Assembly (NCBI GenBank): GCA_031262105.1
Contig: JAISIH010000083.1
Coordinates: 3,219-67,218, forward strand
Direction of reading: 5' to 3'
DNA: 64,000 nt
Source: Ruminococcus sp.
GTDB lineage: Bacteria > Bacillota > Clostridia > Oscillospirales > Ruminococcaceae
Shown here: positions 1 through 64,000 of the stretch, piece by piece
Layout of the letters: each line of letters begins with the position of its first letter
How positions within the stretch are numbered: position 1 is the stretch's first letter
Position numbers and translations under genes: made by a program
Notes under the pieces: model-generated
Seen by the model: the letters and a program-made list of their open reading frames with translations, nothing else
Database searches by the model: none
Told to the model about the DNA's origin: nothing

Positions 1-942
1 TGTGTCATGGCGTATGCATACTACATGACTATGCGCAGTCTCAACGCTGTAACAATGTTCGAGGGGACATTCGCGAACGTCTTTGTTGCAATTATAATTG
101 TGGCGTCGTTTGCGGCGGGCGCACAGCTCGTTATATGGCTCGGGAACCGCATTAACGAAAACGGTCTCGGGAGCGGTATCTCAATCCTCCTCTTCACCGG
201 TATTATCTCAAGAGGACCGTCGGCAATCTTCGCTATGTTTGAGGCGGCGAACGCCGATAAGACACTCTATATCGCGCTTTTCTTCGTGCTGTTATTCTTT
301 ATCGCGATGGTCGGCTTCATTGTCTTCATGAACGACTCCGAGCGGCGAATCCCGGTAACCTACGCGAAGCGCGTTGTCGGAAGAAAGCAATACGGCGGGC
401 AGAGCAGTTATATTCCTATCAAGATTGCAATGAGCGGCGTTATGCCGATTATCTTCGCGATGGCGGTTATGACATTCCCCGGGACAATCGAAATGTTCAT
501 CAAGCCGAACCCGACCTCCGAAGCCTTCTGGGACCAGTTCTATGTCGGCTTCCTCAACTTCTTTAACTACAACAATCCATGGTATGCGCCGCTTTATTTC
601 GTGCTGATCGTTGCGTTTAATTTCTTCTACGTTTCGATGCAATACGACCCGACAAAAATTGCAAATCAACTCCGCGGGAACAACGGCGGCATACCCGGAA
701 TACGCCCCGGCAAGCCCACTGCCGATTACATCAAGAGGGTTTTGGGCAAGATTACGATCGTCGGCGCATTCTTCCTCGGCGTAATCGCAATCGTGCCGAT
801 CTTAACCGGCGTATTCATAACCCAAATCCGCATAAGCATGGGCGGCACAACAATCCTCATTATCGTTTCGGTTATTTTGGAGACAATAAGAATGTTACAA
901 TCGCAGATGATGATGAGACATCATAAGGGTTTCTTAGAATAA
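1..942 (+). CDS. secY: Preprotein translocase subunit SecY (C-terminal part; the gene starts upstream of the window)
   Basis: The frame is open from position 1. It has multi-TM content and the typical SecY C-terminal motifs GGIPGIRPGKPT and GGTTILIIVSV. It sits in the conserved secY-adk-map order. Confidence 0.9.
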   Translation, partial: CVMAYAYYMTMRSLNAVTMFEGTFANVFVAIIIVASFAAGAQLVIWLGNRINENGLGSGISILLFTGIISRGPSAIFAMFEAANADKTLYIALFFVLLFFIAMVGFIVFMNDSERRIPVTYAKRVVGRKQYGGQSSYIPIKIAMSGVMPIIFAMAVMTFPGTIEMFIKPNPTSEAFWDQFYVGFLNFFNYNNPWYAPLYFVLIVAFNFFYVSMQYDPTKIANQLRGNNGGIPGIRPGKPTADYIKRVLGKITIVGAFFLGVIAIVPILTGVFITQIRISMGGTTILIIVSVILETIRMLQSQMMMRHHKGFLE

Positions 943-955
943 GAGAGGTAACTTT

Positions 956-1588
956 ATGAACTTAATTCTTTTAGGCGCACCGGGTGCGGGCAAGGGTACA
1001 CAGGCAGAGAATATCGAAAAGGCGAAAGGAATTCCGCAGATTTCGACGGGGAATATCCTTAAAGCGGCTGTAAAAAACGGAACGGAGATTGGTCTTAAGG
1101 CTAAGTCCTATATGGACGCGGGCGGACTTGTTCCCGATGATGTTGTAATCGGTATCTTGAAGGCGAGAATTAACGAGCGGGATTGCAGAGAGGGATTTAT
1201 CCTTGACGGTTTCCCGAGGACTGTGCCTCAGGCTGATGCACTCGAAGCCATGGGAATTACGATTGACAAGGTTATCTCGATTGAAGTGCCGGACGAAAAA
1301 ATCGCGGCGAGACTTGCAGGGCGGAGAGCTTGCCCGGCGTGCGGGGCAACCTACCACACCGAATACAAGCCGTCGGCGGTTCCCGGTATCTGCGACAAGT
1401 GCGGCGGCGAACTTATAATCCGCTCCGACGACAAGCCCGAGACGGTGCTTGACCGCCTTAAAACCTACCACGAAAAGACAGCCCCCCTCATCGACTACTA
1501 CTCCGCAAAGGGCAAACTTGTTACGGTTGAGGGGCAAGACGAAGTGGCAGACACAACCGCTCTCGTAATGAAGGCACTTGAAGAATGA
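956..1588 (+). CDS. adk: Adenylate kinase
   Basis: P-loop at the N-terminus (MNLILLGAPGAGKGTQ). Zinc-lid cysteines CPACG...CDKCG. Position after secY. Confidence 0.95.
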   Translation: MNLILLGAPGAGKGTQAENIEKAKGIPQISTGNILKAAVKNGTEIGLKAKSYMDAGGLVPDDVVIGILKARINERDCREGFILDGFPRTVPQADALEAMGITIDKVISIEVPDEKIAARLAGRRACPACGATYHTEYKPSAVPGICDKCGGELIIRSDDKPETVLDRLKTYHEKTAPLIDYYSAKGKLVTVEGQDEVADTTALVMKALEE

Positions 1589-1667
1589 GCGGGGACGCCC
1601 CCGCGGGCGATTAAGACGTAAAACAAAACCGACATAAACATAAGATTTGTAGAACGAAGTGTGTTAA

Positions 1668-2423
1668 GTGATACCCATCAAGACCAAAAACGAAATTGAG
1701 AAGATGCGTATTGCGGGGGAAATTGCCGCAAATGCTCTCCACACCGCCGGAAAAGCGATAAAGCCTGGTGTCTCGACATATGAACTTGATATGATTATCA
1801 GGCGATACATCGAAACACACGGCGCAAAGGCAAGTTTCTACAAATACGAGGGCTTCCCGGGCTATTCCTGCATCTCCGTTGGGAGTAAGGTTATCCACGG
1901 TATACCCTCGAAAAAAGAGCGGCTTCGCGACGGCGATATTGTTTCAATCGACGTCGGTGCTTATAAAGACGGCTTCCACGGTGACACAGCATATACCTTC
2001 GCCTGCGGGAAAGTCGCTCCCGAAACTGCAAAGCTTCTCGAAGAGACGAACAAAGCCCTTTACCTTGCCATCGAAGCCGCCCGTATCGGCAACCGCCTCG
2101 GCGATATCGGCTCGGCAGTCGAAAACCACTGCAAACGCTGCGGATTTTCGGTTGTCCGCGATTATGTCGGGCATGGGGTCGGGCGTGACCTTCACGAATC
2201 CCCCGAAATCCCGAATTTCGGCAACCCCGGACGCGGGCTTCGTATTACCAAGGGAATGACCCTCGCTCTCGAGCCGATGGTTAACCTCAAGGGCGAAGAA
2301 ATCCGCACCCTCCACGACAACTGGACCGTCGTTACCGCTTCCGGTTCCCCTTCCGCACACTTTGAACACACGGTTGTTATTACAGAGGACGGGGCAGAGA
2401 TTTTAACGCTCCCGACGGTGTAG
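1668..2423 (+). CDS. map: Type I methionine aminopeptidase
   Basis: Full-length match to the MAP pattern (IKTKNEIEKMR, HGIPS, DVGA..DGFHGD, GHGVG, EPM). Conserved position after adk. Confidence 0.95.
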   Translation: MIPIKTKNEIEKMRIAGEIAANALHTAGKAIKPGVSTYELDMIIRRYIETHGAKASFYKYEGFPGYSCISVGSKVIHGIPSKKERLRDGDIVSIDVGAYKDGFHGDTAYTFACGKVAPETAKLLEETNKALYLAIEAARIGNRLGDIGSAVENHCKRCGFSVVRDYVGHGVGRDLHESPEIPNFGNPGRGLRITKGMTLALEPMVNLKGEEIRTLHDNWTVVTASGSPSAHFEHTVVITEDGAEILTLPTV

Positions 2424-2426
2424 ATT

Positions 2427-2663
2427 ATGGAAGATGGGACGATTGTTATATCCCTTGCGGGGCGGGATAAGGGCAAGAAAATGGCGGTGGTCGGCGGCGG
2501 CGACGGGTTTGTGCTTGTTGCTGACGGGAAAGAGCGGCGGCTTTATACTCCAAAGCGCAAGAACCTTAAACACGTTAAAGCAACGCATGAAAGAATCGAC
2601 ATCATGGGCTTGACAGACAAAGCTTTAAGAAGACTTTTCACAAGCGAGGAAAAAAATGGCTAA
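2427..2663 (+). CDS. KOW-domain RNA-binding protein (small L14E/L6E-like protein common between map and infA in Clostridia)
   Basis: 78-aa ORF with a KOW-like segment ([19 protein letters not shown]). Translationally coupled to infA. Confidence 0.7.
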
Positions 2664-2874
2664 AGATGATGTTATTGAAGTACAGGGCATAATAACCGAC
2701 TGTCTCCCGAACACGCTGTTTAAGATTAAACTCGATAACGGTCACGAAATCATGGGACACCTGTCAGGCAAACTCCGCCAGCACTTCATAAGAATAGTCG
2801 AAGGCGACAGAGTTACTTGTGAAATGTCGCCCTACGATCTATCAAAAGGACGCATTACATGGCGTTCCAAGTGA
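2656..2874 (+). CDS. infA: Translation initiation factor IF-1
   Basis: 72 aa. S1-like IF-1 sequence ([11 protein letters not shown]...[13 protein letters not shown]). Confidence 0.95.
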
Positions 2875-2901
2875 GTACCCTATATAGGAGGTTTTAGCAC
2901 A

Positions 2902-3015
2902 ATGAAAGTACGTCCTTCAGTTAAGAAGATGTGTGACAAATGCAAAGTCATAAAACGTCACGGCAAAATCATGGTTATCTGCGAAAACCCGAAACACAAA
3001 CAAAGACAAGGCTAA
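2902..3015 (+). CDS. rpmJ: 50S ribosomal protein L36
   Basis: Not in the ORF track because it is too short. I translated it by hand: [46 protein letters not shown] lies upstream. Confidence 0.9.
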
Positions 3016-3044
3016 TACTATTTAGTCGGAGGTGAATATTAAAA

Positions 3045-3413
3045 ATGGCAAGAATCGCCGGTGTTGACCTTCCCAAGGCAAAGCGCATTGAGTACGGTCT
3101 AACTTATATCTATGGCATAGGCGTGAGTTCGTCACGGAAGATTTTAGCGGCTGCGGGAGTTTCGCCCGATACCCGCGTTAAGGACCTTTCCGAAGATGAA
3201 GTCGGCAAAATCAGAGCAGAGATTGACAAGGATTATACCGTTGAGGGCGACCTTAAACGTGAAGTCCAGCTCAATATCAAGAGGCTTGTTGAGATAGGCT
3301 GTTATCGCGGAATCCGCCACAGAAGGGGTCTCCCCGTTCGCGGACAACGCACAAAAACAAATGCACGTACCCGTAAAGGTCCGGCTAAGACTATCGCTAA
3401 CAAGAAGAAGTAA
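3045..3413 (+). CDS. rpsM: 30S ribosomal protein S13
   Basis: [10 protein letters not shown] start, an [25 protein letters not shown] segment near the C-terminus, and operon position. Confidence 0.95.
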
Positions 3414-3430
3414 AGGAGTGAGTACACTAA

Positions 3431-3838
3431 TTGGCACAGGTAAAAGCAGGTGCGAAACGTGCAGTATCGCGCAAACGCCGCGAAAAAAAGCACATCGAAC
3501 AGGGACACGTTCACATTCAATCCACCTTCAATAACACTATCGTTACCATAACCGACGTCCGCGGGAACGCTATTTCTTGGGCTTCCGCCGGAGGAATGGG
3601 CTTTAGAGGCTCGCGTAAATCGACTCCGTTCGCGGCACAATCGGCAGCAGAAACCGCCGCTAAGGGTGCTATCGAACACGGGCTTAAATCGGTTGAAGTT
3701 TTCGTAAAAGGTCCCGGCGCGGGGCGTGAAGCGGCAATAAGAGCTTTACAGACGGTTGGGCTTGAGGTTCGCCTTATCAAAGACGTTACCCCGATTCCTC
3801 ACAACGGTTGCCGTCCCCCGAAACGTCGTCGTGTGTAG
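3431..3838 (+). CDS. rpsK: 30S ribosomal protein S11
   Basis: [15 protein letters not shown] and [13 protein letters not shown] motifs. Probable TTG start. Confidence 0.95.
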
Positions 3839-3947
3839 TCATAATATTCCAAAAACGTCCCGATAATATTAAGCTCCCCGCCGCATCGTTCGTGCGAAGC
3901 GTTTAGGTTTTATATTTTCGGTGAATAATAAAATTGAGGTGTTTAGT

Positions 3948-4553
3948 TTGGCAGTAAATAAAGACCCTGTTATAAAAAGGTGCCGGAAGCTCGGTATCTC
4001 CCCCGCCGTTATGGGCGTATACTATAAATCCTCTCGTTTTGCAAAAGACAAGAGCGGTATGCACAAGAAGGTTTCCGAATACGGTCTCCAGCTTACCGAA
4101 AAGCAGAAACTTAAATTTATCTACGGCATGATGGAAACCCCTTTCCGTCACTACTTTGAAATTGCCGCGAAGATGGAAGGCAAGGCGGGCGACAACCTTA
4201 TTACCCTCCTTGAAAGCCGTCTTGACAACATCGCTTATCGCATGGGGCTTGCCTCAACGCGCCGCGAAGCAAGACAACTCGTCGGGCATGGTCACTTCTC
4301 CGTTAACGGGATAAAGGTTGATATACCCTCTTATCGCGTTAAGGCGGGCGACGTCGTTACACTTCGTGAAAAATCCCGCAAATCCCCTAAGTTCAAGGAA
4401 ATTATCGAAACGGGCAGAAAGGGCGTTACTCCGGGCTTCCTCGAAGTATCCGACGACCTTTACACCGCGAAGATTGTTCGCGCTCCCGCTGTATCGGACC
4501 TCGACTTTGAAGTTTCTACCCAACTTATCGTTGAGCTTTATTCCAAGAACTAA
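3948..4553 (+). CDS. rpsD: 30S ribosomal protein S4
   Basis: S4 sequence (AVNKDPVIKRCRKLG...S4 RNA-binding domain). I moved the start to the in-frame TTG at 3948, which is preceded by GAGGTG. The track ORF starts at 3921. Confidence 0.9.
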   Translation: MAVNKDPVIKRCRKLGISPAVMGVYYKSSRFAKDKSGMHKKVSEYGLQLTEKQKLKFIYGMMETPFRHYFEIAAKMEGKAGDNLITLLESRLDNIAYRMGLASTRREARQLVGHGHFSVNGIKVDIPSYRVKAGDVVTLREKSRKSPKFKEIIETGRKGVTPGFLEVSDDLYTAKIVRAPAVSDLDFEVSTQLIVELYSKN

Positions 4554-4592
4554 TTAATCGCTTTTTTCAGATAATAAGGGGGTAAAGACACC

Positions 4593-5546
4593 ATGCTTGA
4601 AAAAATTGAAAAACCCGAAATAGAATGTGTTGACCTTAAGCCTAACGGCACATACGGTAAATTTATCGTTGCGCCGCTCGAACGCGGGTACGGACACACT
4701 CTCGGAAACAGCCTTCGCCGCGTTTTGCTCTCAAGTCTGCCCGGTGTTGCCGTTACAAGCGTTAAGATTGACGGGGTTCATCACGAACTTTCGACAATCC
4801 CCGGCGTGAAGGAAGACGTCACCGAAATAGTATTAAACCTCAAGGGGCTTGTCTGCAAGATGTACACTGACGGTCCGAAGACGCTTCATATTGAGGCGGA
4901 GGACGAGCAGGAAGTTATTGCGGCGTCGATTAAGCCTGATGCGGACGTTGATATCTTAGTGCCGGATATGCATATCGCGACACTCGACCACGGCGCGAAG
5001 CTTAACATGGACATAACTATCGACAGAGGGCGGGGATATGTCCCTGCTGAGAAAAACAAGACGCTTTTTAACTTCGGGATTGACGTTATCGCTGTCGATT
5101 CTATCTACACGCCTGTACTGAAAGTACATTATACAGTCGAGGACACCCGCCTCGGACAGACCACGGACTTTGATATGTTAACCCTCGAAGTCTGGACGAA
5201 TGGGGTTATCTCGGCAAAGGATGCAGTCTCAACTTCAGCCAACCTCCTCAATGAACACCTCAGGCTCTTCACAGAGCTTTCCGACGAATCGGTTATGCCC
5301 GAACTCATGGCAGAGAAAGACGAGAAGGGCAAAGAGAAAATACTCGAGATGACCATTGAAGAGCTTGACCTTTCAGTGCGGTCTTTTAACTGCTTAAAGC
5401 GTGCCGGAATCAACACAGTAGACGACCTTATCGGCAAATCCGAAACCGAAATGATGAAGGTTAGAAACCTCGGTAAGAAGTCGTTTGACGAGGTTAAAGA
5501 GAAACTCCTGTCATTGGGGTTCGCGCTTAACACAGAGGAAGAATAA
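4593..5546 (+). CDS. rpoA: DNA-directed RNA polymerase subunit alpha
   Basis: 317 aa. N-terminal assembly domain ([14 protein letters not shown]) and C-terminal domain ([16 protein letters not shown]). Confidence 0.95.
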
Positions 5547-5568
5547 ACTAAATACTACCCGAAGGGGG

Positions 5569-5922
5569 ATGAAAATTTTGGCTGGCTCAAGGAAATTAGG
5601 GAGAGCTACCGATGCGAGAAAAGCTATGCTTCGCGCAATGGTAACCTACCTTTTAGAATACGGCAAGATTGAAACAACCGTTACTCGCGCCAAGGAAGTA
5701 CGTTCCATGACCGAGATTATGATAACTAAGGCGAAGGCAGGCGACCTTCACGCAAGACGTCAAGTCCTCGCGTACGTTACAAAAGAAGATGTCGTTAAAA
5801 AGCTTTTTGAGGAAATCGCTCCCTCATATAAAGAGCGAAACGGCGGTTACACACGGATTTATAAGATAGGTCCGAGACGCGGCGACGCTGCGGAGATGGC
5901 TATTATTGAATTAGTGAAGTAA
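5569..5922 (+). CDS. rplQ: 50S ribosomal protein L17
   Basis: L17 pattern ([18 protein letters not shown]...GGYTRI). The start is set at ATG 5569, after a GGGGG RBS. The longer track ORF overlaps rpoA. Confidence 0.9.
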
Positions 5923-5935
5923 TAGAAAATATAAC

Positions 5936-5976
5936 CATATACACGGTGTTTCTGTATCGGGAACATCGTGTATATG
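5936..5976 (+). terminator. Hairpin terminator after rplQ
   Basis: 15-bp stem (catatacacggtgtt / aacatcgtgtatatg, one G.U pair) with an 11-nt loop, 14 nt after the rplQ stop. Confidence 0.55.
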
Positions 5977-6183
5977 TATTATCTGTTGATAAATAATTAT
6001 GAAATTAAGTTCATTTATTAAACATTGTGTAAATTTTAAAGTTTGTATAACAATTTACTTGTATTTGTTCATATAATATGTTATAATTGATTAAACTAAT
6101 AAAATAAATTAAATGTTTTTTTTGTGTTGCCAAAATTGTAATTTTATAGTTCAAGGATTTGTAATGACGAAAAGAGGAAAAAC

Positions 6184-6369
6184 GTGTTAATCGAAAAGAA
6201 AAATTGCTTAAACGAGGAAGCTCGTAATTACAACCACAAACCTGTTGAAGTTACAACCGGTTTTAGTGAGCTTACTTTTATATATCCTGATGATGAAGAA
6301 ATTATTCCTGACGAGGAAAGATTTATATTTCCCATAGACAAGGTCTTCTCAAGCGGTTATCCTATTTAA
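6184..6369 (+). CDS. Hypothetical small acidic protein (61 aa) in the low-GC island
   Basis: GTG start preceded by AAGAGGAAAAA. A/T-rich codon usage like the following gene. I recognise no motif. Confidence 0.35.
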   Translation: MLIEKKNCLNEEARNYNHKPVEVTTGFSELTFIYPDDEEIIPDEERFIFPIDKVFSSGYPI

Positions 6370-6382
6370 AAAATCATACACC

Positions 6383-6423
6383 CAAACAACGGTTGAAGAA
6401 CAATGTTAGTCAACCGTTGTTTG
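6383..6423 (+). terminator. 14-bp perfect hairpin between the small ORF and the 797-aa gene (possible attenuator or terminator)
   Basis: caaacaacggttga / tcaaccgttgtttg with a 13-nt loop. There is no clean U-tract. Confidence 0.4.
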
Positions 6424-6449
6424 TATTACTATATTAAGGACAGTATCAA

Positions 6450-8843
6450 ATGCCGAATGATCCGATTGGATATAAATTGACCTTCTGTAAAAAGCTCTCA
6501 GCGCTTGATAACCCTGTACCCGGTGTGGCATTTGAATATCTAACATTGGCGCACTTCGATGGGATTTTTATAAATGAAATAAAGTGCGTTAGTGATTATA
6601 AAAAGACGTGTTCGGACATCCTACAAGATGGAATAAAGTGGGGCGACCTAACAGCCGACAAACAGAATAAGTTAAATTTTCTTGCGCATTGCGAAAAACA
6701 GGTCGTAAATATCATAACAGAAAACGTCAATAATGATGTGTTAAGTAATCACGATATGCCGATTATGGTGGTCACACTTTTAAATTTCAGTGATGAAAAC
6801 AATTGCAGAAGCCAAAAAATAAATAGTATAAAGAATGCTCTCCAGAATTATATCGGAAATTTAAGTGTCGATTTTGGGGTTTATATGCCGCTGTCTATAG
6901 AGGATTTAGCAATTGTTTTTAAATCCTATACTCTTGAAAGTATTTTAAAGCTTATTACTAATCTAAGAAATCACAAATGTTTTGCTGACGTTATGAATAT
7001 GTATTCCGTAATTTCTTTAGACACAAATTCTGATAAACCCGCTCAGATCGAGGAAATTAACACTTATATAAAGATTCAGGCGGTTCCCCCGACAAGTTTT
7101 CGCGAAATAGCAGATAATTTACCTTCGGTTACGCCGATTGGTGAAGAACGTAATTATAATGACACTAAAGTTGCGGTCGGAAAATATGATATGTATCATA
7201 GAATATCCATAAAAAACACAATGAACTATTATTTTAATTTATACAGAAATATTCTTGATACAAATTCATGCATTTCAAAAAAGTTAGGCGTGTTATCCAC
7301 AGAAACTATAGTAATTAAACCGCTTAACGAGAGCGGTGAAAAAAATCATTTTACCAACCAATTTGCATTTAGCGGAAATATCAATAAACAAAAAAGTTGG
7401 AATGAATGGTATAGACGATTCGAAGAATGTTGGAATAAAGAGTGGGACAAAGGTAATAAAAGTGAAACTAAGAAAAAATATAAAGAATGGTTCCCTACTC
7501 TTTATAAATTTTCTGGTATGCTTAGTGGTCGTGCTCATCGTATATCACACGCTGTTTCTTCTTATAAGTATTTCGAACCATTTTGGGAATTTATTTCTGA
7601 AATAACGAAATTTATTCCGGAATTTATAAAGAGTGAATCAAAAAGAGAAAACTATAATCGCAGCGTTCTAACTGTAAGTGATGAAATCAGATCATTGATT
7701 ACCGGAATTGACGATGTCTTTTCGACGTCTTTCCATGATTTTGAGCAATCGCAAAAAGATGGGTTATGCGTTCACTCTGCCGGAAAGCTTATGGTTGCAT
7801 ATCGGAATTTTGCTGAATTTTTAGGTAATCAATTATTATCTGTTATAGGTCACGACGGTAGACACATTTATTTTTCAATTGTTTCAGCAATAACAGAGAC
7901 CACAAAAATAAACAGATATGACATTAAAGAGAATAAAACGAATAATACATTCTTAACAATACATATGCCGTTTTCAAATATTTACGATTTTCGTGCGGCG
8001 ATTTTTAAGATTTGCCATGAAATTGGGCATTTAATATACGTCACTGATGCTGAAAAAAGCAGATTCAAGGATATATGTAATGAAGGATTAGAGATAGAGA
8101 GTATTAGATTCAGTAATCCCAAAATAGTACATCAACTTAATAAAATACTTGATGAATTTTACGAGGAATTCGCTGCTGATTACTATGCAATTAAAATATT
8201 AGGGCTTGATGTTCTTTATAGTGATCCAAAGCACGATAAAGATGCTGTTTTGAATCAAATTCAAGAAATATTCATGACTGAACTTAATGATAAACAACGA
8301 GCCGGCGTTAACCTTCGATTCCAAGGTATTCGTTTACTCTTACGCCTTCAACCAATGCTAATAAGGGACAAAAAACATGATTTAAACTTAGACAGTTTAA
8401 TAGCTTGGGCGTATCAACCATCTGATGTAATACAAGAACTACTTAATTCCGTAGCCGAAAATGTTATCCCGGTAATTGGGCAGGTAGGTAGCGCCTCTGT
8501 TATTGTTAAAGAAGCAGTAAAATATGCAACTGACGTTAAAAATGTAGAAGAGTTTATTTACCTCAATACGAATATTAGTGAAAAGATTTTTTCTCCGGCA
8601 GCTCTTTACATTTTAAGGCAAAATGAAGATGTAAAATTAATAAATGACATATATACGATCTTAAATAAAAATAAAAAAGAAAATTCAGAATTTCCTTTTC
8701 AAAATCAAATTAACTTTTTCAAAAGCTATAGGGAGCATTTCTTTGATTATAGAAGCGGGAGCTCTTCATATCGAGATGATGTTGTTCCATTTCGAGATTT
8801 TTTGTTAGCCTTTACCGAGCGCAGAAAATACATAGAACTATGA
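6450..8843 (+). CDS. Large (797 aa) hypothetical protein with an HExxH zinc-metallopeptidase-like module (ImmA/IrrE, M78-like), encoded on a low-GC island
   Basis: Long uninterrupted ORF in strongly A/T-rich DNA. HEIGH lies at nt 8016..8030, and EEFAADYYA at nt 8163..8189 about 49 aa later, resembling the HExxH...ExxANxFA signature. No signal peptide or TM segment is evident. Confidence 0.7.
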   Translation: MPNDPIGYKLTFCKKLSALDNPVPGVAFEYLTLAHFDGIFINEIKCVSDYKKTCSDILQDGIKWGDLTADKQNKLNFLAHCEKQVVNIITENVNNDVLSNHDMPIMVVTLLNFSDENNCRSQKINSIKNALQNYIGNLSVDFGVYMPLSIEDLAIVFKSYTLESILKLITNLRNHKCFADVMNMYSVISLDTNSDKPAQIEEINTYIKIQAVPPTSFREIADNLPSVTPIGEERNYNDTKVAVGKYDMYHRISIKNTMNYYFNLYRNILDTNSCISKKLGVLSTETIVIKPLNESGEKNHFTNQFAFSGNINKQKSWNEWYRRFEECWNKEWDKGNKSETKKKYKEWFPTLYKFSGMLSGRAHRISHAVSSYKYFEPFWEFISEITKFIPEFIKSESKRENYNRSVLTVSDEIRSLITGIDDVFSTSFHDFEQSQKDGLCVHSAGKLMVAYRNFAEFLGNQLLSVIGHDGRHIYFSIVSAITETTKINRYDIKENKTNNTFLTIHMPFSNIYDFRAAIFKICHEIGHLIYVTDAEKSRFKDICNEGLEIESIRFSNPKIVHQLNKILDEFYEEFAADYYAIKILGLDVLYSDPKHDKDAVLNQIQEIFMTELNDKQRAGVNLRFQGIRLLLRLQPMLIRDKKHDLNLDSLIAWAYQPSDVIQELLNSVAENVIPVIGQVGSASVIVKEAVKYATDVKNVEEFIYLNTNISEKIFSPAALYILRQNEDVKLINDIYTILNKNKKENSEFPFQNQINFFKSYREHFFDYRSGSSSYRDDVVPFRDFLLAFTERRKYIEL

Positions 8844-8846
8844 AAA

Positions 8847-8872
8847 AAGAGGCATGGTTAGATATGCCTCTT
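8847..8872. terminator. Bidirectional intrinsic terminator shared by the 797-aa gene (+) and the purH-like gene (-)
   Basis: aagaggcat / atgcctctt 9-bp stem, flanked by an A-run on the left and a T-run on the right. Confidence 0.7.
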
Positions 8873-8919
8873 TTGTTTTATTTTGTTGTTACCTTACTCG
8901 CGGTGTTCCACATGGAACA

Positions 8920-10113
8920 TTAATGATGAAATAATCTTATCCCCGTAAACGCCATAGCCATGTTATATTTGTTACAGGTTTCGATAACGTTGTCGTCGCG
9001 GATTGAGCCGCCGGGTTCTGCAATGTATTTCACGCCGGAGCGATAGGCGCGTTCGATGTTGTCGCCGAAGGGGAAGAACGCGTCGGAGCCGAGGGCGACG
9101 TCTGTGTTTGTTTTAAGCCATGCTTTTTTTGCTTCGCGTGTGAATTCTGCCGGCTTTACCTTGAAGATGTTCTGCCAAACGCCGTCGGCGAGGACTTCGT
9201 CGGAGTCGTCGGAGATGTAGACGTCGATTGCGTTGTCGCGGTCGGGGCGGCGGATATTGTCCGCAAACTGCAGCCCGAGGACTTCGGGGGACTGCCGCAG
9301 ATACCAGTTATCGGCTTTTTGCCCGGCGAGGCGGGTGCAGTGGATTCGAGACTGCTGACCGGCGCCGATTCCGATTGCCTGACCGTCTTTTACGTAGCAG
9401 ACGGAGTTCGACTGCGTGTATTTTAGGGTTATCAGCGAGATTATAAGATCCTCTAATTTGTCGGCGGGGATATTCTTGTTTTCGGTTACGATATTTTGGA
9501 GCAAATCGGCGTTGATTTTAAGTTCGTTTCTGCCCTGTTCAAAGGTTACGCCGAAGACATCTTTTGTTTCAATCGGCGCGGGAACATAGCTTTCGTCGAT
9601 TTTTACTATGCAATACGTGCCTTTGCGCTTGCTTTTTAGGATTTCGAGAGCCTTTTGGCTGTAGCCCGGGGCGATTATGCCATCCGAAACCTCGACCTGA
9701 ATTAGCTTTGCTGTCGATTCGTCGCACTCGTCCGAGAGGGCGATAAAGTCGCCGTAAGATGACATTCTGTCCGCGCCTCTTGCCCTTGCATATGCGCAAG
9801 CTAAGGGGCTTAGTTCCCCGTCACCTGTGAAATAAATCTTACGGAGCGTGTCTGACAGGGGTCTGCCGACCGCTGCGCCGGCGGGGGAGACGTGCTTGAA
9901 GCTTGTCGCGGCGGGTAAGCCTGTCGCCGCCTTAAGTTCGCGGACAAGCTGCCAGCCATTGAACGCGTCGAGCAGATTTATATAGCCGGGCTTGCCGCAG
10001 AGTACCTCTATGGGGAGGGGGGCGGTGTTTGCGGGGGTTGCGTTCGCGTTTGCGGTTTTGACGTAGACTGACGCGGGTTTCTGATTAGGGTTACAGCCGT
10101 ATTTTAGTTCCAT
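8920..10113 (-). CDS. purH: AICAR formyltransferase (PurH C-terminal-domain-only type)
   Basis: 397 aa. Ends with the canonical GSDAFFPFGDNIE...PGGSIRDDNVI...AMAFTGIRLFHH. It lacks the N-terminal MGS/IMP-cyclohydrolase domain. Confidence 0.85.
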   Translation of the reverse strand: MELKYGCNPNQKPASVYVKTANANATPANTAPLPIEVLCGKPGYINLLDAFNGWQLVRELKAATGLPAATSFKHVSPAGAAVGRPLSDTLRKIYFTGDGELSPLACAYARARGADRMSSYGDFIALSDECDESTAKLIQVEVSDGIIAPGYSQKALEILKSKRKGTYCIVKIDESYVPAPIETKDVFGVTFEQGRNELKINADLLQNIVTENKNIPADKLEDLIISLITLKYTQSNSVCYVKDGQAIGIGAGQQSRIHCTRLAGQKADNWYLRQSPEVLGLQFADNIRRPDRDNAIDVYISDDSDEVLADGVWQNIFKVKPAEFTREAKKAWLKTNTDVALGSDAFFPFGDNIERAYRSGVKYIAEPGGSIRDDNVIETCNKYNMAMAFTGIRLFHH

Positions 10114-10121
10114 TTTTGCAC

Positions 10122-10829
10122 CTACACATTTTTATTTACGATCTTGTCTTGGTATGTTCCTGTCGCAATGTCAATATACCTTACAAAAAGGGAGATTTTA
10201 TTCGCTTCGTTTAGGTTATCCCACAAGCCCTGTGTAAATTCGCCGATGTCGTCGGGGATAGAAATTGCCGTCGGTTCGCCGGAGAAAACCTCAGGCGGGT
10301 TTCCGTCGCACTTATATGTATGGATAAAATGCCCGGTTCCCGCTACTGCCGGCTTGTATGTAAATAAGAAGCGATTGCAGGATTCGGGGTTGCCGCTTGC
10401 AGATTTTAGGATTGAGAGGGCATAGTTAAAATTATTATTCGTTAGCCTTATAATCCCGGAAATTCGCGGGGTATAGATCGGGGGGTCGGGTTCAAATTCC
10501 CGGCATTGTAAGCTTTCTTCAAAGGTTTTTTGAGCGTCGAGCCCGTTATAGATTGTGTCGGTCTGGTCGCCGTTCGTGACTATGGTCTTGTTCCCCAAAA
10601 CGCGAACGGCGTTATAGATTACAAGGCTCGGGTCGGACATCTTCGACGGGTCGAAAGCCTCTGTGCGTATGCCGTCGGCGGTTTTTACGAAGATTCTGTT
10701 GCGGCTGTTTTCACTCCTACCCATGATGAAATAGGCGGTTACAGCGTGCTTGCCGTCAGGGGTTGCTCCTATAATTATACCACGCCCGGGATAGCTATTA
10801 TTTGCAAGTAATTCTTTTATATCCTTCAT
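10122..10829 (-). CDS. IMP cyclohydrolase, PurO-like (archaeal type)
   Basis: About 235 aa, immediately upstream of the formyltransferase-only purH. N-terminal YPGRGIIIG-type sequence. The start is set at MKDIKEL (10829), so it does not overlap peptide gene P1. Confidence 0.7.
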   Translation of the reverse strand: MKDIKELLANNSYPGRGIIIGATPDGKHAVTAYFIMGRSENSRNRIFVKTADGIRTEAFDPSKMSDPSLVIYNAVRVLGNKTIVTNGDQTDTIYNGLDAQKTFEESLQCREFEPDPPIYTPRISGIIRLTNNNFNYALSILKSASGNPESCNRFLFTYKPAVAGTGHFIHTYKCDGNPPEVFSGEPTAISIPDDIGEFTQGLWDNLNEANKISLFVRYIDIATGTYQDKIVNKNV

Positions 10830-10845
10830 TTTTACCTTCTTTAAT

Positions 10846-11145
10846 TTACCAAGCCGCTTGATTCTGGCAGAAGAGTTCCTTTGTTTCCTCATCGAACACA
10901 CTCTTCATGCAAAGGCGGCATAGGCGGTTTTTATTATTAATGTTTGCCGCGTCGAAGTATTCGCAGGTTTCTGCTTTTTCGTTCGGGACGAGTTTATATT
11001 TGGGACCGTTGCAAAAAAGCCCGCCGCCCGTAACCGCGAGGTTTTCAAGCTCTTCGTCCGAAAGGGTTATGTATTTATCCGCCTGTTCGTCTGTAATTTC
11101 TATGCCGCGTTCACGCGCTTTCGCGATTAGTTCATCCTTTTTCAT
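10846..11145 (-). CDS. Array member P1: long-leader double-glycine Cys-rich precursor peptide (99 aa)
   Basis: Leader MKKDELIAKARERGIEITDEQADKYITLSDEELENLAVTGG. The core has C, CEYF, CRLC and C, and ends QAAW. Own GGAGG RBS. Confidence 0.8.
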   Translation of the reverse strand: MKKDELIAKARERGIEITDEQADKYITLSDEELENLAVTGGGLFCNGPKYKLVPNEKAETCEYFDAANINNKNRLCRLCMKSVFDEETKELFCQNQAAW

Positions 11146-11166
11146 GACGATACCTCCATGTAAATT

Positions 11167-11523
11167 CTACCAAGCTTTTTTATTAGTACAGAAGAGTTCC
11201 CCTGTTTCCAGATCGCGCGAACTACTTTTGCAGGCGCGGCATACGCGGGTTTCATTAAAAATGCTTGCCGAGTCGAAGTATTCGCAGTTTTTTGCCCTTT
11301 CGTTCGTGACCGGCTTAGAAAAGGATTCGCCGCAAATGTCCGCGCCGCCGACGATGTTTTCGAGTTCTTCGTCCGAAATAGACGAGTGCTTTATAACTCT
11401 GCCGCCCGAAACGGCGAAGCCTTCAAGCTGTTCATCCGAAAGCACGGAAAATTTCTCCGCCTGTTCGTCTGTGAGAGTTATGCCGCGTTCCGCCGCTTTT
11501 TTTATAAGTTCTTCCTTTTTCAT
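11167..11523 (-). CDS. Array member P2: precursor with two consecutive double-glycine leader motifs (118 aa)
   Basis: MKKEELIKKAAERGITLTDEQAEKFSVLSDEQLEGFAVSGG, then RVIKHSSISDEELENIVGG, then a core with C, CEYF, CRAC and C, ending KKAW. The start is taken at ATG 11523; the track begins at 11538. Confidence 0.75.
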   Translation of the reverse strand: MKKEELIKKAAERGITLTDEQAEKFSVLSDEQLEGFAVSGGRVIKHSSISDEELENIVGGADICGESFSKPVTNERAKNCEYFDSASIFNETRVCRACKSSSRDLETGELFCTNKKAW

Positions 11524-11544
11524 GATGCCGCCTTTCAAAAAGTT

Positions 11545-11862
11545 TTAGTCCGGGTAAGCTTCCTTGCTCTGACAGTAGCAGTATGAGTATTCAAGCCCGC
11601 GAACGGTGCGTTCTTTGGTATAGCAGTGCAGACAATAATTGCATTTGACCGGGTCGCTGTCGGTCGAGTCCGCTCTCCTTACGAAGTATGCGCAGGTTTT
11701 TGCTTCATTTGGGGCAACTCTTTTTCCGTCCTCGCCGCAGCCGCCCGCTACCGCGAGGTTTTCAAGCTCATCGTCCGAAAGGGTTATGTATTTATCCGCC
11801 TGTGTCTCGTCAATCGCTATGCCGCGATCACGCGCCTTTTTAATAAGGTCGTCTTTTTTCAT
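11545..11862 (-). CDS. Array member P3 (105 aa)
   Basis: Leader MKKDDLIKKARDRGIAIDETQADKYITLSDDELENLAVAGG. Core: C...CAYF...CNYCLHC...CYC. Confidence 0.8.
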   Translation of the reverse strand: MKKDDLIKKARDRGIAIDETQADKYITLSDDELENLAVAGGCGEDGKRVAPNEAKTCAYFVRRADSTDSDPVKCNYCLHCYTKERTVRGLEYSYCYCQSKEAYPD

Positions 11863-11880
11863 GATAAAAACCTCCTGTGC

Positions 11881-12198
11881 TTACATATAATTAGAATATA
11901 CGCCTATTTTGCAGTAACAATAGCTCATAGGATATGCGTAAACCCTTTCACTATGTTTGCACGAAAGACAGGTACCATCGTTCTCGTCGTCTTTTTTGCT
12001 GTAACTGGAACAGCGTTTTCCCTTGTTTACATCCTCAACTCTTACGCTGCCTTTCGACGGTTGGCATCGATCTATGCCGCCCGCAACCGCTAAGTTTTCA
12101 AGTTCTTCGTCGGAAAGGGTTATGTATTTGTCCGCCTGTGTCTCGTCGATTTCTATGCCGCGTTCACGCGCCATTTTGATAAGGTCTTCTTTTTTCAT
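11881..12198 (-). CDS. Array member P4 (105 aa)
   Basis: Leader MKKEDLIKMARERGIEIDETQADKYITLSDEELENLAVAGG. Core: C...CSSY...CLSC...CYC. Confidence 0.8.
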   Translation of the reverse strand: MKKEDLIKMARERGIEIDETQADKYITLSDEELENLAVAGGIDRCQPSKGSVRVEDVNKGKRCSSYSKKDDENDGTCLSCKHSERVYAYPMSYCYCKIGVYSNYM

Positions 12199-12214
12199 CT
12201 GTTTGTCCTCCTTC

Positions 12215-12532
12215 TTATTGCCACGCTTCCGCGCAGAGGCAGTAATTTTGTACTATGGGGATATCAAGACTCGGCATCAGGGTTATTGTATCAAAGTGAG
12301 TGCAATAGGTGCATTTTAGCCCTTCATTCGACGGCTTCGCGCTGACAAATTTAGTACAGGTTTGCGCGTAGTTAATATTGTCGAGTTTGTGTCTGTATTT
12401 TTCGTTGCAACCCCCCGCGACCGCAAGGTTTTCAAGCTCGTCATCCGAGAGGGCTATGTATTTATCCGCCTGTGTTTCGTCGATCGCTATGCCGCGTTCA
12501 TGTGCCTTCTTGATAAGGTCTTCTTTTTTCAT
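12215..12532 (-). CDS. Array member P5 (105 aa)
   Basis: Leader MKKEDLIKKAHERGIAIDETQADKYIALSDDELENLAVAGG. Core: C...CTKF...CTYC...CLCAEAWQ. Confidence 0.8.
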   Translation of the reverse strand: MKKEDLIKKAHERGIAIDETQADKYIALSDDELENLAVAGGCNEKYRHKLDNINYAQTCTKFVSAKPSNEGLKCTYCTHFDTITLMPSLDIPIVQNYCLCAEAWQ

Positions 12533-12556
12533 GAAAAATCCTCCTTTATTAATAGC

Positions 12557-12835
12557 TTAAAAAGTTCTTAACTGCGGGTCATGCTCCCAGCCTTTTTCTG
12601 CGCAGGTATGCACCCCGGACACATCTTTAATGTTCGGGCAATTTGTGCAGGTTGAAGTCTTCCAAAACTTCGCTTCGGTTATGCCTTGCGAACACTTTTC
12701 AAGGCAATAATCAGGACCTCCGCCGGCGATGTTTTCAAGCTCTTCGTCCGAGAGGTTTAGGTATTTCTCTGCCTCTGTCTCAGTCAGGGTTATTCCGCGA
12801 GCGGCGGCTTTTTTTATCAGGTCTTCTTTCGTCAT
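12557..12835 (-). CDS. Array member P6 (92 aa)
   Basis: Leader MTKEDLIKKAAARGITLTETEAEKYLNLSDEELENIAGGG. Core: CLEKC...CTNC...C. Confidence 0.8.
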   Translation of the reverse strand: MTKEDLIKKAAARGITLTETEAEKYLNLSDEELENIAGGGPDYCLEKCSQGITEAKFWKTSTCTNCPNIKDVSGVHTCAEKGWEHDPQLRTF

Positions 12836-12850
12836 GATTTCCCTCCGCGC

Positions 12851-13072
12851 TTATACATTTTTTGTACAATGATAGGTAGTGGCTTTGCCGAAACAACCTG
12901 CGGCTTCTACGTAAATGTAGGTGCAGTTATCGCACAGACGTTCGCTGGTCCCCGGCTTCGGCTCGAAGTATTTGCAGTTCTCCGCGATGTCGAATTTAAC
13001 TACAACCCTGTTTGCCCCCGCAGATATGTTTTCAAGTTCTTCATCGGAAAGGTTAATGTTTTCTTTTTTCAT
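12851..13072 (-). CDS. Array member P7: truncated leader (73 aa)
   Basis: MKKENINLSDEELENISAGA lacks the N-terminal helix and has Ala-Gly-Ala (ISAGA) instead of GG at the predicted site. Core: CKYF...CDNC...C...C. The start is set at 13072 to avoid overlap with P8. Confidence 0.7.
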   Translation of the reverse strand: MKKENINLSDEELENISAGANRVVVKFDIAENCKYFEPKPGTSERLCDNCTYIYVEAAGCFGKATTYHCTKNV

Positions 13073-13085
13073 AGTCAAAACCTCA

Positions 13086-13385
13086 CTAATTCCAAGCTTC
13101 TTCAAGGGTACACCAAAGGCTTGAGAGTGTTTCGGAGTCTATCCTTGCGTGGGAGCAATTGCCGCAAATTTGGACAGATCTCTTCGGATCGAAGACACTG
13201 TAGTAACGGCAAGTAAGTGCCTTGTTCCCGTCCGTTATTTCTTTTTTGAAACCGCAGAAGCCTCCGCCCGCTATGTCGAGGTTTTCGAGTTCCTCATCGG
13301 AGAGGTTAACGTACTTCTCCGCCTGTTCCTCGGTTAAGGCTACGCCCTGTTCTGCGGCTTTTTTTATAAGGTCGGACTTTTTCAT
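13086..13385 (-). CDS. Array member P8 (99 aa)
   Basis: Leader MKKSDLIKKAAEQGVALTEEQAEKYVNLSDEELENLDIAGGG. Core: C...CRYY...CGNC...C, ending EEAWN. Confidence 0.8.
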   Translation of the reverse strand: MKKSDLIKKAAEQGVALTEEQAEKYVNLSDEELENLDIAGGGFCGFKKEITDGNKALTCRYYSVFDPKRSVQICGNCSHARIDSETLSSLWCTLEEAWN

Positions 13386-13421
13386 AGCAAACCTCCTTTT
13401 AGTTAACCGGTGCTGTCCGGG

Positions 13422-13715
13422 TTATGCCCTGTAAGTTTTTATGACTGTCATCATCTGATCGCAATGCACAACGGTTGATATCGGTCTGCCGAGGCTATCG
13501 CAGGCACCATAATAGGGAACCTTTATCATCTTTTCCCCGCAGATTTCGCAAATAATATCCATATAAGGTTCAGTGCAAATATCATCCACAAGTCCGCCGC
13601 CGCCCACAATGTTCTCAAGCTCTTCTTCCGAAAGGTTTATGTACTTCTCCGCCTGTTCGTCGGTGAGGGTAATTCCGCGCTCACGCGCCTTTTTTATAAG
13701 GTCTTCTTTTTTCAT
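13422..13715 (-). CDS. Array member P9 (97 aa)
   Basis: Leader MKKEDLIKKARERGITLTDEQAEKYINLSEEELENIVGGGG. Core: C...CEIC...C...C. Confidence 0.8.
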   Translation of the reverse strand: MKKEDLIKKARERGITLTDEQAEKYINLSEEELENIVGGGGLVDDICTEPYMDIICEICGEKMIKVPYYGACDSLGRPISTVVHCDQMMTVIKTYRA

Positions 13716-13729
13716 GGTTTACCCTCCTG

Positions 13730-13957
13730 TTAATTCCACGCTTCTGCGCAGGTGCAATAAAGGCTGCTCGAGGTTCGTTTTACCTTTTTACAGCGGTCGC
13801 ACTGCTTATAATTTCTTTCTATGTCGGTTTCGTAGTAACTGCATTTTTCCGCTTCATAGCCCATGACATACTTATTAAATTTAACCGCCCCGCCCGAAAC
13901 GGTTAAGTTTTCAAGCTCCTCTTCCGATACAGCCGGTTTTTGTGCTTCTTTTTCCAT
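13730..13957 (-). CDS. Array member P10: second leader class (75 aa)
   Basis: Leader MEKEAQKPAVSEEELENLTVSGG. Core: CSYY...CDRC...CTCAEAWN. Confidence 0.75.
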   Translation of the reverse strand: MEKEAQKPAVSEEELENLTVSGGAVKFNKYVMGYEAEKCSYYETDIERNYKQCDRCKKVKRTSSSLYCTCAEAWN

Positions 13958-13978
13958 AAGTTTACCTCCGATAAAATA

Positions 13979-14272
13979 TTACACATTCCGTGCGAATAAA
14001 ACCATTCTGTTAACTTCGGTATTTGAGCAGAAAATCTGCCCGGTTTCATAATTACCGTAGTAGTCGCACGACCAGCAGTTTTGCTTCACGCCCGGCGTCG
14101 GATTTGCCCCGTGCCACTTGCCGCATATCATTCCGGCAGTATCGGCGTTGTTTATCAAGACAAACGAATCGTCGTACACCATCTCTCCGAATGCAGGAGA
14201 GCTCCCTGCGCCGCCGGCAACTGCGTCAAGCTCTTCTTCCGATACAGCCGGCTTTTGCACTTCTTTTTCCAT
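13979..14272 (-). CDS. Array member P11: second leader class (97 aa)
   Basis: Leader MEKEVQKPAVSEEELDAVAGG. Core: C...CWSC...C. The start is set at ATG 14272 (GGGAGGG RBS), 20 nt after the purN stop. The track ORF extends into purN. Confidence 0.7.
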   Translation of the reverse strand: MEKEVQKPAVSEEELDAVAGGAGSSPAFGEMVYDDSFVLINNADTAGMICGKWHGANPTPGVKQNCWSCDYYGNYETGQIFCSNTEVNRMVLFARNV

Positions 14273-14292
14273 GGTTTTACCCTCCCGTATTT

Positions 14293-14871
14293 CTATAACT
14301 TCGCACAAAGTTTTTCTACCGCTTCCGGCAGGATGACCCATTCTGCCTCTTCCATGACGCGTCTCTGTAACGTCTCGGGGGTGTCATTGTCCCTTACCTC
14401 GACCGCCTTTTGTGCCAGAATCGGTCCGCCGTCACATTCGGGCGTTACAATATGCACTGTCGCGCCGGTTATCTTTACGCCGCGTTTTAAGGCTTCTTCA
14501 TGCACCTTTAAGCCGTAATATCCGACGCCGCAAAAACTCGGGATTAACGCCGGGTGGACATTAACTATCCGCCCCTTGAAAACCGCGCAAAAGCTGTCGT
14601 CGAGGACTGTCATAAACCCCGCGAGGACTATTACGTCGATATCCTGCTCCAAAAAAAGCTGTATAAGTTCTTCGGAATAACTTTTGCTGTCGGGGAAATT
14701 CTTGCGCGGGAGGGTTAACGTCTTAATCCCGGCGTTCTCGGCGCGGGTTAAGGCAAAAGCCCCCTCCTTGCTCGAAACAACAAGAACAATCTCGCCGCTT
14801 TTTAGCTTATAGTCAATGAGTGCCTGTAAATTCGTTCCCCCGCCCGAGACCAAGACCGCTATTCTTTTCAT
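14293..14871 (-). CDS. purN: Phosphoribosylglycinamide formyltransferase
   Basis: MKRIAVLVSGGGTNLQALID start, NVHPALIP motif, position after purM. Confidence 0.9.
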   Translation of the reverse strand: MKRIAVLVSGGGTNLQALIDYKLKSGEIVLVVSSKEGAFALTRAENAGIKTLTLPRKNFPDSKSYSEELIQLFLEQDIDVIVLAGFMTVLDDSFCAVFKGRIVNVHPALIPSFCGVGYYGLKVHEEALKRGVKITGATVHIVTPECDGGPILAQKAVEVRDNDTPETLQRRVMEEAEWVILPEAVEKLCAKL

Positions 14872-14875
14872 AATC

Positions 14876-15916
14876 CTAAAGCCCGTTCACAACGATTTTT
14901 TCATCGCCGGTCGAGATTTCGCCCAAGACATAGCTTTCCTCGCCCGCCGCATTAAGGGTTGCAATAGCCCGCTCTGCATCTTCCGGCGCGGTAACAATTA
15001 CCATTCCCACGCCCATATTGAACGTGTTATACATATCGCGGATGGGTATCTTGCCCGTTTCCATAATCAGGTCGAAAATCGGGAGCGTTTTAACGTTCGC
15101 AATATCAATATTCGCGCAAAGCCCGTCTTTTATCGCACGGGGAATGTTCTCGAAAAAGCCGCCGCCGGTTATATTGGCGATGCCTTTAACGTTAACCTTC
15201 GAGATAAGCTCTAAAATCGGTTTAACGTAAATTTTCGTCGGGACCAAAAGCGCGTCGCCCAAGTTCTGCCCGATTTCGGAATAGTGGCGCGAGATGTTCT
15301 GGTGGTTAAGCGCGAAGACCTTCCGTACCAGCGAAAAGCCGTTTGAATGAAGCCCGGAAGACCGCACGGCAATTAAAACGTCGCCGGCTTTTTGCCCCTC
15401 GGTCGAGATTATCTTTTTCTTATCGACAATCCCGACAGCGAAACCGGCGATGTCGTATTCGTCCTCGGGATAAAAATCCGGCATCTCCGCCGTCTCCCCT
15501 CCGACGAGGGCGCATCCCGCCTGAACACAGCCGTCCGCAACGCCCTTCACAATCTGTTCAATCCGCAGCGGAATATTCTTCCCGCAGGCGATATAATCGA
15601 GGAAGAAAAGCGGTTTCGCTCCCGCGCAGATTATGTCATTAACACACATGGCAACCGCGTCAATCCCGATTGTGTTATGGCGGTCGGTTAAGAACGCCGC
15701 CTTGAGTTTTGTCCCCACGCCGTCGGTCCCCGAAACGAGGACAGGTTCTTCCATCCCGGCGAAATCCGGCGCGAAAAGCCCGCCGAAGCCGCCGATGTCC
15801 GTCAAAACCCCGGGAACGCGCGTTCTTGCGACGTGTTTTTTTATAAGTTCGGTCGATTCATACCCGGCGGTAATGTCCACGCCGGCTTCTTTATAACTAT
15901 CTGAAAAGCTGTACAT
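14876..15916 (-). CDS. purM: Phosphoribosylformylglycinamidine cyclo-ligase (AIR synthetase)
   Basis: YKEAGVDI, GIGGFGGLF-type and DGVGTK motifs; 346 aa. Confidence 0.95.
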   Translation of the reverse strand: MYSFSDSYKEAGVDITAGYESTELIKKHVARTRVPGVLTDIGGFGGLFAPDFAGMEEPVLVSGTDGVGTKLKAAFLTDRHNTIGIDAVAMCVNDIICAGAKPLFFLDYIACGKNIPLRIEQIVKGVADGCVQAGCALVGGETAEMPDFYPEDEYDIAGFAVGIVDKKKIISTEGQKAGDVLIAVRSSGLHSNGFSLVRKVFALNHQNISRHYSEIGQNLGDALLVPTKIYVKPILELISKVNVKGIANITGGGFFENIPRAIKDGLCANIDIANVKTLPIFDLIMETGKIPIRDMYNTFNMGVGMVIVTAPEDAERAIATLNAAGEESYVLGEISTGDEKIVVNGL

Positions 15917-15967
15917 TAAAATTATTTCCTTTATATGGTATTTTTGTTACGAAACTTTGTTAAATAT

Positions 15968-15996
15968 ATTATACGATATTAAATTTCATTTGTCAA
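15968..15996 (-). promoter_or_regulatory. Consensus sigma-A-type promoter for the purM operon
   Basis: On the minus strand: TTGACA (15996..15991), a 17-nt spacer, then TATAAT (15973..15968). It lies about 50 nt upstream of the purM ATG. Confidence 0.6.
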
Positions 15997-16068
15997 GGGG
16001 TTTTATGAAGTTTGAAGAAATCTTCTGCTTAAAAATTTTTTATTCGACAAAATTCGCCATATTTCCCC

Positions 16069-16097
16069 TTGACGGTAAGTTTTTTGGGGCGTATAAT
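16069..16097 (+). promoter_or_regulatory. Sigma-A-type promoter for the stefin-like gene
   Basis: TTGACG, a 17-nt spacer, then TATAAT. It lies about 45 nt upstream of ATG 16141. Confidence 0.55.
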
Positions 16098-16140
16098 TAT
16101 TTCAGCGAGACTAAATTAAACAATTTCGGAGGTAAAAATC

Positions 16141-16725
16141 ATGGGAACTACTATGCTTGCGGGCGGTTACAAAGTTGACATTGCTGTCGGAGCATTACCG
16201 CAGAAGGTTGCGACATACGGAATGGAAGTCTTAAACGATCTCGTCGGCGCGAAATATGAGCCGGTTGCTTATCTCGGGAGTCAGGTTGTTAACGGCATTA
16301 ACCATGCGATCCTTACCGTTCAGACGCTTGTGACCGCCTCACCTGTGAAATCGCTTCGCGTTGTTGTGCTTAACGAAAAGCCCTCTTCCGAAACAAAATC
16401 CGATTTCACAATCGTAACCATCGGCTCGCCGCTCCTTACATACGCTTCTCCCGGCATGACCGGCGGATATGCAGAGCCGGAAGATTTCGCGAAAACCGCC
16501 CCCGAAGCGGCTGCTCTTTGGAGCAAGTGCCGTCAGCCGATCGGCAAAACCTACGACACCAAGTGCGTTTTAGGCACACAGGTTGTTGCCGGGACAAATT
16601 ATGCTATCCTCGCCGAATCCAAGGTTGTTGCGCCCGGCGCGGTTGCCGAAGCTTCAATCCTCTACCTTTGGTCTAAACTCGACGGGACTGTTGAACTTAA
16701 TGATATTGCGGACATTGATTTTTAG
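16141..16725 (+). CDS. Tandem two-domain stefin/cystatin-like protein (putative cysteine-protease inhibitor), no signal peptide
   Basis: Two internal repeats, each with an N-terminal GGY and a QxVxG loop. These are QVVNG (nt 16282..16296) and QVVAGTNYAIL (nt 16579..), which is near-identical to the stefin QVVAGTNY signature. Confidence 0.6.
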   Translation: MGTTMLAGGYKVDIAVGALPQKVATYGMEVLNDLVGAKYEPVAYLGSQVVNGINHAILTVQTLVTASPVKSLRVVVLNEKPSSETKSDFTIVTIGSPLLTYASPGMTGGYAEPEDFAKTAPEAAALWSKCRQPIGKTYDTKCVLGTQVVAGTNYAILAESKVVAPGAVAEASILYLWSKLDGTVELNDIADIDF

Positions 16726-16742
16726 GCATTTGCTTTTGCACG

Positions 16743-16768
16743 GGGGGAGTTAAGCTCCCCCTTTTTTT
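16743..16768 (+). terminator. Intrinsic terminator of the stefin-like gene
   Basis: gggggag / ctccccc stem, 5-nt loop, followed by T7. Confidence 0.75.
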
Positions 16769-16907
16769 GCTTGTTTTTAATAATACTTATTTTTCGTTTT
16801 TTGCAAAGGCTGATTTTTTCTTAATACTATTTTTTCGTTTTTTGCAAAATGGTTTTGTTTTTTTGCTTGTTTTTTAATAATACTTATTTTTCGTTTTTTG
16901 CAAAGGG
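16765..16907. repeat. Three tandem copies (two full, one partial) of a roughly 45-bp A/T-rich unit ending in cgttttttgcaaa
   Basis: gcttgttttt(t)aataatacttatttttcgttttttgcaaagg occurs at about 16769..16809 and about 16865..16906. A partial copy (cttaatactattttttcgttttttgcaaaa) lies at about 16819..16848. Confidence 0.85.
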
Positions 16908-17006
16908 GAAGGAAGGGGGGCGGGGGGCAACCTGAGTACAATCTTGTCTCCACGAGTGAACATCTCCACTGTCCTCTTGTTTCCCCCCGCCCCCCTTCCC
17001 TCCCCT
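16904..17006. repeat. 24-bp G/C-rich inverted repeat flanking a 55-bp spacer
   Basis: 16904..16927 (aggggaaggaaggggggcgggggg) pairs with 16983..17006 (ccccccgccccccttccctcccct), 23 of 24 positions. I checked this base by base. Confidence 0.85.
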
Positions 17007-17074
17007 CTGCACTCCCCTCCTAACCCCTCACCCCCCTTCCATGGGCTTGGAAAAATGAATTTTGTTAATCACAA

Positions 17075-17105
17075 AAACGCCTTATCACTTACGGATAAGG
17101 CGTTT
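17075..17105. terminator. Orphan 12-bp perfect hairpin
   Basis: aaacgccttatc / gataaggcgttt with a 7-nt loop. It could be a back-up terminator for the xylanase gene or the 3' end of a small plus-strand transcript. Confidence 0.4.
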
Positions 17106-17157
17106 ACTTCAAAATCGGTAACAATGACTGACATAAAAAGTCTCTGAAGGGGGGTCT

Positions 17158-17189
17158 GGGGGGAAACTCTCCTCAGAGAGTTTCCCCCC
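17158..17189 (-). terminator. G6/C6-clamped 14-bp hairpin immediately 3' of the xylanase gene (copy 1 of a repeated element)
   Basis: ggggggaaactctc / gagagtttcccccc with a 4-nt loop, 8 nt from the stop codon at 17197. Confidence 0.55.
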
Positions 17190-17196
17190 AGCGTCC

Positions 17197-18489
17197 TTAC
17201 AGTGTCTCCGCTACTGCCGCTGCAATCTTAGTGCGGTCTACTACGCCCCAGAATGCGGGTTTTGCTATGAGGTCGCGGTCGAAGAGGAGGGGGTGGTTGG
17301 TTCTGCCGGTTACGGGGTAGTCGTTTAGCCATGTCATGCCGTCGTTGAAGCCCCACATTATTACTGCTTCGAGGTTGCCTTTTGCGGCTTCTTCGCGGAA
17401 CATATCGAAGAGGTCGGCGTAACGTTCGGCGAGCATTGTTTCATTCTCTGCGTTCATGTCGATGGTTTTGCTCTGGTCGTTCCATGAGTACATTGAGACG
17501 TCGAGTTCGGTTACTTGAATTATGAGGTCGGGGTTAAGCTCTTTGAGGGTCGCGAGCTTTTCGATGGCTGCCTTGAAATTATTGACATCAGGCCAGCCGA
17601 TTTGAATGTGGGCTTGGATGCCTACGCCGTCTATCGGAACGCCCTGTTCGAGCATTGATTTGACCGCTTCATAGAAGGAGTTTAACTTGTTCGGGTCTTG
17701 TTCTAAGCTGTAGTCGTTGATGATAAGCTTCGCGTCGGGGTCTGCGGCGCGGGCAATGTAGAATGCCTGCTCCATGAAGTCGTATTCGTCACCGTCGCCG
17801 TCAAGGTCGCCGACGATGCCGGGCCAGAACGAGCCCTCGCCCATCTCACGCATACCCCTGCCGGAGTCGGAAAATGCCTCGTTCACGACGTCGTAGTAAG
17901 CAATCTTGCCTTTATAACGCCCCATGACTGTGTTTATGTATTCGGTCATGCGGGCGATAAGCTCGTCGGAGGTTGCCCTGCCGTCTTCTCCGCTGCCCTC
18001 AAACCACCACTGCGGCGCTTGGGAATGCCAAACGAGGGTGTGTCCGCGAAGCTTTACTTCGGGATTCTCTTCGCCGAACTTTACGAATAAATCGGGGGCG
18101 GTGAAGTCGAAAACGCCCTTCGCGGGGTTAACGTACATGGGCTTCATCTCGTTTTCGGTCGTGAAGATGTTGTAGTGCTTCTTGATAATTTCGGCGGAGG
18201 CTGTTCCGTCTTCAAGCTGAACTGTGTTAACCGCTGTTCCTATGAGGAAATCGTCTGCAAACACGTCTTTGAGGTTCGGGAGTGCCTCTGCGTAGGCGGG
18301 GAGGCGATATTCTTTTCCGTCAAATTTACTTTCAAGGGTTGTAACTTCCGGGGTTTCGGCGGTTGCTTGTCCGGCTGTGGTTTGATCGACTGCCGGCGCT
18401 ATTGTTGTGTTATCTCCTGCGGTTACTGTGCAGGCGGTGAGCAGCATTGTTAATGCAAGCGCGGCGACTGCGGGCTTAAAAAATTTCAT
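17197..18489 (-). CDS. GH10 endo-1,4-beta-xylanase, lipoprotein
   Basis: Lipobox LLTAC at the N-terminus. GH10 motifs HTLVWHSQ, DVVNEA (acid/base Glu) and ITELDV (nucleophile Glu). Confidence 0.9.
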   Translation of the reverse strand: MKFFKPAVAALALTMLLTACTVTAGDNTTIAPAVDQTTAGQATAETPEVTTLESKFDGKEYRLPAYAEALPNLKDVFADDFLIGTAVNTVQLEDGTASAEIIKKHYNIFTTENEMKPMYVNPAKGVFDFTAPDLFVKFGEENPEVKLRGHTLVWHSQAPQWWFEGSGEDGRATSDELIARMTEYINTVMGRYKGKIAYYDVVNEAFSDSGRGMREMGEGSFWPGIVGDLDGDGDEYDFMEQAFYIARAADPDAKLIINDYSLEQDPNKLNSFYEAVKSMLEQGVPIDGVGIQAHIQIGWPDVNNFKAAIEKLATLKELNPDLIIQVTELDVSMYSWNDQSKTIDMNAENETMLAERYADLFDMFREEAAKGNLEAVIMWGFNDGMTWLNDYPVTGRTNHPLLFDRDLIAKPAFWGVVDRTKIAAAVAETL

Positions 18490-18551
18490 TAAAATCCTCC
18501 ATGGTGTAGATTACCTTTTATGATAACACAAAATAACGCCCTTTTCAAGCG

Positions 18552-20048
18552 TTATTTTGTGATATTTTTGTGTCTAAACTGTTCGGCAATCTCGCGAAAT
18601 ACCGGGGCGGCGGTCAGCGTGCCGGAGATTCCGTCTTCGACGACGACGGTTACGGCGTATTCGGGGTTTTCATAGGGGAAAAACCCTGTAAACCACACGT
18701 GGACAATCTCTTTTCCGTCCGCCCTGTAATGCCCTGTCTGGGCTGTCGAGGTCTTGCCGGCGGCGGTTACGTTTTCGGGGACGGCTGTTTTTACCGACGT
18801 TTTAATTGTGTCGAACATTGCGGCGCGAAGAAATTCTGCCGTTTCCTCCGACATAACGCGAACGGGCGGGACGGGGTTAACTTCCGCTAATTTCGCGTCG
18901 TTAATGTTATCCGCAACGCCCATCACAAGCCTCGGCGAGGGGAGAAGTCCGCCGCTCGCTATCGAGACGGTGAAGCGGCAAATCTGGAACGGCGAGGCAG
19001 TCAGCTTCCCCTGCCCGAACGAGAGATTCGCACGTTCTGCCGGGACTTGAAGCTCTGATATTGTCGGGAGGTTGCCGGAAGAGGTTACAATCCCCGGGGC
19101 TAACGTTGACGACGTTCCGAAGCCGTATGCGGATAAATTGCCCAAATATTTCGACAGGCTTATATCACTGCAAAGGCTGATAAAAAACGGGTTGCAGGAA
19201 TATACAATTGCGTCGTGAATGTCGATTATGCCGTGCCCTGCCCAGCTGTGACAGTTAAACCGCACGCCCTTCACGTCGATATAGCCCTTGCAGTTGTAGG
19301 TGTAGTCGGGGGAGATGTTTTCGTGAAGTGCCTCTGCGGCGGCGGTCAGCTTAAAGACAGAGCCTACAGCGAACGGCGCGAACGCCCTGTTATAAAGCGG
19401 CGAGTCGGGTGCGTTAACGTAATCGGCAATGTTTGTCGGGTCAAAATCCGGGAAACTTTCGGACGCGATAATGTCGCCGCTCATGTTCATAATCACGACT
19501 GCGCCTTTCGTCAAGCCCTCCCTTGCCGCCGCCTCACGCACGAGCCGCCCGACGTCTTTGTCGAGCGTTAAAACAACCCCGCCCGAAACAGGCTCATTCG
19601 GGGTTATCTGATAATCCAAACCGTCAAGGACAGCCCCCTTAGCGTTCGCCGGGAAGGTTATCTTCCCCTCTTGGCGCAGACTTTCAAGGTAATTTTTATA
19701 CGCCCGCTCAATCCCGGTTGCAGTTTCGCCGGAATTGTAGCCTAAAATATGAACGGCGTTTGCTTCATTATAGCGGCGGGTAGTTTCAAAAAGATAGTCT
19801 TCCGCCGTAACCTCGGTTAAGACGGGCTTTCCGCCCTCGGTTTTTACAGCAAGATAAACGCGGTCGGTGTTTGTGAAGCTCTTTTTATTGCGGTCATAAA
19901 TATTGCCGTAACCGCCGTCAACCGTTATAGAGACAGAGCCGCCGCCCGCGTCTGCCAAGATTATATTGCCTTGCAAAGAGGCGATGCGGTAAATCAGCCC
20001 GCCGGAAATTAAAACGGATAAAATGCCGATTATATACAGTCTTTTCAT
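18552..20048 (-). CDS. Penicillin-binding protein (class B transpeptidase, PBP2/SpoVD-like)
   Basis: N-terminal TM segment. SxxK (SVFK), SxN (SCN) and a KTG-like motif (KTSTAQ). Confidence 0.8.
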   Translation of the reverse strand: MKRLYIIGILSVLISGGLIYRIASLQGNIILADAGGGSVSITVDGGYGNIYDRNKKSFTNTDRVYLAVKTEGGKPVLTEVTAEDYLFETTRRYNEANAVHILGYNSGETATGIERAYKNYLESLRQEGKITFPANAKGAVLDGLDYQITPNEPVSGGVVLTLDKDVGRLVREAAAREGLTKGAVVIMNMSGDIIASESFPDFDPTNIADYVNAPDSPLYNRAFAPFAVGSVFKLTAAAEALHENISPDYTYNCKGYIDVKGVRFNCHSWAGHGIIDIHDAIVYSCNPFFISLCSDISLSKYLGNLSAYGFGTSSTLAPGIVTSSGNLPTISELQVPAERANLSFGQGKLTASPFQICRFTVSIASGGLLPSPRLVMGVADNINDAKLAEVNPVPPVRVMSEETAEFLRAAMFDTIKTSVKTAVPENVTAAGKTSTAQTGHYRADGKEIVHVWFTGFFPYENPEYAVTVVVEDGISGTLTAAPVFREIAEQFRHKNITK

Positions 20049-20143
20049 GCATATAATATTGACATTTTATCCATTATTTATACTAAATAATGCGTTCAAA
20101 ACCGCCCATACTATTAGAAAAACAAAACGGGGGTTAAAAACAT

Positions 20144-20488
20144 ATGAAAATAACAGCGGAATTCGACAGCGTAGACACTGCGGACATTGTCGCGGCATCG
20201 CTACGGCACCAAATCGCAGGAATGGCAGATATAAAAGTTTTCTCGCCGGAACTTACCGACCATGGAACGGAACGTGTTTTCCAAGGCTTCGCGCCGGCGT
20301 ATTCAAACACAGTCGGCGGAGCTTCTTTCGGTATGTCGGTCGGGAATTCTTCCGACAGCCGTTTCGGGACTGCCCCGGACAGCTACTCTAAGGCGGTAAG
20401 GGTTCAGCTTATCTGCCGCAAGGACGATGCACAGCTTGCGAAGCGGATTATGATTGGTTACGGCGGCAGAGACTTAAGAGGGTCGTGA
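20144..20488 (+). CDS. Hypothetical protein (114 aa)
   Basis: ORF with a plausible GGGGG-type RBS. No recognisable motif. Confidence 0.4.
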   Translation: MKITAEFDSVDTADIVAASLRHQIAGMADIKVFSPELTDHGTERVFQGFAPAYSNTVGGASFGMSVGNSSDSRFGTAPDSYSKAVRVQLICRKDDAQLAKRIMIGYGGRDLRGS

Positions 20489-20514
20489 GGGCTGGGGGGT
20501 ATATTTATACCCCC

Positions 20515-20772
20515 TTAGGTGTGGTTTGGTGTGCGGGCTACTTTGTTGATGCATTTTATTACTATAATGTCGAGGCCTGTTGCGTGGGATTGGTTCATTG
20601 TGTCGGTTCTGCCGAAGAGTTCGCCTTTGTGGGAGGTTACGTATTTTGTGGGGACGGAGTTCAGGGCAAGCGCCATCATGTCGTCCTTGCAGATTTCACA
20701 TTTACAGCAATCAAAATTGTCAAGAAGATGGTCGAGACGTTCTCTAACAATACTCTCCATAATGTTTACCAT
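20515..20772 (-). CDS. ComFB-family (late competence development) protein
   Basis: 85 aa with the ComFB-like CCKCEICKDD cysteine cluster and VPTKYV. Confidence 0.65.
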   Translation of the reverse strand: MVNIMESIVRERLDHLLDNFDCCKCEICKDDMMALALNSVPTKYVTSHKGELFGRTDTMNQSHATGLDIIVIKCINKVARTPNHT

Positions 20773-20795
20773 AAAAAAGTCCTCTTTTCAGTTAA

Positions 20796-22076
20796 TTAGC
20801 TAAAGTTATTCATAACAAGCCCGGTAATGAGTTTCGGGTAGAAATAGGTTGACTTTTGCGGCATCTTTTCATTCGCCGCCGCAACGTCGCTGATTTCCTT
20901 AACCTTTGTCGGGTTTAGGATAAATGCGCAGTTCGCTTCATTATTGTCAACCGCCTCAAGGGCTTCGATAACGTCCCTTGTGTAGGTGAGGTTTTTCTGA
21001 TTCGCCATGTTTTCCTTATCAATCCCCAAAATCCCCTCTAAAACGAGCGTGTGGAGGACGGAAACGTCAAGCCCGGTATACGCGTCGGACATCTCGGGCA
21101 GCACTTTTTTTACGGCGGCTTTATCTTTTAGGCGGAAAATCTTGCAGTTCCCGCCGCCTGTGTACATAGCGAAAGTCTCTTCGCCCCTGTCGTAATCCAT
21201 ATGGAGGGCGGCGGTCATAGCATCTTGGTTAGCCGCATCCGTTATCTCGAAAAGGTTTTCGGAAGCTTTTATAACCTTGTCCGCATCGAAATTTTCAAGA
21301 CCGCGAACAATCCTGTGTGTCGGGAAGATAACGAGACCGTCATTCTCGATATTGACGAGGAACATCTCGATATAACCCGAATTTTCGGTTGCCTTGCCGT
21401 CCGCTAATAATTTCTTTTGGAAATTTAAGGCGGTTTCGTAACGGTGGTGTCCGTCCGCGATATAGAGCTTCTTTTCGTTGAACATTGTTGTTAACTTTTC
21501 GATAATATCGGTGTCGGTTACTGCTGTGATACGGTGGATTGTGCCGTCCGGGTCGGTTATTACTGCATCGGGGTTGTTGCCTAAAACGTTTATTATGCCG
21601 CTTACTCCGCCGTCTTCGTCAAAATAGAGCGAATAAATCTGTGAGAAGTTGCACATCGTTTCAGTCATGAGGTTGAAGCGGTCGGTTTTCGCCTTCGAGA
21701 GGGTTTCTTCATGCGGAAGCACAACGCCGTCCGCGAATTCGCGAAGCTCGACAAGGCTTATGAAGCCTTTGAGGCTGTTTCTCCTGCCGTTCGCGGTGAA
21801 TTCCATCTCGTATACATAAAACGCCGCCTGCTCGTCAAGGGTTAAAATCTGCTTGTCAAGCCATTCGCGCAAGGTCTCCCCCGCCGCTTTATAGCGGTTA
21901 TCGCCGTCGTCAATGTTCGGAAGCTCGAGGCGGATAATGTTATAGGGGTTCTTTTTTATGTAATCTTCCCTTTGCGCCTTTGAAATAATGTCGTAGGGCG
22001 GGCAGACAAGCTCGTTAATGTCCCCCGCATTCTTCGTTACAAACCGCATACCGCGGAAAGGTTTCAGCTTCGCCAT
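20796..22076 (-). CDS. DUF1015 domain protein
   Basis: N-terminal KPFRGMRF...CPPYDIIS, characteristic of DUF1015; 426 aa. Confidence 0.8.
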   Translation of the reverse strand: MAKLKPFRGMRFVTKNAGDINELVCPPYDIISKAQREDYIKKNPYNIIRLELPNIDDGDNRYKAAGETLREWLDKQILTLDEQAAFYVYEMEFTANGRRNSLKGFISLVELREFADGVVLPHEETLSKAKTDRFNLMTETMCNFSQIYSLYFDEDGGVSGIINVLGNNPDAVITDPDGTIHRITAVTDTDIIEKLTTMFNEKKLYIADGHHRYETALNFQKKLLADGKATENSGYIEMFLVNIENDGLVIFPTHRIVRGLENFDADKVIKASENLFEITDAANQDAMTAALHMDYDRGEETFAMYTGGGNCKIFRLKDKAAVKKVLPEMSDAYTGLDVSVLHTLVLEGILGIDKENMANQKNLTYTRDVIEALEAVDNNEANCAFILNPTKVKEISDVAAANEKMPQKSTYFYPKLITGLVMNNFS

Positions 22077-22081
22077 AGTCT

Positions 22082-22513
22082 TTATTCACTTTCTATTAAT
22101 TTTAGAAATTCTTCCGGGGAAACTCCTTTAACTTCGGAGGCGGTGTAGTCTTTTAGGTTGCGGGTAACTATGAATTCGGCGTTTTCTTTCACCGCGCAAA
22201 GCATCTGCAAGCGATCCTCGAAATCTTTGTATTGCGGTTCATCTAAAGCACGTATTGTCATTCCGCTCTCAACCTCGCTGACACGGAACAGATAACAAAG
22301 CCCTAACAAAGTATTTCTGATATTTTTGGGATAATCTATTTTCTTTTTGTCTTTGCTTAAAAGATAAAACATATTCGCAACGCATTGTGTAGTAATAATT
22401 CCGATGAATCTGTGCCGGTGTTTATACTCAATTATCTTCGCGGCGTTCTCATAAAAAGGTTCGCGCCTTTGCGCATAATCCATCAAAACGTCGGTATCAA
22501 TCAATACGACCAT
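22082..22513 (-). CDS. PIN-domain toxin (VapC-like)
   Basis: Starts VVLIDTDVLMDY (first acidic PIN residue). It overlaps the upstream small gene by 17 nt, a typical TA layout. Confidence 0.7.
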   Translation of the reverse strand: MVVLIDTDVLMDYAQRREPFYENAAKIIEYKHRHRFIGIITTQCVANMFYLLSKDKKKIDYPKNIRNTLLGLCYLFRVSEVESGMTIRALDEPQYKDFEDRLQMLCAVKENAEFIVTRNLKDYTASEVKGVSPEEFLKLIESE

Positions 22514-22757
22514 ATTTTCCCTCTAAATATTCCTGTTTAGCTTTGTCAAAGTCAACGTCAGAAACATCAATGTTTTTTATAGACTCTGTCAGCATTTTAT
22601 AACCGAGTTCAACACGATCCTGCTCTTCTTTGGAATAGAGGGGCTTATGGCGGGAGTCAAAACCTTTTCTTAAATCCCTGACGAAATTAAGTATTACAGC
22701 AAGCTTGTTTTGCGGTAAATCCGCCATCTCTGTTACAATTTGTTCTTGATATGACAT
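22497..22757 (-). CDS. Putative antitoxin partner of the PIN toxin (86 aa)
   Basis: Small ORF translationally coupled upstream of the PIN gene. Called on context only. Confidence 0.5.
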   Translation of the reverse strand: MSYQEQIVTEMADLPQNKLAVILNFVRDLRKGFDSRHKPLYSKEEQDRVELGYKMLTESIKNIDVSDVDFDKAKQEYLEGKYGRID

Positions 22758-22768
22758 AATTCCCCTCC

Positions 22769-24133
22769 TTACCTCTCCCCGAGAGGTTTATACTCTGTTC
22801 GCGGCTGTACGGCTTTGTATGCGGGGCGGATAATCTTTCCTTGGTTTGCAAGTTCTTCCATGCGGTGGGCTGACCAGCCGGCTATCCGCGATATTGCGAA
22901 AAGCGGGGTGTAGAGTTCTTGCGGGAGCCCTAACATACTGTACGCAAAACCGCTGTAAAAATCCACGTTCGCCGAGACGCCCTTATAAATCTTCCGATGT
23001 TCGGATATGGCAATCGGCGCAAGCCGCTCGATTAGCTGATACAGCGCATACTCTTCCGCAAGATCCTTCTCCTTCGCCAAAACCGCAACCGCCTTCTTAA
23101 GAAGGTTCGCACGAGGATCAGACAGGCTGTATACTGCGTGACCCATGCCGTAGATTAACCCCGAACGGTCGAAGCCGTCTTTGCCCAGCAGTCTTAGAAG
23201 GTAATTTTTTACGGCATCTTCGTCCCGCCAGTCGGTGAGGTTCGATTTCATATCCTCGAACATTTGTGTTACTTTTATATTCGCGCCGCCGTGCTTCGGT
23301 CCCTTAAGGCTCGCGAGGGCGGCGGAGATTGCCGCGTAGGTGTCGGTTCCCGACGAGGTTACAACGTGGGTTGTGAAGGTCGAGTTGTTGCCGCCGCCGT
23401 GTTCTGCATGAAGCACAAGCGCAAGGTCTAAGACCGCCGCTTCTGCCTCTGTAAAACAACAATCCGGGCGGAGCATATGCAGGATATTCTGCGCGATGGA
23501 ATATTCAGGAAGCGGGTTATGTATAAAGAAGCTTCCGCCGTCGATATAATAATTCTTCGCCTGATAAGAATAAACCGAAATCAGCGGCATCAGCGCAATC
23601 AGCTCGAGAGACTGGCGGAGGACGTTCGGGAGGGATGTATCGTTCGGGAAGTCGTCGTAAGAAAATAGCGTTAAAACTCCCCTCGCAAGCGCGTTCATAA
23701 GGTCGTCGGAGGGCGATTTCATTATTACGTCGCGGACAAATGTCGGCGGCAGGGTTCTAAATGAGGAAAGCAGCCCCGAAAACTCGTCAAGCTCTGTATC
23801 GGTCGGGAGCTGCCCGAAAAGAAGCAGATAGCAGGTTTCTTCAAACCCGAAACGCTTATCCGCCAAAAACCCGGCGGTAATATCGTTTACGTCGATTCCG
23901 CGGTAAAAAAGCCGCCCTTCGGAGGGGATCATCTTTCCGTTTTCTTCAATATATGACTCAATTTCGGAGATCTCCGTAAGTCCGGCTAAAACGCCTTTGC
24001 CGTTAAGGTCGCGCAAACCCCGCTTTACGTCATATTTCGTATAAAGCTCCGGGTCGATATTTGAGTTCCCGACACAAAGCTCTGTATATTTCTGGATAAG
24101 CGGCGATACGTCCGAGAAGGTGAAGTTGAACAT
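22769..24133 (-). CDS. gltA: Citrate synthase (citrate/2-methylcitrate synthase family)
   Basis: 454 aa. Catalytic-region motifs HAEHGGGNNSTF and GMGHAVY. AAGGAGG RBS. Confidence 0.9.
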   Translation of the reverse strand: MFNFTFSDVSPLIQKYTELCVGNSNIDPELYTKYDVKRGLRDLNGKGVLAGLTEISEIESYIEENGKMIPSEGRLFYRGIDVNDITAGFLADKRFGFEETCYLLLFGQLPTDTELDEFSGLLSSFRTLPPTFVRDVIMKSPSDDLMNALARGVLTLFSYDDFPNDTSLPNVLRQSLELIALMPLISVYSYQAKNYYIDGGSFFIHNPLPEYSIAQNILHMLRPDCCFTEAEAAVLDLALVLHAEHGGGNNSTFTTHVVTSSGTDTYAAISAALASLKGPKHGGANIKVTQMFEDMKSNLTDWRDEDAVKNYLLRLLGKDGFDRSGLIYGMGHAVYSLSDPRANLLKKAVAVLAKEKDLAEEYALYQLIERLAPIAISEHRKIYKGVSANVDFYSGFAYSMLGLPQELYTPLFAISRIAGWSAHRMEELANQGKIIRPAYKAVQPRTEYKPLGER

Positions 24134-24340
24134 TACGTTGCCTCCTTTTTTGCAGGTTTATATAGCCATTTAACTTGAAAATCCTAAAGGATTTTCAAGC
24201 GAAAAACAAAGTTTTTCGCTTTTGCGGCACGCCGCAAAAGTTAACGCCTGAGTAGATTCGGCTCGCAAGGCGAGCTACCGCGCTTTGCGCGGTGACTTAA
24301 AAACACCCCGGTGTTTTTAAGTTAATCTACTATACCTATT
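24134..24340 (-). promoter_or_regulatory. About 200-nt highly structured 5' leader of citrate synthase (six perfect hairpins, including an 81-nt four-way junction)
   Basis: Hairpins verified base by base at 24173..24198, 24199..24217, 24218..24239, 24260..24274, 24276..24292 and 24294..24321. An outer stem pairs 24250..24257 with 24323..24330. The region lies between a consensus promoter and the RBS. Confidence 0.5.
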
Positions 24341-24346
24341 CATTTT

Positions 24347-24375
24347 TATTATACACCATTTTTTACAGATTGTCA
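24347..24375 (-). promoter_or_regulatory. Consensus sigma-A-type promoter upstream of the structured leader and citrate synthase
   Basis: On the minus strand: TTGACA (24375..24370), a 17-nt spacer, then TATAAT (24352..24347). Confidence 0.65.
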
Positions 24376-24403
24376 AGCCGCATTTTATAGATTTTTTTGT
24401 AAA

Positions 24404-24440
24404 AAAGGAAAGATACCGCATTTTTCGCGGTATCTTTCCT
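24404..24440 (-). terminator. Intrinsic terminator of surface-protein gene 1
   Basis: 15-bp stem aaggaaagataccgc / gcggtatctttcctt, followed on the minus strand by a T-run. Confidence 0.75.
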
Positions 24441-24459
24441 TAATAAACTTTGGAAGAAG

Positions 24460-27400
24460 TTACTTTGTCTTAGTTGTGGATATCATCATTGTGCCGGCTT
24501 TTTCCGACTCGAAGATGATGTTGCCGTTCTTGTAAAGACCTGCGGAACGGGTTATGCTTCCGTCTGCGCCTTTAACCATGATGTAGATTATCTTGCCGCC
24601 GTTAAAGTCTTCGCAATCCTCGAAGATTGCTTCATCGAGACCGAGAGCTTCGGCACTCATGATATATCTTACATCGGTTCCGAAATCCTTCTTTTGCTTT
24701 GTCTCGAAGGATGCAACGACGGTTGCGGGAGTGCCTGCTGTTGCCGCTTCGATAACTGCGGGGTCGGCGTCAACAACGCCTGTGTAGGTTGCGCCCATTT
24801 CGGAATTTAGGGGGATAACCATTCTGAGTACCAAATTGCCGTCGGCGTCTTCAAAATTCTGAGCAACAGTCACGGTCATTCCCTCGGGAACTGCCGCCAC
24901 GAGCTTATCGATTGCGGTTGCTGAAAGCCCTGCAACCTCCTCGTCAACGTTTACTGTAACCTTTGTTTCGCCCTTCTCCGCCGCGATTTCAGCCGCCGCT
25001 TCTACAGCCGCCGCCGTCGCCGCGGAATTGAGAGAGCCGGACTGGTTAACCGCCGCGTCTACTGTGCCGTTATTGTTTAAGGTTGCGGATGCGTTGCCGG
25101 ATTCAAAAGTTTCAGCTACGCCGCCGTTGTCGTTTGAACTGCCGGTTGAGCCGCTGCCGCTACTTGAACTGCCGGTTGAGCCTGTGCCGGTTGACGGTGC
25201 TGCGGGAACTACAGGAACAGGTGAGGGTGCGGGTGAGCCGCCCGAAGATGAGCCGCTTCCGCTTGAACTGCCGCCGCCCGAAGATGAGCCGCCGCCGGAA
25301 GTTGAAGTTGTAACAACGATGCTTATGCTTTGTGATGAAGCTTTATATAGATCGCTTCCTGCGAAGGAGAATTCAATTGTCTGATAGCCGGTTGCCGCTG
25401 TTCCGATTGTTGCTATGCCGTATTGATTTTGAACTGTGCCGTTTACGGTTGTGGTTATTGCGCCGGAAACTATATTGCCGTTTTCGTCATAGACTGTTGC
25501 GATGATCTCGTAGTTGCCGGTATTTACCAAGAGTGTGTTGCCGGAAGGCAAGCCGGTAACTGTGATTGTTGTTTTAAGCGGGGTAACTTCGGGGACTTCC
25601 GCTTCGGTAACTGTAACGGTTGCTGTGCCGGATTTGGTTGTGTCAACCGTTGATGTTGCCGTAACTGTGAGGGTTGAAGCTGTTTCGTCAGCGGCTACGA
25701 TAAGCACGCCGGCAGAAGTTATCGAACTCTTTGTGCCGGAAACCGCCCATGTCACAGTCTGCGCGGGGCTGTTCGTGCCGGTAACTGCCGCTGTAAACGT
25801 CTGTGTGCCGCCCTTTTCTACAATTGCCGCCGCCGGGGTTACTGCTACGGAGGTTACTGTTGCGGCGGGGTCGGGATCGGGAACTACGGGGGCAGCCACT
25901 ACTTTATAAACGGTTACGGTTAGGTATGTCGGATCAAATGCAAACGTGTCTTTTGCAAGATCAACCCTTACGGTCGCGCCGTTTGCTACTGTAATATTGC
26001 TGATTGCGAGGGTGTATGTTCCGCCGCCTTCATCTGTTAATGCGCCTTTTGTTGCGCCTGTGAGTGTTACATCTGCTTCTGCCAAGTTAATGTCGCTTGA
26101 AAGTTCAATAGTAAGTTCGGTAGTGGTTGTTGAGCCGCTTACGCCGTTTGCGGTTAAGCTTTCAAAGTCAACCGGTGTGCGGGTGTCTTTATAGACTGCA
26201 ACATCCACGGGTTCATTACTTACATCGAAAACTCCGAAATCGGTTAACGTTAATGTTACATTGCCTTCGGCGGTTACGTTTGTAATTCCGATTGTGTATA
26301 CCGTGCTTGACGTTGCGGTAAGAGTGCCTTCTGTAGCTCCTGTGCCTATAGCTATGTCATTAGCTGTAAGCCCTGTAACTGCTTCACCGAATGTAATCCG
26401 AATGCCTGTACTGTCAGCTGTTCCGGTTGCGCCGCCTACTTGTACGGCTTCAAAAGTTACCGGTGTAGCGTCAGCCTGTACAGTTACTTGTATTTTATAG
26501 ATGAGTACCGATTCGTCTTCTGCGGTGACTTGTATCCAAACGTATTGTCCGTTCTCAATCGCTTGTGACGTCCAACTGCCATAAGATCCCGGGTCTGTGT
26601 TGCCCGTGGTATAAGCATATTTTACGTCAGCAAATTGACTTGTTTTTACTGCTAAAAATTCAGTCACAGTAGCATTTGCACTAAGTATTGAGACCGTTCC
26701 TGTTTCTGCCGCATCATATGTCTCAGCAGGGTCTCCGAGGGCAATTGCGGTGCCCGCGAGGGTTGCGGAAGTAATTGTCGCATCATCGTCGGCTTCTACC
26801 GTTACGGTTGCGGCAGTCGAGGTTTTATCTTCCGCGCCGTCTGAACTTACTACAACATAGTAGTAATGAGGTCCTACGGCGAGGTCTGTCGGGAGTGCGT
26901 AAGTAGCGGAGTTTGTGTCGTTAATAGTTGCACCGTCACCTGTATTTGTATCACTGTCGCTATACCATTGATAATTAGGAGTTGCGCCATTTGAAACTGT
27001 TGCAGTAACTGTGAGGTTTGCGGTTTCGCCATGTGTAACGGTTATTGTACTTGCCGGTTGACCGCTTATTGTGATTTCGGGTGCGGCACCAATCACCAGA
27101 GAAAATGTTCCTGTCGCCTCTGTTCCGTTAAGAGTCATAGTATGTGTAGTTGATCCTGCTGCTGCTGTAGCTCCGACAGTAAGCGTGAGTGTGCCGTCGC
27201 CTTGTCCGTCTATTGTTACAGCTGCCGCCGATACCTCGGACGGTAACGCGGGATCAAAGGTCGGGGTGTATTCTGATGCGGATATATTCGTTGTGTCCAC
27301 AGCGTAAGTTAGTTCGCCGCCTATACCTGCGGTTGCTGTGCCGGTTTGTGTTGCGGCGATGGAGACTGTGGGTACCGCATTAACCGTCACGGTTACGGCA

Positions 27401-28086
27401 CTTGAGGTCGCTGTTGCGCCTGATGTGCCTGAATCGCTTACTACAACATAGTAGTAATGATTACCTACGGCGAGGTCGTTGGGGAGTGAGTAAGTGGCAG
27501 TCGTTGCGCCGTCAATGGGTGTGCCGCCGGTTGCATCTGTATCTTCGTCGCTATACCATACATAACTAAGTTCTAAGTCATCCGGTGTAGGATCAACGGT
27601 AACTGTGAGGTCTGCTGTTCCGCCCGCTGTAATGGTTGCTCCTGACGGACCGGTTAAGGAGATACTGGCTTCAGAAATAACTACATCAAATGTCGCCGTT
27701 ACTTCATTAATTGTAAGTGTAACATTTGTAGTTCCTGCGGCTGCTGTTGAGTTATCTACAGTAAGGGTAAGTTCGCCTGTAAATACGTCTGCATTATTTG
27801 CAATGGTTACTTTACTGTCGGTGTTTGCAATAGTTACGCCGTCCGGCAATGTTACAACCGTAACAACATATTCCGCGGCTTCCATATCCGTTGTGGTCAC
27901 GGTATAGGTTAGAGTTCCGCCTATCCCTGCATATACTGTTTCAGTTTGTGCGGAGACACTTGCACTGCCTGCCGCCGCGAGTTTAAGTCCAAAATCTATA
28001 CCCCCCGGCAAAGCGCCTGTGAAAAGGCTTAGGGCGAGGGAGAATGCGCAGAGAATTGCTAATAATCGTTTCCTTGAAAGTACCAT
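24460..28086 (-). CDS. Large secreted cell-surface protein, paralog 1 (1208 aa): Thr-rich Ig-like repeats, Gly/Ser linker, conserved C-terminal domain
   Basis: Signal peptide MVLSRKRLLAILCAFSLALSLF. Repeated beta-rich modules (..YQWYSD..ATYALPTDLAVGPHYYYVVV..). One Big_2-like module. A GGGSSSGGGSS linker. The roughly 220-aa C-terminal domain is shared with paralog 2. Confidence 0.85.
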   Translation of the reverse strand: MVLSRKRLLAILCAFSLALSLFTGALPGGIDFGLKLAAAGSASVSAQTETVYAGIGGTLTYTVTTTDMEAAEYVVTVVTLPDGVTIANTDSKVTIANNADVFTGELTLTVDNSTAAAGTTNVTLTINEVTATFDVVISEASISLTGPSGATITAGGTADLTVTVDPTPDDLELSYVWYSDEDTDATGGTPIDGATTATYSLPNDLAVGNHYYYVVVSDSGTSGATATSSAVTVTVNAVPTVSIAATQTGTATAGIGGELTYAVDTTNISASEYTPTFDPALPSEVSAAAVTIDGQGDGTLTLTVGATAAAGSTTHTMTLNGTEATGTFSLVIGAAPEITISGQPASTITVTHGETANLTVTATVSNGATPNYQWYSDSDTNTGDGATINDTNSATYALPTDLAVGPHYYYVVVSSDGAEDKTSTAATVTVEADDDATITSATLAGTAIALGDPAETYDAAETGTVSILSANATVTEFLAVKTSQFADVKYAYTTGNTDPGSYGSWTSQAIENGQYVWIQVTAEDESVLIYKIQVTVQADATPVTFEAVQVGGATGTADSTGIRITFGEAVTGLTANDIAIGTGATEGTLTATSSTVYTIGITNVTAEGNVTLTLTDFGVFDVSNEPVDVAVYKDTRTPVDFESLTANGVSGSTTTTELTIELSSDINLAEADVTLTGATKGALTDEGGGTYTLAISNITVANGATVRVDLAKDTFAFDPTYLTVTVYKVVAAPVVPDPDPAATVTSVAVTPAAAIVEKGGTQTFTAAVTGTNSPAQTVTWAVSGTKSSITSAGVLIVAADETASTLTVTATSTVDTTKSGTATVTVTEAEVPEVTPLKTTITVTGLPSGNTLLVNTGNYEIIATVYDENGNIVSGAITTTVNGTVQNQYGIATIGTAATGYQTIEFSFAGSDLYKASSQSISIVVTTSTSGGGSSSGGGSSSGSGSSSGGSPAPSPVPVVPAAPSTGTGSTGSSSSGSGSTGSSNDNGGVAETFESGNASATLNNNGTVDAAVNQSGSLNSAATAAAVEAAAEIAAEKGETKVTVNVDEEVAGLSATAIDKLVAAVPEGMTVTVAQNFEDADGNLVLRMVIPLNSEMGATYTGVVDADPAVIEAATAGTPATVVASFETKQKKDFGTDVRYIMSAEALGLDEAIFEDCEDFNGGKIIYIMVKGADGSITRSAGLYKNGNIIFESEKAGTMMISTTKTK

Positions 28087-28161
28087 TTTTAAGTCCTCCT
28101 ATTATGTACTATAATTTATTTACTTTACTTTTAAAGTAAATTTATAGAATTGTTTAGAGTA

Positions 28162-28191
28162 AGTTTAACATATTAAAGCTATATTTGTCAA
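28162..28191 (-). promoter_or_regulatory. Putative extended -10 promoter of surface-protein gene 1
   Basis: On the minus strand: TTGACA (28191..28186), an 18-nt spacer ending in TGT, then TAAACT (28167..28162). Confidence 0.45.
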
Positions 28192-28314
28192 TACTTGAAT
28201 GAATGTTTTGGTAAATTTCAACAAGTGTTTTTTTTTTTTTTGTGCATTTTGCACAAATTCGAGGTTTAAATATATCATTATTCGACAAAATTCGCGCTAT
28301 TTTTCGCTGTAATA

Positions 28315-28351
28315 AAAAAAGATACCACACTTTTCGCGCGGTATCTTTTTT
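28315..28351 (-). terminator. Intrinsic terminator of surface-protein gene 2 (paralogous to the one at 24404..24440)
   Basis: Stem aaaaaagataccac / gcggtatctttttt. The mismatch becomes a G.U pair in the minus-strand RNA. A T-run follows. Confidence 0.65.
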
Positions 28352-28365
28352 GCTTTATACTAATA

Positions 28366-31300
28366 TTACTTTGTCTTAGTTGTCGAAATCATCATTGTGC
28401 CGGCTTTTGTTGACTCGAAGATAATCTGTCCGTTTTTGTAAAGACCGGCAGAGCGGGTTATGCTTCCGTCTTTGCCCTTAACCAAAACGTAGATTATCTT
28501 GCCGCCATTAAAATCTTCGCAATCCGCAAAGAGGGAAGAATCGAGACCGAGAGCCTTGGCGTTCACGATATATCTTACGTCGGTTCCGAAATCCTTCTTC
28601 TGGTTCGTCTCAAAGGACGCAATTACATTCGCGGGGGTTCCTGCTGTCGCCGCTTCGATAACTTCGGGGTCGGCGCCCACAACGCCTGTGTATGTGTGCC
28701 CCATATCGGCTTTCAGGGGGATAACCATCCTTATAATCAGTTCGCCGTCGGTGTTTTCAAAATTCTGCGCGATTGTCGGGGTTATTCCTTCGGGAACTGC
28801 GTCCACAATCTTCTTAATTGCGCCTGCGGAAAGCCCCTTGACATCTTCGTCAACGTTAACTGTAACCTTCTCTTCGCCGTTTTCAGCCGCGACTTCCGCC
28901 GCCGCCTCTACAGCCGCAACCGTCGCCGCGCTGTTTAGCGAGCCGGAGGGGTTAACCGCCGCGTTAACTGTGCCGTCATTGTTTAAGGTCGCTTGGGCTT
29001 TGCCGGAGGAGAATGTTTCGGCTACGCCGCCGTTGTCGCCCCCACTGCCCGAGCCGGTCGAGCCGCTACCCGAGCCGCTACCGCTATTGCCGGTCGAGCC
29101 TGTGCCGCTACCTGTGCCGGTGTCGCCGGTTGCCGGAGGGGTTGTCGGAACGGGCGAGGGTGCGCCGCTTGAACTGCCGCCGCCCGAACTGCCGCCGCCC
29201 GAAGATGAGCCGCCGCTACCCGAGCCGCCGCCGCCCGAGCCGCTTCCGCCGCCGCCTGACGGGTCTGACGGGGTTGTAATCTCTTTGAATGTTGCCGTCG
29301 CTGTTATATTGCTTTGGGGTTTGAATGTTATCACTTTATCGGTTAGGGTTAACGCTGTCGGGAGGGTGTTTCCTGTTATAGTCCAGTTTGTAAACTCGTA
29401 GCCCTCTCTTGTTTCGGCTGTGATAGTTACAGTTTCGTCCGCTGTCGCCGTTATTACGTCGGAGGTTCCGCCGACAACCGTTATTGTATATATTACCGGG
29501 ACTAACTTATAATTTGCCGCGAGTGAAACGTTTGTTCTGCCCATTGTAAAAGTTGTCGAAGTCGCTGTCGGGTCGGCTAAGGTTACGCCGCCGGTTAAAA
29601 CTGTCCAGCCGTCGAAAACCATGCCTTCGGCGGGTTCGTTCGCGATAATCGTTACGGTTGTTCCTGCCGCCGCCGATGTCGGGGAAGCCGCGCCGTCGGT
29701 AATCGTTACGCTGTATGTCGTGGGGATAACTACAGGCGGAATTACAATAACGGGGGCGGGTTGCACGATAACGGTTACAACATTTGATATTTCATATGCA
29801 TATTCACCGCCCTCGTTAAATACTATGAGTGCAGTGAAATAATACGTACCCGCTGTGAGGTCTGTCGGGATTGCGAGGGTTGCGGCGGTTGCACCGACGA
29901 TCGTTTCGGAATTAACGCCGTCGGGAGACGTGTCCATTGCCCACATATACGTGAGTGTTCCTGCTGTTGAGAGCGTTGCTTCGACAGAGAGGCTTCCGGT
30001 TATACTGCCCTGCGTGACGGTTGTTGATGCTGCCGGTTGTGTTATAATTTCGATTACGGGGGTGTTGGGGTTTTTATAAACGACTGCGGTTTGGCTTGCC
30101 GGGCTGAATGTATAGCCTGCTTTCGCGAGGGTAACAGTTACCGTCTCGCCGTTTGCGACTGTAATGTTGTGGATTGGGACGGCGTATAAACCGTCGTTGT
30201 TATCGACATAACTTCCGCCTAAGTCTTTTGATGCGCCTGTTATTGTTATGTCGTCTGCCGTTAAATCAATATTTTTATCGAGTTGTATTCTGAGTGCGTC
30301 TGTATCCATCGTGCCGTCATAGCCGCTAATTTGCGAGAGAGACGTGAACTCAATCGCCGTGTCTTTATAAACCGCAACGGTCAAAGGCGAATTGTTTACA
30401 TCATAGTTTCCGAAATCGGCTACAGTAACCGTTACATTGCCCTCGCTGACGCCGGTTACGCCGAGTGTCCATGTTGTGTCTTCAAGCGTGCCTTTTGTTG
30501 CAGAGCCTGTGCCGTTTGTTATGGTTATTTTATCTGAGGTAAGCCCGGTTACAGCGGGGTCGAATGTAAGGACAATTGCGGTCGTGTCGGCAGTTCCGGG
30601 ATCGCCGCCGGATTGCGCGGCAGAAACTGTTGAGGAGCGAATATGCGAGAATGTCGGGGTAATTCTGATATAGCCGGAGGCGTTTGCATCAGCCGCTACA
30701 ATTGTATATGTTGTTGTGCCTGTTACGTTCCCTGAGTTGCTCCCTGTTATCGTTGCCGGAGGAGAAGCCACTCCCGAAAAGGACAGCGAGTCTGCCGCGC
30801 CGGCTACGTCTGCGAGGGTATAAGATAATGTTATTTGGTCGCCGGCTTTGCCGAATTTGTTTCCAACGTTACGATTGTCTCCGGTTTCATTGCCGACCGG
30901 TGTGCCAAAGTCAACATGATAAACTGTGATTCTGGCGCTTTTTGCGCTTGCGGCGGAATTCCCCGAATATGAAACTGTAAGTGTTACTTCCTCACCATAG
31001 GGCCAATATGCCTCTGATTGAAGGTCGGAGCTTGAACCTATTACGCTTCCGCCTTTGCTCCATGTGTATGTAGCGGAGCCGAGGGGGTTATTGAGACCGC
31101 TGATATTTGGGGTAAGTGTGCCGCCGTTGGGATCAACGTTGATTGAAAGTGTGCCGGTGAGGGTGGGGAGGGCGGCTGTCGCATTAAATTCAACTACAAT
31201 TCTAAGATGTTCGTCATCGGTCCTTGTTACGGTCGCTGTGCTAACCCCGGAAGTCGGCGCAAAGCCGGTTACTGTTGCCGGGAATTTATATGCGTTCAAT

Positions 31301-31842
31301 GCGCCAAGCTCTATTGTTGCGGTGTATACTGTGCCGTACTCGAAGCCGGTGAACTCGTCGGGGGTGGGACTCCATGATATTGTTCCGCCATATCCTGTTC
31401 CATCTACGGTATCATCCGAGCTTCCTCCGCCAACAGGTGAATCTATTGAAATCGGCGCGGCGGTTATCGTATCTCTGTTATCAGTTATATTAATTATAGC
31501 CGTCGGAGCTTCGCCATTACTCATGTTGAAAGTGAATGTATTATCTCCTGTAGGAAGCGTACGTAAATAGGGATAAAGAAACGTAACTACATTATTTTGA
31601 TTTGTGTAATTGCCGGACGCAACTGGTTGACCGCCGTATGTAATGCTTTCTAAAGTATTTTCATCCGGCGCGAGGGTTATGGCTACGCTATCACCGCTGC
31701 TTTTATTGAAGGTTGTTGAGGTGGGCGAAACCGTCGCCACCGCCGAAACTTTAAGTCCGAAATTTATATTAAAAAGGCATAGCGCGAGTATAAATGCGCT
31801 TAGAAATAGAATTACTTTGAATCGTTTTCTTGAAAGTAACAT
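28366..31842 (-). CDS. Large secreted cell-surface protein, paralog 2 (1158 aa)
   Basis: Signal peptide MLLSRKRFKVILFLSAFILALCLF. Shares internal modules, the Gly/Ser linker and a near-identical C-terminal domain (...RSAGLYKNG.IIFES.KAGTMMISTTKTK) with paralog 1. Confidence 0.85.
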   Translation of the reverse strand: MLLSRKRFKVILFLSAFILALCLFNINFGLKVSAVATVSPTSTTFNKSSGDSVAITLAPDENTLESITYGGQPVASGNYTNQNNVVTFLYPYLRTLPTGDNTFTFNMSNGEAPTAIINITDNRDTITAAPISIDSPVGGGSSDDTVDGTGYGGTISWSPTPDEFTGFEYGTVYTATIELGALNAYKFPATVTGFAPTSGVSTATVTRTDDEHLRIVVEFNATAALPTLTGTLSINVDPNGGTLTPNISGLNNPLGSATYTWSKGGSVIGSSSDLQSEAYWPYGEEVTLTVSYSGNSAASAKSARITVYHVDFGTPVGNETGDNRNVGNKFGKAGDQITLSYTLADVAGAADSLSFSGVASPPATITGSNSGNVTGTTTYTIVAADANASGYIRITPTFSHIRSSTVSAAQSGGDPGTADTTAIVLTFDPAVTGLTSDKITITNGTGSATKGTLEDTTWTLGVTGVSEGNVTVTVADFGNYDVNNSPLTVAVYKDTAIEFTSLSQISGYDGTMDTDALRIQLDKNIDLTADDITITGASKDLGGSYVDNNDGLYAVPIHNITVANGETVTVTLAKAGYTFSPASQTAVVYKNPNTPVIEIITQPAASTTVTQGSITGSLSVEATLSTAGTLTYMWAMDTSPDGVNSETIVGATAATLAIPTDLTAGTYYFTALIVFNEGGEYAYEISNVVTVIVQPAPVIVIPPVVIPTTYSVTITDGAASPTSAAAGTTVTIIANEPAEGMVFDGWTVLTGGVTLADPTATSTTFTMGRTNVSLAANYKLVPVIYTITVVGGTSDVITATADETVTITAETREGYEFTNWTITGNTLPTALTLTDKVITFKPQSNITATATFKEITTPSDPSGGGGSGSGGGGSGSGGSSSGGGSSGGGSSSGAPSPVPTTPPATGDTGTGSGTGSTGNSGSGSGSGSTGSGSGGDNGGVAETFSSGKAQATLNNDGTVNAAVNPSGSLNSAATVAAVEAAAEVAAENGEEKVTVNVDEDVKGLSAGAIKKIVDAVPEGITPTIAQNFENTDGELIIRMVIPLKADMGHTYTGVVGADPEVIEAATAGTPANVIASFETNQKKDFGTDVRYIVNAKALGLDSSLFADCEDFNGGKIIYVLVKGKDGSITRSAGLYKNGQIIFESTKAGTMMISTTKTK

Positions 31843-31894
31843 TGTTGGTCCTCCTGAAATTATGTTTGTATTTCTTTTGGTAATGGGTAGTATA

Positions 31895-31924
31895 ATTCTA
31901 ACACATTTGGGCTTTGTTTGTCAA
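31895..31924 (-). promoter_or_regulatory. Putative extended -10 promoter of surface-protein gene 2
   Basis: On the minus strand: TTGACA (31924..31919), an 18-nt spacer ending in TGT, then TAGAAT (31900..31895). Confidence 0.45.
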
Positions 31925-31998
31925 TGCAATGATAAATGTTTTGGTTATAGTCACAGGTTGAAGCCTATATATTGTACAGATTGCACAAATTCGAGATG

Positions 31999-32997
31999 TT
32001 AAAATATATCATTATTCGACAAAATTCGTGCTATTTCTAAGACGTCTTCGTAGCTGTTAATCCGCCCGCACTGCCGCCTTAGCTCTGCGGCGTGTTTTGT
32101 CCCGCGGACATAAAATGCGCATTTTGCCCTCGCCTCGCGGAGGGCATTGTTGCCTTTATAATCAAGCGCAAGCCGAACCTGCCGTAACATTATTTCTGCG
32201 CGGACATCATGCGGCGGCTCGGGGGAATATTCGCCGGTCTCGAGAAATTCGCGGATCATTGAAAAAATCCAAGGCTTGCCGTAACTCCCACGCCCGAGCA
32301 TAACAAGGTCACAATCCGTCTCGTCGTACATTCTTTTTGCGTCTTCGGGGGTTTTTATGTCGCCGTTCCCGATAACCGGGATTTTTACAGCCGCTTTAAC
32401 CGCCCGGATAATCGCAATATCGGCAGTGCCTCCGTAAAGCTGAGTTTTTAGGCGCGGGTGGACGGTTAACATCGCCGCACCTGCCGCTTCGAGGGCTTTC
32501 GCGAACTCGGGAGCGTTAACCTCGTCGAAGCCGGAGCGGATTTTTACGCTGACCGGCAAGGAAAGTTTTTCTGCCGCCTTAACCGCCGCGCTGACAATCT
32601 TTGCGGCGAGGGCTTTATCTTTCATAAGCGCAGAGCCGCAACCGTTGTTAACGACTTTCGGCACAGGGCAACCCATGTTTATGTCGATAATATCGGGCAA
32701 ACTGCAAATTTCGGGGAGCAGGGCAATTGCTTCGGCAATTACTTCCGGCTCGCTTGTGAAAAACTGGAGCGAATAGATACCCTCATCAACTTGGCACATT
32801 TCCGCCGTCTTTTTGTCGCCGTAAATTAAGCCTTTTGCCGATACCATTTCGGACACAGTTAAAACCGCGCCGAACTCCCGGGCAATCTGTCTGTAAGCCT
32901 TGTCGGCGACAGATGCCATGGGAGCAAGCGCGGCGTATTTTTTTATTTGCAGTTTTTCTAAGAGATTTTGCATTACTTTAGGTCTTGTCCGTGGCAC
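31999..32997 (-). CDS. dusB: tRNA-dihydrouridine synthase
   Basis: LAPMASVADKAYRQI, DINMGCP and the TIM-barrel Dus pattern; 332 aa. Confidence 0.9.
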   Translation of the reverse strand: MPRTRPKVMQNLLEKLQIKKYAALAPMASVADKAYRQIAREFGAVLTVSEMVSAKGLIYGDKKTAEMCQVDEGIYSLQFFTSEPEVIAEAIALLPEICSLPDIIDINMGCPVPKVVNNGCGSALMKDKALAAKIVSAAVKAAEKLSLPVSVKIRSGFDEVNAPEFAKALEAAGAAMLTVHPRLKTQLYGGTADIAIIRAVKAAVKIPVIGNGDIKTPEDAKRMYDETDCDLVMLGRGSYGKPWIFSMIREFLETGEYSPEPPHDVRAEIMLRQVRLALDYKGNNALREARAKCAFYVRGTKHAAELRRQCGRINSYEDVLEIARILSNNDIF

Positions 32998-35723
32998 TTT
33001 TTATACTTTTTGCCCGAACCGCAGGGGCAGGGGTCGTTTCTGCCGACTTTTTTCTCGGTGTTGCGGCGGGGGGCTGATTTTAGGCTGTCGTCGCCGCCGA
33101 TGTTTTCGCCCGGGTCGAGGACGCGTTCGCGCTTCGGGACGTTCTTTTCGGGGTCTACGCTTATGGTGAAGAGTATGCGGATTGTTTCTTCGCGGATTGA
33201 GTTAATCATCATGTCGAACATCTCGAAAGACTCGAAACGATATTCGACAACGGGGTTGCGCTGACCGATTGAACGCAGGCTTATGCCCTTGCGAAGCTCG
33301 TCCATGTCGTCGATGTGGGCTGTCCACTTCATGTCGACAACCTTTAGGAGGACAACACGCTCGAGTTCGCGCAAGACTTCCGAGCCGATCTTCTTCTCGC
33401 GCTTTTCGTAGAAGGATTCTGCGCGGTCTACCAAAATCTTGATTATGTCTTCGGGGTCGATTTTGTTAAGCTCTTCGGTTGTGTACTTAAAATCGCTTTC
33501 GACGGTGAAAAGCCCCATAAATCTGTCGCGGAGTCCCGCTAAGTTCCAGTCGTCGCGGACTGTGTCGTCGATTATATATTCGGAAGTGGTTGTCTCGACG
33601 AGGTCTTTTATCATCTTTAGGATATATTCGTGGATATCCTCGCCGGAGAGAACCTTGTCGCGCTGTTCGTAAATCATTGCGCGTTGACTGCTCATTACAT
33701 CGTCGTAGTTAAGCACGTTCTTGCGTATCGCAAAATTCCTCGCCTCAACCTTCTTTTGCGACGATTCAATAACCTTTGAGAGCATCTTCGCTTCAATCGG
33801 CAGATTTTCGTCAACATTCATGCTGTTCATGACGGTCGTTAGCCTGTCGCCGCCGAAAAGCCGCATAAGGTCGTCTTCGAGGCTGAGGTAAAAACGGCTT
33901 TCGCCCGGGTCGCCCTGACGTCCGGAACGTCCGCGGAGCTGATTGTCGATACGCCTTGACTCGTGGCGTTCCGTACCGATTATGAATAAGCCGCCCGCTT
34001 CTGTAACCTTGTCGTGCTGTTCTTTTATCGTCACCATTTCTTTGTCGTAAAGCTCCCGATAATGTTCCCTTGCGGCGATAATTTCCGGGTCGTCAAGCTT
34101 CGCAAAACTTACCGCTTTGCTTATCACATATTCGGGAACGCCCTCGCCCCGCATCTTCGCAACAGCCTTAAATTCAGCGTTACCGCCGAGCATAATGTCT
34201 GTTCCGCGCCCTGCCATATTCGTCGCAATCGTTACCGCGCCGAAATGCCCGGCTTGAGCGACAATCTGCGCCTCGCGTTCGTGCTGCTTTGCGTTTAAGA
34301 CTTCGTGGGCAATGCCCCTGCGCTTTAACATCTTCGAGAGAAGCTCCGATTTTTCAATCGAAACCGTGCCGACGAGAACCGGCTGCCCCTTTTCGTGGCA
34401 CTCCGCAATCTGGTCGATAACTGCGTTATATTTGCCCTTCTCGGTCTTGAAGACAACGTCGGAATGGTCTTCGCGGATCATCTTCCTGTTTGTCGGGACT
34501 TCAACAACGTCAAGGCGGTAAATTTCCTTAAATTCCTCCGACTCTGTCATCGCCGTACCTGTCATGCCGGAGAGCTTTTTATACATTCTGAAATAGTTCT
34601 GGAACGTTATTGAAGCAAGCGTTTTCGACTCATGGGCAACCTTCACGCCCTCTTTTGCCTCGATCGCCTGATGTAGCCCGTCGTTATAACGCCGCCCGAG
34701 CATAAGCCGCCCTGTGAATTCGTCAACGATTACAACTTCGCCGTCTTTCACGACATAATCGGTGTCGCGGTGCATTATGCCATGGGCCCTTAAGGCTTGG
34801 TTAACGTGGTGGAGGAGGGTTGTGTGTTCTGCATCGTAGAGATTTTCAACGCCGAAGAATTTCTCCGCCCGCTTAACGCCGCGGCGCGTAATTGTCGCGG
34901 TTTTCGCTTTCTGGTCGATTATATAGTCCTTGCCCTCGGAGGCTTCGTCTTGGTCAATCTTATCGTCCGATTCGACAATTATATAAGGCTCGCACGTCTT
35001 CGCGAATTTGTCCGCTTTTCCGTACATATCGGTTGACTTGTCGCCCCGCCCGGAGATTATAAGCGGGGTTCTCGCCTCGTCGATTAAAATTGAGTCAACC
35101 TCATCGACAATCGCGAAGTTATGCCCGCGCTGTACCTTTTCGTTTTCATAAATAACCATATTGTCGCGAAGATAATCGAAACCGAACTCGTTATTGGTCC
35201 CGTACGTTATGTCGCAGGCATAGGCGGCGCGGCGTTCTTCCGGCTTTAAGTCGTGGATAACACAGCCGATGGTTACGCCGAGGTAGTTAAAAACCTTCCC
35301 CATCTCTTCGGACTGGGATTTCGCAAGATAGTCATTGACGGTTACGACATGGACACCTTTCTGGGTCAGCGCGTTAAGATAAGATGCACAGCACGCAACG
35401 AGGGTTTTACCCTCGCCTGTTTTCATCTCGGCAATACGCCCTTGGTGAAGCACAATCGCGCCCAAAATCTGCACCGGGAAAGGTTTTTTCCCAAGCACGC
35501 GCCAAGCGGCTTCGCGTACCGTCGCAAGCGCAGGAACGATCAGCGAGTCGAGCGGAACGCCGTCTTCAAGCTCGCCGCGCATAAGTTCGGTCTGCGATTT
35601 AAGTTCCTCGTCGCTCATGGCGGCGTAATTTTCTTCAAGTTCAATTACCTGACGTTTCATCGGTTCGATTTTTGCAAGTTCGCGCTTGCTGTAACCCCCG
35701 AAAAGTCCTTCAAACAGTCCCAT
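32973..35723 (-). CDS. secA: Preprotein translocase ATPase SecA
   Basis: 916 aa. Walker A MKTGEGKT, DEVDSILIDEARTPLIISG, and the C-terminal zinc motif CPCGSGKKYKKCHG. Confidence 0.97.
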   Translation of the reverse strand: MGLFEGLFGGYSKRELAKIEPMKRQVIELEENYAAMSDEELKSQTELMRGELEDGVPLDSLIVPALATVREAAWRVLGKKPFPVQILGAIVLHQGRIAEMKTGEGKTLVACCASYLNALTQKGVHVVTVNDYLAKSQSEEMGKVFNYLGVTIGCVIHDLKPEERRAAYACDITYGTNNEFGFDYLRDNMVIYENEKVQRGHNFAIVDEVDSILIDEARTPLIISGRGDKSTDMYGKADKFAKTCEPYIIVESDDKIDQDEASEGKDYIIDQKAKTATITRRGVKRAEKFFGVENLYDAEHTTLLHHVNQALRAHGIMHRDTDYVVKDGEVVIVDEFTGRLMLGRRYNDGLHQAIEAKEGVKVAHESKTLASITFQNYFRMYKKLSGMTGTAMTESEEFKEIYRLDVVEVPTNRKMIREDHSDVVFKTEKGKYNAVIDQIAECHEKGQPVLVGTVSIEKSELLSKMLKRRGIAHEVLNAKQHEREAQIVAQAGHFGAVTIATNMAGRGTDIMLGGNAEFKAVAKMRGEGVPEYVISKAVSFAKLDDPEIIAAREHYRELYDKEMVTIKEQHDKVTEAGGLFIIGTERHESRRIDNQLRGRSGRQGDPGESRFYLSLEDDLMRLFGGDRLTTVMNSMNVDENLPIEAKMLSKVIESSQKKVEARNFAIRKNVLNYDDVMSSQRAMIYEQRDKVLSGEDIHEYILKMIKDLVETTTSEYIIDDTVRDDWNLAGLRDRFMGLFTVESDFKYTTEELNKIDPEDIIKILVDRAESFYEKREKKIGSEVLRELERVVLLKVVDMKWTAHIDDMDELRKGISLRSIGQRNPVVEYRFESFEMFDMMINSIREETIRILFTISVDPEKNVPKRERVLDPGENIGGDDSLKSAPRRNTEKKVGRNDPCPCGSGKKYKKCHGQDLK

Positions 35724-35831
35724 TTATTTCTCCATTTATATAGTATAAAATTATTCAGAATAACAATCACCATTTATTATAACCTATTTTAATAATTTTG
35801 TCAATGATTTATTAAAATTTTTCCGTTAATC

Positions 35832-35860
35832 TTGACAAATCGTGATTTTTGCGGTACAAT
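35832..35860 (+). promoter_or_regulatory. Sigma-A-type promoter placed so that transcription would start at the VanZ ATG
   Basis: TTGACA (35832..35837), a 17-nt spacer, then TACAAT (35855..35860). The ATG at 35867 lies 6 nt after the -10. Confidence 0.55.
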
Positions 35861-35866
35861 ATTTCT

Positions 35867-36346
35867 ATGGAAATTCAAAATAAGCGTGTTAAAACGATTC
35901 TTAAATTTGTTTTTGTAATCTATATAGTGCTGCTGCTTGGGGTTGTGACACTGCGCTTTCTATATCCCGACAAGCTTTTTCAGATGCGAAACGCCCTTGC
36001 GGCGGGGGAAGTAAGCCCTAATTTCGAGATTTTTAAGACAATCCGCAATCAGCTCGAAAACTTGGGGAGCGGCTACGCAAACTGGAATATCCTCGCGAAC
36101 ACCGTCTGCTTCATGCCGTTCGGTTTCCTCCTCCCGCTGATAACAAAAAAGCCCTGTAACGTTCTTCTTACGGGCTTTATCGGGCTTCTATTTTCGGGGC
36201 TTATCGAAACTTCACAGCTTGTCTTCAAAATCGGCGTTTTCGATATCGACGACCTTTTGCTTAATACTGTCGGGGTTATACTGGGGTATGTTTGCGCGAG
36301 GGTGGGGTATGCGATATTTGGGAGCGGGAAGAGGAAGAAAAGATGA
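35867..36346 (+). CDS. VanZ-family membrane protein
   Basis: Four predicted TM segments and the VanZ-like N.LANTVCFMPFGFLLP motif. The start is chosen at ATG 35867; the track ORF starts at 35849 inside the promoter. Confidence 0.7.
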   Translation: MEIQNKRVKTILKFVFVIYIVLLLGVVTLRFLYPDKLFQMRNALAAGEVSPNFEIFKTIRNQLENLGSGYANWNILANTVCFMPFGFLLPLITKKPCNVLLTGFIGLLFSGLIETSQLVFKIGVFDIDDLLLNTVGVILGYVCARVGYAIFGSGKRKKR

Positions 36347-36474
36347 AAAGGCTATTGACAGCCGCCATTTAAAGCGTTATACTTAATATAGGCTTTTTGA
36401 TACTATACATAGTTCTAATAGAATTTATTTCATAATAAACTACTTTGAACTATTTTGTATCAGGAGGCGTTAAG

Positions 36475-36699
36475 ATGGAAAACGATAAATATAGGATAGG
36501 TGATATTATGCCGGAGATTATAGATGAAATTTTGGAATCAGAGAATAGACGCTTTGAAAAAATCAATACCTATCTCGACAACGAGATTAATGAGCTTAAA
36601 AGGATCTCTAAGCTGCCTGATGATAACGAAGAAAAAATAGCAAAGAAGATTGAAGTCCGGGAATATATCGAACGTGTCAGAAAAAACTGCGGGGAATAA
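36475..36699 (+). CDS. Hypothetical small helical protein (74 aa)
   Basis: ATG 36475 preceded by CAGGAGG. Charged and coiled-coil-like. A/T-rich codons. Confidence 0.4.
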   Translation: MENDKYRIGDIMPEIIDEILESENRRFEKINTYLDNEINELKRISKLPDDNEEKIAKKIEVREYIERVRKNCGE

Positions 36700-36732
36700 T
36701 TTTTCGGTTAACAAATATTACGGAGTTTTTGT

Positions 36733-37326
36733 ATGTATTCAAAATTGCCGAACCTTGTTATCGGGTTTCATGGATGTGACCGGCTGAGTGTCGAAAAAGT
36801 GCTTTATAAAAATGAGAAGATGCACGAGAGCGTCAATGATTATGATTGGTTAGGACATGGTGTATATTTTTGGGAGCAAAACTACGACAGAGCCTTAGAT
36901 TGGGCAGCATCGCAGCTGAAGATAAAAACCCCCGCCGTCATAGGCGCGGTTATTGATTTGGGACGTTGCCTTAATCTTTTTGATAAACATTATATAGATG
37001 TAGTAAAGAAGCAGTATGAAACATTAAAGGATCGGTACGAATTTATCAGAAAAGAATTACCGCGCAATAAAAACGTCGGTAATAATACCGATTTGTTACT
37101 CCGAAATTTAGACTGTACAGTAATAGAAAGTTTACACGAGGACCTTAAAATAACACGTGAACCTGAATACGATTCAGTACGGGGTATGTTTTTTGAAGGA
37201 AAAGAAATCTATCCCGGCTCGGGTTTTAGAAGTAATACGCACGTTCAAATTTGTGTGAGAAATCCGAACTGTATAAAGGGTCTGTTCTTGCCGAAAGCAA
37301 GCGTAGAAGAGTGGTCTATACCATAA
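36733..37326 (+). CDS. Hypothetical protein with DUF3990-like / ADP-ribosyltransferase-fold-like motifs (197 aa)
   Basis: N-terminal VIGFHGCD and DWLGHGVYFWEQNYDRALDWA resemble, from memory, the HG... and G.GFY....A..WA pattern of DUF3990 and H-Y-type ART folds. This is an inference only. Confidence 0.45.
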   Translation: MYSKLPNLVIGFHGCDRLSVEKVLYKNEKMHESVNDYDWLGHGVYFWEQNYDRALDWAASQLKIKTPAVIGAVIDLGRCLNLFDKHYIDVVKKQYETLKDRYEFIRKELPRNKNVGNNTDLLLRNLDCTVIESLHEDLKITREPEYDSVRGMFFEGKEIYPGSGFRSNTHVQICVRNPNCIKGLFLPKASVEEWSIP

Positions 37327-37408
37327 TCCGAAAGAAAAAAACAAATGCGGAACGTTTTCACTAAAATCAATATACCCCTCTGACGAAAGTCTTTAGGAAG
37401 GGGGGTTT

Positions 37409-37445
37409 GGGGGGATAACCCTTTCTCCAGAAAGGGTTTCCCCCC
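37409..37445. terminator. G6/C6-clamped hairpin between convergent genes (copy 2 of the repeated element)
   Basis: ggggggataaccctttc / gaaagggtttcccccc with one bulge. It is preceded by aaggggggttt, as in copy 1. Confidence 0.5.
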
Positions 37446-37472
37446 AACGCGTCTCCCAACGCATCCCCAGCG

Positions 37473-38255
37473 TTACCTTGACCCGCGCCCGCCGCCGCCG
37501 CCGTGGCTTCCGCCGCCGTGGTGACCGCCGCCGCCGGAGCTGTCGGAGCTGTTGCGGGTGCGGGTGGTGTATTCGCGGACGAAGCGGTCGGAGCGGTTGT
37601 AGATGTTTATGCTGCCCTTATTCAGGTAGGCTGTTGCGGAGATTTTCGCGTGTTTGTGGTAGCGGTGCCAGACTACGCCGGCTGTTATGGCTGCGGCTGC
37701 TATTGCCGCGATAAGGAAGAAGAAAGCGATTTCGATGTTTACTTGGCGGGGGAGTTTTTTCCCGTTGCGGTAATTAATCGCGTCGTCGAGGAAAGTTGCG
37801 GCGGTCCTGAATTCGTCGTAGGCTTCAAAGGATGGTTTTATATGCTCGAAGATGCGGATTGCATCGGAATTTGAGATATATTTTCTCGCGCCGTTCGCGG
37901 CAACGATATGGAGGACGTAGTTGCCGTTCGCGGAGTCCATTAAGAGAAGCACGCCGTCGGCGGAGCTTCCGAAATAGCTGTCGAAATAGTTTTCGGCGGC
38001 TCTTATTACGCCGTTGTCGGAATAGTCCTCGGCTGTTGAAACTACGCCGATTTTCCAGCCTGTGGCTTCGGCGGTAGTTACCATGAAATCGAAAAGCTGT
38101 TCTTCCTCGTCGGCGGTTAGGAAGTCCGCTGTGTCGTTGAGATAGACGTCATCGTTGTTTTCATAGGCGTAAACCGCAACATTCGCGGTTAAGACTGCTA
38201 TTATTAGAACGATTACGAAGGTGGTTATCTTTGATACTTTTTTCATATTCGTCAA
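37473..38255 (-). CDS. TPM-domain protein (YdjH-like), with a Gly-rich tail
   Basis: Signal/TM segment, a TPM-like LNDTADFLTADEEEQL motif, a second TM segment, and the C-terminal tail SSGGGGHHGGGSHGGGGGRG. Confidence 0.75.
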   Translation of the reverse strand: MTNMKKVSKITTFVIVLIIAVLTANVAVYAYENNDDVYLNDTADFLTADEEEQLFDFMVTTAEATGWKIGVVSTAEDYSDNGVIRAAENYFDSYFGSSADGVLLLMDSANGNYVLHIVAANGARKYISNSDAIRIFEHIKPSFEAYDEFRTAATFLDDAINYRNGKKLPRQVNIEIAFFFLIAAIAAAAITAGVVWHRYHKHAKISATAYLNKGSINIYNRSDRFVREYTTRTRNSSDSSGGGGHHGGGSHGGGGGRGSR

Positions 38256-39316
38256 CCTCCCAAGAAGCCGGAGACAAAGCCGCCGATTAATAGTATAACA
38301 AAGAAGATTATCGCAAGCGCGGCGGCGAATTTCCCGCCCGACATTGGGGGGAGACCCGCAATTTTCCCGGTCTGACCGTTCACGGCGAATTCGTAGATTT
38401 TGCCCTTGTAAATATATGTCATAAACCAGAGGGGGAGCATTACGTATTCCCAGTCGGTGCGGATAAGGTTAACGCTCTGATGGGTTATGCTGACCGTCGT
38501 GAAGCCCTTTATATCGTCCTTTAGAACTTCCGTTGCCGCGCCTAAAACGCGGCTTTTTATCCGCTCTAAGATGTCGGTTTTCGGGACGTCGTATTTGTCC
38601 GCCATGAAACCGGCGAGGTAGTTCATGTTAAACTCGGTCAGTTCTTTGTAATCGAACGGCTCAACGGCGTCTATAAAATCGTCGTTTAATTTCTTCGAGC
38701 CGTCCGCCGGAATCTTCTCGAAGTTCATATACGCCGCCCTGTCGCAGTCGAAAACCTTCGTGTTCGTCACGGTATAATCGCCGGAGGTGTGGGTATGGAT
38801 AATCTTCGCGTCGGCTGAGACAGTCGCGTTCGTCTTACAGTCGGTAAGCCAGAACGGCGTATAAAGCCCGACAATCTTCTCAAGCTGTTTTTCGGAGCGG
38901 AAAGAGGCGGGGACGAACCATTTTTTCTTGATAAATTTCTTGAAGACGTCCTCTGCCTCGGGGCGTGTCAGCTTAAAGGGAATAAGCCTTGCGGGGCGAA
39001 ATTCCCCGGATACACGCCCTGAGAGGGTTACGGGATTGTGGCAATAATAACACTCGGCGGCGGCTGTGTTCTCGTCCGAAATAATCGACGCGCCGCAGTT
39101 GTTGCAGACGTAAACGCGGGTAGCCTCCGCGAATTCGCGCTTCTCGCGGTCTTCCTGTTCCTCGGATTTTGCCGGGGCGGCAGCTGCCTCCGTTATGGGC
39201 TTATCGGCTTCGGCAAGCTCCTCGGTCGTGAACTCCGATGCGCAATAGTCGCAAAGCATCTTCTGCTTTTCGGGGGAGAAGCGAAGCTCCGCCCCGCAGT
39301 TAGGGCATTTAGTCAT
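38252..39316 (-). CDS. Zinc-ribbon membrane-anchored protein (YdjG-like)
   Basis: CPNCG...CDYC and CNNCG...CYYC zinc ribbons, plus a C-terminal TM segment. Overlaps the TPM gene by 4 nt. Confidence 0.6.
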   Translation of the reverse strand: MTKCPNCGAELRFSPEKQKMLCDYCASEFTTEELAEADKPITEAAAAPAKSEEQEDREKREFAEATRVYVCNNCGASIISDENTAAAECYYCHNPVTLSGRVSGEFRPARLIPFKLTRPEAEDVFKKFIKKKWFVPASFRSEKQLEKIVGLYTPFWLTDCKTNATVSADAKIIHTHTSGDYTVTNTKVFDCDRAAYMNFEKIPADGSKKLNDDFIDAVEPFDYKELTEFNMNYLAGFMADKYDVPKTDILERIKSRVLGAATEVLKDDIKGFTTVSITHQSVNLIRTDWEYVMLPLWFMTYIYKGKIYEFAVNGQTGKIAGLPPMSGGKFAAALAIIFFVILLIGGFVSGFLGG

Positions 39317-39366
39317 GGTTATCCACCTTTATTTCACAGGTTAGGGCATATTGCCGCTGATAACTT

Positions 39367-40566
39367 TTATTCAGCCTTTTTGTTGCCGCAATTTTGGCAG
39401 AACTTGCCTGTGTTCGGCGTACCGCACTCGGAGCAGAACCACTTCCCGTCGGCATTAGCCGCTGCCGGAGCCGGTTTCTTGTTGCCGCAACCTTGGCAGA
39501 AATTGCCGGTGTTATATGTGCCGCAAGAACAGGTCCAGCCGCCCGGGGCTTGCTGTGCTTGCGCTTGTGCGGGTGCTTGTGCCGGTTGCTGCGGCATTGC
39601 GCCTAAAATTCCCGCGCCTGCCGATTGCGCCGCGTTAAAGCCCATGAAGCCTATTGCCGCGCCGCCTGCGTTGCCGCCCGCCGCCTTGATGCCGTCCGCA
39701 ACGCTCTTTTGCATATATGCGTTCATTAAGGACGGGTCAGCCATCATTGCGGTTTCGTTCCGCATATTGATAAGCTTTTGCGAACCCTCGTCATAGCTTA
39801 TGCTCTCGATTCCGACAGAGCATACTTCCATGCCGCGAAGCCCTCTCCACTCCTCGTCGAGGGCGTCCGCCATGTATTTTGAAAGCTCACGCCCCTTGCT
39901 TTGCACAAACGAAATGCGTGTGCCTTCCATCGACATTTTATTAATCGAAGATGCGAATGCGTCTAAAAATTCTGCCATATATTGGGTGTTAATATCGCTG
40001 ATTTCAACCTTATTCGCGTTTTTCGGTATCGCCTCGGCGTAAAACTTAAGCGGGTCGGTTATGCGGATTGAATAGGTTCCGAATGCGCGTAGGAAAAGCT
40101 CTGCGTTATAAAAATTGTCGAAATAGTTAACGGGGTTCTTCGTGCCGAATTTTATCCCCTTAATTTCCTGTAAGTTTATGTAAATCGCCATCTGCTTACC
40201 GCTCGGGACGCCGCCGAATTTAATTCGCTCGAAGGTGTCCTTTAAGCTGTCGGCGATGTCAGAGCCTAAGTTCCCCGCGAAAAGCGACGGCGCAGACGAC
40301 AGCGCGACCTGATAATACCCCTCCTCGGAGGAATAGTCAACAACCCTGCCCCCGTCAAGCAAAAGCATCATCATGTTCGGATAAACATGGATTACAGAGC
40401 CGTTTGAAATTAGCCCTGTGTCGCCCTTCTTGTTCTGCCCTTTACGTACGGCGACGCCCTTCGTCATTACCGTCATATCCCCCATGGAATCCGGCTCAAT
40501 CGTCTCAAGCCAAGAATCCGCTAACGCTCCCTTTACCGAGCTGCCAATTGCCTTAATTATTCCCAT
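39367..40566 (-). CDS. SPFH/band-7-like protein (YdjI-like) with two C-terminal zinc ribbons
   Basis: N-terminus MGIIKAIGSSVKGALADSWLE. The C-terminal end has WTCSCGTYNTGNFCQGCGNKK and WFCSECGTPNTGKFCQNCGNKK. Confidence 0.65.
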   Translation of the reverse strand: MGIIKAIGSSVKGALADSWLETIEPDSMGDMTVMTKGVAVRKGQNKKGDTGLISNGSVIHVYPNMMMLLLDGGRVVDYSSEEGYYQVALSSAPSLFAGNLGSDIADSLKDTFERIKFGGVPSGKQMAIYINLQEIKGIKFGTKNPVNYFDNFYNAELFLRAFGTYSIRITDPLKFYAEAIPKNANKVEISDINTQYMAEFLDAFASSINKMSMEGTRISFVQSKGRELSKYMADALDEEWRGLRGMEVCSVGIESISYDEGSQKLINMRNETAMMADPSLMNAYMQKSVADGIKAAGGNAGGAAIGFMGFNAAQSAGAGILGAMPQQPAQAPAQAQAQQAPGGWTCSCGTYNTGNFCQGCGNKKPAPAAANADGKWFCSECGTPNTGKFCQNCGNKKAE

Positions 40567-40667
40567 GGTTATTCTCCTTTATTTACAAAAAAATCTTAAC
40601 TATATTATACCACGTCAAATACGGTTTGTCAAGGCGGTTTACTTATAAAATTTTTGTCGGTTTGCTA

Positions 40668-40696
40668 TTGCAATTAACCCGGAGATGTGGTATACT
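40668..40696 (+). promoter_or_regulatory. Putative extended -10 promoter for the 40735 / MetRS-like gene pair
   Basis: TTGCAA, a 17-nt spacer ending in TGG, then TATACT. Confidence 0.5.
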
Positions 40697-40734
40697 ATTA
40701 TAAATACGTATAAATTTATTAGGAGCAGAAAATT

Positions 40735-41736
40735 ATGGCATTTCCAATCGTCGCACCCAGCTTTTTGCGCGAATATATTGATTTCGATAACCCGGAAAAG
40801 AACGCCGGACTCGTTCGCTACGTGATTTCCCCGCACTCCGTCGATTACGTTTTAATGCTCGCAAACCCCGCTGTCGCAAAGCGTCTTATCGAACACACCG
40901 ACCCTATCCTCTTTACCATGACCGATATGTCGGACGAAGACAGCGCGAAATTCTCGGAAAACGCGAAAGCCCTCATCGCCCGTTACCCGAATATGCAGTA
41001 TTACTGGCAGATCCGTCAGCTCGTTATGTATATTTTGCAGTTTAAGAAGCTTCATTTCGACCGCCGTCTGCTTATAATGAACCACGCAATCGGCACCGTC
41101 AACGGCATGATAACCCAGTTCCAGCCGAACCTCATCGAAGGTTTCGCTCAAAACATAACCCACACAACCGACTTCTCCGAAACGCTCAAGTATTTCGAGA
41201 AAGTCCCCATAATCCCCCCCGTCTCCCTCGCCGAGGGCGTCTCCTTCCTCAAAGCCATGTTTAACACACTCAAAAACATGGACGACAAAACAGTATACAA
41301 GAAGTGGAAGCCCTTCTACGAGCGTATCTACAAAGGGCTCGGCATCTCCGGCCCCGAAACCTTCACAACCGCCGACATGAAACTCTACATCCCCAAGCGC
41401 GTAGCATTCGGCGAAAATTTCACAAACAATCGCCCCCACATCATGGAAAATATCATGATTAACTACCTTTGGGCTCTCGCAACCCCCTTCACAGACCCCG
41501 AACTCTCCGTCTGGGACAACTTCGTCTTCTACATCACCCTCTACAACGCCATCAAAATCTACATCACCCTCATCGAACCCGCCGACGACGACGATCTCGC
41601 CTCCGCCCTCTCCGCGTTCGACATCGCCCTCACCGAAGTCTCCGCCGGCAACGCTTTCCTCCGCTCCACAGTCTCCGCCCTCAAAAACCAAGACTCCGCA
41701 AATAACGGCGACATGGCGGTAATAACTCTAAATTAA
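40735..41736 (+). CDS. Hypothetical protein (333 aa)
   Basis: Long ORF with an AGGAG RBS, ending 11 nt before the MetRS-like gene. No motif recognised. Confidence 0.5.
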   Translation: MAFPIVAPSFLREYIDFDNPEKNAGLVRYVISPHSVDYVLMLANPAVAKRLIEHTDPILFTMTDMSDEDSAKFSENAKALIARYPNMQYYWQIRQLVMYILQFKKLHFDRRLLIMNHAIGTVNGMITQFQPNLIEGFAQNITHTTDFSETLKYFEKVPIIPPVSLAEGVSFLKAMFNTLKNMDDKTVYKKWKPFYERIYKGLGISGPETFTTADMKLYIPKRVAFGENFTNNRPHIMENIMINYLWALATPFTDPELSVWDNFVFYITLYNAIKIYITLIEPADDDDLASALSAFDIALTEVSAGNAFLRSTVSALKNQDSANNGDMAVITLN

Positions 41737-41747
41737 CTGGTGATATT

Positions 41748-43730
41748 TTGGCTAAGATACTGAGTAAAGATGAACGTCCTGCGTTTCCTGCGCGGGCGGT
41801 TATTACCGGCGGGATGCCTTATGGTAACAAGAAGCTCCATTTCGGGCATATCGGCGGGGTTTTTATCTTCGCGGACGTTTATGCGCGATTTCTACAGGAT
41901 CGGATCGGCTCTGACAATGTTATTTTTGTGTCGGGGACGGACTGTTACGGTTCGCCGATTGTTGAGAGTTATCGGAAGCTCGTTGAGGGCGGTTACACCG
42001 GCTCTATAACCGATTTTGTTATGGAAAATAACGCTTCGCAAAAACGCACGCTTGCCGCTTTTTCGGTTGCGCCGTCGATCTTTGAGGGGTCTGCTATCGG
42101 GCGTGCGGGGGAGATTCATGCGGAATATTCCCTCGAATTTATCCGCAAGATGCATGAACACGGCAAGCTCGAAAAGCTTTCTACAAAGCAGTTTTTCGAT
42201 GAAAAAGCCGGGGTTTTCCTTAACGGCAGACAGGTTATCGGGCGTTGCCCTGTTGTGGGTTGCAGCTCCGAAAAAGCCTATGCCGACGAATGTGACCTCG
42301 GGCATAGTTTCCTCCCGAAAGACCTTATTAATCCTGTCAGCACACTTACCGGCGAAACGCCCGTCATGCGCGAGGTTTCTAACTGGTACTATAAACTCCC
42401 GGACGACATGGCTGTCCTGCGCGAATATGTTGACGGGTCGCGCGGAAAAGCGCGGGCTGTTGTTACAAAAACGGTTTCGGAGTTTTTAGAGCCGCCTGTA
42501 ATTTTCGTCATGAATGATTATCGCGAGGGTTATGAGGCGGTGCGTGATAACCTGCCGCCGCATGAAGAGGTTGTCGATCCGAAGAAGACTTCATTCACGA
42601 TAAAATTTACAAAGCTTTCCGACCGTGAGGCGGCGGAAGAGACCCTTGCGGCAAAGAACATTCGCTTCCGCACAGGAAAAACCCTTGTGCCTTTCCGCCT
42701 CACCGGCAACACCGAATGGGGTTTGCCTGCGCCGGTGCTTGAAGCGGCGGAAGAACCTTCAACAATCTACGTCTGGCCGGAGTCTCTCTGGGCGCCGATT
42801 AGCTTCACGAAGGCTTATCTTGAGTCTATCGGCGAGAATGACGAAAAGTGGAAAGACTTTTGGTGTTCGCCCGAGTCGAAGGTATATCAGTTTATAGGGC
42901 AGGACAACATCTATTTCTATTCCGTGGCAGAGCCGGGAATGTTCATGGCTTATAACTCGCCCGATGCACATCTGCCAAACCCGGGCGAGCTTCAAATCCC
43001 CGAATTCGCGGCGAACCACCACATTTTATTCCTTGACAAAAAGGCGTCTTCGAGCGGCCAGATTAAGCCGCCCCTTGCGGACGAGCTTCTCGATTTTTAC
43101 ACGGTAGATCAGCTTCGTATGCATTTTATATCCTTGGGGCTTGCAATGCGAAGCGTAAGTTTTCTGCCCAAGCCTTTTAACCCCTCCGCGAAGGAGACAG
43201 ATTCCGACCCGGTTACGAAAGAGGGTTTCCTCCTAAACAATGTCTTGAACCGGATTTGCAGGACTGCGCTTTATGAGGTGCAAAAATGTTGTGACGGGGT
43301 TTATCCTGTGGGGGAAGTTTCACCGGAAGTTACCCTCGAGGCAGAACAGGCGATTTTACAATACGAACGCTTCATGCACCGCCTCGAATTCCACCAAGTC
43401 TCCTACGTTTTAGACAGCTTTATCCGCTTCCTCTCGAAGGTGCAGAGCAAGGGGAAGACCGTTTCAGACAAGGCGGACGGTGCGGAAATCCGCCGGCAGT
43501 GGTTAATCGACACGCTTTACGGTATTAGAGTTAGTTTGTCGCTTCTGCACCCGATTGTGCCGGACAGCTGCGAGCTTGTACGCGGGTACTTTAAGCTTCC
43601 TCGGAGCATTTATAATTGGGATAATATCTTTGACAGTCTTTCTGACAGCTTCGGCGGGGTTTCCGAATTCACTCCGGGATTCATAGAACCTCGATTTGAT
43701 TTCTTCAAAAAGCACCCCTCACAACTGTGA
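41748..43730 (+). CDS. Class I aminoacyl-tRNA synthetase, MetRS-like, with a degenerate KMSKS loop
   Basis: HIGH-type motif HFGHIGG. MetRS-like zinc knuckles (GRCPVVGC...ADECDLGH). KASSS stands where KMSKS is expected (FLDKKASSSGQIKPP). Confidence 0.7.
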   Translation: MAKILSKDERPAFPARAVITGGMPYGNKKLHFGHIGGVFIFADVYARFLQDRIGSDNVIFVSGTDCYGSPIVESYRKLVEGGYTGSITDFVMENNASQKRTLAAFSVAPSIFEGSAIGRAGEIHAEYSLEFIRKMHEHGKLEKLSTKQFFDEKAGVFLNGRQVIGRCPVVGCSSEKAYADECDLGHSFLPKDLINPVSTLTGETPVMREVSNWYYKLPDDMAVLREYVDGSRGKARAVVTKTVSEFLEPPVIFVMNDYREGYEAVRDNLPPHEEVVDPKKTSFTIKFTKLSDREAAEETLAAKNIRFRTGKTLVPFRLTGNTEWGLPAPVLEAAEEPSTIYVWPESLWAPISFTKAYLESIGENDEKWKDFWCSPESKVYQFIGQDNIYFYSVAEPGMFMAYNSPDAHLPNPGELQIPEFAANHHILFLDKKASSSGQIKPPLADELLDFYTVDQLRMHFISLGLAMRSVSFLPKPFNPSAKETDSDPVTKEGFLLNNVLNRICRTALYEVQKCCDGVYPVGEVSPEVTLEAEQAILQYERFMHRLEFHQVSYVLDSFIRFLSKVQSKGKTVSDKADGAEIRRQWLIDTLYGIRVSLSLLHPIVPDSCELVRGYFKLPRSIYNWDNIFDSLSDSFGGVSEFTPGFIEPRFDFFKKHPSQL

Positions 43731-43756
43731 GAAAAACTCGTGCAAAGGCGCCGGCT

Positions 43757-46700
43757 ATGCAAAAGAAGAAGATTTCGCTGTCCCTCTACACAAGCGTAAT
43801 TATCCCGATTATGCTTGGGCTTATATTTATGATAATCGCGGTTTGCGTACTCCTTTGGACCAACGGCACAATGGAGACGCTTGTTAAGAGTTCCCTTAAC
43901 ATTCTCTCGGCGACGACGGAGAATGCCGCCCTAAAGCTCGAAACCGACATGACCCGCAATTTTTCAAACATCGGCGGCTTAGAGTCCGACATTGCGGATA
44001 TTGTCGCGGAATATATGGAAGAGACGGGGATTACAGCGGAGGAGCTGTCTGCCGACCCCGACGCATACGCACCGATTGATGAAAAACTCGCCGATGCAAT
44101 CCTCGGGGCGATCCGCTTCTCGAACGCGAGCGGTATCTTCGTTGTCTTTTCGGACGGAAACGAGGACGAAGTTTTCTTAAACGAAGCCGGCGAATACAGC
44201 CTCCCGACCGATGGCGTACGCACCCTGCACTGTGTGCATTTTCGAGACCTTGACCCTCTCAATAACCCTGCCGATTTTTCGGATATAATTATCGAGCGGG
44301 GCAGCAATGATGTTGCGCTTGCAAAAAATATCCCTGCCGACAGCTTTTGGCGGCCTGATATATCCCTAACCCCCGAAAATGTCGCTTCCTTCGATTTTTA
44401 TTATAAGCCTTTTAAGACTGCGAAAGAAAACCCGATGCTCCCTCCCGAAACCTACGGCTATTGGGGGAAACCGCGAGTTCTGTCTAACATTTCCGGGCCC
44501 GAAACCCGCGACACCTATACATATATAACCTACTCAATGCCGATAATTGTCGGTGGTGAGGTTATCGGCGTTGTCGGGAGTGAAGTTCAGGTTAACTACA
44601 TTCGCGGGCAGTATCTGCCGGCTTCCGATTTTGAAGCAATCGGCGCGGGCGGCTATCTTCTTGCAAAGTATGACGAATTTGAAATTGACCCGGCGACACC
44701 GCGCTTTAACGACGCTGTTACTTCCGAAAAGATGGTTGTGGTTACACCTTATATTGTCTCGGGAGAGACGGCTGAGACTGAGTTTACGGCATTTACGCCG
44801 ATTGAAATTCTCCTCGATGTTTATAACCCATGGCACATGACCGACGAGAGCATCTACGCCTTTAACCGTGGGCATGAGGAAAGCTCCGCCCACATGAGCC
44901 TTTATCCGCTTAAACTTTATGACGATAATTCGCCGTTTGCGAACGAGCGGTGGGCTGTCGTCGGCGAGTCCCCGAACAGCCTTTTATTCGCAACCTCCGA
45001 TAACCTCTGGGCGGATGTTACGGCGGTTTCGGCAATCTGCCTCTTTGTTGCACTGCTTTTCACAATAATAATTGTGTGGTTTGCGATTCGTCCGCTTAAG
45101 ACCCTAACCGCCGAAGTCAAAGCGGCGGCAGGCGAAATCCCCGAGCCGCGAGTTTATGACGTTAAAGAAATCGAGGTTCTCCGCGGGGCGTTAAACGACT
45201 CTTATAACAAAGCGCGTCGGGACCGGCAGACCCTCTCGGACGAGCAGGAGCGTTTTAAGCTTGCGCTGTCTCTCGCGACAGGTACGCTCCTTGAATATAA
45301 CCCCGAGACGGATATTACGAAGATAACCCGCTTCGACACCGACACAACCCCCTTCATCTGGACCCTCGAACACACCCTCGAACGCCTTAAGACCGACAGG
45401 ATTATCCACCCGGAAGATGCCGCTTCGGTTATAACCCTATTTTGCGGAAAGCCTCTCCTGCCCTTCGTTGCAAGGGTTAATATGCGGATTCTGCCGAAGG
45501 CTTTCTATAAGGATGATACAGAATATGCGTGGCTTCGCTTCTCCTGTAAGATTTTCACGAACGAAAAGGGAGAATTTATCCGCCTTATCGGCACAACCCA
45601 AGACGTAACCGCCGAAGAATACAAGCGCGAACGCGACCTCATAAGGCTTCGCACCGACCCGACAACACAGCTTTATAATCGCGAATACGGCTTTTCAATG
45701 TTCGCCGCCGCACTCGCAAAAACCCCTGCCGATATGATGCTTGCGCAGATTTCGCTCGAGCCTGCCCTTATCTGCGAGGCATATTACGGGCTTTTCTACA
45801 CGAACGTTATACACTATGGCGTTGCAAGGCGGCTTCAATATTTCCTCCCCGCCGGTACAATCCTTGCAAGGGGCGGCGACAACGATATTTTCGCGCTTCT
45901 TCCGGCTTCCGAAAAAGAGCATTTTGCAAAAATTCTTTCCGAGATAACAGCCTTAGCCGACGTTATGTATGTCGGCGAAAACGAGGATATAAAGCTGTCT
46001 ATTACCGTCGGGGCTGCCCTGTCGGGGGAGGCTCTCAATGTCTACGAGCTTTCGGCGCGAACTAATGCGGCGATAAAATACGCCCTCGAAAATTCGCCCG
46101 GTTCTTATCTTTTCTACAGGGACCTCCCGGGGAATGTCCGCACGCCGATTACATATACCCCCACGCCGATTACGTTCAATTCGGATATTGCCGCAATGTC
46201 GATAACTGCGATTGCGTTCAACCTCTTTGAACGGACGAAAGACACCTCGTCGGTTATTAATATGCTTCTGATGCTTGTTGCGAAACGCTTCAGGCTCTCG
46301 CGCGTTTTCATTGTCGAAAACGAGATGGACTTCCTCACAAATATTATTTCGTACTGCTACACCCATAACGGCTTCCCGGAAGTAACCGACAGGGTAAGCA
46401 GGGTTCCGCGCGAATACTACAGCGACTTCGACAGCTTCGCCCACGGCGACGGTATGCATATTGTCACAAGTAATGACAACGCCTCCGACAGCATTAAAAC
46501 GCTCCTGCGCGTGAAAAATCTGGATAAATACTCCGTCTTCGCCTGCGGAATGTACGTGAACGGCGAGCTTTCGGGGAAGATTGTCTTCACACACGCTGAC
46601 CCTGCCTATAAGTGGTCGGAGGATTTAACGAACGACCTAAACGAAGTCACGAAAATTATTACATCTCATCTTTCGCGTTCTAAATCCGACACCGCCTCGA

Positions 46701-47881
46701 AGGCTAAGACGGAATTCCTCTCGAAGATTTCGCACGAAATAAGGACGCCGATGAACGCAATTATCGGGCTTTCGGACATTGCCAGAAAGGCGGAAGCCGA
46801 GGGGAACACCGAGCGGACGGTTGACTGCCTCAAGAAGATTGACGGTTCGGCGAAGTTCCTCTTAACGATTATAAACGACGTTCTCGATATGTCGAAAATC
46901 GAGAGCGGAAAGGTTACGCTTTCAAACGAGCCGGTCGATATAGTTACGGCAGTGACTGATGTTGCAGACATGATACGCCCGATGGTCGAGAGCAGGGGAA
47001 TGGACTTTATAACCGATATTGACGTGAAAAACGGTTATGTTTTCTGCGATGCGCCGAGGTTAAAACAGGTTTTAACAAACCTCTTGGGGAACGCCGTGAA
47101 GTTCACCGAAGCGGGCTTTATATCGCTTACCGTGAAGGAGCGGGCGGACGGCTATTATTTCGCTGTTACCGACACCGGCAAGGGCATTTCGGAGGAAAAC
47201 AAGAGCAGGGTTTTCGACAGCTTCGTACAGCTTGATTCTTCCGAAAAAGTTTACGGCGGGACCGGTCTCGGGCTTTCGATTTCGAGCCGGATTGTTAAGC
47301 TTATGGGCGGGACAATTGAGCTTACCTCCGAACCAGAGAAGGGGAGCAGCTTCTTCTTCACAATTCCTCTCGACGCCGCCGAGCGTGAGACCGAAACGAC
47401 GGAGGAACTCATTGACAAGGACTACAGCGGTTATTTCAAGGGGAAACGCGCCCTGCTTGTCGAGGACAACGAGCTTAACACAGAGATTGCAGTTTCGCTC
47501 CTTGAAGATGCAGGGCTTGAAGTTATCACCGCCGAAAACGGCGAAATCGGCGCGAATGCTTATGACGAAAAGCCGGCGGGATATTTCGATGTAATTTTCA
47601 TGGATATACGTATGCCGGTTCTTGACGGACTCGGCGCGACAAAGCTTATCAGGCAAAACAGCACCCATTCGGACGCTGCAAATATCCCGATTATAGCGAT
47701 GACCGCGAACGCCTTCGACGAGGACATGAAAAAGTCGATGGAAGCGGGAATGAGCGGCTATCTCCCGAAACCAATCGACATTAACAGGCTTTATAAAATG
47801 CTGGACGAAACCATAACAGAGGACAGCGGCGAGAAGACAGAGGACAGAGTAACGACAGACGACAGTGGGCAGTTCATATAG
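43757..47881 (+). CDS. Hybrid sensor histidine kinase/response regulator with extracellular sensor, PAS, degenerate GGDEF and GAF-like regions
   Basis: Two TM segments. Degenerate GGDEF (RGGDNDIF). H-box SHEIRTPMNAI. N and G boxes (NLLGNAVKF, GTGLGLSIS). Receiver domain (DVIFMDIRMPVLDG...KP). The start is uncertain: GTG 43727 or ATG 43757. Confidence 0.85.
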   Translation: MQKKKISLSLYTSVIIPIMLGLIFMIIAVCVLLWTNGTMETLVKSSLNILSATTENAALKLETDMTRNFSNIGGLESDIADIVAEYMEETGITAEELSADPDAYAPIDEKLADAILGAIRFSNASGIFVVFSDGNEDEVFLNEAGEYSLPTDGVRTLHCVHFRDLDPLNNPADFSDIIIERGSNDVALAKNIPADSFWRPDISLTPENVASFDFYYKPFKTAKENPMLPPETYGYWGKPRVLSNISGPETRDTYTYITYSMPIIVGGEVIGVVGSEVQVNYIRGQYLPASDFEAIGAGGYLLAKYDEFEIDPATPRFNDAVTSEKMVVVTPYIVSGETAETEFTAFTPIEILLDVYNPWHMTDESIYAFNRGHEESSAHMSLYPLKLYDDNSPFANERWAVVGESPNSLLFATSDNLWADVTAVSAICLFVALLFTIIIVWFAIRPLKTLTAEVKAAAGEIPEPRVYDVKEIEVLRGALNDSYNKARRDRQTLSDEQERFKLALSLATGTLLEYNPETDITKITRFDTDTTPFIWTLEHTLERLKTDRIIHPEDAASVITLFCGKPLLPFVARVNMRILPKAFYKDDTEYAWLRFSCKIFTNEKGEFIRLIGTTQDVTAEEYKRERDLIRLRTDPTTQLYNREYGFSMFAAALAKTPADMMLAQISLEPALICEAYYGLFYTNVIHYGVARRLQYFLPAGTILARGGDNDIFALLPASEKEHFAKILSEITALADVMYVGENEDIKLSITVGAALSGEALNVYELSARTNAAIKYALENSPGSYLFYRDLPGNVRTPITYTPTPITFNSDIAAMSITAIAFNLFERTKDTSSVINMLLMLVAKRFRLSRVFIVENEMDFLTNIISYCYTHNGFPEVTDRVSRVPREYYSDFDSFAHGDGMHIVTSNDNASDSIKTLLRVKNLDKYSVFACGMYVNGELSGKIVFTHADPAYKWSEDLTNDLNEVTKIITSHLSRSKSDTASKAKTEFLSKISHEIRTPMNAIIGLSDIARKAEAEGNTERTVDCLKKIDGSAKFLLTIINDVLDMSKIESGKVTLSNEPVDIVTAVTDVADMIRPMVESRGMDFITDIDVKNGYVFCDAPRLKQVLTNLLGNAVKFTEAGFISLTVKERADGYYFAVTDTGKGISEENKSRVFDSFVQLDSSEKVYGGTGLGLSISSRIVKLMGGTIELTSEPEKGSSFFFTIPLDAAERETETTEELIDKDYSGYFKGKRALLVEDNELNTEIAVSLLEDAGLEVITAENGEIGANAYDEKPAGYFDVIFMDIRMPVLDGLGATKLIRQNSTHSDAANIPIIAMTANAFDEDMKKSMEAGMSGYLPKPIDINRLYKMLDETITEDSGEKTEDRVTTDDSGQFI

Positions 47882-47937
47882 CGGAAAAACTTCCGCCGCA
47901 GATTCTGTCCTCTGTCCTCCGGCTTCTGTCTTCTGGT

Positions 47938-48903
47938 TCATATAAATTCATGCACTATTGAATATTCCGGGACTGCTGTTTCGGGGATCGGTATGAGCTT
48001 TTCTAAGATTTCCGACATCATATTTAAGTCTTCATTTTCGGGGAATTTTTCCGAAATTGCCTTTACATCCTTTTCGAGGAAGTTTTTATAAACCCCCGCT
48101 TCGTAGGGGATAAACGTGTCTATGTCAAGGTCGGCGAGGGGTCGAAACGGCTTTATGTACTGCTCCTCCCCGAGCGCAACAAGCTTATACATCTCCCATA
48201 TTTCAAGCGGCGTTCTCCCGCGAAAACGCTTGTCGCGGGAGAGGCGGCGCATTAACCTAACCATCGACGGCGGCAGAGAATGTTCTGTGCCGGGTTTGCC
48301 CATAACCGCGCCGCCGCAAACACCCCCGGCACCCCCACACGAAGTAATTTTTGTTCTAACACTAACGTAAATCCCGAACGTATGTTCTTTTATGCTGTCG
48401 GTCATTATCGGATTAAGCGCGTGGATCCCCTCGATAATTACTACGCCGTCGGGCGGGCGTTTTATTAGCTCGCCGTCCGTACGCCTTTGCGTTACAAAAT
48501 CAAAGTGCGGGACAATCGTCTCTCGCCCCTCTAAAAAGGCTTTTACATCAGCCTTAAAGCGCGGTATATCGACTCTGTACGGCGACTCAAAGTCGATCTT
48601 GCCGTCCGGAGTTTTCGGTGTATGAAGTGCCTCGTCCTTCGGATAAAAATAATTATCCATCGAAATCGAAAACGCCGGAACGCCCGCCGCCCCCAGACAT
48701 TCGCAAAGCCTTTTCGCCGTCGTCGTCTTCGCAGAGCCGGACGGACCGGCGACAAGCACAATCGGCTTCCCGCCCGAAAGAAGCCTTATATGCTCTGTTG
48801 CCGTTAAAATATTCGAGTTATAAATATCCTCCGACCGGTTTATAAAACCTCTCATATCCTGCGCGACGGCGGAATTAATTGACTCGACACCTAAAAAATT
48901 CAT
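47938..48903 (-). CDS. Uridine kinase/phosphoribulokinase-family P-loop kinase
   Basis: Walker A (VAGPSGSAKTTTAKRL) within a 321-aa protein. Confidence 0.6.
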   Translation of the reverse strand: MNFLGVESINSAVAQDMRGFINRSEDIYNSNILTATEHIRLLSGGKPIVLVAGPSGSAKTTTAKRLCECLGAAGVPAFSISMDNYFYPKDEALHTPKTPDGKIDFESPYRVDIPRFKADVKAFLEGRETIVPHFDFVTQRRTDGELIKRPPDGVVIIEGIHALNPIMTDSIKEHTFGIYVSVRTKITSCGGAGGVCGGAVMGKPGTEHSLPPSMVRLMRRLSRDKRFRGRTPLEIWEMYKLVALGEEQYIKPFRPLADLDIDTFIPYEAGVYKNFLEKDVKAISEKFPENEDLNMMSEILEKLIPIPETAVPEYSIVHEFI

Positions 48904-49036
48904 ATTAAAAAAACCTTTCTTATCTAATAATAACCGATATTTTATGAAACGTCAATAAAATTATCAAAATAACTTTACTTTTTTGCAAATTAATAGTATA
49001 ATGTAAGTATAAATAAATTTTCGGAGAAAAATTAAC

Positions 49037-50071
49037 ATGAGTAAAATAAAGGTTACCATCTGCGGCAAGGATTATACCCTTTCTACCGAAGAACCGGCAG
49101 AGCTTATTAAGGCACGTGCCGAACGCGCAAACAATATGATTAACCATTTTTCAGAGGTTTCGCGCCTTAATACCCAGAACGCGGCGGTCTTAACCGTTCT
49201 TGATGCGTTAACCGACGTGGATAAGCAGAACGCCGTCGTCGATAACCTTCGTACTCAGGTTTCGGAATATCTCGACATTGCGGCAAAGGCGCGGAATGAT
49301 ATTGAGGATCTTGCGAAAAAGCTTGATAAATATAAGGCTAAGCACGACGAGGCTGTAAAACGCTCCGCCGAGCTTGAAAAAAAGGCGGCTGAGACCGGGA
49401 ACGTCTCGGAGGACTGCAAGAAGCTTCAAAAGGAGCTTGACGAACTTAAGGCTGACGTCGCGAACAAAGAGCGTTACGCCTACGAAAAGGGCAAGCTTGA
49501 ATCCGCCGAAACCGCGAGAGCCGCCGTTCTCGCAAGCCGTGAAACCATCGAGGTTAACAAGGCAACAATCGAAGAAAAAGAAATAGAGCTTGAAGCCGCA
49601 AATGTAGAACTCAAAGATATTAAGCTTGAAAACAAAGAGCTTACGGCGAAGAATTCCAAGCTCGGTGTTCTCGTCACCGACCTCGAAAAGCAGATCGCGG
49701 ACATAAAGCGCGAACACGAACGTGAAAAGTCCGCCCAGACAACAATTGACCTTTCATCGGCAGCAGATGCCGCCGCCGCCGCAAAACTCAACGAAAAGCA
49801 GCTTAAAGCCCGCAACACCGAACTCCGCCGCACAATCGACAACATCCGCAAAGAAAACCAAACCCTAAAGCGCGAAAACGAACAATACAGCATAAAATTC
49901 CAAGAAAAAGACATCGAACTCGACGAGATGAAGGCGAAGTACAAAGAGTTTGAAGCAGTAATGATCGAACTCGACGAGCTTAAAGAAAAATACAACGAAT
50001 TAGAAACCACGAATTTGAAGCAGACGGCGACGATTGCGGAGCTTTGGGAGAAATTAGAAGTTAACGTATAA
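49037..50071 (+). CDS. zapA: ZapA-domain cell-division protein with a long coiled-coil extension
   Basis: N-terminus MSKIKVTICGKDYTLSTEEPAELIKARAE is ZapA-like. The remaining roughly 250 aa is heptad-rich. Confidence 0.65.
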   Translation: MSKIKVTICGKDYTLSTEEPAELIKARAERANNMINHFSEVSRLNTQNAAVLTVLDALTDVDKQNAVVDNLRTQVSEYLDIAAKARNDIEDLAKKLDKYKAKHDEAVKRSAELEKKAAETGNVSEDCKKLQKELDELKADVANKERYAYEKGKLESAETARAAVLASRETIEVNKATIEEKEIELEAANVELKDIKLENKELTAKNSKLGVLVTDLEKQIADIKREHEREKSAQTTIDLSSAADAAAAAKLNEKQLKARNTELRRTIDNIRKENQTLKRENEQYSIKFQEKDIELDEMKAKYKEFEAVMIELDELKEKYNELETTNLKQTATIAELWEKLEVNV

Positions 50072-50904
50072 TGATAGAGATATTATCTCCCGGAGGAAGT
50101 TTTGAGGCTGTTAAAGCCGGGGTTAATGCCGGGGCTGGGGCAGTGTACGTTGGGCTTGAGCGGTTTTCTGCACGGGCTTTTGCCAAGAATTTTACTGCGG
50201 AAACGTTGCCGAGCGTTTGCGGCTATTGCCACGAACGCGGCGTTAAAGTTTATCTTGCCGTAAATACGCTGATTCATCAAGCCGATTTGGCTGACATTGC
50301 CGCGCTTTCGGAGCTTCCTGTTGATGCCTTTATTGTTCAGGACTTGGGGGCTGTTGGGGTACTTAAAGACAAAACCCTTCATGCTTCTACGCAGATGACA
50401 GTCCACACAAAGAGCGGCATTGATTTTTGCAAAAGCGTCGGGATAAAGCGGGTTGTTCTTGCGAGGGAACTGTCGAAAGCAGAGATTGCCGGGCTTGCCG
50501 CTTATGCGAAAAGTATTGGCATTGAAACCGAGGTTTTCGTCTACGGGGCGTTGTGCTTTGCCGTCTCCGGGCAGTGTTATATGTCGGCGTTCTTCGGCGG
50601 GGGCAAAAGGTCTGCGAATATGGGGTCTTGTGCGGGGGCGTGTCGTCTGCCTTTCAGCACCGGCAAGTTTAACCCGAACGCGAGGGCGTTATCCTTAAAG
50701 GACCAAAACCTTGCGCCGTATATAAAAGAGCTTGAGGCAATGGGCGTAACCTCCCTGAAAATCGAGGGGAGAATGAAAGGCTCTGACTACGTTACAAGGG
50801 CGATTAATACGCTTAAAACCGGGAAGCGTGAAAAAAACATGACCGACGGTTACTTCACAGGGAACTTAAATGATTGCTTCGGAAAAAGAGATAATCAGAC
50901 GTAA
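50071..50904 (+). CDS. Peptidase U32 family protein
   Basis: MIEILSPGGSFEAVKAGVNAGAGAVYVG start, LKIEGRMK and the conserved Cys cluster. Confidence 0.8.
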   Translation: MIEILSPGGSFEAVKAGVNAGAGAVYVGLERFSARAFAKNFTAETLPSVCGYCHERGVKVYLAVNTLIHQADLADIAALSELPVDAFIVQDLGAVGVLKDKTLHASTQMTVHTKSGIDFCKSVGIKRVVLARELSKAEIAGLAAYAKSIGIETEVFVYGALCFAVSGQCYMSAFFGGGKRSANMGSCAGACRLPFSTGKFNPNARALSLKDQNLAPYIKELEAMGVTSLKIEGRMKGSDYVTRAINTLKTGKREKNMTDGYFTGNLNDCFGKRDNQT

Positions 50905-51511
50905 CGTCCGCGAATACGTCTTTAAGGTTAAAAACAAACAACAGCTTGACGCGGCACTGCGCCTTGCCGACTATGTTATAACGCCGCCCGAACTCTATTT
51001 TGAACACGAAAAAATCTGGCTCGCGCCGCCCCGCTTCGGGGAATTTTCAGGCTCTGCACGAGAGATTTATTGTCAGAATGTCGGGCATCTGATGCTCCCG
51101 GGCATTAAGCACGGCGGCTTCGGGCTTAATGTTATTAACAACGAAGCGGCAGAAATATTAGCTGGCTTCGGCGTTAACGATATTACCGTCGGGGTTGAAG
51201 CGAATATAAAAGATATTCTGCGGATTAAATGCAAAATACTTACAATTTACGCGTACGGGCGATTTCCTTTAATGCTTACAAGGCAACGTTTGCATGGAAA
51301 CCTCACCGACCGCACGAAAAGGCGGTTTCCTATTGCGGGCGATGAGATACTCAATTCCGTGAAATTATCGCTTTCGGGGAAGAAGGTTAACGCCGACAGG
51401 TTGCTTCTTGATTTTTTTGATGAGACACCTGCTGAAATTGAGGATATATTAAATTGTTTCAGAGATAATATAAATATGGAAAATATAACAAGGGGTTTAT
51501 ACGGAATTTAA
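50870..51511 (+). CDS. Hypothetical protein downstream of, and overlapping, the U32 gene (possible U32 C-terminal partner)
   Basis: 213-aa ORF overlapping the U32 gene by 35 nt in another frame. Called on context only. Confidence 0.4.
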   Translation: MIASEKEIIRRNVREYVFKVKNKQQLDAALRLADYVITPPELYFEHEKIWLAPPRFGEFSGSAREIYCQNVGHLMLPGIKHGGFGLNVINNEAAEILAGFGVNDITVGVEANIKDILRIKCKILTIYAYGRFPLMLTRQRLHGNLTDRTKRRFPIAGDEILNSVKLSLSGKKVNADRLLLDFFDETPAEIEDILNCFRDNINMENITRGLYGI

Positions 51512-51548
51512 CAAAACGAATAAAAATTATAACAATCTGAGTATATTG

Positions 51549-51577
51549 TTGACATTGTGCTTTGAAAGATTTATAAT
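51549..51577 (+). promoter_or_regulatory. Consensus sigma-A-type promoter of the mreB operon
   Basis: TTGACA (51549..51554), a 17-nt spacer, then TATAAT (51572..51577). Confidence 0.65.
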
Positions 51578-51610
51578 TAATATAAAAGAAAACGAAGAAG
51601 GATTAAAAAG

Positions 51611-52621
51611 ATGTTTACAAAAGATATAGGAATCGACCTCGGCACGGCGAATACCCTCGTTTATATGCGCGGAAAAGGGATAATTATCCGCGAACCGTCC
51701 GTTGTCGCGGTTGATACAAAGACAGACAGGGCAAAATATGTCGGGCAGGAGGCGAAAGAGGTTATCGGGAAGACGCCCGGCTCGATCGTTGCCGTTCGCC
51801 CCCTCAAAGACGGCGTAATCGCCGATTTCGAGATTACGACAACAATGCTCACCGAATTTATCCGCAAAGCCCTCAAAAACCGCTTCTCAAAGGCGCGGGT
51901 TATAATCTGCATACCCTCCGGGGTTACTGCCGTTGAACGCAAGGCAGTCCGCGAAGCCGCAGAAAATGCGGGTGCGAAGCGCGTTAACATTATCGAAGAG
52001 CCTATGGCGGCGGCAATCGGCGCGGGTCTCCCCGTATCAGAACCGCAGGGGTCGATGATTGTTGACATAGGCGGGGGAACCTCCGAAGTTGCGGTTATAT
52101 CCCTCGGCGGAATTGTAACAAGCCGCTCTGTGCGGGTTGCCGGTGACGCGTTCGACACAGCGATCGTTAACTATATCAAGAAAAAATACAACCTCCTTAT
52201 CGGCGAACCTACCGCCGAAAATATAAAGATGACTATCGGCTCCGCCTATCCCACAAAGGACGAACCGACAAAAGAAGTCAAGGGGCGGAACCTCCTAAAC
52301 GGCTTGCCCGAGAGCATTACAGTGACTTCGGAAGAAATCCGCGAAGCCCTCGCAGAGCCCCTCTCGCACGTAGTCGAAGCGATAAAGGTAACTCTCGAAA
52401 AAACCCCTCCCGAACTCGCCGCCGACATCATCGACCAAGGCATAACCCTTGCGGGCGGCGGTGCGTTAATCAAGGGGCTTGATATGCTTATCCACAAGGA
52501 AACCGGTATGCCCGTAAACATCGCCGAAAACCCCCTCGACTGCGTTGCCGCAGGAACAGGGCGTGTGCTTGAAGACCTCGATAAGTTGCATGAGGTGCTT
52601 AACGACGATGCTAAGTATTAG
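51611..52621 (+). CDS. mreB: Rod shape-determining protein MreB
   Basis: [32 protein letters not shown]; 336 aa. Confidence 0.95.
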
Positions 52622-52630
52622 GGTATAATT

Positions 52631-53089
52631 ATGGTTAAAGTTTATCTTGATACTTGTTGCTATAATCGGCCGTTTGATGATTTAGATCAACACATTCTCG
52701 GCTATGAAGCGGTAGCAATTGAATATATAGAAGAAATGATAAAACAGGAAAAAATAAATCTTGTCCATTCATTTATACTTCAATATGAGATTGATAACAA
52801 CCCCTCTTACTATAAAAGAAAAAGAATTGCCGGCGTAGTTGAATGTGCGGTTGAGTTTGTGTCGGAAGAATATGCAGAAGCGATTGATTTGATTAGTGTG
52901 CCTATTATGGCAACAGGCGTTAAACAAAAAGACGCATATCACGTTGCATCTGCGCTTTACACGCACTGTGACTTCTTTATAACTACCGATAAACGTTTAT
53001 TAAAATACAAGACAGACGACATAATAATAACATCACCTATAAAATTCTTTGATTATTGGAGAGATGATAATGAATCTGGATATGAATAA
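52631..53089 (+). CDS. PIN-domain protein inserted between mreB and mreC
   Basis: MVKVYLDTCCYNRPFDD (first acidic residue), DAYHVASA, FFITTD. Visibly lower GC than the flanking sequence. Confidence 0.65.
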   Translation: MVKVYLDTCCYNRPFDDLDQHILGYEAVAIEYIEEMIKQEKINLVHSFILQYEIDNNPSYYKRKRIAGVVECAVEFVSEEYAEAIDLISVPIMATGVKQKDAYHVASALYTHCDFFITTDKRLLKYKTDDIIITSPIKFFDYWRDDNESGYE

Positions 53090-53321
53090 CGGCAAATCTT
53101 CCGCGCTTGTAGAGGCGGGTATGGCACATCTCGGAGAATTGTTTGATGTTTTTGAACTTCAGGAATTTATAAGACAAATCCGAACCAACCATTTCGATTA
53201 CACCGAATGGCGGAGAGACAACCTTTTTGAAGGTATGACCCACGAGGAATTCAAGCAGCATTTAATCGAGCACGCACGTACCCACGGCAAGCCAAAGATT
53301 CGCGGGCCTATTAACACATAG
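53070..53321 (+). CDS. Hypothetical small protein (83 aa) overlapping the PIN gene's 3' end
   Basis: ATG 53070 lies 6 nt after GGAGAG. Overlaps the PIN gene by 20 nt. No motif recognised. Confidence 0.4.
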   Translation: MNLDMNNGKSSALVEAGMAHLGELFDVFELQEFIRQIRTNHFDYTEWRRDNLFEGMTHEEFKQHLIEHARTHGKPKIRGPINT

Positions 53322-53324
53322 ATT

Positions 53325-54179
53325 ATGAAGGATTTTTTCCATTCCTTAAAATTCAAGGCAATTGTGGGGCTGACCGCCGTTATACTCGGGATTATGGTTT
53401 TCATCGTCTTTAACGACGGCTTTACTCCCGATTCCGGCGCGATTTTTACACGAATTACCGCACCGTTTTCTAAAATTTCGGCGAATATAGAAAGCGGTTT
53501 TTCGGATTTCCTCTCGACATTTGTTAACGCCGAAAAAAACAAGATTGAAAATGAAGCCCTAAAAAGCCAGCTTGACGGGCTGTATGCCCAAATGTCCGAC
53601 TACGAAGACTTAAAGCGCGAGAATGCGGAGCTTTCCGCCCTGCTCGAGCTTAAAGAAAAGAACGAAAACATAACCTTTTCACGCCCCTGTGACGTTATCG
53701 CACGCACCGTCGGCGACCCTTACCTCTCCTTCACCATCGACTCCGGGCGTGACGACGGCATCTCCCCTTACGACCCGGCTGTCACCGAAAACGGGCTTGT
53801 CGGCATCGTCACCTCCGTCACCGCCACGACCGCGAACATTCAAACGCTCTATTCGCCGAAATCCGCAGTCAGCGTTATCTCGGCGCGTTCCCTCGTCCGC
53901 GGGATTGTCGAGGGCGACACAAACCTTATTGATGACGAAACAGTTCGCATGAATTATATCGACAAGGCAGCCGATATTGTCGTCGGGGACGTTATCGAAA
54001 CGGAAGGCTCGGAGATGTTTCCGCCCGGGCAGATTATCGGGGTTGTTACGGCGGTAACTATCGAAGACAATGGGCTCGCGAAATTCGCCGAAGTACGCCT
54101 ACTCGTCGATCCGTCTAAGGTTTCAAGTTTATATGTAATAACAGATTTTAACGGTAAAACAGATGAAAATGGCACGTAA
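53325..54179 (+). CDS. mreC: Rod shape-determining protein MreC
   Basis: N-terminal TM segment, coiled coil (ENEALKSQL...LKRENAEL), beta-rich C-terminal part (GLVGIV...GDVIET). Operon position. Confidence 0.85.
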   Translation: MKDFFHSLKFKAIVGLTAVILGIMVFIVFNDGFTPDSGAIFTRITAPFSKISANIESGFSDFLSTFVNAEKNKIENEALKSQLDGLYAQMSDYEDLKRENAELSALLELKEKNENITFSRPCDVIARTVGDPYLSFTIDSGRDDGISPYDPAVTENGLVGIVTSVTATTANIQTLYSPKSAVSVISARSLVRGIVEGDTNLIDDETVRMNYIDKAADIVVGDVIETEGSEMFPPGQIIGVVTAVTIEDNGLAKFAEVRLLVDPSKVSSLYVITDFNGKTDENGT

Positions 54180-54729
54180 TGAAAGAGAGAAGACTGAATT
54201 AAAAAAGGGTATACTGCGTTGGTTGCTGTACCTTCTTATTGCGTTTTTCTGCTCCGGTATTATGTGGGCAACGGGCGGGCGGCTTCCGCTTTTGATGATA
54301 CCCTTCGCGATTAGCGTTGCGGCGTTTGAAACGCCTGTGCGGAGTGCTGTTTACGCCTGCTTTTGCGGGCTGATGCTCGACAACATGACCGACAGCCTTT
54401 TCGGCTTCTACGGCATACTGCTTCTTTGGGCGGGGCTTTTCGTCTCGGTGCTTTTTACGCTGCTGCTGCGCCGCCACGCCTTGAACGTCTTCTTTCTTAA
54501 CGCCGTTTGCACCCTCGTTGTGCTGCTTCTCCATTACCTTTTCTACATCGGGATTTGGGGCTATGACGAGTCGGGGAAGATTTTCCTTGAATGGTATATC
54601 CCGCTTTTCTTCCTCACCGCCGTTCTTGTCATACCGATATATTTTCTCGTGCGGCTCTTAAAACAAAAGCTTTCGCCTGTGGTGCAGGTTGTGCCGGACG
54701 AGAAGTCCGAAGATGTTATTCGTGAATAA
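54163..54729 (+). CDS. mreD: Rod shape-determining protein MreD
   Basis: Polytopic small membrane protein overlapping the mreC end. Called on position. Confidence 0.7.
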   Translation: MKMARNEREKTELKKGILRWLLYLLIAFFCSGIMWATGGRLPLLMIPFAISVAAFETPVRSAVYACFCGLMLDNMTDSLFGFYGILLLWAGLFVSVLFTLLLRRHALNVFFLNAVCTLVVLLLHYLFYIGIWGYDESGKIFLEWYIPLFFLTAVLVIPIYFLVRLLKQKLSPVVQVVPDEKSEDVIRE

Positions 54730-54787
54730 TCTTTAATAAAAAGTACACACGAGAAGCAGCAAAAAAGTTTCATTTTGAGTTTGTTGT

Positions 54788-56803
54788 ATGTTAAAGAAGA
54801 TTTCCGAAATTGTAAGAACCTTTCTGTTCGTTGCCTTAACCCTGACCCTCTTCGGGCTTGGGGTTATTAGGCTTATGAAGATACAGGTTGTTGACGGCGG
54901 AGATTACGCCGACGAAGCTCTCCTTACCCGGACTGCCTTGCAGGTCATTAACTCCCCGCGCGGCGAGATTACCGACGTTACCGGCAGACGCCTTGTGAGC
55001 AACAAAGTCGGCTACAACGTCATAACCGAAAAGGCGTTCTTCCCGACCGATAACGCCTCGCAAAACCGCATTATAAACGACACTGCGAACATCTTAACGT
55101 CATTCGACGCGCCTTTTATCGACTCGCTCCCGATTACGAAAACCCGTCCGTATTCCTTTCTGCCCGACAGAGAGAGCGATATTGCGAAGCTTCGCAAGAA
55201 CATTAACGTACAGCCTTACGCAACCGCTTCGGATTGCATCGAGGCGATGAAGCTTAAATTCGAGATTGCCGACAGCTACACTGCCGACGAAGTTCGGACA
55301 ATTTCCGGCATACGCCACGAGATGATTCTGCGCAGTTTTTCGCTTGAAAATACCTACACATTCGCGGAGGATATTCCCCTTGAGGCGGTTGCGAAGCTGA
55401 AAGAGAACACCTACCGTCTTGACGGAATTGACGTTATTGCGGAGGCTATCCGCGTTGTAAATATCGGCGATGCCGCCCCGCACCTTATCGGGACGACCGG
55501 CGCGATAACTGCCGACGAATATGAGAGCCTTGAGGGCTATGCGCTTAACGACAGCCTCGGGAAGAGCGGCATTGAGCTTGCCCTTGAGCCGGAACTTCGC
55601 GGAACAAAGGGTATCCGAACCTTCACAATGTATGACGGGAACGTTATTTCAGACGAGATTACAACAGACGCCGTTCCGGGTCATTCAATTAAGCTTACAT
55701 TTGACGTTGCATATCAGCGTGAAGTTCAAAAAACCCTTGAGTCGCATATCAGCTGGCTTCAAAATCAAACCCACATGAACAAGAAGGGTGAGGCGGCGAC
55801 TGCGGGGGCGATTGTTGTGCTTGATGCGGCGGGGGATAATAACGGGGCTGTGCTTGCCGCCGCAACCTACCCGACATATAACCTTGCGGACTACAAGACA
55901 GACTACGCCGCGCTTAACGCTGATCCGTCCCTGCCGCTTTATAATCGCGCGACGAGCGGTTTATACCGTCCCGGCTCGACTTTTAAGACGGTTACGGCGA
56001 CGGCTGCCTTAAATGAGGGCTACATCGACCTTGACACAACCATCGTCTGCAACAATGTTTATCATTACTGGTCCGATTATCAGCCGCGCTGTACAGGCTG
56101 GCACGGGCGTATTAACGTTATAACCGCGATTGAAAAGTCCTGCAACATCTTCTTCTACGAAGTCGGGCGGGTTATGGGGATTGACCTTATCGACCGTTAC
56201 GCGGACTATTACGGCTTCGGGCAGGCGACGGGGCTTGAGACCGGCGGCGCGGCAGGGTGGGTTGCTTCGCCCGCTTTATTTGAACAAAAAAACCTTGACT
56301 GGCAAGCCGGTCTCGTTGTTCAGGCAGCGATCGGGCAATCCGAAACGAATGTTACGCCGATGCAGCTTGCAGTATTAGCAAGCACCCTCGCCAACGACGG
56401 AAAACGATATCGCCCGCATCTTGTGGACAGCATCTACGACTACAATCTCAATACCCTTGTTTCAAAAACAGCTCCCGAAGTTCTCTTTGAAATCCCCGAA
56501 AAGTCCGGCATAACGTTTTCTTCAATCCGCGACGGCATGAAACGCGCCGCGAATTTCACCGCCTACAGCTACCCCAACGAAGAGCAATATGGCAAATCAT
56601 ACCTCCTCTCCGATATTCCCGGGGGCGTCGCGATTAAAACAGGCACACCGCAGATGACCTCCGCCGAGGACACCGGCTCCGCCTTCATAGGCTACTACCC
56701 CGCCGACAACCCCGAAATAGCTTTCGCAGGCTTTATCGAACACGGCGAATGGTCTAAGCTTATGATTAGAGAAATTATTGAGAATTATATTAAAAGGAGT
56801 TAA
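54788..56803 (+). CDS. mrdA: Penicillin-binding protein 2 (elongasome transpeptidase)
   Basis: TM anchor. SxxK (STFK), SxN (SCN) and KTGT motifs. Follows mreBCD. Confidence 0.85.
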   Translation: MLKKISEIVRTFLFVALTLTLFGLGVIRLMKIQVVDGGDYADEALLTRTALQVINSPRGEITDVTGRRLVSNKVGYNVITEKAFFPTDNASQNRIINDTANILTSFDAPFIDSLPITKTRPYSFLPDRESDIAKLRKNINVQPYATASDCIEAMKLKFEIADSYTADEVRTISGIRHEMILRSFSLENTYTFAEDIPLEAVAKLKENTYRLDGIDVIAEAIRVVNIGDAAPHLIGTTGAITADEYESLEGYALNDSLGKSGIELALEPELRGTKGIRTFTMYDGNVISDEITTDAVPGHSIKLTFDVAYQREVQKTLESHISWLQNQTHMNKKGEAATAGAIVVLDAAGDNNGAVLAAATYPTYNLADYKTDYAALNADPSLPLYNRATSGLYRPGSTFKTVTATAALNEGYIDLDTTIVCNNVYHYWSDYQPRCTGWHGRINVITAIEKSCNIFFYEVGRVMGIDLIDRYADYYGFGQATGLETGGAAGWVASPALFEQKNLDWQAGLVVQAAIGQSETNVTPMQLAVLASTLANDGKRYRPHLVDSIYDYNLNTLVSKTAPEVLFEIPEKSGITFSSIRDGMKRAANFTAYSYPNEEQYGKSYLLSDIPGGVAIKTGTPQMTSAEDTGSAFIGYYPADNPEIAFAGFIEHGEWSKLMIREIIENYIKRS

Positions 56804-56805
56804 AG

Positions 56806-57630
56806 ATGAGCGAAAAATTTGTAACAAAACCAAGTAATGACGCTATTTTCAAGCTTTTATTTGTCCAGAATATTGACCTGCTTCAAGACTTTTTATCTAA
56901 CGCACTTGATATGCCGTTTGATGATTTTAGGGACATAACGATAATGAATCCGGAACTTTCGGGAATTGTTGCCGGTGAAAAAATCTCGGTTCTTGACATC
57001 TTGGTTAACAAGCCGGACGGCACAAAACTTAATATTGAAATGCAAAACTGCGACGAGGGCGACTTTAAGGAACGTTCGGTTTATTACTGCTCGAAGCTAT
57101 TTATTAAGAACTTTTTAGCGGGACAAAGCTACAACGAACTGCCGAAAACAATCTGCATTAATATTTTACAGTTTACCCTCTTTAAAAAAGCCGGTTATAA
57201 ATGTTCGGCTTTCCCGACAATTACCGAAACAGCGGAGGCGATAACGGATTTATGGCAGATACTATATTTCCAACTGCCGAAACTCGATGATGAAATAAAG
57301 CGTGAAAAAGCACAGCATATACTTGAGTGGTTGAAATTTTTCACCGTGAAAACTAAGGAGGACATTAAGGTTATGAAGGAAACAAGTAAAGATGAATACG
57401 TCATAAAAGCTCTTGAAAAGGTTGAACTCATGAACGAAGACGAGAAGACCAGAAGATTAGCCGAGGCACGCGAAGAAGCAATACTCAGAGAAAAATGGAT
57501 TCTCGGGGCGGCAAAAAGGGAAGCTGTTTTTGATGTTGTAAGAAATATGTTTTCTTTAGGATTGTCAACAGACATAATTGCAAAGTCTACCGGTGTACCT
57601 CTCTCCGAAATCGCAAAACTTCAACATTAA
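56806..57630 (+). CDS. Rpn-family (YhgA-like, PD-(D/E)xK) recombination-promoting nuclease / putative transposase
   Basis: N-terminal pattern NDAIFKLLF...DFLSNAL...SVLDILV...GTKLNIEMQ is typical of the TIGR01784 / YhgA-like family. Confidence 0.7.
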   Translation: MSEKFVTKPSNDAIFKLLFVQNIDLLQDFLSNALDMPFDDFRDITIMNPELSGIVAGEKISVLDILVNKPDGTKLNIEMQNCDEGDFKERSVYYCSKLFIKNFLAGQSYNELPKTICINILQFTLFKKAGYKCSAFPTITETAEAITDLWQILYFQLPKLDDEIKREKAQHILEWLKFFTVKTKEDIKVMKETSKDEYVIKALEKVELMNEDEKTRRLAEAREEAILREKWILGAAKREAVFDVVRNMFSLGLSTDIIAKSTGVPLSEIAKLQH

Positions 57631-57651
57631 TCAGCGAAGGACATATTTAAT

Positions 57652-57957
57652 ATGAATGAAAAAGACGAATTTGTAAATAAAGCGTTAGAGACTGTTGAAC
57701 TCATGAACGAAGACGAGAAGACAAGAAGATTAGCCGAGGCACGCGAAGAAGCAATACTCAGAGAAAAGTGGATTCTCGGAGCGGCAGAGAGAAAAGGCAG
57801 ACAAGAAGGCAGACAAGAAGGCAGACAAGAAGGTATTCTCGAAGGGCTTTACAAAGCGGTAAAAAATATGCTCTCTTCCGGTATGCCAACAGACGACATT
57901 TCCAAATACACCGGCTTGCCCCCCTCCGAAATCGCAAAACTCCAATCGTCCCTATAA
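57652..57957 (+). CDS. Stand-alone copy of the Rpn C-terminal module (101 aa)
   Basis: 57694..57786 matches 57421..57513 at 90 of 93 nt. The protein repeats VELMNEDEKTRRLAEAREEAILREKWILGAA and the ...SEIAKLQ tail of the upstream gene. Confidence 0.5.
   Translation: MNEKDEFVNKALETVELMNEDEKTRRLAEAREEAILREKWILGAAERKGRQEGRQEGRQEGILEGLYKAVKNMLSSGMPTDDISKYTGLPPSEIAKLQSSL
57796..57831 (+). repeat. Perfect 3 x 12-nt tandem repeat (ggcagacaagaa) encoding GRQE x 3
   Basis: Counted directly in the sequence, inside the 101-aa ORF. Confidence 0.95.
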
Positions 57958-57980
57958 CCATATATAGAAAGAACATAGCC

Positions 57981-58751
57981 ATGCGCCTCTACCCCCTATT
58001 TTCGTCAAGCAAAGGCAACTGCTATTACCTCGGCAGTAAAACTGCGGGCGTTTTAATCGACGCGGGCGGCTCTACAAAGCGGATAGTTGCCGCGCTGTCG
58101 AGTGCCGGTATTCCGCTTACTGCCGTTAAGGCAATATTTGTCACGCACGAACACTCAGACCATGTCGGCGCGTTGCCGGTTCTGCTTAAGCGGATTAACG
58201 TGCCTGTTTTCGGCACGCCCGGGACGGTTTCGATGCTCTCTCGCGGGCTTTCTGGGGCGGATTTACATAGTTTTTCCGAACGCGTTTCTGTTTACGATAT
58301 AAAAGCCGAAGCGGCGGTCTTAAAAACCTCCCACGACAGCGCGGAGCCTTGCGGTTTTCGCTTCGATTTTTCGGAGTCTTCCGTGTCTTTTTTAACCGAC
58401 AGCGGTTTTGTTACCGACGGTTTTGAGGGGGCGATTTCTTCCGAAACCGTTGTCCTTGAGTCGAACTACGATCCGACGATGCTCTCCCGGGGGAGTTATC
58501 CTCCCCATACCAAGGCGCGTATTGCCGGGCGTTTCGGGCATCTGTCAAATGCCGCTTCCGCCGCCTTTGCCCGCGAACTTGTGGGTTCCGGCACAAAAAA
58601 CCTTATCCTCGCACATCTCTCCGAAAACAACAACACTCCCGAGCTTGCGAAGTCCGCACTTTGGGCTGAGACTGCGGGATTTACAGAGGGTAAGGATTAT
58701 TTTGTAAAAATTCTGCCGCCGGTTCACGACAATTGGTTTTGCGCTGTATGA
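57981..58751 (+). CDS. MBL-fold metallo-hydrolase
   Basis: HEHSDH motif. The start is set at MRLYPLFSSSKGN (57981). The longer track ORF runs through the preceding gene. Confidence 0.8.
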   Translation: MRLYPLFSSSKGNCYYLGSKTAGVLIDAGGSTKRIVAALSSAGIPLTAVKAIFVTHEHSDHVGALPVLLKRINVPVFGTPGTVSMLSRGLSGADLHSFSERVSVYDIKAEAAVLKTSHDSAEPCGFRFDFSESSVSFLTDSGFVTDGFEGAISSETVVLESNYDPTMLSRGSYPPHTKARIAGRFGHLSNAASAAFARELVGSGTKNLILAHLSENNNTPELAKSALWAETAGFTEGKDYFVKILPPVHDNWFCAV

Positions 58752-59197
58752 AAATTAAGATTATCACCGTCGGGAAACTCAAGCCGGAATTTTCCCCGAC
58801 CCTTAACGAATATGTCAAACGAATGGGCAGGTTTTGCAAGCTCGAAATAGTCGAGATTGCCGAGAGTTATCTTCCCGAAAATCCCTCGCCCGACGACATT
58901 AAAAAGGCACTTTCTGCCGAAGCCGTTGCCATAAAAAAGCAGATTACCGGCACGGTTATTCTCCTTGCGGTAGATGGGAAACAGCTCTCTTCCGAGGATT
59001 TCGCGGACTATATTAAAAACAAGAGCAAACTTACGTTTATTATCGGCTCATCATTCGGGCTTGACGACGGCATAGCGGCGGATTTGCGGCTTTCGTTCGG
59101 GAGGTTCACCTACCCTCATTCCCTCATGCGGATTATCCTTGTCGAGCAGATTTATCGCGCGTTTATGATTAATTCGGGCTCTCCTTATCACAAATAA
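58748..59197 (+). CDS. rlmH: 23S rRNA (pseudouridine1915-N3)-methyltransferase RlmH
   Basis: MKIKIITVGKLK start and SPOUT C-terminus (LSFGRFTYPH...EQIYRA). ATGA overlap with the upstream gene. Confidence 0.9.
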   Translation: MKIKIITVGKLKPEFSPTLNEYVKRMGRFCKLEIVEIAESYLPENPSPDDIKKALSAEAVAIKKQITGTVILLAVDGKQLSSEDFADYIKNKSKLTFIIGSSFGLDDGIAADLRLSFGRFTYPHSLMRIILVEQIYRAFMINSGSPYHK

Positions 59198-59276
59198 AAA
59201 TTTTTATTTAAGTTTTGCCGGTTTTGTACGACAATATTAATTGAGACAGGATTTTTCCGAATGAGGTTGTGATTTA

Positions 59277-59573
59277 ATGCAAAATAATCCAGTAGCGAAC
59301 AGTTTTATAACCAACGCTTTAAGCGGTTATAACAAAATATCTGCGAAACGCCCGGAGCGGGCGGGGAACACGCCGAAGCGGTCTGATGTGTTCGTTTTAA
59401 GCTCGCAGACAGATATTACCGAGAAGGTTACCTACGCCGCGAACGATATCGCTTCCGGCATACGCGCCGCCGACGATTCCGCTAAGGCTGAGGCTATAAA
59501 AGCGAAGATAAAGTCAGGCAATTATAACGTCTCTGCCGAAGAGGTTGCGAAGTCGATTTTAGGTATAATTTAG
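59277..59573 (+). CDS. flgM: Anti-sigma-28 factor FlgM
   Basis: 98 aa. C-terminal IKAKIKSGNYNVSAEEVAKSIL is typical of FlgM. Located upstream of flgN/flgK. Confidence 0.75.
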   Translation: MQNNPVANSFITNALSGYNKISAKRPERAGNTPKRSDVFVLSSQTDITEKVTYAANDIASGIRAADDSAKAEAIKAKIKSGNYNVSAEEVAKSILGII

Positions 59574-59611
59574 CGGTTGATTTAACCTTTCAAATATGGT
59601 AAAATGTTATT

Positions 59612-60055
59612 ATGAATATTGATTATAATGCCGGTATAAAGTTTCTTGAGGGCTACGCGTCGCATTTTGAGGCGCTTGAAGCGACGGAGCTTAAAAAGCT
59701 TCGCCTCATGCACGACAAAAAGCCTGAGGCTGTCGCTAACCTTATCCCCGACGAGCAGGCACTGATAATGAAATCCGACATTTTAGAGCGAAACCGCGTT
59801 AAAATTTTCGGCGCGAAAACCCTTGACGAGATTTATGACACCGCGCCGGGGAGCTTAAAAACAGATTATATGCGCCTCACAAAGCGTATCCGAAACGCAG
59901 TTAAACAGATTCGAGACTTAAACGAAGTAATAAAGCTGATGGCGACCGAACGCCTAAAACGCGCAAAGCGGGCGAACAAACAGCTTGAGACATACGACGA
60001 ACGCGGCTCGGTCAGCACAAAGTACAGAAACAATTTACCTGATATAAAGGTGTAG
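59612..60055 (+). CDS. flgN: FlgN-like flagellar chaperone
   Basis: 147-aa helical protein between flgM and flgK. Called on position. Confidence 0.5.
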   Translation: MNIDYNAGIKFLEGYASHFEALEATELKKLRLMHDKKPEAVANLIPDEQALIMKSDILERNRVKIFGAKTLDEIYDTAPGSLKTDYMRLTKRIRNAVKQIRDLNEVIKLMATERLKRAKRANKQLETYDERGSVSTKYRNNLPDIKV

Positions 60056-60064
60056 GAGTTTATC

Positions 60065-62239
60065 ATGCCAAGTAGTTTCATGGGTTTATATGTTCAGAGG
60101 GAAGCTCTTCTTTCTGCTCAAAAATCGCTCGATATAACCGGCAACAACCTCTCGAACTTAGAGACGGTCGGTTATACCCGTCAGCGTGTCGATATGGCTT
60201 CCGTCTCGAACAGCACTTCTAACCTCGGCTACAATTCCGCCCGCGGGCTTGCCGGGCAGGGTTCTGAAATCGTCGGCATTGCCCAGATTCGTGATGCCCT
60301 CCTTGACACAAAATTCCGCAACTACACCTCCGATTTTTCTAATTCGGACACGAAGGTCGGGATGTTAGAGCAGCTTGAAGATGCCCTTGATAACCTTGAG
60401 TCGGACGATACCGGCTTCATGAGTGTTATTGCCGGGCTTAAGAAGGCTTTACAAGGCTATTCTTCCGACAACGCCGACAGACGGGAGCTCGGAACAATTG
60501 TTATGAATAACGGGCGTTCGGTTGCAGATATGCTCCGTGCGCTTGATTCGCGTATTACCGATATTTCAAGCCAAACAATTTCGGAGGCAACACACGCCGC
60601 AGATACCGTTAACACAACCCTTGCCCAACTCGCGGCACTAAACGATTCGATTAAAACCTCATATATTAATATGGGTTACATAGAACTCGGGCAAAACAAC
60701 TACACCGTTCAGAGCGACTACGGTCCCCTTGAACTCAAGGACAGCTTCAATTATCTTCTCGACACCCTCTCGGAATACGGCGACATAAACGTTACCGAAC
60801 ATGACGACGGCTCTTATACAGTTATGCTCGGCGGACACGTTGTTGTCGCGAATGACCAGTACGCACAGGTTGCGTTCCGCGATAAGAGCTTTGATATCCC
60901 GACAGTTCCGCGTGCGGCAGGTTCGACGCCGCTTAACGATGCTCAAAAGGCAGAGCTTGCAAACCCCGACCCGGGCGATTTGCAGCTTGTTGTCCTAAAC
61001 GCCGGGGTTAAAGACCCGAACACCGGGAAATACACAGGACTTAAAAACACCGACGAATGGCAGGATCTCGAAAAATTCCTCTATAACATGAGGAAGACGA
61101 AGGACGATTTCCTTCGCGGAGACGGCGAAATTGTCTTTGATACGGCATCAAGCGATCCGCTTACGAGAAAAGTATCGGAAAAATGGGAAAACCATCAGCT
61201 TGATGATATAACCGACAACGTTACCGGCGTTGAGTCCGGCGGACTACGCGGGCTTATAGACCTCTTTAACGGACGCGGAACATTCGCGGCGGAGGGGGAG
61301 AACGCCTACGAGGGCGTGGAATACTTCCGAGGGCTTGTTAACAGCTATGCGAAGACTTTTGCCGACGCCATGAACGGTATCTACAACAAAGACGACCACA
61401 GCACCTACACAGGTTTTGACAACGACGACCCGCAAGTTCTCTTTAACTACAAATACCGCTACTATTATACCGATGCGGCGGGGGAGAGACAGGATGCTTC
61501 GTATTTTATCGACGTTGACGGAACGCTTGCCTCCGACAGGTTCGGTTATAGTTCCGACAGGGAGCTTGCGACAAACACGTATTTGCAGGTTACGGACGGC
61601 AACGGCAGGGCGGTTAACGTCTTCGACATTCCCGAAGTTGCGGCGGATATAAAGACGCTTGTTGACGGCGGCGGAACGCTTGATGGGGCGGGCTTGCAGA
61701 CGATTATTGACACCTACCTTGCCGGCGCGGGGATCACAGATCCGCGATATGCCCTTATGGTACGCGAAACCGGCGCGCTCGGGGCTGCGCTTGATACAGA
61801 CACAGTTACAGGCGTTGCGGGTTCGATGGAAGTTACCGCCTTCTGGCAGAATAACGCCGAATTTATCTCAAACCCTGACGGTTACGACGAAGGCTCTGCC
61901 CTCGATAACACATGGATAAACCGTATGCTCGGCGCATTCAACGTCAAGCACGCCTACGCCGGGAACGCCTCGACCTATCAGTTTGAAGAATTCGTTTCGC
62001 ACTACGGGAACGAACTCGGCAACCGTATTCAATACGAAAAGAAGCTCTCCGGGACGTCCGAGGTTATGCTCCTTTCCGTCACAGACCTGCGCGACTCTGT
62101 CATGGGGGTTAACGTTGACGAAGAGGGTATCAACATGATGAACTACCAAAAATGGTACAACGCCATTGCGCGTATGACGACAGCCCTCGATGAAGCCCTC
62201 GACAAGCTTATCAACGGCACCGGTAGAGTTGGACTATAA
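60065..62239 (+). CDS. flgK: Flagellar hook-associated protein 1 (FlgK)
   Basis: N-terminus SFMGLYVQREALLSAQKSLDITGNNLSNLETVGYTRQRV. C-terminal YQKWYNAIARM-type helix. Confidence 0.9.
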   Translation: MPSSFMGLYVQREALLSAQKSLDITGNNLSNLETVGYTRQRVDMASVSNSTSNLGYNSARGLAGQGSEIVGIAQIRDALLDTKFRNYTSDFSNSDTKVGMLEQLEDALDNLESDDTGFMSVIAGLKKALQGYSSDNADRRELGTIVMNNGRSVADMLRALDSRITDISSQTISEATHAADTVNTTLAQLAALNDSIKTSYINMGYIELGQNNYTVQSDYGPLELKDSFNYLLDTLSEYGDINVTEHDDGSYTVMLGGHVVVANDQYAQVAFRDKSFDIPTVPRAAGSTPLNDAQKAELANPDPGDLQLVVLNAGVKDPNTGKYTGLKNTDEWQDLEKFLYNMRKTKDDFLRGDGEIVFDTASSDPLTRKVSEKWENHQLDDITDNVTGVESGGLRGLIDLFNGRGTFAAEGENAYEGVEYFRGLVNSYAKTFADAMNGIYNKDDHSTYTGFDNDDPQVLFNYKYRYYYTDAAGERQDASYFIDVDGTLASDRFGYSSDRELATNTYLQVTDGNGRAVNVFDIPEVAADIKTLVDGGGTLDGAGLQTIIDTYLAGAGITDPRYALMVRETGALGAALDTDTVTGVAGSMEVTAFWQNNAEFISNPDGYDEGSALDNTWINRMLGAFNVKHAYAGNASTYQFEEFVSHYGNELGNRIQYEKKLSGTSEVMLLSVTDLRDSVMGVNVDEEGINMMNYQKWYNAIARMTTALDEALDKLINGTGRVGL

Positions 62240-62254
62240 ATATAGGTGGTTAAT

Positions 62255-62503
62255 ATGAAAGAAAAAATGCTTACCGAAGAAGAAGCCGAAAAGGTTGTCG
62301 GCGGTTGTCCGGACCCTTCCGGTATGTCGTTCCTTAATACTTCACAGATGGTCTGCGATAATTACATTACCCGTCCGGGACTATACGCCGACCCCTCGAA
62401 AGCCCCGCGAATGTGTAAATACTGCACCCATCTAAAGAATAATATCATAGAGGGAAAACAAACTTACTATTGCGAACACGCACAAAATCCGCGCTATATT
62501 TAG
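62255..62503 (+). CDS. Short-leader double-glycine Cys-rich peptide F1, between flgK and flgL (82 aa)
   Basis: Leader MKEKMLTEEEAEKVVGG. Core: C...CDNY...CKYC...C. AGGTGG RBS 15 nt after the flgK stop. Confidence 0.7.
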   Translation: MKEKMLTEEEAEKVVGGCPDPSGMSFLNTSQMVCDNYITRPGLYADPSKAPRMCKYCTHLKNNIIEGKQTYYCEHAQNPRYI

Positions 62504-62512
62504 GAGCCTTTT

Positions 62513-62770
62513 ATGAAAGAAAGAATGCTTACGGAAACTGAACTCACGGGGATTGTCGGCGGCATTAATCCCGTGGTTTTCGGCGAAATCAGTATGTCAA
62601 GAACAGAGCTTGCGCATCTTGTTTGCGACAATTACCAAAAGCGAATGGGCGTTATGGGGGAAGGCGGCGCCCCGAACAGCTGCAAAACCTGCTCTTTGCC
62701 GAAGCCCTCGTCCGGTCAAAGCGGCATTGTTTACATCTGCGGCAACGCATTAAACCAACGTCCCGTATAA
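62513..62770 (+). CDS. Short-leader double-glycine Cys-rich peptide F2, between flgK and flgL (85 aa)
   Basis: Leader MKERMLTETELTGIVGG fits LSxxELxxIxGG. Core: CDNY...CKTC...C. AGGAG RBS. Confidence 0.7.
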   Translation: MKERMLTETELTGIVGGINPVVFGEISMSRTELAHLVCDNYQKRMGVMGEGGAPNSCKTCSLPKPSSGQSGIVYICGNALNQRPV

Positions 62771-62784
62771 AAGGAGCTTACATC

Positions 62785-64000
62785 ATGGGAATGAGAATAA
62801 CCCAGCGCATGACTAACCGTATGTATCAGCGCAACAATAACCTCACAATGACAAACCTCTCGAACGCTTACAAGAGGATTATTACGCAGGCTAAATACAC
62901 GCGCAATTCCGAAAGCCCGCTTAATTCCGAAAAGGCAATGTCGATCCGCAAGGGGCTTCGCGAGCTTGACACGTGGGACGACAATATCTCGACCGCTCAC
63001 GAGCTTTTTACGACGGCGGAATCGAGCCTTTCGCAGGTTGCCTCAAACCTCTTTACGCTAAAGGTTAAGCCGCTTCTCGTTCAGGGTTCGACAACGACCG
63101 TCGGCGACGTCGGCATGGCGGCTGTCGGGACACAGCTGCGGCAGACGGCGGAGGAAATGGTTGACGCCATGAACGCCGATTTTAACGAACGCCAGATGTT
63201 CGGCGGTTTATCACAGAACAAAACGCCGTTTACGATAGTTAACATAAGGGGTGCAAGCACCCTCACAGACGACCTTACAGCAGACGGAACAGTTTTAGCG
63301 GCGCAGAATTACGTGCAAGGTCCGGACGGCAGGATTTATCGCGAAGATGACGGCTATACGATAAGTGCGGGCAATGAACTTCTTGACCCGGACGGAAATG
63401 TTGTTATAGATTCCGCCGGATACCCGGTCGCTGCCGCGGGATGGACTTACGGCGAACTTGTAGAAGTACCCGGCGGGGTTGCACAAGGCGTATGCTACAA
63501 CGATATTTTAATGACGACTATAAAAGAGGGTGCGGACGGGTTATTCTACGGAACGCGGATTAACGACGACGGCACTCAGACCGAAGATGAACTCGTACCC
63601 GGGCAGGGGCAGGTTCTCCTTGATATAGGGCTCGGCATTGAATTCGACACGAATTTGAACGTTAACCCGAATACGGCTTTCGACACAGCTATGCACGGCT
63701 TTAAAATCCTCGGTTATGGCGTTGACCACGAAGGCTACGCGACAAACCTCATTCAGTTAACCCTCGATGCGGCGGCGGTTGCCGAGCAGGGCGACATTAA
63801 AAATGTTGAGCTGCTCTCGACATATATCGACAAAACCGATGAAGCTTCGACAAACATCAGGACGTTTATTACAGAACTCGGTGTTCGTTACACCTCCCTC
63901 GACTACTACACAACAAAAAACGAAGACTCCCGCACCGCCCTCATGGACCGACAGTTAACCGTCGAAGGCACCGACATCTACAAAGAGATTACCGACTATT
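62785..64000 (+). CDS. flgL: Flagellar hook-associated protein 3 (FlgL), partial: runs off the window end
   Basis: Not in the ORF track because it has no stop in the window. My hand translation from ATG 62785 gives MGMRITQRMTNRMYQRNNNLTMTNLSNAYKR... and later ...ELGVRYTSLDYYTTKNED. The frame stays open to position 64000. Confidence 0.85.
   Translation, partial: MGMRITQRMTNRMYQRNNNLTMTNLSNAYKRIITQAKYTRNSESPLNSEKAMSIRKGLRELDTWDDNISTAHELFTTAESSLSQVASNLFTLKVKPLLVQGSTTTVGDVGMAAVGTQLRQTAEEMVDAMNADFNERQMFGGLSQNKTPFTIVNIRGASTLTDDLTADGTVLAAQNYVQGPDGRIYREDDGYTISAGNELLDPDGNVVIDSAGYPVAAAGWTYGELVEVPGGVAQGVCYNDILMTTIKEGADGLFYGTRINDDGTQTEDELVPGQGQVLLDIGLGIEFDTNLNVNPNTAFDTAMHGFKILGYGVDHEGYATNLIQLTLDAAAVAEQGDIKNVELLSTYIDKTDEASTNIRTFITELGVRYTSLDYYTTKNEDSRTALMDRQLTVEGTDIYKEITDY

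Follow-up and report, generated by a model that had tools for sequence, protein, structure and literature searches.

In the prochlorosins of Prochlorococcus (ProcA/ProcM), a single modifying system acts on the products of many precursor genes that lie scattered away from it; the leaders are highly conserved, the cores hypervariable and the ring patterns free. Two further groups are close to the locus described here: the Nif11-like (N11P)/NHLP RiPP systems with the NHLM-type export cassette (TIGR03798, TIGR03796, TIGR03797, TIGR03794), and the sactipeptides/ranthipeptides (subtilosin/AlbA, SKF/SkfB, ruminococcin C/RumMC, freyrasin/PapB, SCIFF/CteB), which combine Cys-rich precursors with a radical SAM (rSAM)/SPASM enzyme carrying an N-terminal extension. 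Ruminococcin C, from a gut 'Ruminococcus', is also encoded by several tandem precursor genes (PMC6779426).

The window (the whole 64-kb stretch analysed, from a termite-gut Ruminococcus) has on its minus strand, at 10846-14272, exactly 11 tandem ORFs with all frames intact, embedded inside a purine-synthesis operon. We suggest, with a probability of about 0.68, that these genes are a multi-precursor RiPP-type array with a truncated Nif11-like leader, serviced in trans. The surrounding operon features are the following.

15968..15996, minus strand, sigma-70 promoter upstream of purM, 12/12 match to the consensus TTGACA-17-TATAAT
14876..15916, minus strand, purM (AIR synthase; Pfam AIRS and AIRS_C, E=1e-28 to 1e-35)
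14293..14871, minus strand, purN (GAR formyltransferase; Pfam Formyl_trans_N, E=9e-46)
10122..10829, minus strand, IMP cyclohydrolase, PurO-like (Pfam IMP_cyclohyd, E=6e-65)
8920..10113, minus strand, purH-like AICAR formyltransferase, the final operon gene (Pfam AICARFT_IMPCHas, E=1e-57)

The first precursor gene, W_01, follows the purN stop by 20 nt (TAG-AAATACGGGAGGGTAAAACC-ATG), and the PurO-like gene starts 16 nt past the stop of the last, W_11 (TAA-ATTAAAGAAGGTAAAA-ATG). A GGAGG-like RBS precedes each of the 11 precursor genes, which lie 13-36 nt apart. The promoter is likely the start of a purM-purN-array-purO-purH transcript; from it down to 8920, no minus-strand terminator-like site was found except a weak one within purM. 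The array would be co-transcribed from this promoter (15996-15968), and each precursor would be translated off its own RBS.

The order purN, array, IMP cyclohydrolase gene is kept in four contigs, with 6, 11, 14 or 20 array genes. This conserved position inside a pur operon, the 16-20 nt junctions and the NCBI annotation of one member as DUF2624 would suit intracellular small Cys/Zn proteins of purine metabolism or regulation, whose 'leader' is a structural helix-hairpin domain. We consider that very improbable: a copy number of 6 to 20, with most cores lacking orthologues, is atypical for a housekeeping regulator, the LSDEELENxxxGG box shares homology with Nif11/GG leaders, and same-family genes also occur outside pur operons, beside a C39 exporter and an rSAM gene. 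The family comprises about 50 proteins among 5.8 billion, every one of them from a Ruminococcus MAG out of a single Hodotermes mossambicus gut metagenome; it is carried by 2 of 185,579 species representatives and is missing from all other species in that set with the same pur genes.

The 11 precursors of the proposed array are listed below; identity and dN/dS values refer to the core and its orthologue.

W_01, 13979..14272, minus strand, short leader 14210-14272 (MEKEVQKPAVSEEELDAVAGG); core 13982-14209, 76 aa, 4 Cys, class 'FGE..MICG.W..NCWSC..C..VLFARNV'; orthologue L003_03 (82%, dN/dS 0.32)
W_02, 13730..13957, minus strand, short leader 13889-13957; core 13733-13888, 52 aa, 5 Cys, main scaffold, C-terminus AEAWN; orthologue L001_12 (52%, dN/dS 0.33)
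W_03, 13422..13715, minus strand, long leader 13593-13715; core 13425-13592, 56 aa, 5 Cys, odd class C-x8-CEIC-x12-C-x12-C
W_04, 13086..13385, minus strand, long leader 13260-13385; core 13089-13259, 57 aa, 5 Cys, main scaffold, C-terminus EEAWN; orthologue L001_18 (76%, dN/dS 0.21)
W_05, 12851..13072, minus strand, minimal leader 13016-13072 (MKKENINLSDEELENISAG); core 12854-13015, 54 aa, 5 Cys, main scaffold without the extra Cys C0
W_06, 12557..12835, minus strand, long leader 12716-12835; core 12560-12715, 52 aa, 5 Cys, class 'CxxxC..FWKTSTCxNC..GVHTC'; orthologue L001_19 (60%, dN/dS 0.25)
W_07, 12215..12532, minus strand, long leader 12410-12532; core 12218-12409, 64 aa, 6 Cys, main scaffold, C-terminus CLCAEAWQ
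W_08, 11881..12198, minus strand, long leader 12076-12198; core 11884-12075, 64 aa, 6 Cys, main scaffold
W_09, 11545..11862, minus strand, long leader 11740-11862; core 11548-11739, 64 aa, 7 Cys (CNYCLHC), main scaffold
W_10, 11167..11523, minus strand, leader 11344-11523 with duplicated GG box; core 11170-11343, 58 aa, 5 Cys, main scaffold, C-terminus KKAW
W_11, 10846..11145, minus strand, long leader 11020-11145; core 10849-11019, 57 aa, 5 Cys, main scaffold, C-terminus QAAW

The cores (52-77 aa) contain 4, 5, 5, 5, 5, 5, 6, 6, 7, 5 and 5 Cys from W_01 to W_11, and our recount agrees with the 4-7 of the original prediction. That prediction also gave every core exactly one central CxxC: the motif is present in 11/11 cores (shuffled mean 3.6; 20,000 composition-preserving shuffles), but W_09 has two overlapping copies and the CEIC of W_03 is not alignable to the main scaffold. 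The predicted C...CxxC...C arrangement, searched as the loose scaffold C-x11-21-CxxC-x5-24-C, was detected in 10/11 cores (shuffled mean 0.68), and 0/20,000 shuffles reached 10; W_01 and W_06 form separate classes, yet keep the scaffold spacing. Eight main-scaffold cores share the framework C0 - ~17 - A-x-x-C1-x-[YF]-[YF] - ~14 - C2xxC3 - ~15 - [YF]-C4-T-N-x-x-A-W. The C-x-[YF]-[YF]-like contexts (8/11 cores) and AW/AWN/AWQ C-termini (5/11) were likewise found as described, whereas the loop lengths, said to differ completely, are constrained: in 53 anchored cores the C1-C2 gap is 12-20 residues (median 14) and the C3-C4 gap 6-21 (median 15).

The Cys, whose superimposability and conservation across genomes had been put forward as the point of refutation, are invariant or nearly so at the four scaffold positions in 73 related peptides. 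When 32-34 members of the family, drawn from several genomes, are aligned, these four are either invariant or conserved to at least 90%, an outcome in favour of the predicted scaffold. Their flanks, A-x-x-C-x-[YF]-[YF] and [LIV]-Y-C-T-N-x-x-A-W, are conserved in the anchored cores (A at -3 of C1 in 42/52, an aromatic at +3 in 50/53, Y/F/W preceding C4 in 37/53, followed by A-W), and at the sequence level these hydrophobic and aromatic flanks are the pattern of a folded mini-domain. A further conserved Cys, C0, which the earlier description had missed, lies 0-5 residues past the GG site in 58/65 long-leader and 1/8 short-leader peptides (p=1.5e-5, kinship ignored).

AlphaFold2 gave the W_11 and W_04 cores the same compact beta-alpha-knuckle-hairpin topology despite only ~31% identity (pLDDT 76-87 and 78-85, respectively). 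Foldseek searches with these models matched neither a Zn-ribbon nor another known fold (best E=2.4 and 5.5). In the models, the cores look like folded mini-proteins with no known fold. Some sister-array members (P0035, P0039, P0046, P0047, L003_10) have FmdB-type Zn-ribbon cores on the same leader, with CxxC-x17-22-CxxC and 25.6-31.8 bits against PF09723 (Zn_ribbon_8; cut-off 34.4 bits); the window cores differ in having one CxxC and two single Cys and matched no Zn-ribbon model.

The invariant Cys with constrained spacing and hydrophobic flanks, the predicted mini-fold and the FmdB-type relatives are what would be expected of unmodified secreted mini-proteins that fold themselves around Zn(Cys)4 or disulfides and need only the double-glycine leader and a PCAT; this corresponds to the view of the original prediction. 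We regard this alternative as unlikely, considering that the cores have one CxxC rather than two knuckles, that no Zn-ribbon or other known fold was matched, and that extracellular disulfides would be fragile in an anoxic gut. On the chemistry of the core itself, a metal-binding fold would account for the wide Cys spacing, the conserved aromatic flanks and the Zn-ribbon cores that carry this leader no less well than a network of thioethers would.

The leaders bear on the same choice. All 11 are Cys-free and end in LSDEELENxxxGG; the long form is ~40 aa, while W_01, W_02 and W_05 keep the GG box without the helical part or C0, as unmodified export would allow. Such short-leader precursors may bypass the maturase. 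Matches to the TIGR03798 Nif11-leader model are weak but recurrent (12-26 bits, cut-off 32.3 bits; W_06 highest at 26.1 bits, E=8e-6), and GG-bacteriocin matches occur too. By hhalign, the array leader aligns to the C-terminal half and GG site of bona fide Nif11-type leaders, two of which pass the TIGR03798 cut-off (probability 98%, E=2e-13). From these alignments, we classify it as a truncated Nif11-like leader.

Among the paralogs, amino-acid identity is 69% in the leader and only 24% in the core. Because leader synonymous difference is high (pS = 0.55), protein-level selection, not gene conversion, holds the leader. A GG box suffices for PCAT export, and strong purifying selection on the helical N-terminal part, not needed for export alone, argues against unmodified products. 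The dN/dS of 0.21-0.33 indicates purifying selection on the four cores with orthologues elsewhere; 7/11 window cores have no orthologue above 40%. The W_10 and W_11 core DNA is 71% identical, marking a recent tandem duplicate. The sequence comparisons identify the core pattern as gene birth and death plus old divergence rather than as clear positive selection. The earlier idea of a mini-protein fold with diversifying loops is upheld in part: the conserved scaffold and shared AlphaFold2 topology support the fold, and the diversification has to be qualified.

No maturase, exporter or immunity gene was found anywhere in the 64-kb window, the W_10 leader box is duplicated and several sister-array members carry truncated cores, which could point to a decaying cluster remnant or spurious ORFs. 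This non-functional array is the least credible explanation: 11/11 frames are intact with RBSs, dN/dS is far under 1 in leader and core, the scaffold is well above chance expectation, and essential downstream pur genes rely on transcription through the array.

The original prediction had implied a non-RiPP system, and two sister genomes speak against this. Precursors that share the array's leader and scaffold occur in bin138 (L007) and bin171 (L009), directly beside an rSAM/SPASM gene, an ABC exporter pair (NHLP-type C39 exporter and partner ABC; TIGR03796 878 bits, cut-off 853; TIGR03797 697 bits, cut-off 709) and a conserved small membrane ORF (83-89 aa, HlyD-N-terminus-like). The rSAM protein (506-516 aa) has a CNYRCKHC motif, a C-terminal SPASM motif CxxCx5CxGGC and a ~85-aa N-terminal extension, in whose region (N-terminal 90 residues) a Pfam search for PqqD/RRE gave no match. 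Among its solved relatives, the thioether synthase SkfB ranks first (E=1.4e-9); against NCBIfam no equivalog cut-off was reached (best ~100 bits, NirJ1 and AhbD-type models). The close rSAM clade is 7 proteins from the same metagenome as the peptides. Distant rSAM relatives (25-36% identity) are also flanked by multi-copy Nif11-leader Cys-rich precursors, in line with a co-distribution of enzyme and peptides. Some of these precursors have Zn-ribbon-like cores, which again suits self-folding products; on that reading, the rSAM would be irrelevant to the array or act only on the extra Cys beside the cleavage site. Against that, an rSAM/SPASM gene adjoins same-family precursors and an exporter in every locus recovered.

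In the window's MAG, rSAM MDR0904203 and PCAT MDR0904205 are two accessions apart on one 28,340-bp contig, not the array's contig, and their accessions lie between those of LBM59_03620 and LBM59_07670 (W_11). MAG binning and accession order place the cluster and the array in the same genome. Since the window has no maturase or exporter, the link to the rSAM/PCAT cluster would act in trans, as leader identity and co-occurrence suggest.

We propose that each product, a ~40-aa Cys-free leader of three predicted helices followed by the Cys-framework core, recruits MDR0904203 through its leader. The enzyme would modify the Cys-containing core, most plausibly with Cys-derived thioether cross-links; these would hold the mini-fold together in an anoxic gut, where disulfides cannot be relied on. 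By analogy with what is known of double-glycine leaders and the PCAT family, MDR0904205 with its C39 peptidase and the partner ABC would cleave after GG and export the cores. The secreted product would be a mixture of 11 mini-proteins with one scaffold and different surfaces, probably for antagonism or signalling, with expression tied to the purine operon.

Compared with N11P/NHLP systems, the locus shares the leader C-terminal half and GG box, paired ABC exporters (one C39) at or near equivalog cut-offs, an HlyD-like fragment, and a large set of paralogous precursors whose leaders are conserved while their cores diverge. It differs in its leader, which at ~40 aa is about half as long as usual and scores below the TIGR03798 cut-off, in its Cys-scaffold mini-protein cores, in the position of the main array inside a purine operon away from the enzymes, and in an HlyD partner reduced to a ~85-aa membrane stub. 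With sactipeptides/ranthipeptides it shares Cys-rich precursors and an rSAM/SPASM enzyme with an N-terminal extension, SkfB being the best solved relative; no equivalog-level match to sacti-/ranthisynthase models was obtained (56-85 bits, cut-offs 300-850), the Cys are spread over a 50-77-aa core at distances of 13-17 residues instead of clustering, the leader belongs to the GG/Nif11 type and the cross-links are putative. The conserved leaders and hypervariable cores are as in the prochlorosins, but the candidate enzyme is an rSAM/SPASM protein instead of LanM, the cores hold a fixed 4-5-Cys framework with constrained spacing, and the precursors form a single tandem run in a housekeeping operon. 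Taken together, the proposed logic is one enzyme for many substrates, of the prochlorosin kind, on a fixed Cys framework.

We detected 11 small, tightly packed genes on the minus strand at 10846-14272 (W_01 to W_11, counted from purN), each with a GGAGG-type ribosome-binding site and with intergenic gaps of 13-36 nt. They are embedded in a purine operon, all on the minus strand, in the order purM, purN, the 11 array genes, a PurO-like IMP cyclohydrolase gene and an AICAR formyltransferase gene. The Pfam scan placed the purine genes as follows:

14876-15916, minus strand, purM
14293-14871, minus strand, purN
10122-10829, minus strand, PurO-like IMP cyclohydrolase
8920-10113, minus strand, AICAR formyltransferase

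The array is separated from the purine genes by 20 nt on the purN side and 16 nt on the IMP cyclohydrolase side, with a ribosome-binding site in each junction. The purM gene is preceded by a perfect TTGACA-17-TATAAT promoter, no minus-strand terminator-like site was found within the array, and the Rfam scan of the entire window returned no riboswitch or other RNA family. Two sigma-70 consensus promoters, perfect at 15968-15996 (minus strand) and near-perfect at 16069-16097 (plus strand), diverge between purM and a 194-aa ORF (16141-16725), which is unannotated and has no family match. Elsewhere, an island of 32% GC separates rplQ (about 5566-5922) from purH and contains a 797-aa ORF (6450-8843, plus strand), which carries a HEIGH (HExxH-like) motif and has no Pfam or NCBIfam match. 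The same junction in another array-bearing contig (L004) has purH and rplQ just 272 nt apart, suggesting that the region of this ORF is an insertion specific to the window's genome.

The profile of the 11 peptides matched 50 proteins among 5.8 billion and no others; every one derives from a MAG or contig labelled 'Ruminococcus sp.' in a single JGI metagenome. Among 185,579 species-representative genomes, the family was found in two only, Hm464_bin138 and Hm464_bin171. Hm464 designates a sample from the gut of Hodotermes mossambicus, a lower termite (PMC10684969). Arrays of 20 (L001), 14 (L003) and 6 (L004) genes occupy the corresponding position, flanked by purN and the IMP cyclohydrolase gene, on three more contigs. 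No description of this peptide family was found in the searchable literature. Two large minus-strand proteins with Ig-like, CBM_X2 and InlB B-repeat domains (24460-28086, 1208 aa; 28366-31842, 1158 aa) and a nearby GH10 xylanase (17197-18489) are consistent with a fibre-degrading, cellulosome-type Ruminococcus.

Eight of the 11 peptides begin with a leader of about 40 residues, MKKEDLIKKARERGIxxxExQAxKYIxLSDEELENLAVAGG, and in W_01, W_02 and W_05 the leader is reduced to an SxEELExxxxGG box. All 11 leaders end in LS(D/E)EELE(N)xxxGG (AG in W_05), a double-glycine type cleavage motif, and none contains Cys. W_10 (11167-11523, minus strand) has tandem double-glycine boxes, ..LSDEQLEGFAVSGG-RVIKHSSI-SDEELENIVGG.., a partial internal duplication of the leader. 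Leader identity among the window paralogues is 69%, as against 24% for the cores (19% outside Cys). Gene conversion could have kept the leaders alike, and is ruled out by their synonymous difference (pS 0.55, range 0.31-0.78), which is saturated between orthologues; the leader is therefore conserved by protein-level selection.

The leaders matched the Nif11-like leader model and double-glycine bacteriocin models weakly and below threshold. The whole-protein TIGR03798 score was 12.6-26.1 bits in seven of 10 peptides, below the cut-off of 32.3, and the other three had no match at all. Profile-profile comparison by hhalign of our own-family alignment with an alignment of Nif11-type leaders, which includes leaders above the TIGR03798 cut-off (34.8 and 39.5 bits), gave a probability of 98.0% (E=2e-13) over leader residues 2-43 and the GG site. 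The family leader aligned to the C-terminal half of the Nif11-type leaders, and at profile level the array leader is thus homologous to bona fide Nif11-type leaders. We also considered that the genes encode unmodified class II double-glycine bacteriocins. The Bacteriocin_IIc and Lactococcin models gave matches confined to the GG box, all at E>=0.05, and no immunity-like small membrane gene was found in the array, so this candidate is not supported.

The window cores are 52-77 aa long with 4-7 Cys, and Cys makes up 8.1% of core residues across all arrays. The original prediction held that the cores are not random, and its details stand: a CxxC in every core, the C-x-[YF]-[YF] context, AW endings in five of 11 and often odd Cys counts. 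The pattern C-x11-21-CxxC-x5-24-C fits 10 of the 11 cores, against a mean of 0.68 when each core was shuffled separately, and none of the 20,000 rounds reached 10, a fit well above chance. Conservation of these Cys in related genomes was likewise borne out by alignments of 32-34 main-class members, in which the four scaffold Cys (C1, C2xxC3, C4) are invariant or at least 90% conserved. The Cys-anchored consensus is A-x-x-C1-x-[YF]-[YF]; C2-x-(N)-C3-x-(H); [LIV]-[YFW]-C4-T-N-x-x-A-W, with median spacings of 14 residues (C1-C2) and 15 (C3-C4). Among 73 non-redundant peptides, the C..CxxC..C framework is present in 61 (with C-x-[YFW] as its context in 51), seven have Zn-ribbon-like CxxC..CxxC cores and seven have otherwise different cores. 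Members combining a normal leader with a short core (L001 8560-8718, 10623-10832 and 11755-11964; 236-472 of L009, the bin171 locus), which has one Cys at or near the C-terminus (..NFCD, ..VQIC, ..DLCD) or a leader-proximal Cys only, form a product class of their own behind the shared leader.

A fifth Cys, C0, located 0-5 residues past GG, was detected in 58 of 65 long-leader and one of eight short-leader peptides (Fisher p=1.5e-5 over the 73 peptides of all arrays, uncorrected for relatedness); the short-leader cases in the window are W_01, W_02 and W_05. This co-occurrence hints that C0 and the helical part of the leader work together, for instance with C0 as a modification site.

AlphaFold2 models of W_11 and W_04 (31% core identity), built on family alignments, have the same layout of a three-helix leader, a disordered GG linker and a compact core. 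The modelled core consists of a short strand, a short helix up to C1, the CxxC turn and a beta-hairpin up to C4 (core pLDDT 76-87 for W_11 and 78-85 for W_04). Foldseek found no PDB match at E<=0.001 for either model (best E=2.4 and 5.5), and the core profile had no significant match among PDB sequences. Searched against 1.84 billion representatives, the core-only profile returned 13 matches, all from its own family, and Pfam on 34 members gave no core family and only weak leader-type matches. Zinc ribbons (PF09723 and related) have two CxxC knuckles, whereas the window cores have one; no Zn-ribbon family recurred among the 34 members, only two sister-array members (P0035 and P0046) came near a model threshold, and no Foldseek or PDB match to Zn-binding folds was obtained. 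By these searches the window cores do not match Zn-ribbons.

Four window cores only have an orthologue in another array (82, 76, 60 and 52% identity), with dN/dS of 0.21-0.33, and whole-core positive selection was not seen in these pairs. The remaining seven have no partner above 40% identity, and W_10 and W_11 arose by recent tandem duplication. Taken as a whole, array evolution combines duplication, loss and old divergence, while every core that survives is constrained.

No radical SAM enzyme, LanM or peptidase-ABC exporter was found in the 64-kb window (Pfam, every ORF of at least 150 aa). Both sister genomes have a second locus (L007 in bin138, L009 in bin171), where precursors with the same leader and the same scaffold adjoin four genes encoding an exporter, a partner ABC protein, a membrane ORF and a radical SAM/SPASM protein. 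The ABC exporter has a C39 peptidase domain and scores 878 bits with TIGR03796 (cut-off 853); its partner scores 697 bits with TIGR03797, just under the cut-off of 709. The other two genes are:

L007 10966-11217 and L009 5533-5802, both minus strand, conserved single-pass membrane ORF of 83-89 aa (65% identity), between exporter and radical SAM gene
L007 11207-12757 and L009 5892-7415, radical SAM/SPASM protein of 506-516 aa (Pfam Radical_SAM, Fer4_12, SPASM)

Similarity of the membrane ORF to the HlyD protein of NHLP systems (TIGR03794, E=2e-4) is limited to the latter's N-terminal ~40 residues, suggesting a minimal remnant or adaptor. The radical SAM protein carries CNYRCKHC and, at the C-terminus, a SPASM Cys motif; its N-terminal extension of ~85 residues aligns in register with that of SkfB, but has no Pfam match at E<=1. 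Among solved structures the thioether synthase SkfB is its closest relative (E=1.4e-9), and its top model matches overall are NirJ1 and AhbD (~100-105 bits). Membership of a characterised sacti- or ranthisynthase family is not supported: no NCBIfam equivalog cut-off was reached, and the scores were far under those for StsB (65-77 bits, cut-off 625), SkfB (60, 300), AlbA (59, 850) and PapB (56, 340).

The close clade of this enzyme has seven members, all from the same metagenome as the peptide family. One of the seven, MDR0904203, shares a 28,340-bp contig with an exporter, MDR0904205 (at least 90% identical to the bin138 exporter), at a distance of two accessions. Both accession numbers lie between those for LBM59_03620 and LBM59_07670 (W_11), and judging by this order the window's own MAG encodes the radical SAM/PCAT cluster, in trans to the array. 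A metagenome scan with the enzyme, in a collection without the source metagenome, gave 25-30% identical relatives only. Several Nif11-leader precursors also flank distant relatives (25-36% identity); their cores are Cys-rich, in some cases Zn-ribbon-like, and many have a Cys right after GG. Three to six full-length Nif11-leader precursors, with three CxCxxGGxG repeats or 8-10 Cys in the core, lie beside such relatives at L010 6190-7874, L019 4685-10486, L020, L022, L030 and L043, and Zn-ribbon-like cores occur at L032, L033 and L035. The wider family appears uncharacterised.

The earlier proposal of a stabilised mini-protein fold is compatible with the conserved flanks, the AlphaFold2 models and the Zn-ribbon cores; a view in which the cores do not look like radical SAM substrates finds no support in the genomic association. 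A mini-protein fold and modification may coexist, for example if thioethers staple the fold or C0 is altered.

Most economically, the genes are read as the multi-precursor array of a Nif11/NHLP-type system, serviced in trans. Gene structure, scaffold conservation, leader homology, the link to the enzyme cluster in the sister genomes and the occurrence of this cluster in the same MAG were observed; from these we infer that the array peptides are substrates, together with their chemistry, export and role. The leader would be recognised by the radical SAM/SPASM enzyme and the core modified; cleavage past GG would remove the leader, the C39-ABC pair would export the core, and array expression would ride on the purine operon. 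A more novel reading, which we hold to be unlikely (roughly one chance in five), is that the array is an encoded library of folded mini-proteins (52-77 aa) and not of short peptides. One leader would present interchangeable 4-Cys domains, a fold without detectable relatives as well as bona fide Zn-ribbons, to a radical SAM enzyme whose clade is uncharacterised and which would act at C0 and/or staple the fold, and the library would be hard-wired into the purine operon, coupling secretion to nucleotide demand. If true, the array would represent a hybrid class between RiPP and protein whose regulation follows an unusual logic.

The trans-serviced array would enlarge the Nif11/NHLP-type RiPP world by a radical SAM clade that is uncharacterised and by a new family of Cys-scaffold mini-proteins. 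Because one leader carries several unrelated Cys folds, including Zn-ribbons, the maturase and exporter appear highly substrate-tolerant, which would be useful for peptide and mini-protein engineering. It is unusual for natural-product precursor genes, 6-20 of them, to be fixed in a housekeeping operon in several genomes, raising the question of whether a secondary peptide output is coupled to nucleotide metabolism in a termite-gut fibre degrader.

Taken together, the kind of system, a Nif11-like leader with many precursors, a radical SAM enzyme and a PCAT exporter, is already known. Its new elements are a leader of half the usual length, a family of cores without detectable relatives, a single leader that carries several unrelated Cys folds, a radical SAM clade that is uncharacterised, and a purine biosynthesis operon in which 6-20 precursor genes keep a conserved position.

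Follow-up and report, generated by a model that had tools for sequence, protein, structure and literature searches.

A double-cloverleaf hairpin array in a Ruminococcus citrate synthase leader is probably a small inserted mobile element

The citrate synthase gene gltA (PF00285, 454 aa) lies on the minus strand at 22769–24133, with its ATG at 24133, in the 64-kb stretch of DNA analysed here, which we call the window. It is preceded by the Shine–Dalgarno sequence AAGGAGG at 24141–24147 and by a TTGACA-17-TATAAT promoter at 24348–24376 (TTGACA at 24376–24371, TATAAT at 24353–24348), both on the minus strand. A first-pass annotation of the sequence had called this promoter perfect, and it matches the consensus at 12 of 12 positions. 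Further upstream, a gene for a 1208-aa surface protein ends at 24460 (minus strand), and its terminator-like hairpin, a 15-bp perfect stem followed by a T run, occupies 24405–24441 on the same strand and does not belong to the element described below. No ORF of 60 aa or more was found on either strand of the intergenic region 24134–24459. The 1208-aa gene is one of two giant surface-protein genes at 24460–31842, whose products (1208 and 1158 aa) have Ig-like domains, resemble each other in their signal peptides and are nearly identical over ~200 aa at the C-terminus.

The space between the gltA promoter and the Shine–Dalgarno sequence is filled by a run of palindromes, which starts ~15 nt past TATAAT and ends 22 nt before the Shine–Dalgarno sequence, leaving the latter outside. 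All of the perfect inverted repeats reported for this region by the first-pass annotation were found again, over a span of ~170 nt. We place the inserted element at 24163–24332 (minus strand, as are all of its parts), with termini 5′-TAG...CTA-3′ and two cloverleaf modules in inverted orientation. Module 1 (24250–24332; score against its own model (R3), 86.7 bits) is a four-way junction, in which an outer stem of 8 bp, AGTAGATT/AATCTACT (24331–24324 with 24258–24251), encloses three hairpins joined via 1–2-nt linkers. These are H1 (24322–24295), with 13 bp and a 2-nt loop or 12 bp and a 4-nt loop, H2 (24293–24277), with 7 bp, and H3 (24275–24261), with the 6-bp stem GCTCGC/GCGAGC, which is identical in the second copy described below. 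The junction had been put at 24250–24330, which is the right place and off by one or two nucleotides.

An unpaired inter-module linker, CAGGCG (24245–24250), connects module 1 with module 2 (24164–24249). Module 2 is predicted to form a second four-way junction, in which a weak outer stem, TTAA/TTAA (24244–24241 with 24173–24170), encloses H4 (24240–24219; 10 bp), H5 (24218–24200; 8 bp, or 11 bp by borrowing 3 nt from each neighbour) and H6 (24199–24174; 12 bp). The last three hairpins had been taken as free, with stems of 9, 8 and 11 bp. The four-way junction of that layout stands, the stem lengths need correction, and in the predicted fold the array consists of two tandem four-way junctions, not of one junction and three free hairpins. 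Junctions contain 0–3 unpaired nucleotides and loops 2–5 nt, and in the predicted folds of both known copies almost every base of the element lies in a stem. The six palindromes are six different sequences, and the T runs of the element sit in stems, where they are paired with A runs.

The predicted minimum free energy structure of the RNA contains all of these helices and reaches −81.1 kcal/mol, against −51.1 ± 3.9 kcal/mol for shuffled sequences (z = −7.8; 0 of 200 shuffles as good). Folded as single-stranded DNA, the two strands are equal, with −55.1 and −54.3 kcal/mol (z = −10.4 and −9.6), and the window copy has no G-U pair. These results agree with the earlier remark that the stems hint at DNA palindromes as much as at RNA. 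Moreover, hairpin clustering at the gltA leader is far above chance. Only 14 perfect hairpins of 8 bp or more occur in the 64-kb window, 4 of them inside these 150 nt, and the leader, where a stretch of 220 nt contains five perfect hairpins with stems of 7 bp or more, is the largest cluster in 655 kb of window and related loci. An exact identity of 17–18 nt (TTTTTCGCTTGAAAAT..) between the H5/H6 junction and two penicillin-binding-protein genes (window 55335–55351 and L083:8517–8534) was judged to be a coincidence, the matching stretch in these genes coding for an FSLEN motif.

Orthologous gltA leaders were compared at two levels of relatedness. Close relatives are represented by seven contigs from one JGI metagenome (L081–L087; GltA identity 87–96%). 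All seven keep the promoter (CTTGACAA...TATAATA) and the RBS, have a short leader and are without the array. The most similar of them, L081, has a GltA 96% identical to that of the window and the same genes on both sides, and its leader is only a few tens of nucleotides long: TTGACA-17-TATAAT-AAAATTGTGTAACTATAACCGTAAAAAAAGGAGG-ATG, or TATAATAAAATTGTGTAACTATAACCGTAAAAAAAGGAGGCAAACGTAATG. Against this sequence, the window has an extra ~170 nt between TATAATAAAAATG... and ...CTATATAAACC, and the right-hand flank of the insert reads ...CTATATAAACCTGCAAAAAAGGAGG. In addition, none of 80 further loci from species-representative genomes (62–72% identity) has a comparable array upstream of gltA. Because close relatives keep the promoter and a short leader, and the 80 distant loci are without the array, sequence comparison indicates that the array is a lineage-specific insertion in the gltA leader. 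With L081 as the empty site, a putative TA target duplication can be placed at 24333–24334 (left copy) and 24161–24162 (right copy; both minus strand). The duplication at this site is equally compatible with ATA and TATA, since the flank of L081 has diverged, window and L081 differing by 16% at the nucleotide level in gltA.

Other differences between the window and its relatives lie nearby. The two surface-protein genes separate Dus from gltA in the window; a 1452-aa gene lies upstream of gltA in L081, and Dus directly precedes gltA in L082, L084, L086 and L087. Between gltA and a DUF1015 gene, the window (22082–22757) and L084 (5399–6050) carry a gene for a PIN-domain toxin of 143 aa and, upstream of it, a small ORF of 86 aa for the presumed antitoxin. 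Only a remnant is present in L082, and nothing in L083, L085 and L086. This is another presence/absence polymorphism.

A second copy of the element was found by scanning every fetched locus for clusters of perfect hairpins. The only other back-to-back array in the 655 kb is in L084 (GltA identity 88%), where a homologous element of 175–180 nt at 579–758 repeats the eight helices in unchanged order. The start codon (ATG) of an OmpR-type response-regulator gene follows 25 nt downstream. Its second outer stem, AUCCC/GGGAU, has 4–5 bp, is G+C-rich and is clearer than that of the window. The corresponding empty site, ...AATTTGTAAAATTTTATTGCGAGG, is present in L082 and L086, whose flanks are ~94% identical to that of L084; its core is AATTTG-TAA-AATTTT in L082, and L086 has TGA for TAA. 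The filled site of L084 is ...AATTG-TAA-[TACTATTCC ... GGGGATTAGTA]-TAA-AATTTT..., with element ends TACTA...TAGTA. TAA is found on both sides of the element, a clean duplication, versus the single TAA of L082. A consensus scan of the response-regulator leader in L084 could not pin down a promoter. This homologue at a response-regulator gene ties the structure to the insert and not to gltA. A leader class proper to citrate synthase, as had been considered for this array, is supported neither by this comparison nor by the orthologous leaders, which are without the array.

Homology of the two copies is indicated by both their structure and their sequence. A covariance model made from the window copy alone recovers the L084 copy at 56.5 bits (E = 2.7e-13), which is its sole significant match in 638 kb. 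The structure-guided alignment of the two copies comprises 68 pairs, with 99.3% of pair cells standard. Between window and L084, both partners have changed in 30 of the 68 pairs and one partner alone in no pair, and the single G-U among ~134 pair cells of the two copies is terminal. In control alignments, 0 of 500 shuffles reached the observed values, and sliding the partners gave ~43% pairing. Sequence common to both copies comprises GCTCGC/GCGAGC of H3, the core GCGGC/GCCGC of H4 and the A5/T5 run of H1, and 16 of 35 unpaired positions are identical. The first-pass annotation had itself named homologous loci without the structure or without compensatory changes as evidence against its proposal; the orthologous gltA leaders do lack the array, and compensatory changes do exist, but between copies at different loci. 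G-U pairs and one-sided changes are almost absent from these alignments, which speaks against selection on RNA only. Because stems stay Watson–Crick on both strands via two-sided changes, constraint or templated correction may act on folded DNA.

The organisation of the two copies is that of a dimer. With a model of module 1 alone, module 2 is recovered from the opposite strand in both copies, at 24164–24249 of the window (plus strand; 28.2 bits, E = 7e-6) and at 674–758 of L084 (minus strand; E = 1e-7). Both copies are thus inverted dimers built from one cloverleaf module of ~85 nt, which also accounts for their imperfect terminal inverted repeats of ~20 nt. In the window, the terminal arms of 21 nt (24161–24181 and 24314–24334) are 76% complementary, and the ends of the L084 copy, TACTATTCC.. 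and ..GGATTAGTA, match at ~15 of 19 positions. Both copies start and end with TA (TAG...CTA in the window and TACTA...TAGTA in L084), and both targets are A+T-rich (TATAA and GTAAAA, respectively). The terminal sequences themselves are unlike between the copies (TAGTAGATTAAC... in the window versus TACTATTCCATG... in L084).

Known RNA families and signals were also searched. Rfam 15, applied to the element region at E ≤ 10, to the whole window at gathering score and to the L084 copy, returned noise only; its best match, manA-II, scored 27 bits against a threshold of 100 and had 78 model positions deleted. Nothing reached a gathering score. Three candidates were tried and rejected. A tRNA-like element was considered for arms of 12–13, 7 and 6 bp with loops of 2–5 nt, and ARAGORN found no tRNA or tmRNA in the window. 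An intrinsic terminator or attenuator was considered, and no terminator-like site was found on the minus strand between promoter and gltA, where none of the sense-strand hairpins runs into a U tract. A riboswitch or conserved leader of gltA was dropped because the array is absent from 87 orthologous loci, has no Rfam match and has few conserved unpaired positions.

Searches for further copies covered genus-level DNA and several public collections. Genus-level DNA amounting to 171 kb (window, L081–L087 and L234–L236) contains neither a third copy nor a solo module: the 64-kb window holds no second copy, 107 kb from relatives hold none besides that of L084, and the purH-flanking loci of three relatives (11–21 kb each) hold none. 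Individual hairpins, searched in the window with up to 3 mismatches, have no other copy there. Phage and plasmid collections, searched by blastn with both copies, gave chance fragments only, and five scans of viral contigs returned chance matches only. An exact 22-mer had no match in a collection of metagenome contigs that does not include the window's own contig. Exact searches with the GltA and S13 proteins of the window likewise gave no record. The degenerate pattern A4-N10-T4 ... GCTCGC-loop-GCGAGC had at least 120 matches in metagenome contigs, made up of terminators and unrelated repeats, and L084 was not among the matches listed. Among the window ORFs scanned against Pfam, none was recognised as a transposase or another partner gene.

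Several other repeats were encountered during these searches. A G+C-rich repeat of ~190 nt, bounded by CTAG and with 4–5 back-to-back perfect hairpins (e.g. CTAGCAGGCGTTGAAAAAGGCTTTTCAACGCCTGCTAG, CGGGGAGGCCGAGCCTCCCCG and CCCCAAAAAAGCGTGGTTTTTTGGGG), is present with different flanks in at least 6 contigs of one metagenome (Ga0181534_*; L116:1833–1995, L135, L146:36–194, L181:1–130, L182 and L191:606–799). It is unrelated to the gltA-leader element and shows that multi-hairpin repeated elements exist elsewhere. An array of 3–4 perfect hairpins (CCGGCCTTTTTCAAAAGGCCGG, TCGCTCGCCGCAGCGAGCGA, CTCAAAAATATCAGCTAGATATTTTTGAG, ...) recurs in human-gut and viral contigs (L111, L113, L131, L153, L156, L168, L173, L199, L202 and L223) and is probably a phage intergenic terminator cluster. 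The window region 16796–17055, downstream of a 194-aa ORF, contains about two copies (by eye three) of a 56-nt A+T-rich direct repeat. They are followed by a 42-nt G-rich/C-rich inverted repeat (16899–16940 with 16970–17011, 86% complementary), and further G6/C6-rich arms reach 17191. The purine operon of the window contains three 105-aa ORFs at 11545–12532, between purN and the IMP cyclohydrolase gene and without Pfam matches. At this site, the closest relative, L234, has about twenty tandem ORFs of 52–135 aa (3175–9246), also without Pfam matches, and L235 and L236 have none.

We consider the array to be, with fair probability, a palindrome-rich, non-coding, MITE/REPIN-like mobile element of ~170–180 bp, known from two copies, presumably mobile and co-transcribed with gltA. 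According to this explanation, the element would have been inserted, presumably by transposition, at a TA-containing site in an originally short gltA leader, between a sigma-70-type promoter and the RBS, and would now be transcribed as the 5′ part of gltA mRNA. During mobilisation or replication, the hairpins may act as folded DNA, either as single-stranded hairpins or as cruciforms and four-way junctions. Alternatively, perfect stems may originate from intrastrand templated correction. In the mRNA, the element would fold alone as a self-contained 5′ domain and leave the context of the RBS unchanged. The Shine–Dalgarno sequence is predicted to pair partly with codons 5–7 of gltA, and a similar prediction is obtained for the empty allele of L081; therefore little effect on translation is expected. 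The effect of the insertion on gltA is most likely neutral to mildly stabilising, perhaps through protection of the 5′-end.

Some features of the two copies do not sit easily with this explanation. Unlike terminal sequences are awkward for a DDE transposase that reads terminal inverted repeats, and ordinary MITEs have, to our knowledge, no need for six internal perfect palindromes. Moreover, both copies are sense-oriented just upstream of an RBS, which random insertion does not predict and an RNA-level role fits. A bolder version of the mobile-element explanation, which we put forward as a tentative idea with a small chance of being right, assumes an undescribed class of structure-defined mobile DNA in gut/rumen Ruminococcus. 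Its unit would be the inverted dimer of the 85-nt cloverleaf, and the folded single strand or cruciform would be recognised by a structure-specific enzyme, which would not read terminal sequence. Either selection for mobility or intrastrand correction would keep the stems free of mismatches. Such elements would land preferentially just downstream of promoters, where they would donate a self-contained 5′-UTR domain.

Orientation and position of the copies can also be explained at the RNA level. The double cloverleaf could be a portable RNA module, selected as a 5′-UTR device (a stabiliser against RNase J/Y, a processing site or a protein platform) and spread between leaders by recombination or transposition, which would regulate or stabilise gltA and the response-regulator operon. 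Both copies lie in sense orientation, downstream of a promoter region (a presumed one in L084) and 25–30 nt upstream of a start codon, with the RBS outside the fold. The structure has been kept through 30 two-sided changes, and the sense strand scores far above the antisense strand, which suggests strand-specific conservation of loops and junctions. In addition, very stable 5′ structures can stabilise Firmicute mRNAs. We nevertheless consider this explanation unlikely. Selection on RNA only should tolerate G-U pairs, and the ~134 pair cells contain a single terminal one and no one-sided change. Junctions and loops of the sizes given above leave no room for a ligand pocket, the unpaired positions are conserved at only 16 of 35, and no Rfam family matches. 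As an inverted dimer, the element has the same fold on either strand, and sister species do without it at both loci. The argument from orientation has n = 2, with an L084 copy that came from sampling gltA flanks and was found only in this way.

It is very improbable that the array is a cis-regulator specific to gltA, such as a riboswitch, an attenuator or a set of operator palindromes for a TCA-cycle regulator of CcpC/CcpA type. Its position between the gltA promoter and the RBS would suit such a regulator, and palindromes can be operators. However, none of the 7 close and 80 distant orthologous leaders has the array, the close ones having conserved the promoter, and a homologue stands at an unrelated gene. 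The six palindromes differ in sequence and are therefore not a repeated operator, and neither a terminator-like hairpin with U tract nor an Rfam family was found. That the array is not a biological unit at all, as an assembly or amplification artefact or a set of palindromes made in place by template-switch replication errors, is hardly believable: template switching can make perfect inverted repeats and the window is part of a 68-kb metagenome contig, but the eight helices recur, with 30 compensated differences, in an independent public contig that belongs to another species, both flanks align precisely to empty sites, and six independent in-place events yielding one architecture twice are not credible.

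The present results remove a tempting false lead, in that a striking leader structure of a TCA-cycle gene is not a citrate synthase riboswitch. Should the family prove genuine and multi-copy, the element would be unusual among the small mobile elements of Firmicutes, being defined by a nested fold of two four-way junctions. It would then offer a test case for recognition of folded DNA in transposition and for remodelling of a 5′-UTR without harm to the host gene. It would also call for care when RNAs are discovered by covariation, since palindromes at the DNA level mimic RNA covariation.

Several known systems come close to the array. Bacterial MITEs are characterised by a length below 200 bp, lack of an ORF, inverted terminal regions that begin and end with 5′-TA-3′, and insertion into A+T-rich targets with a short duplication (PMC2229807). 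The element shares size, non-coding character, inverted terminal regions, TA ends and A+T-rich target with Correia/NEMIS of Neisseria, RUP of Streptococcus pneumoniae and ERIC, its short duplication being clean in L084 and putative in the window, and, as for these, filled and empty sites are seen between close relatives (PMC2229807). In transcripts that they often share with adjacent genes, bacterial MITEs form very stable RNA structures (PMC2229807). Of the general features of MITEs, the element has the small size (~50–800 bp for MITEs), the lack of coding capacity, the terminal inverted repeats and the filled and empty sites. Another comparable MITE is bcr1 of the Bacillus cereus group. However, known MITEs form one long stem-loop by pairing of their ends, whereas the element consists of local palindromes in two four-way junctions, and its internal stems are conserved by compensation between copies while its terminal sequences differ.

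REP sequences and REPINs, mobilised by RAYTs, which are Y1 transposases of IS200/IS605 type, resemble the element in other respects. REPINs are likewise inverted dimers of a palindromic unit with a spacer. Their hairpins are important in the form of folded single-stranded DNA, and from one subfamily to another the stems change by complementary substitutions (PMC3733652, PMC3337134). A REP unit, however, is a single imperfect palindrome of 20–40 nt, whereas the unit of the element has 85 nt and three perfect hairpins in an outer stem. The GTAG tag of REPs is found next to H1 in the window (aGTAGatta, just 5′ of the hairpin) and is absent in L084 (tGTAAtac). In one survey, REPs with GTAG are reported from Proteobacteria, Cyanobacteria, Chloroflexi and the PVC group, a list without Firmicutes (PMC3733652). 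No RAYT gene was found among the window ORFs scanned, and the copy number of the element appears low in the DNA sampled.

The CIR repeats of Caulobacter and Brucella come close to the element in their RNA model, which has two separately folded arms and a linker in place of pairing between the ends (PMC2229807). Each CIR arm, in contrast, is a long inverted repeat with a GANTC methylation motif and no nested cloverleaf, and these repeats belong to another phylum. The ermC leader, the aprE leader and the SP82 stabiliser have 5′-terminal stabiliser hairpins of Gram-positive mRNAs, which are single, native and not mobile. The element likewise would be stable near the 5′-end and leave the RBS free and, by analogy with these stabilisers, its effect on gltA is likely to be of the same kind.

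Follow-up and report, generated by a model that had tools for sequence, protein, structure and literature searches.

Why do two small peptide genes lie between flgK and flgL in a Ruminococcus genome, and do their products belong to the flagellum or merely share its operon? The question arises from the interval 62240-62784 of the 64,000-nucleotide stretch analyzed here (the window), where a first-pass annotation had placed two open reading frames of 82-85 residues, with gaps of 15, 9 and 14 nt and good ribosome-binding sites. The coordinates confirm this arrangement (Table 1). From flgK through genes A and B to flgL the gaps measure exactly 15, 9 and 14 nt, and the ribosome-binding sites in the interval read AGGTGG (gene A, 62244-62249), AGGAG and AAGGAG. 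The two genes (locus tags LBM59_07930 and LBM59_07935 of a Ruminococcus sp. MAG) encode peptides that are 39% identical (E = 3e-14) and together form a 258-nt tandem duplication, whose DNA is best kept across the ribosome-binding site and the leader (71% over 68 nt). The interval leaves no space for an immunity gene. Among the surrounding flagellar genes, the flgN-like gene keeps its position in all loci, and the window FlgL shares 80-83% identity with full-length FlgL from two relatives, L001 and L002.

Table 1. Features of the window discussed in the text, with coordinates in window positions.
Feature	Coordinates	Strand	Remarks
IMP cyclohydrolase-like gene	10122-10901		array neighbor
GG-leader four-Cys tandem array, about 13 genes	10846-14341	-	between purN and the IMP cyclohydrolase-like gene
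purN	14293-14871		array neighbor
Sigma-28/sigma-D-like promoter (predicted), TTTAAGTTTT + 8-nt spacer + TGTACGACAATA	59207-59236	+	cross-species footprinting
flgM (anti-sigma-28 factor)	59277-59573	+	PF04316 7.5e-8; TIGR03824 4e-7
flgN-like chaperone gene	59612-60055	+	PF05130 1.7e-5, under gathering score
flgK (hook-associated protein 1), 724 aa	60065-62239	+	TIGR02492 1e-49; FlgK_D1, Flg_bb_rod, Flg_bbr_C
Peptide gene A, 82 aa (MKEKMLTEEEAEKVVGG...)	62255-62503	+	17-aa GG leader (62255-62305) + 65-aa cargo
Peptide gene B, 85 aa (MKERMLTETELTGIVGG...)	62513-62770	+	17-aa GG leader (62513-62563) + 68-aa cargo
flgL (hook-associated protein 3)	62785-64000, past window end	+	TIGR02550 4e-21

The comparison of flgK-flgL synteny in relatives, which the annotation had proposed, places peptide genes in this slot in seven of the eight loci of one Ruminococcus clade (the window, L001-L005 and L010), the last two clade loci, L010 and L011, having been added by a FlgL-anchored genome scan. 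The gene order is FlgK-B-FlgL in L001, FlgK-A-B-FlgL in L002, FlgK-A-B followed by the contig remainder in L003, FlgK-B in L004 and FlgK-B'-FlgL in L005, with B' a divergent form of B; L010 (Hm464_bin138) carries a fourth peptide type, D. In L011 (Hm464_bin41), the most divergent relative in the clade (FlgL 64% identical), the slot is empty and flgK and flgL lie 13 nt apart. Wherever the homologue contigs are readable the peptide gene comes right after flgK, and it precedes flgL wherever the contig reaches that far. Orthologues of A are found in L002 and L003 and those of B in L001-L004, while B, B' or D stands alone in L001, L004, L005 and L010. The slot, which holds one to three peptide genes and was found filled only in the focal clade, turns over: A is optional, and B', C or D can take the place of B. 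Taken by itself, the type D core reaches 14.5 bits with the slot profile, a score exceeding those of 2000/2000 shuffles; other relatives of type D were not found in the protein database.

Beyond this clade, scanning metagenomes with the FlgL N-terminus as anchor returned no loci. With the FlgK C-terminus as anchor, 57 loci were recovered, more distant ones at 33-61% identity that come from human gut, termite gut and other sources; flgK and flgL could both be placed in 53. None of these 53 outgroup loci has a peptide gene in the flgK-flgL slot, and the distance between the two genes is 11-76 nt in 52 of them, against 285-625 nt in focal-clade loci with the insert. A 277-nt gap in L057 was examined as a second case and rejected, as it holds three copies of a ~79-nt tandem repeat and no peptide gene. 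The insert is thus present in most of the clade and absent from L011 and the 53 outgroup loci, and the concern that the reading frames might be conserved in no relative is answered by a placement kept across diverged genomes. All slot homologues come from one JGI sample (3300042599), to which the array family described below adds one Logan run; 'Hm464' is the label of a termite-gut metagenome MAG series, and the slot homologues apparently all derive from a single termite-gut metagenome.

The same restricted distribution emerged from protein searches. A word-indexed search of 5.8 billion proteins added four further homologues; when 1.84 billion cluster representatives were searched exhaustively with HMMER, only three true clusters emerged and the slot-peptide family was not found elsewhere. 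A fourth hit of that profile search, P0009, is spurious, being a repeat protein without cysteines. Within the clade, A gives pairwise dN/dS values of 0.26-0.57 and B values of 0.24-0.46, compared with 0.06-0.12 at the 3' end of flgK and about 0.05 at the 5' end of flgL, with dS reaching about 1. Purifying selection thus acts on the peptide genes, though less strongly than on their neighbors. A and B are, with near certainty, real and selected genes.

The eleven slot peptides share the leader pattern M-x-x-K-x-L(-12)-[TSN]-acidic-acidic-[EQD](-8)-[LVIA](-7)-x-x-[VI](-4)-x-G-G, shifted by two residues in type C. All eleven have the Gly-Gly, at residues 16-17 or, in type C, at 18-19. Leu at -12, Glu, Gln or Asp at -8 and Val or Ile at -4 are each found in 10/11, and Leu, Val or Ile at -7 in 8/11, with Ala at -7 in two type A peptides (the window and L003). 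Clostridium thermocellum has a peptidase-containing ABC transporter, PCAT1, whose substrate CtA consists of a 24-residue leader and a 66-residue cargo, and the leader consensus is L(-12)xxxE(-8)L(-7)xxxxGG; on the C39 peptidase domain, residues -7 and -12 make up a hydrophobic knot, -4 tunes specificity, and a Leu(-7)Ala change weakens CtA binding (PMC6959990). At the level of sequence, the slot leaders fit this double-glycine consensus of C39-peptidase ABC transporter substrates, the hydrophobic residue at -4 included. The annotation had described GG leaders on A and B, that of B being close to LSxxELxxIxGG, and the description extends to all eleven peptides.

Behind the leader lies a cargo of 64-68 residues (about 7 kDa) with cysteines at about positions 20, 40, 43 and 59, on a four-Cys scaffold of the form C-D-N-Y ... 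C-x-x-C ... [YI]-C. The cysteines of the B cargo are at 21, 40, 43 and 59 and those of the A cargo at 1, 17, 37, 40 and 56. The cargos are hydrophilic (GRAVY -0.13 to -0.70) and slightly basic. They are rich in Gly, Pro, Ser and Asn, contain 0-2 GxxxG motifs and lack any membrane-like segment. B orthologues share 88% identity in the Cys domain and 50% in the leader, whereas between paralogous slot types the relation is reversed (leader 41-65%, cargo 18-34%). Known families offer little to compare. A search of Pfam and NCBIfam with A gave no family at E <= 1, and B matched in its leader only (BLP_Lacticasei leader, E = 0.017; NF046113, 15.1 bits against a cut-off of 40). Family members gave sub-threshold matches to double-glycine models (six to Bacteriocin_IIc, five to Lactococcin and one to ComC; E = 0.0035-0.14), with neither A, B nor any family member reaching the cut-off of the curated GG-leader models PF10439, PF04369, PF03047 and NF046113. 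An Rfam search of 58.7-64 kb gave no match, and a PDB profile search gave no relevant relative of the slot peptides; its matches to hydroxylamine oxidoreductase heme-motif stretches (E = 0.03) were judged to be chance because the peptides have no CxxCH. AlphaFold models of B reached a pLDDT of 44 with a 6-sequence alignment and 49 with a 43-sequence alignment, too low to define a fold.

A second set of GG-leader genes lies in the purine operon of the same window (Table 1). The array genes share the C...CxxC...C scaffold with the slot peptides; their leader is longer and weakly Nif11-like. They occupy the same pur-operon position in L006, L008 and L009, where they number 6-20 copies, and indeed in every locus read, and the array family is confined to sibling MAGs. 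Identity among array members is 72% in the leader and 23% in the core. They score 12.6-15.6 bits against TIGR03798, below its cut-off of 32.3 bits (best E = 0.014), and A and B have no match to this model; a few array relatives carry PF09723.

The annotation had held that the cores of A and B repeat the scaffold of the array. A full-length profile-profile comparison supports this, at 91.6% probability and E = 8e-7 with the four cysteines in register. With leaders removed, the score of 23.7 (E = 2e-4) still exceeds 200/200 column shuffles, yet the probability falls to 45% and Cys1 slips out of register, and for this reason the kinship of the slot peptides to the array appears plausible but distant, and the scaffold shared only in that sense. 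Type D gave no signal against the array profile. Among the four incomplete genomes compared, the array and a slot peptide occur together in three MAGs, LBM59, LBL80 (Hm464_bin171) and LBL98 (Hm464_bin138), and LBM41 (Hm464_bin41), where the slot is empty, gave no array match; such co-occurrence is expected if both sets need shared machinery acting in trans. Because the same family is present in 12-20 copies within the pur operon of these genomes, placement inside housekeeping operons looks like a habit of the peptide family and not something specific to the flagellum.

The flagellar transcript itself offers the simplest account of how A and B are expressed. Cross-species footprinting upstream of flgM identified the blocks TTTAAGTTTT and TGTACGACAATA, which are invariant in the window, L001, L005, L010 and the insert-less L011, with an 8-nt spacer of freely varying sequence between them. 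They read TAAG-N16-CGACAATA and resemble the sigma-D/sigma-28 consensus, which is TAAA-N15/16-(G)CCGATAT. A strict sigma-D pattern (TAAA-N13-17-CCGATA) had returned one irrelevant match and was set aside in favor of the footprint. On the + strand at 62.2-62.8 kb there are no terminator-like sites, and the promoter-like matches inside gene A are weak and not above chance (9 in the whole region against 5.6 +/- 2.2 expected). In L010 the cluster continues downstream as flgL-DUF6470-fliW-csrA-fliD-fliS. Since a terminator and a strong promoter are absent, the cluster has a conserved sigma-28-like promoter and its late flagellar identity is confirmed in L010, co-transcription of A and B with the late flagellar genes is very likely. 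Of the corresponding claim in the annotation, the embedding without detectable terminator or strong promoter and the sigma-28-like promoter are borne out; the transcript is one that we infer. As the genes sit between flgK and flgL, their products are probably made only while flagella are being built.

From these observations we propose that A and B are precursors of lineage-restricted exported peptides, without a promoter of their own, whose output is slaved to the late flagellar transcript, a model in which, taken as a whole, our confidence is evenly divided. A tandem duplication would have given rise to A and B, neither with its own promoter or terminator. A sigma-28-type promoter would drive a transcript flgM-flgN-flgK-A-B-flgL, extending in relatives to DUF6470-fliW-csrA-fliD-fliS. 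The leader would fold into a short helix and dock on the C39 peptidase domain of a peptidase-containing ABC transporter whose gene lies elsewhere in the genome, the contacts being made by Leu-12, Val/Ile at -4 and the hydrophobic residue at -7. The transporter would cut after the Gly-Gly and push out the unfolded cargo. Outside the cell the four cysteines may lock the cargo fold by disulfides or metal. A and B lack their own regulation, so that peptide output would follow the late flagellar transcript and depend on flagellar assembly having reached its late, motile stage. Export by the double-glycine route is probable, and the mature peptide most likely acts extracellularly, in a bacteriocin-like or signaling role, and not as a part of the flagellum. 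That the coupling to motility is adaptive and not a tolerated hitch-hike is doubtful. Neither the 64-kb window nor any fetched locus (L010 included) encodes a C39 peptidase, an ABC exporter or a modifying enzyme, so the exporter would have to act in trans; this unseen exporter is the main gap in the export model. Counting against the model as well is the Ala at -7 of type A peptides, the position at which the change in CtA weakened binding.

If exported peptides are the preferred reading, a role inside the cell has to be weighed first. Pfam and NCBIfam flagellar models (FlgN, FliS, FliT, FliW, FlaG, DUF6470/YviE and others) match neither A nor B, nor type D, which removes the possibility, raised in the annotation, that the pair belongs to a known flagellar accessory family. 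The peptides could still be cytoplasmic, metal-binding (zinc-ribbon-like) accessories or regulators of FlgK/FlgL export or assembly, acting for example with FlgN, in which case the GG 'leader' would be an uncleaved relic. The slot between the junction genes has been kept over saturating synonymous divergence, the B cargo is highly conserved, its Cys domain being 88% identical, and some array relatives match zinc-ribbon models (PF09723, with weak Zn-ribbon/Zn-finger matches). Both FlgK and FlgL are also longer in genomes with the insert (718-724 and 420-433 aa, respectively) than in the insert-less L011 (609 and 358 aa), but this size correlation hangs on one insert-less genome. Zinc-ribbon small proteins are recognized by two CxxC knuckles and a PF09723-type match, and the slot peptides have neither: they carry one CxxC and two lone cysteines, and A, B and D lack a significant zinc-ribbon match. 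Moreover, the leader pattern is kept in every type where a relic would decay, the exchange of one peptide type for another in the slot is odd for a fixed structural partner, and the family is amplified in the pur operon, unconnected to flagella. We therefore consider an intracellular accessory improbable. Of the two possibilities that the annotation had hinted at, the better one is that peptide release is co-regulated with motility, though it depends on the co-transcription inferred above and on the unseen exporter, and a structural or regulatory role at the flagellum found no support.

Export might also follow heavy modification of the cysteines, by radical-SAM thioethers or lanthionine rings, with A and B belonging to a prochlorosin-type library, in which a single enzyme encoded elsewhere acts on many precursors. 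The array invites this idea, with its conserved leader and hypervariable core, its weak Nif11-like match (TIGR03798) and weak lantibiotic leader-family matches, and precursor genes that lie away from any machinery. Like the Nif11/NHLP-leader libraries (prochlorosins, TIGR03798), it combines many paralogues with a conserved leader ending in GG, variable cores and machinery elsewhere. The slot peptides themselves depart from prochlorosins, whose cysteines are freely placed: their Cys register is fixed, their cores are long (64-68 aa), the long leader is wholly missing, and no lanthipeptide synthetase was seen. Since the best Nif11 score of the array is also far under the cut-off of that model, and no fetched locus has a radical-SAM or LanM-like gene, this route has little chance of being the correct one.

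We regard as very unlikely that A and B are late flagellar type III export substrates, secreted uncleaved through the growing flagellum as FlgM, FlgK and FlgL are. Their neighbors are genes of late export substrates and of the FlgN chaperone, they are small like FlgM, and non-flagellar proteins of Campylobacter are co-expressed with or exported by flagella (PMC9856085). Against this, the leader fits the ABC-exporter double-glycine consensus position by position, which flagellar export does not need, and the pur operon holds amplified paralogues that bear this GG signature. A spurious origin of A and B, as annotation noise in an unusually long flgK-flgL spacer, has next to no chance of being right: a database family, a structure model and expression data are all absent for the pair, but dN/dS is far under 1, length, leader and Cys register are kept across seven loci, the ribosome-binding sites are good and the genes tightly packed, and the spacers of the outgroup are short.

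The export reading finds its nearest mechanistic analogue in CtA/PCAT1, likewise a Clostridia polypeptide with an N-terminal double-glycine leader on the same consensus. The cargos are alike in size (66 residues in CtA, 64-68 in the slot peptides), while the leader is 24 residues long in CtA and 17 in the slot peptides. CtA is encoded next to its transporter; A and B, by contrast, have none within 64 kb. The PDB profile search detected no sequence similarity between CtA and the slot peptides, and the four-Cys scaffold and flagellar-operon location belong to the slot family and not to CtA.

The leader type is also that of class II bacteriocins and double-glycine pheromones (Bacteriocin_IIc PF10439, Lactococcin, ComC/BlpC). 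Like two-peptide bacteriocins, A and B form an adjacent pair, and the cargos diversify between strains. Unlike class II bacteriocins, they lie promoter-less inside a housekeeping operon, immunity, transporter and regulator genes are missing from the vicinity, B is often solitary, the model matches are sub-threshold and the cargo lacks a membrane-like segment. They accordingly lack the marks of class IIb, namely an obligate pair, an immunity gene and hydrophobic, GxxxG-rich peptides. The hydrophilic cargo, which differs from that of typical pore-forming class II bacteriocins, is a further observation that speaks against the export model.

The molecular type is familiar; what is new is the cargo family, and what is unusual is its promoter-less embedding in housekeeping operons. 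Normally, double-glycine peptides are encoded in self-contained clusters that also supply the genes for export, immunity and regulation. In the literature, we found no double-glycine peptides or bacteriocins linked to the flgK-flgL interval. A and B together with the array are a conserved case of double-glycine peptide genes without their own regulation, in flagellar and purine operons, within one uncultured clade and apparently one termite-gut sample. If export is confirmed, they would provide a simple and unusual tie of peptide secretion to a flagellar assembly checkpoint, and genome mining by gene-cluster context would be missing whole families. With only a slim chance of being right, one may go further and imagine exported-peptide cassettes without promoters that colonize slots in essential operons, purine and flagellar, such that peptide release reports the producer's state to its termite-gut neighbors. 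The states reported would be purine hunger and a just-completed flagellum, and A and B would encode a signal or weapon whose secretion is gated by a motility checkpoint. In a stronger version, the cargo would bind FlgK and FlgL from outside the cell, at their enlarged surface domains.

Expression of other proteins along with late flagellar genes has a precedent in the Feds of Campylobacter jejuni, which are dispensable for flagellum building and are expressed with the late flagellar genes via sigma-28 (PMC9856085). The Feds are unrelated proteobacterial proteins that are not of the double-glycine type and are not encoded between flgK and flgL. The late flagellar operon of the Bacillus subtilis type in Firmicutes runs flgM-flgN(yvyG)-flgK-flgL-yviE-fliW-csrA. 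The window and its relatives share this gene order, and L010 has DUF6470 (YviE-like), FliW, CsrA, FliD and FliS.

In every sibling genome read, 6-20 peptide genes of the GG-leader, four-Cys kind stand in tandem within the purine operon, and this array always has the same neighbours, purN on one side and the IMP cyclohydrolase gene on the other. The array members share 72% identity in their leaders vs 23% in their cores, and transcription of the downstream pur genes must traverse 3.5-6 kb of peptide genes. One member in the window has two tandem leader modules (...LSDEQLEGFAVSGG-RVIKHSS-ISDEELENIVGG-ADICG...), apparently the product of a GG-leader duplication within the gene. For the ORF adjoining the operon, a Pfam search gave no family at E <= 0.01.

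Coordinates of features in the window and related loci
Feature	Locus	Positions	Strand	Pfam match
Peptide array in purine operon	window	10846-14341	-	
Peptide array in purine operon	L006 (sibling)	5893-11964		
Peptide array in purine operon	L008 (sibling)	3231-8225		
Peptide array in purine operon	L009 (sibling)	2-2167		
Array member with two leader modules	window	11167-11538	-	
797-aa ORF adjoining pur operon	window	6450-8843	+	
PD-(D/E)XK nuclease-family transposase-like gene	window	56806-57630	+	PF12784, 1e-41
Two-block element 5' of flgM	window	59207-59236		
flgK; flgL	window	60065-62239; 62785-64000		
flgK; flgL	L011 (sibling)	4158-5987; 6001-7077		
Junction duplications	L003 (metagenomic relative)	705-836		
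Junction duplications	L002 (metagenomic relative)	1285-1415		
Direct repeat, flgK-flgL interval	L057 (outgroup)	3253-3529		

The late flagellar cluster is preceded by a two-block element 5' of flgM (TTTAAGTTTT, an 8-nt spacer, then TGTACGACAATA), in which both blocks are invariant and the spacer sequence is free across the 5 loci compared; this motif is probably a sigma-28-type promoter of the cluster. A Lactamase_B-SPOUT gene pair precedes flgM in all relatives, and in the window the transposase-like gene lies immediately 5' of this pair, ~1.6 kb upstream of the cluster.

Genomes bearing the insert between flgK and flgL encode a FlgK of 718-724 aa and a FlgL of 420-433 aa, vs 609 and 358 aa in the sole insert-less sibling, L011, a single case that supports no inference. 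Compared with the insert-bearing genomes, each of the two L011 proteins is without a central segment.

Two metagenomic relatives contain junction duplications. L003 has a second copy of the gene B 3' end (35 nt, 91%), after which come a vestige of the 3' end of flgK (24 nt at 88%, then ...GGGTAGGGTTATAATATG) and a third peptide type, C. L002 contains three occurrences of the gene A 3' end. Either cassette exchange at the flgK end left these duplications as recombination scars, or they are artefacts of mixed-strain assembly. The flgK-flgL interval of L057, an unrelated termite-gut contig, contains three copies of a ~79-nt direct repeat, each bearing a 29-aa ORF (MKLNKRITLER...) that does not encode a GG-leader peptide.
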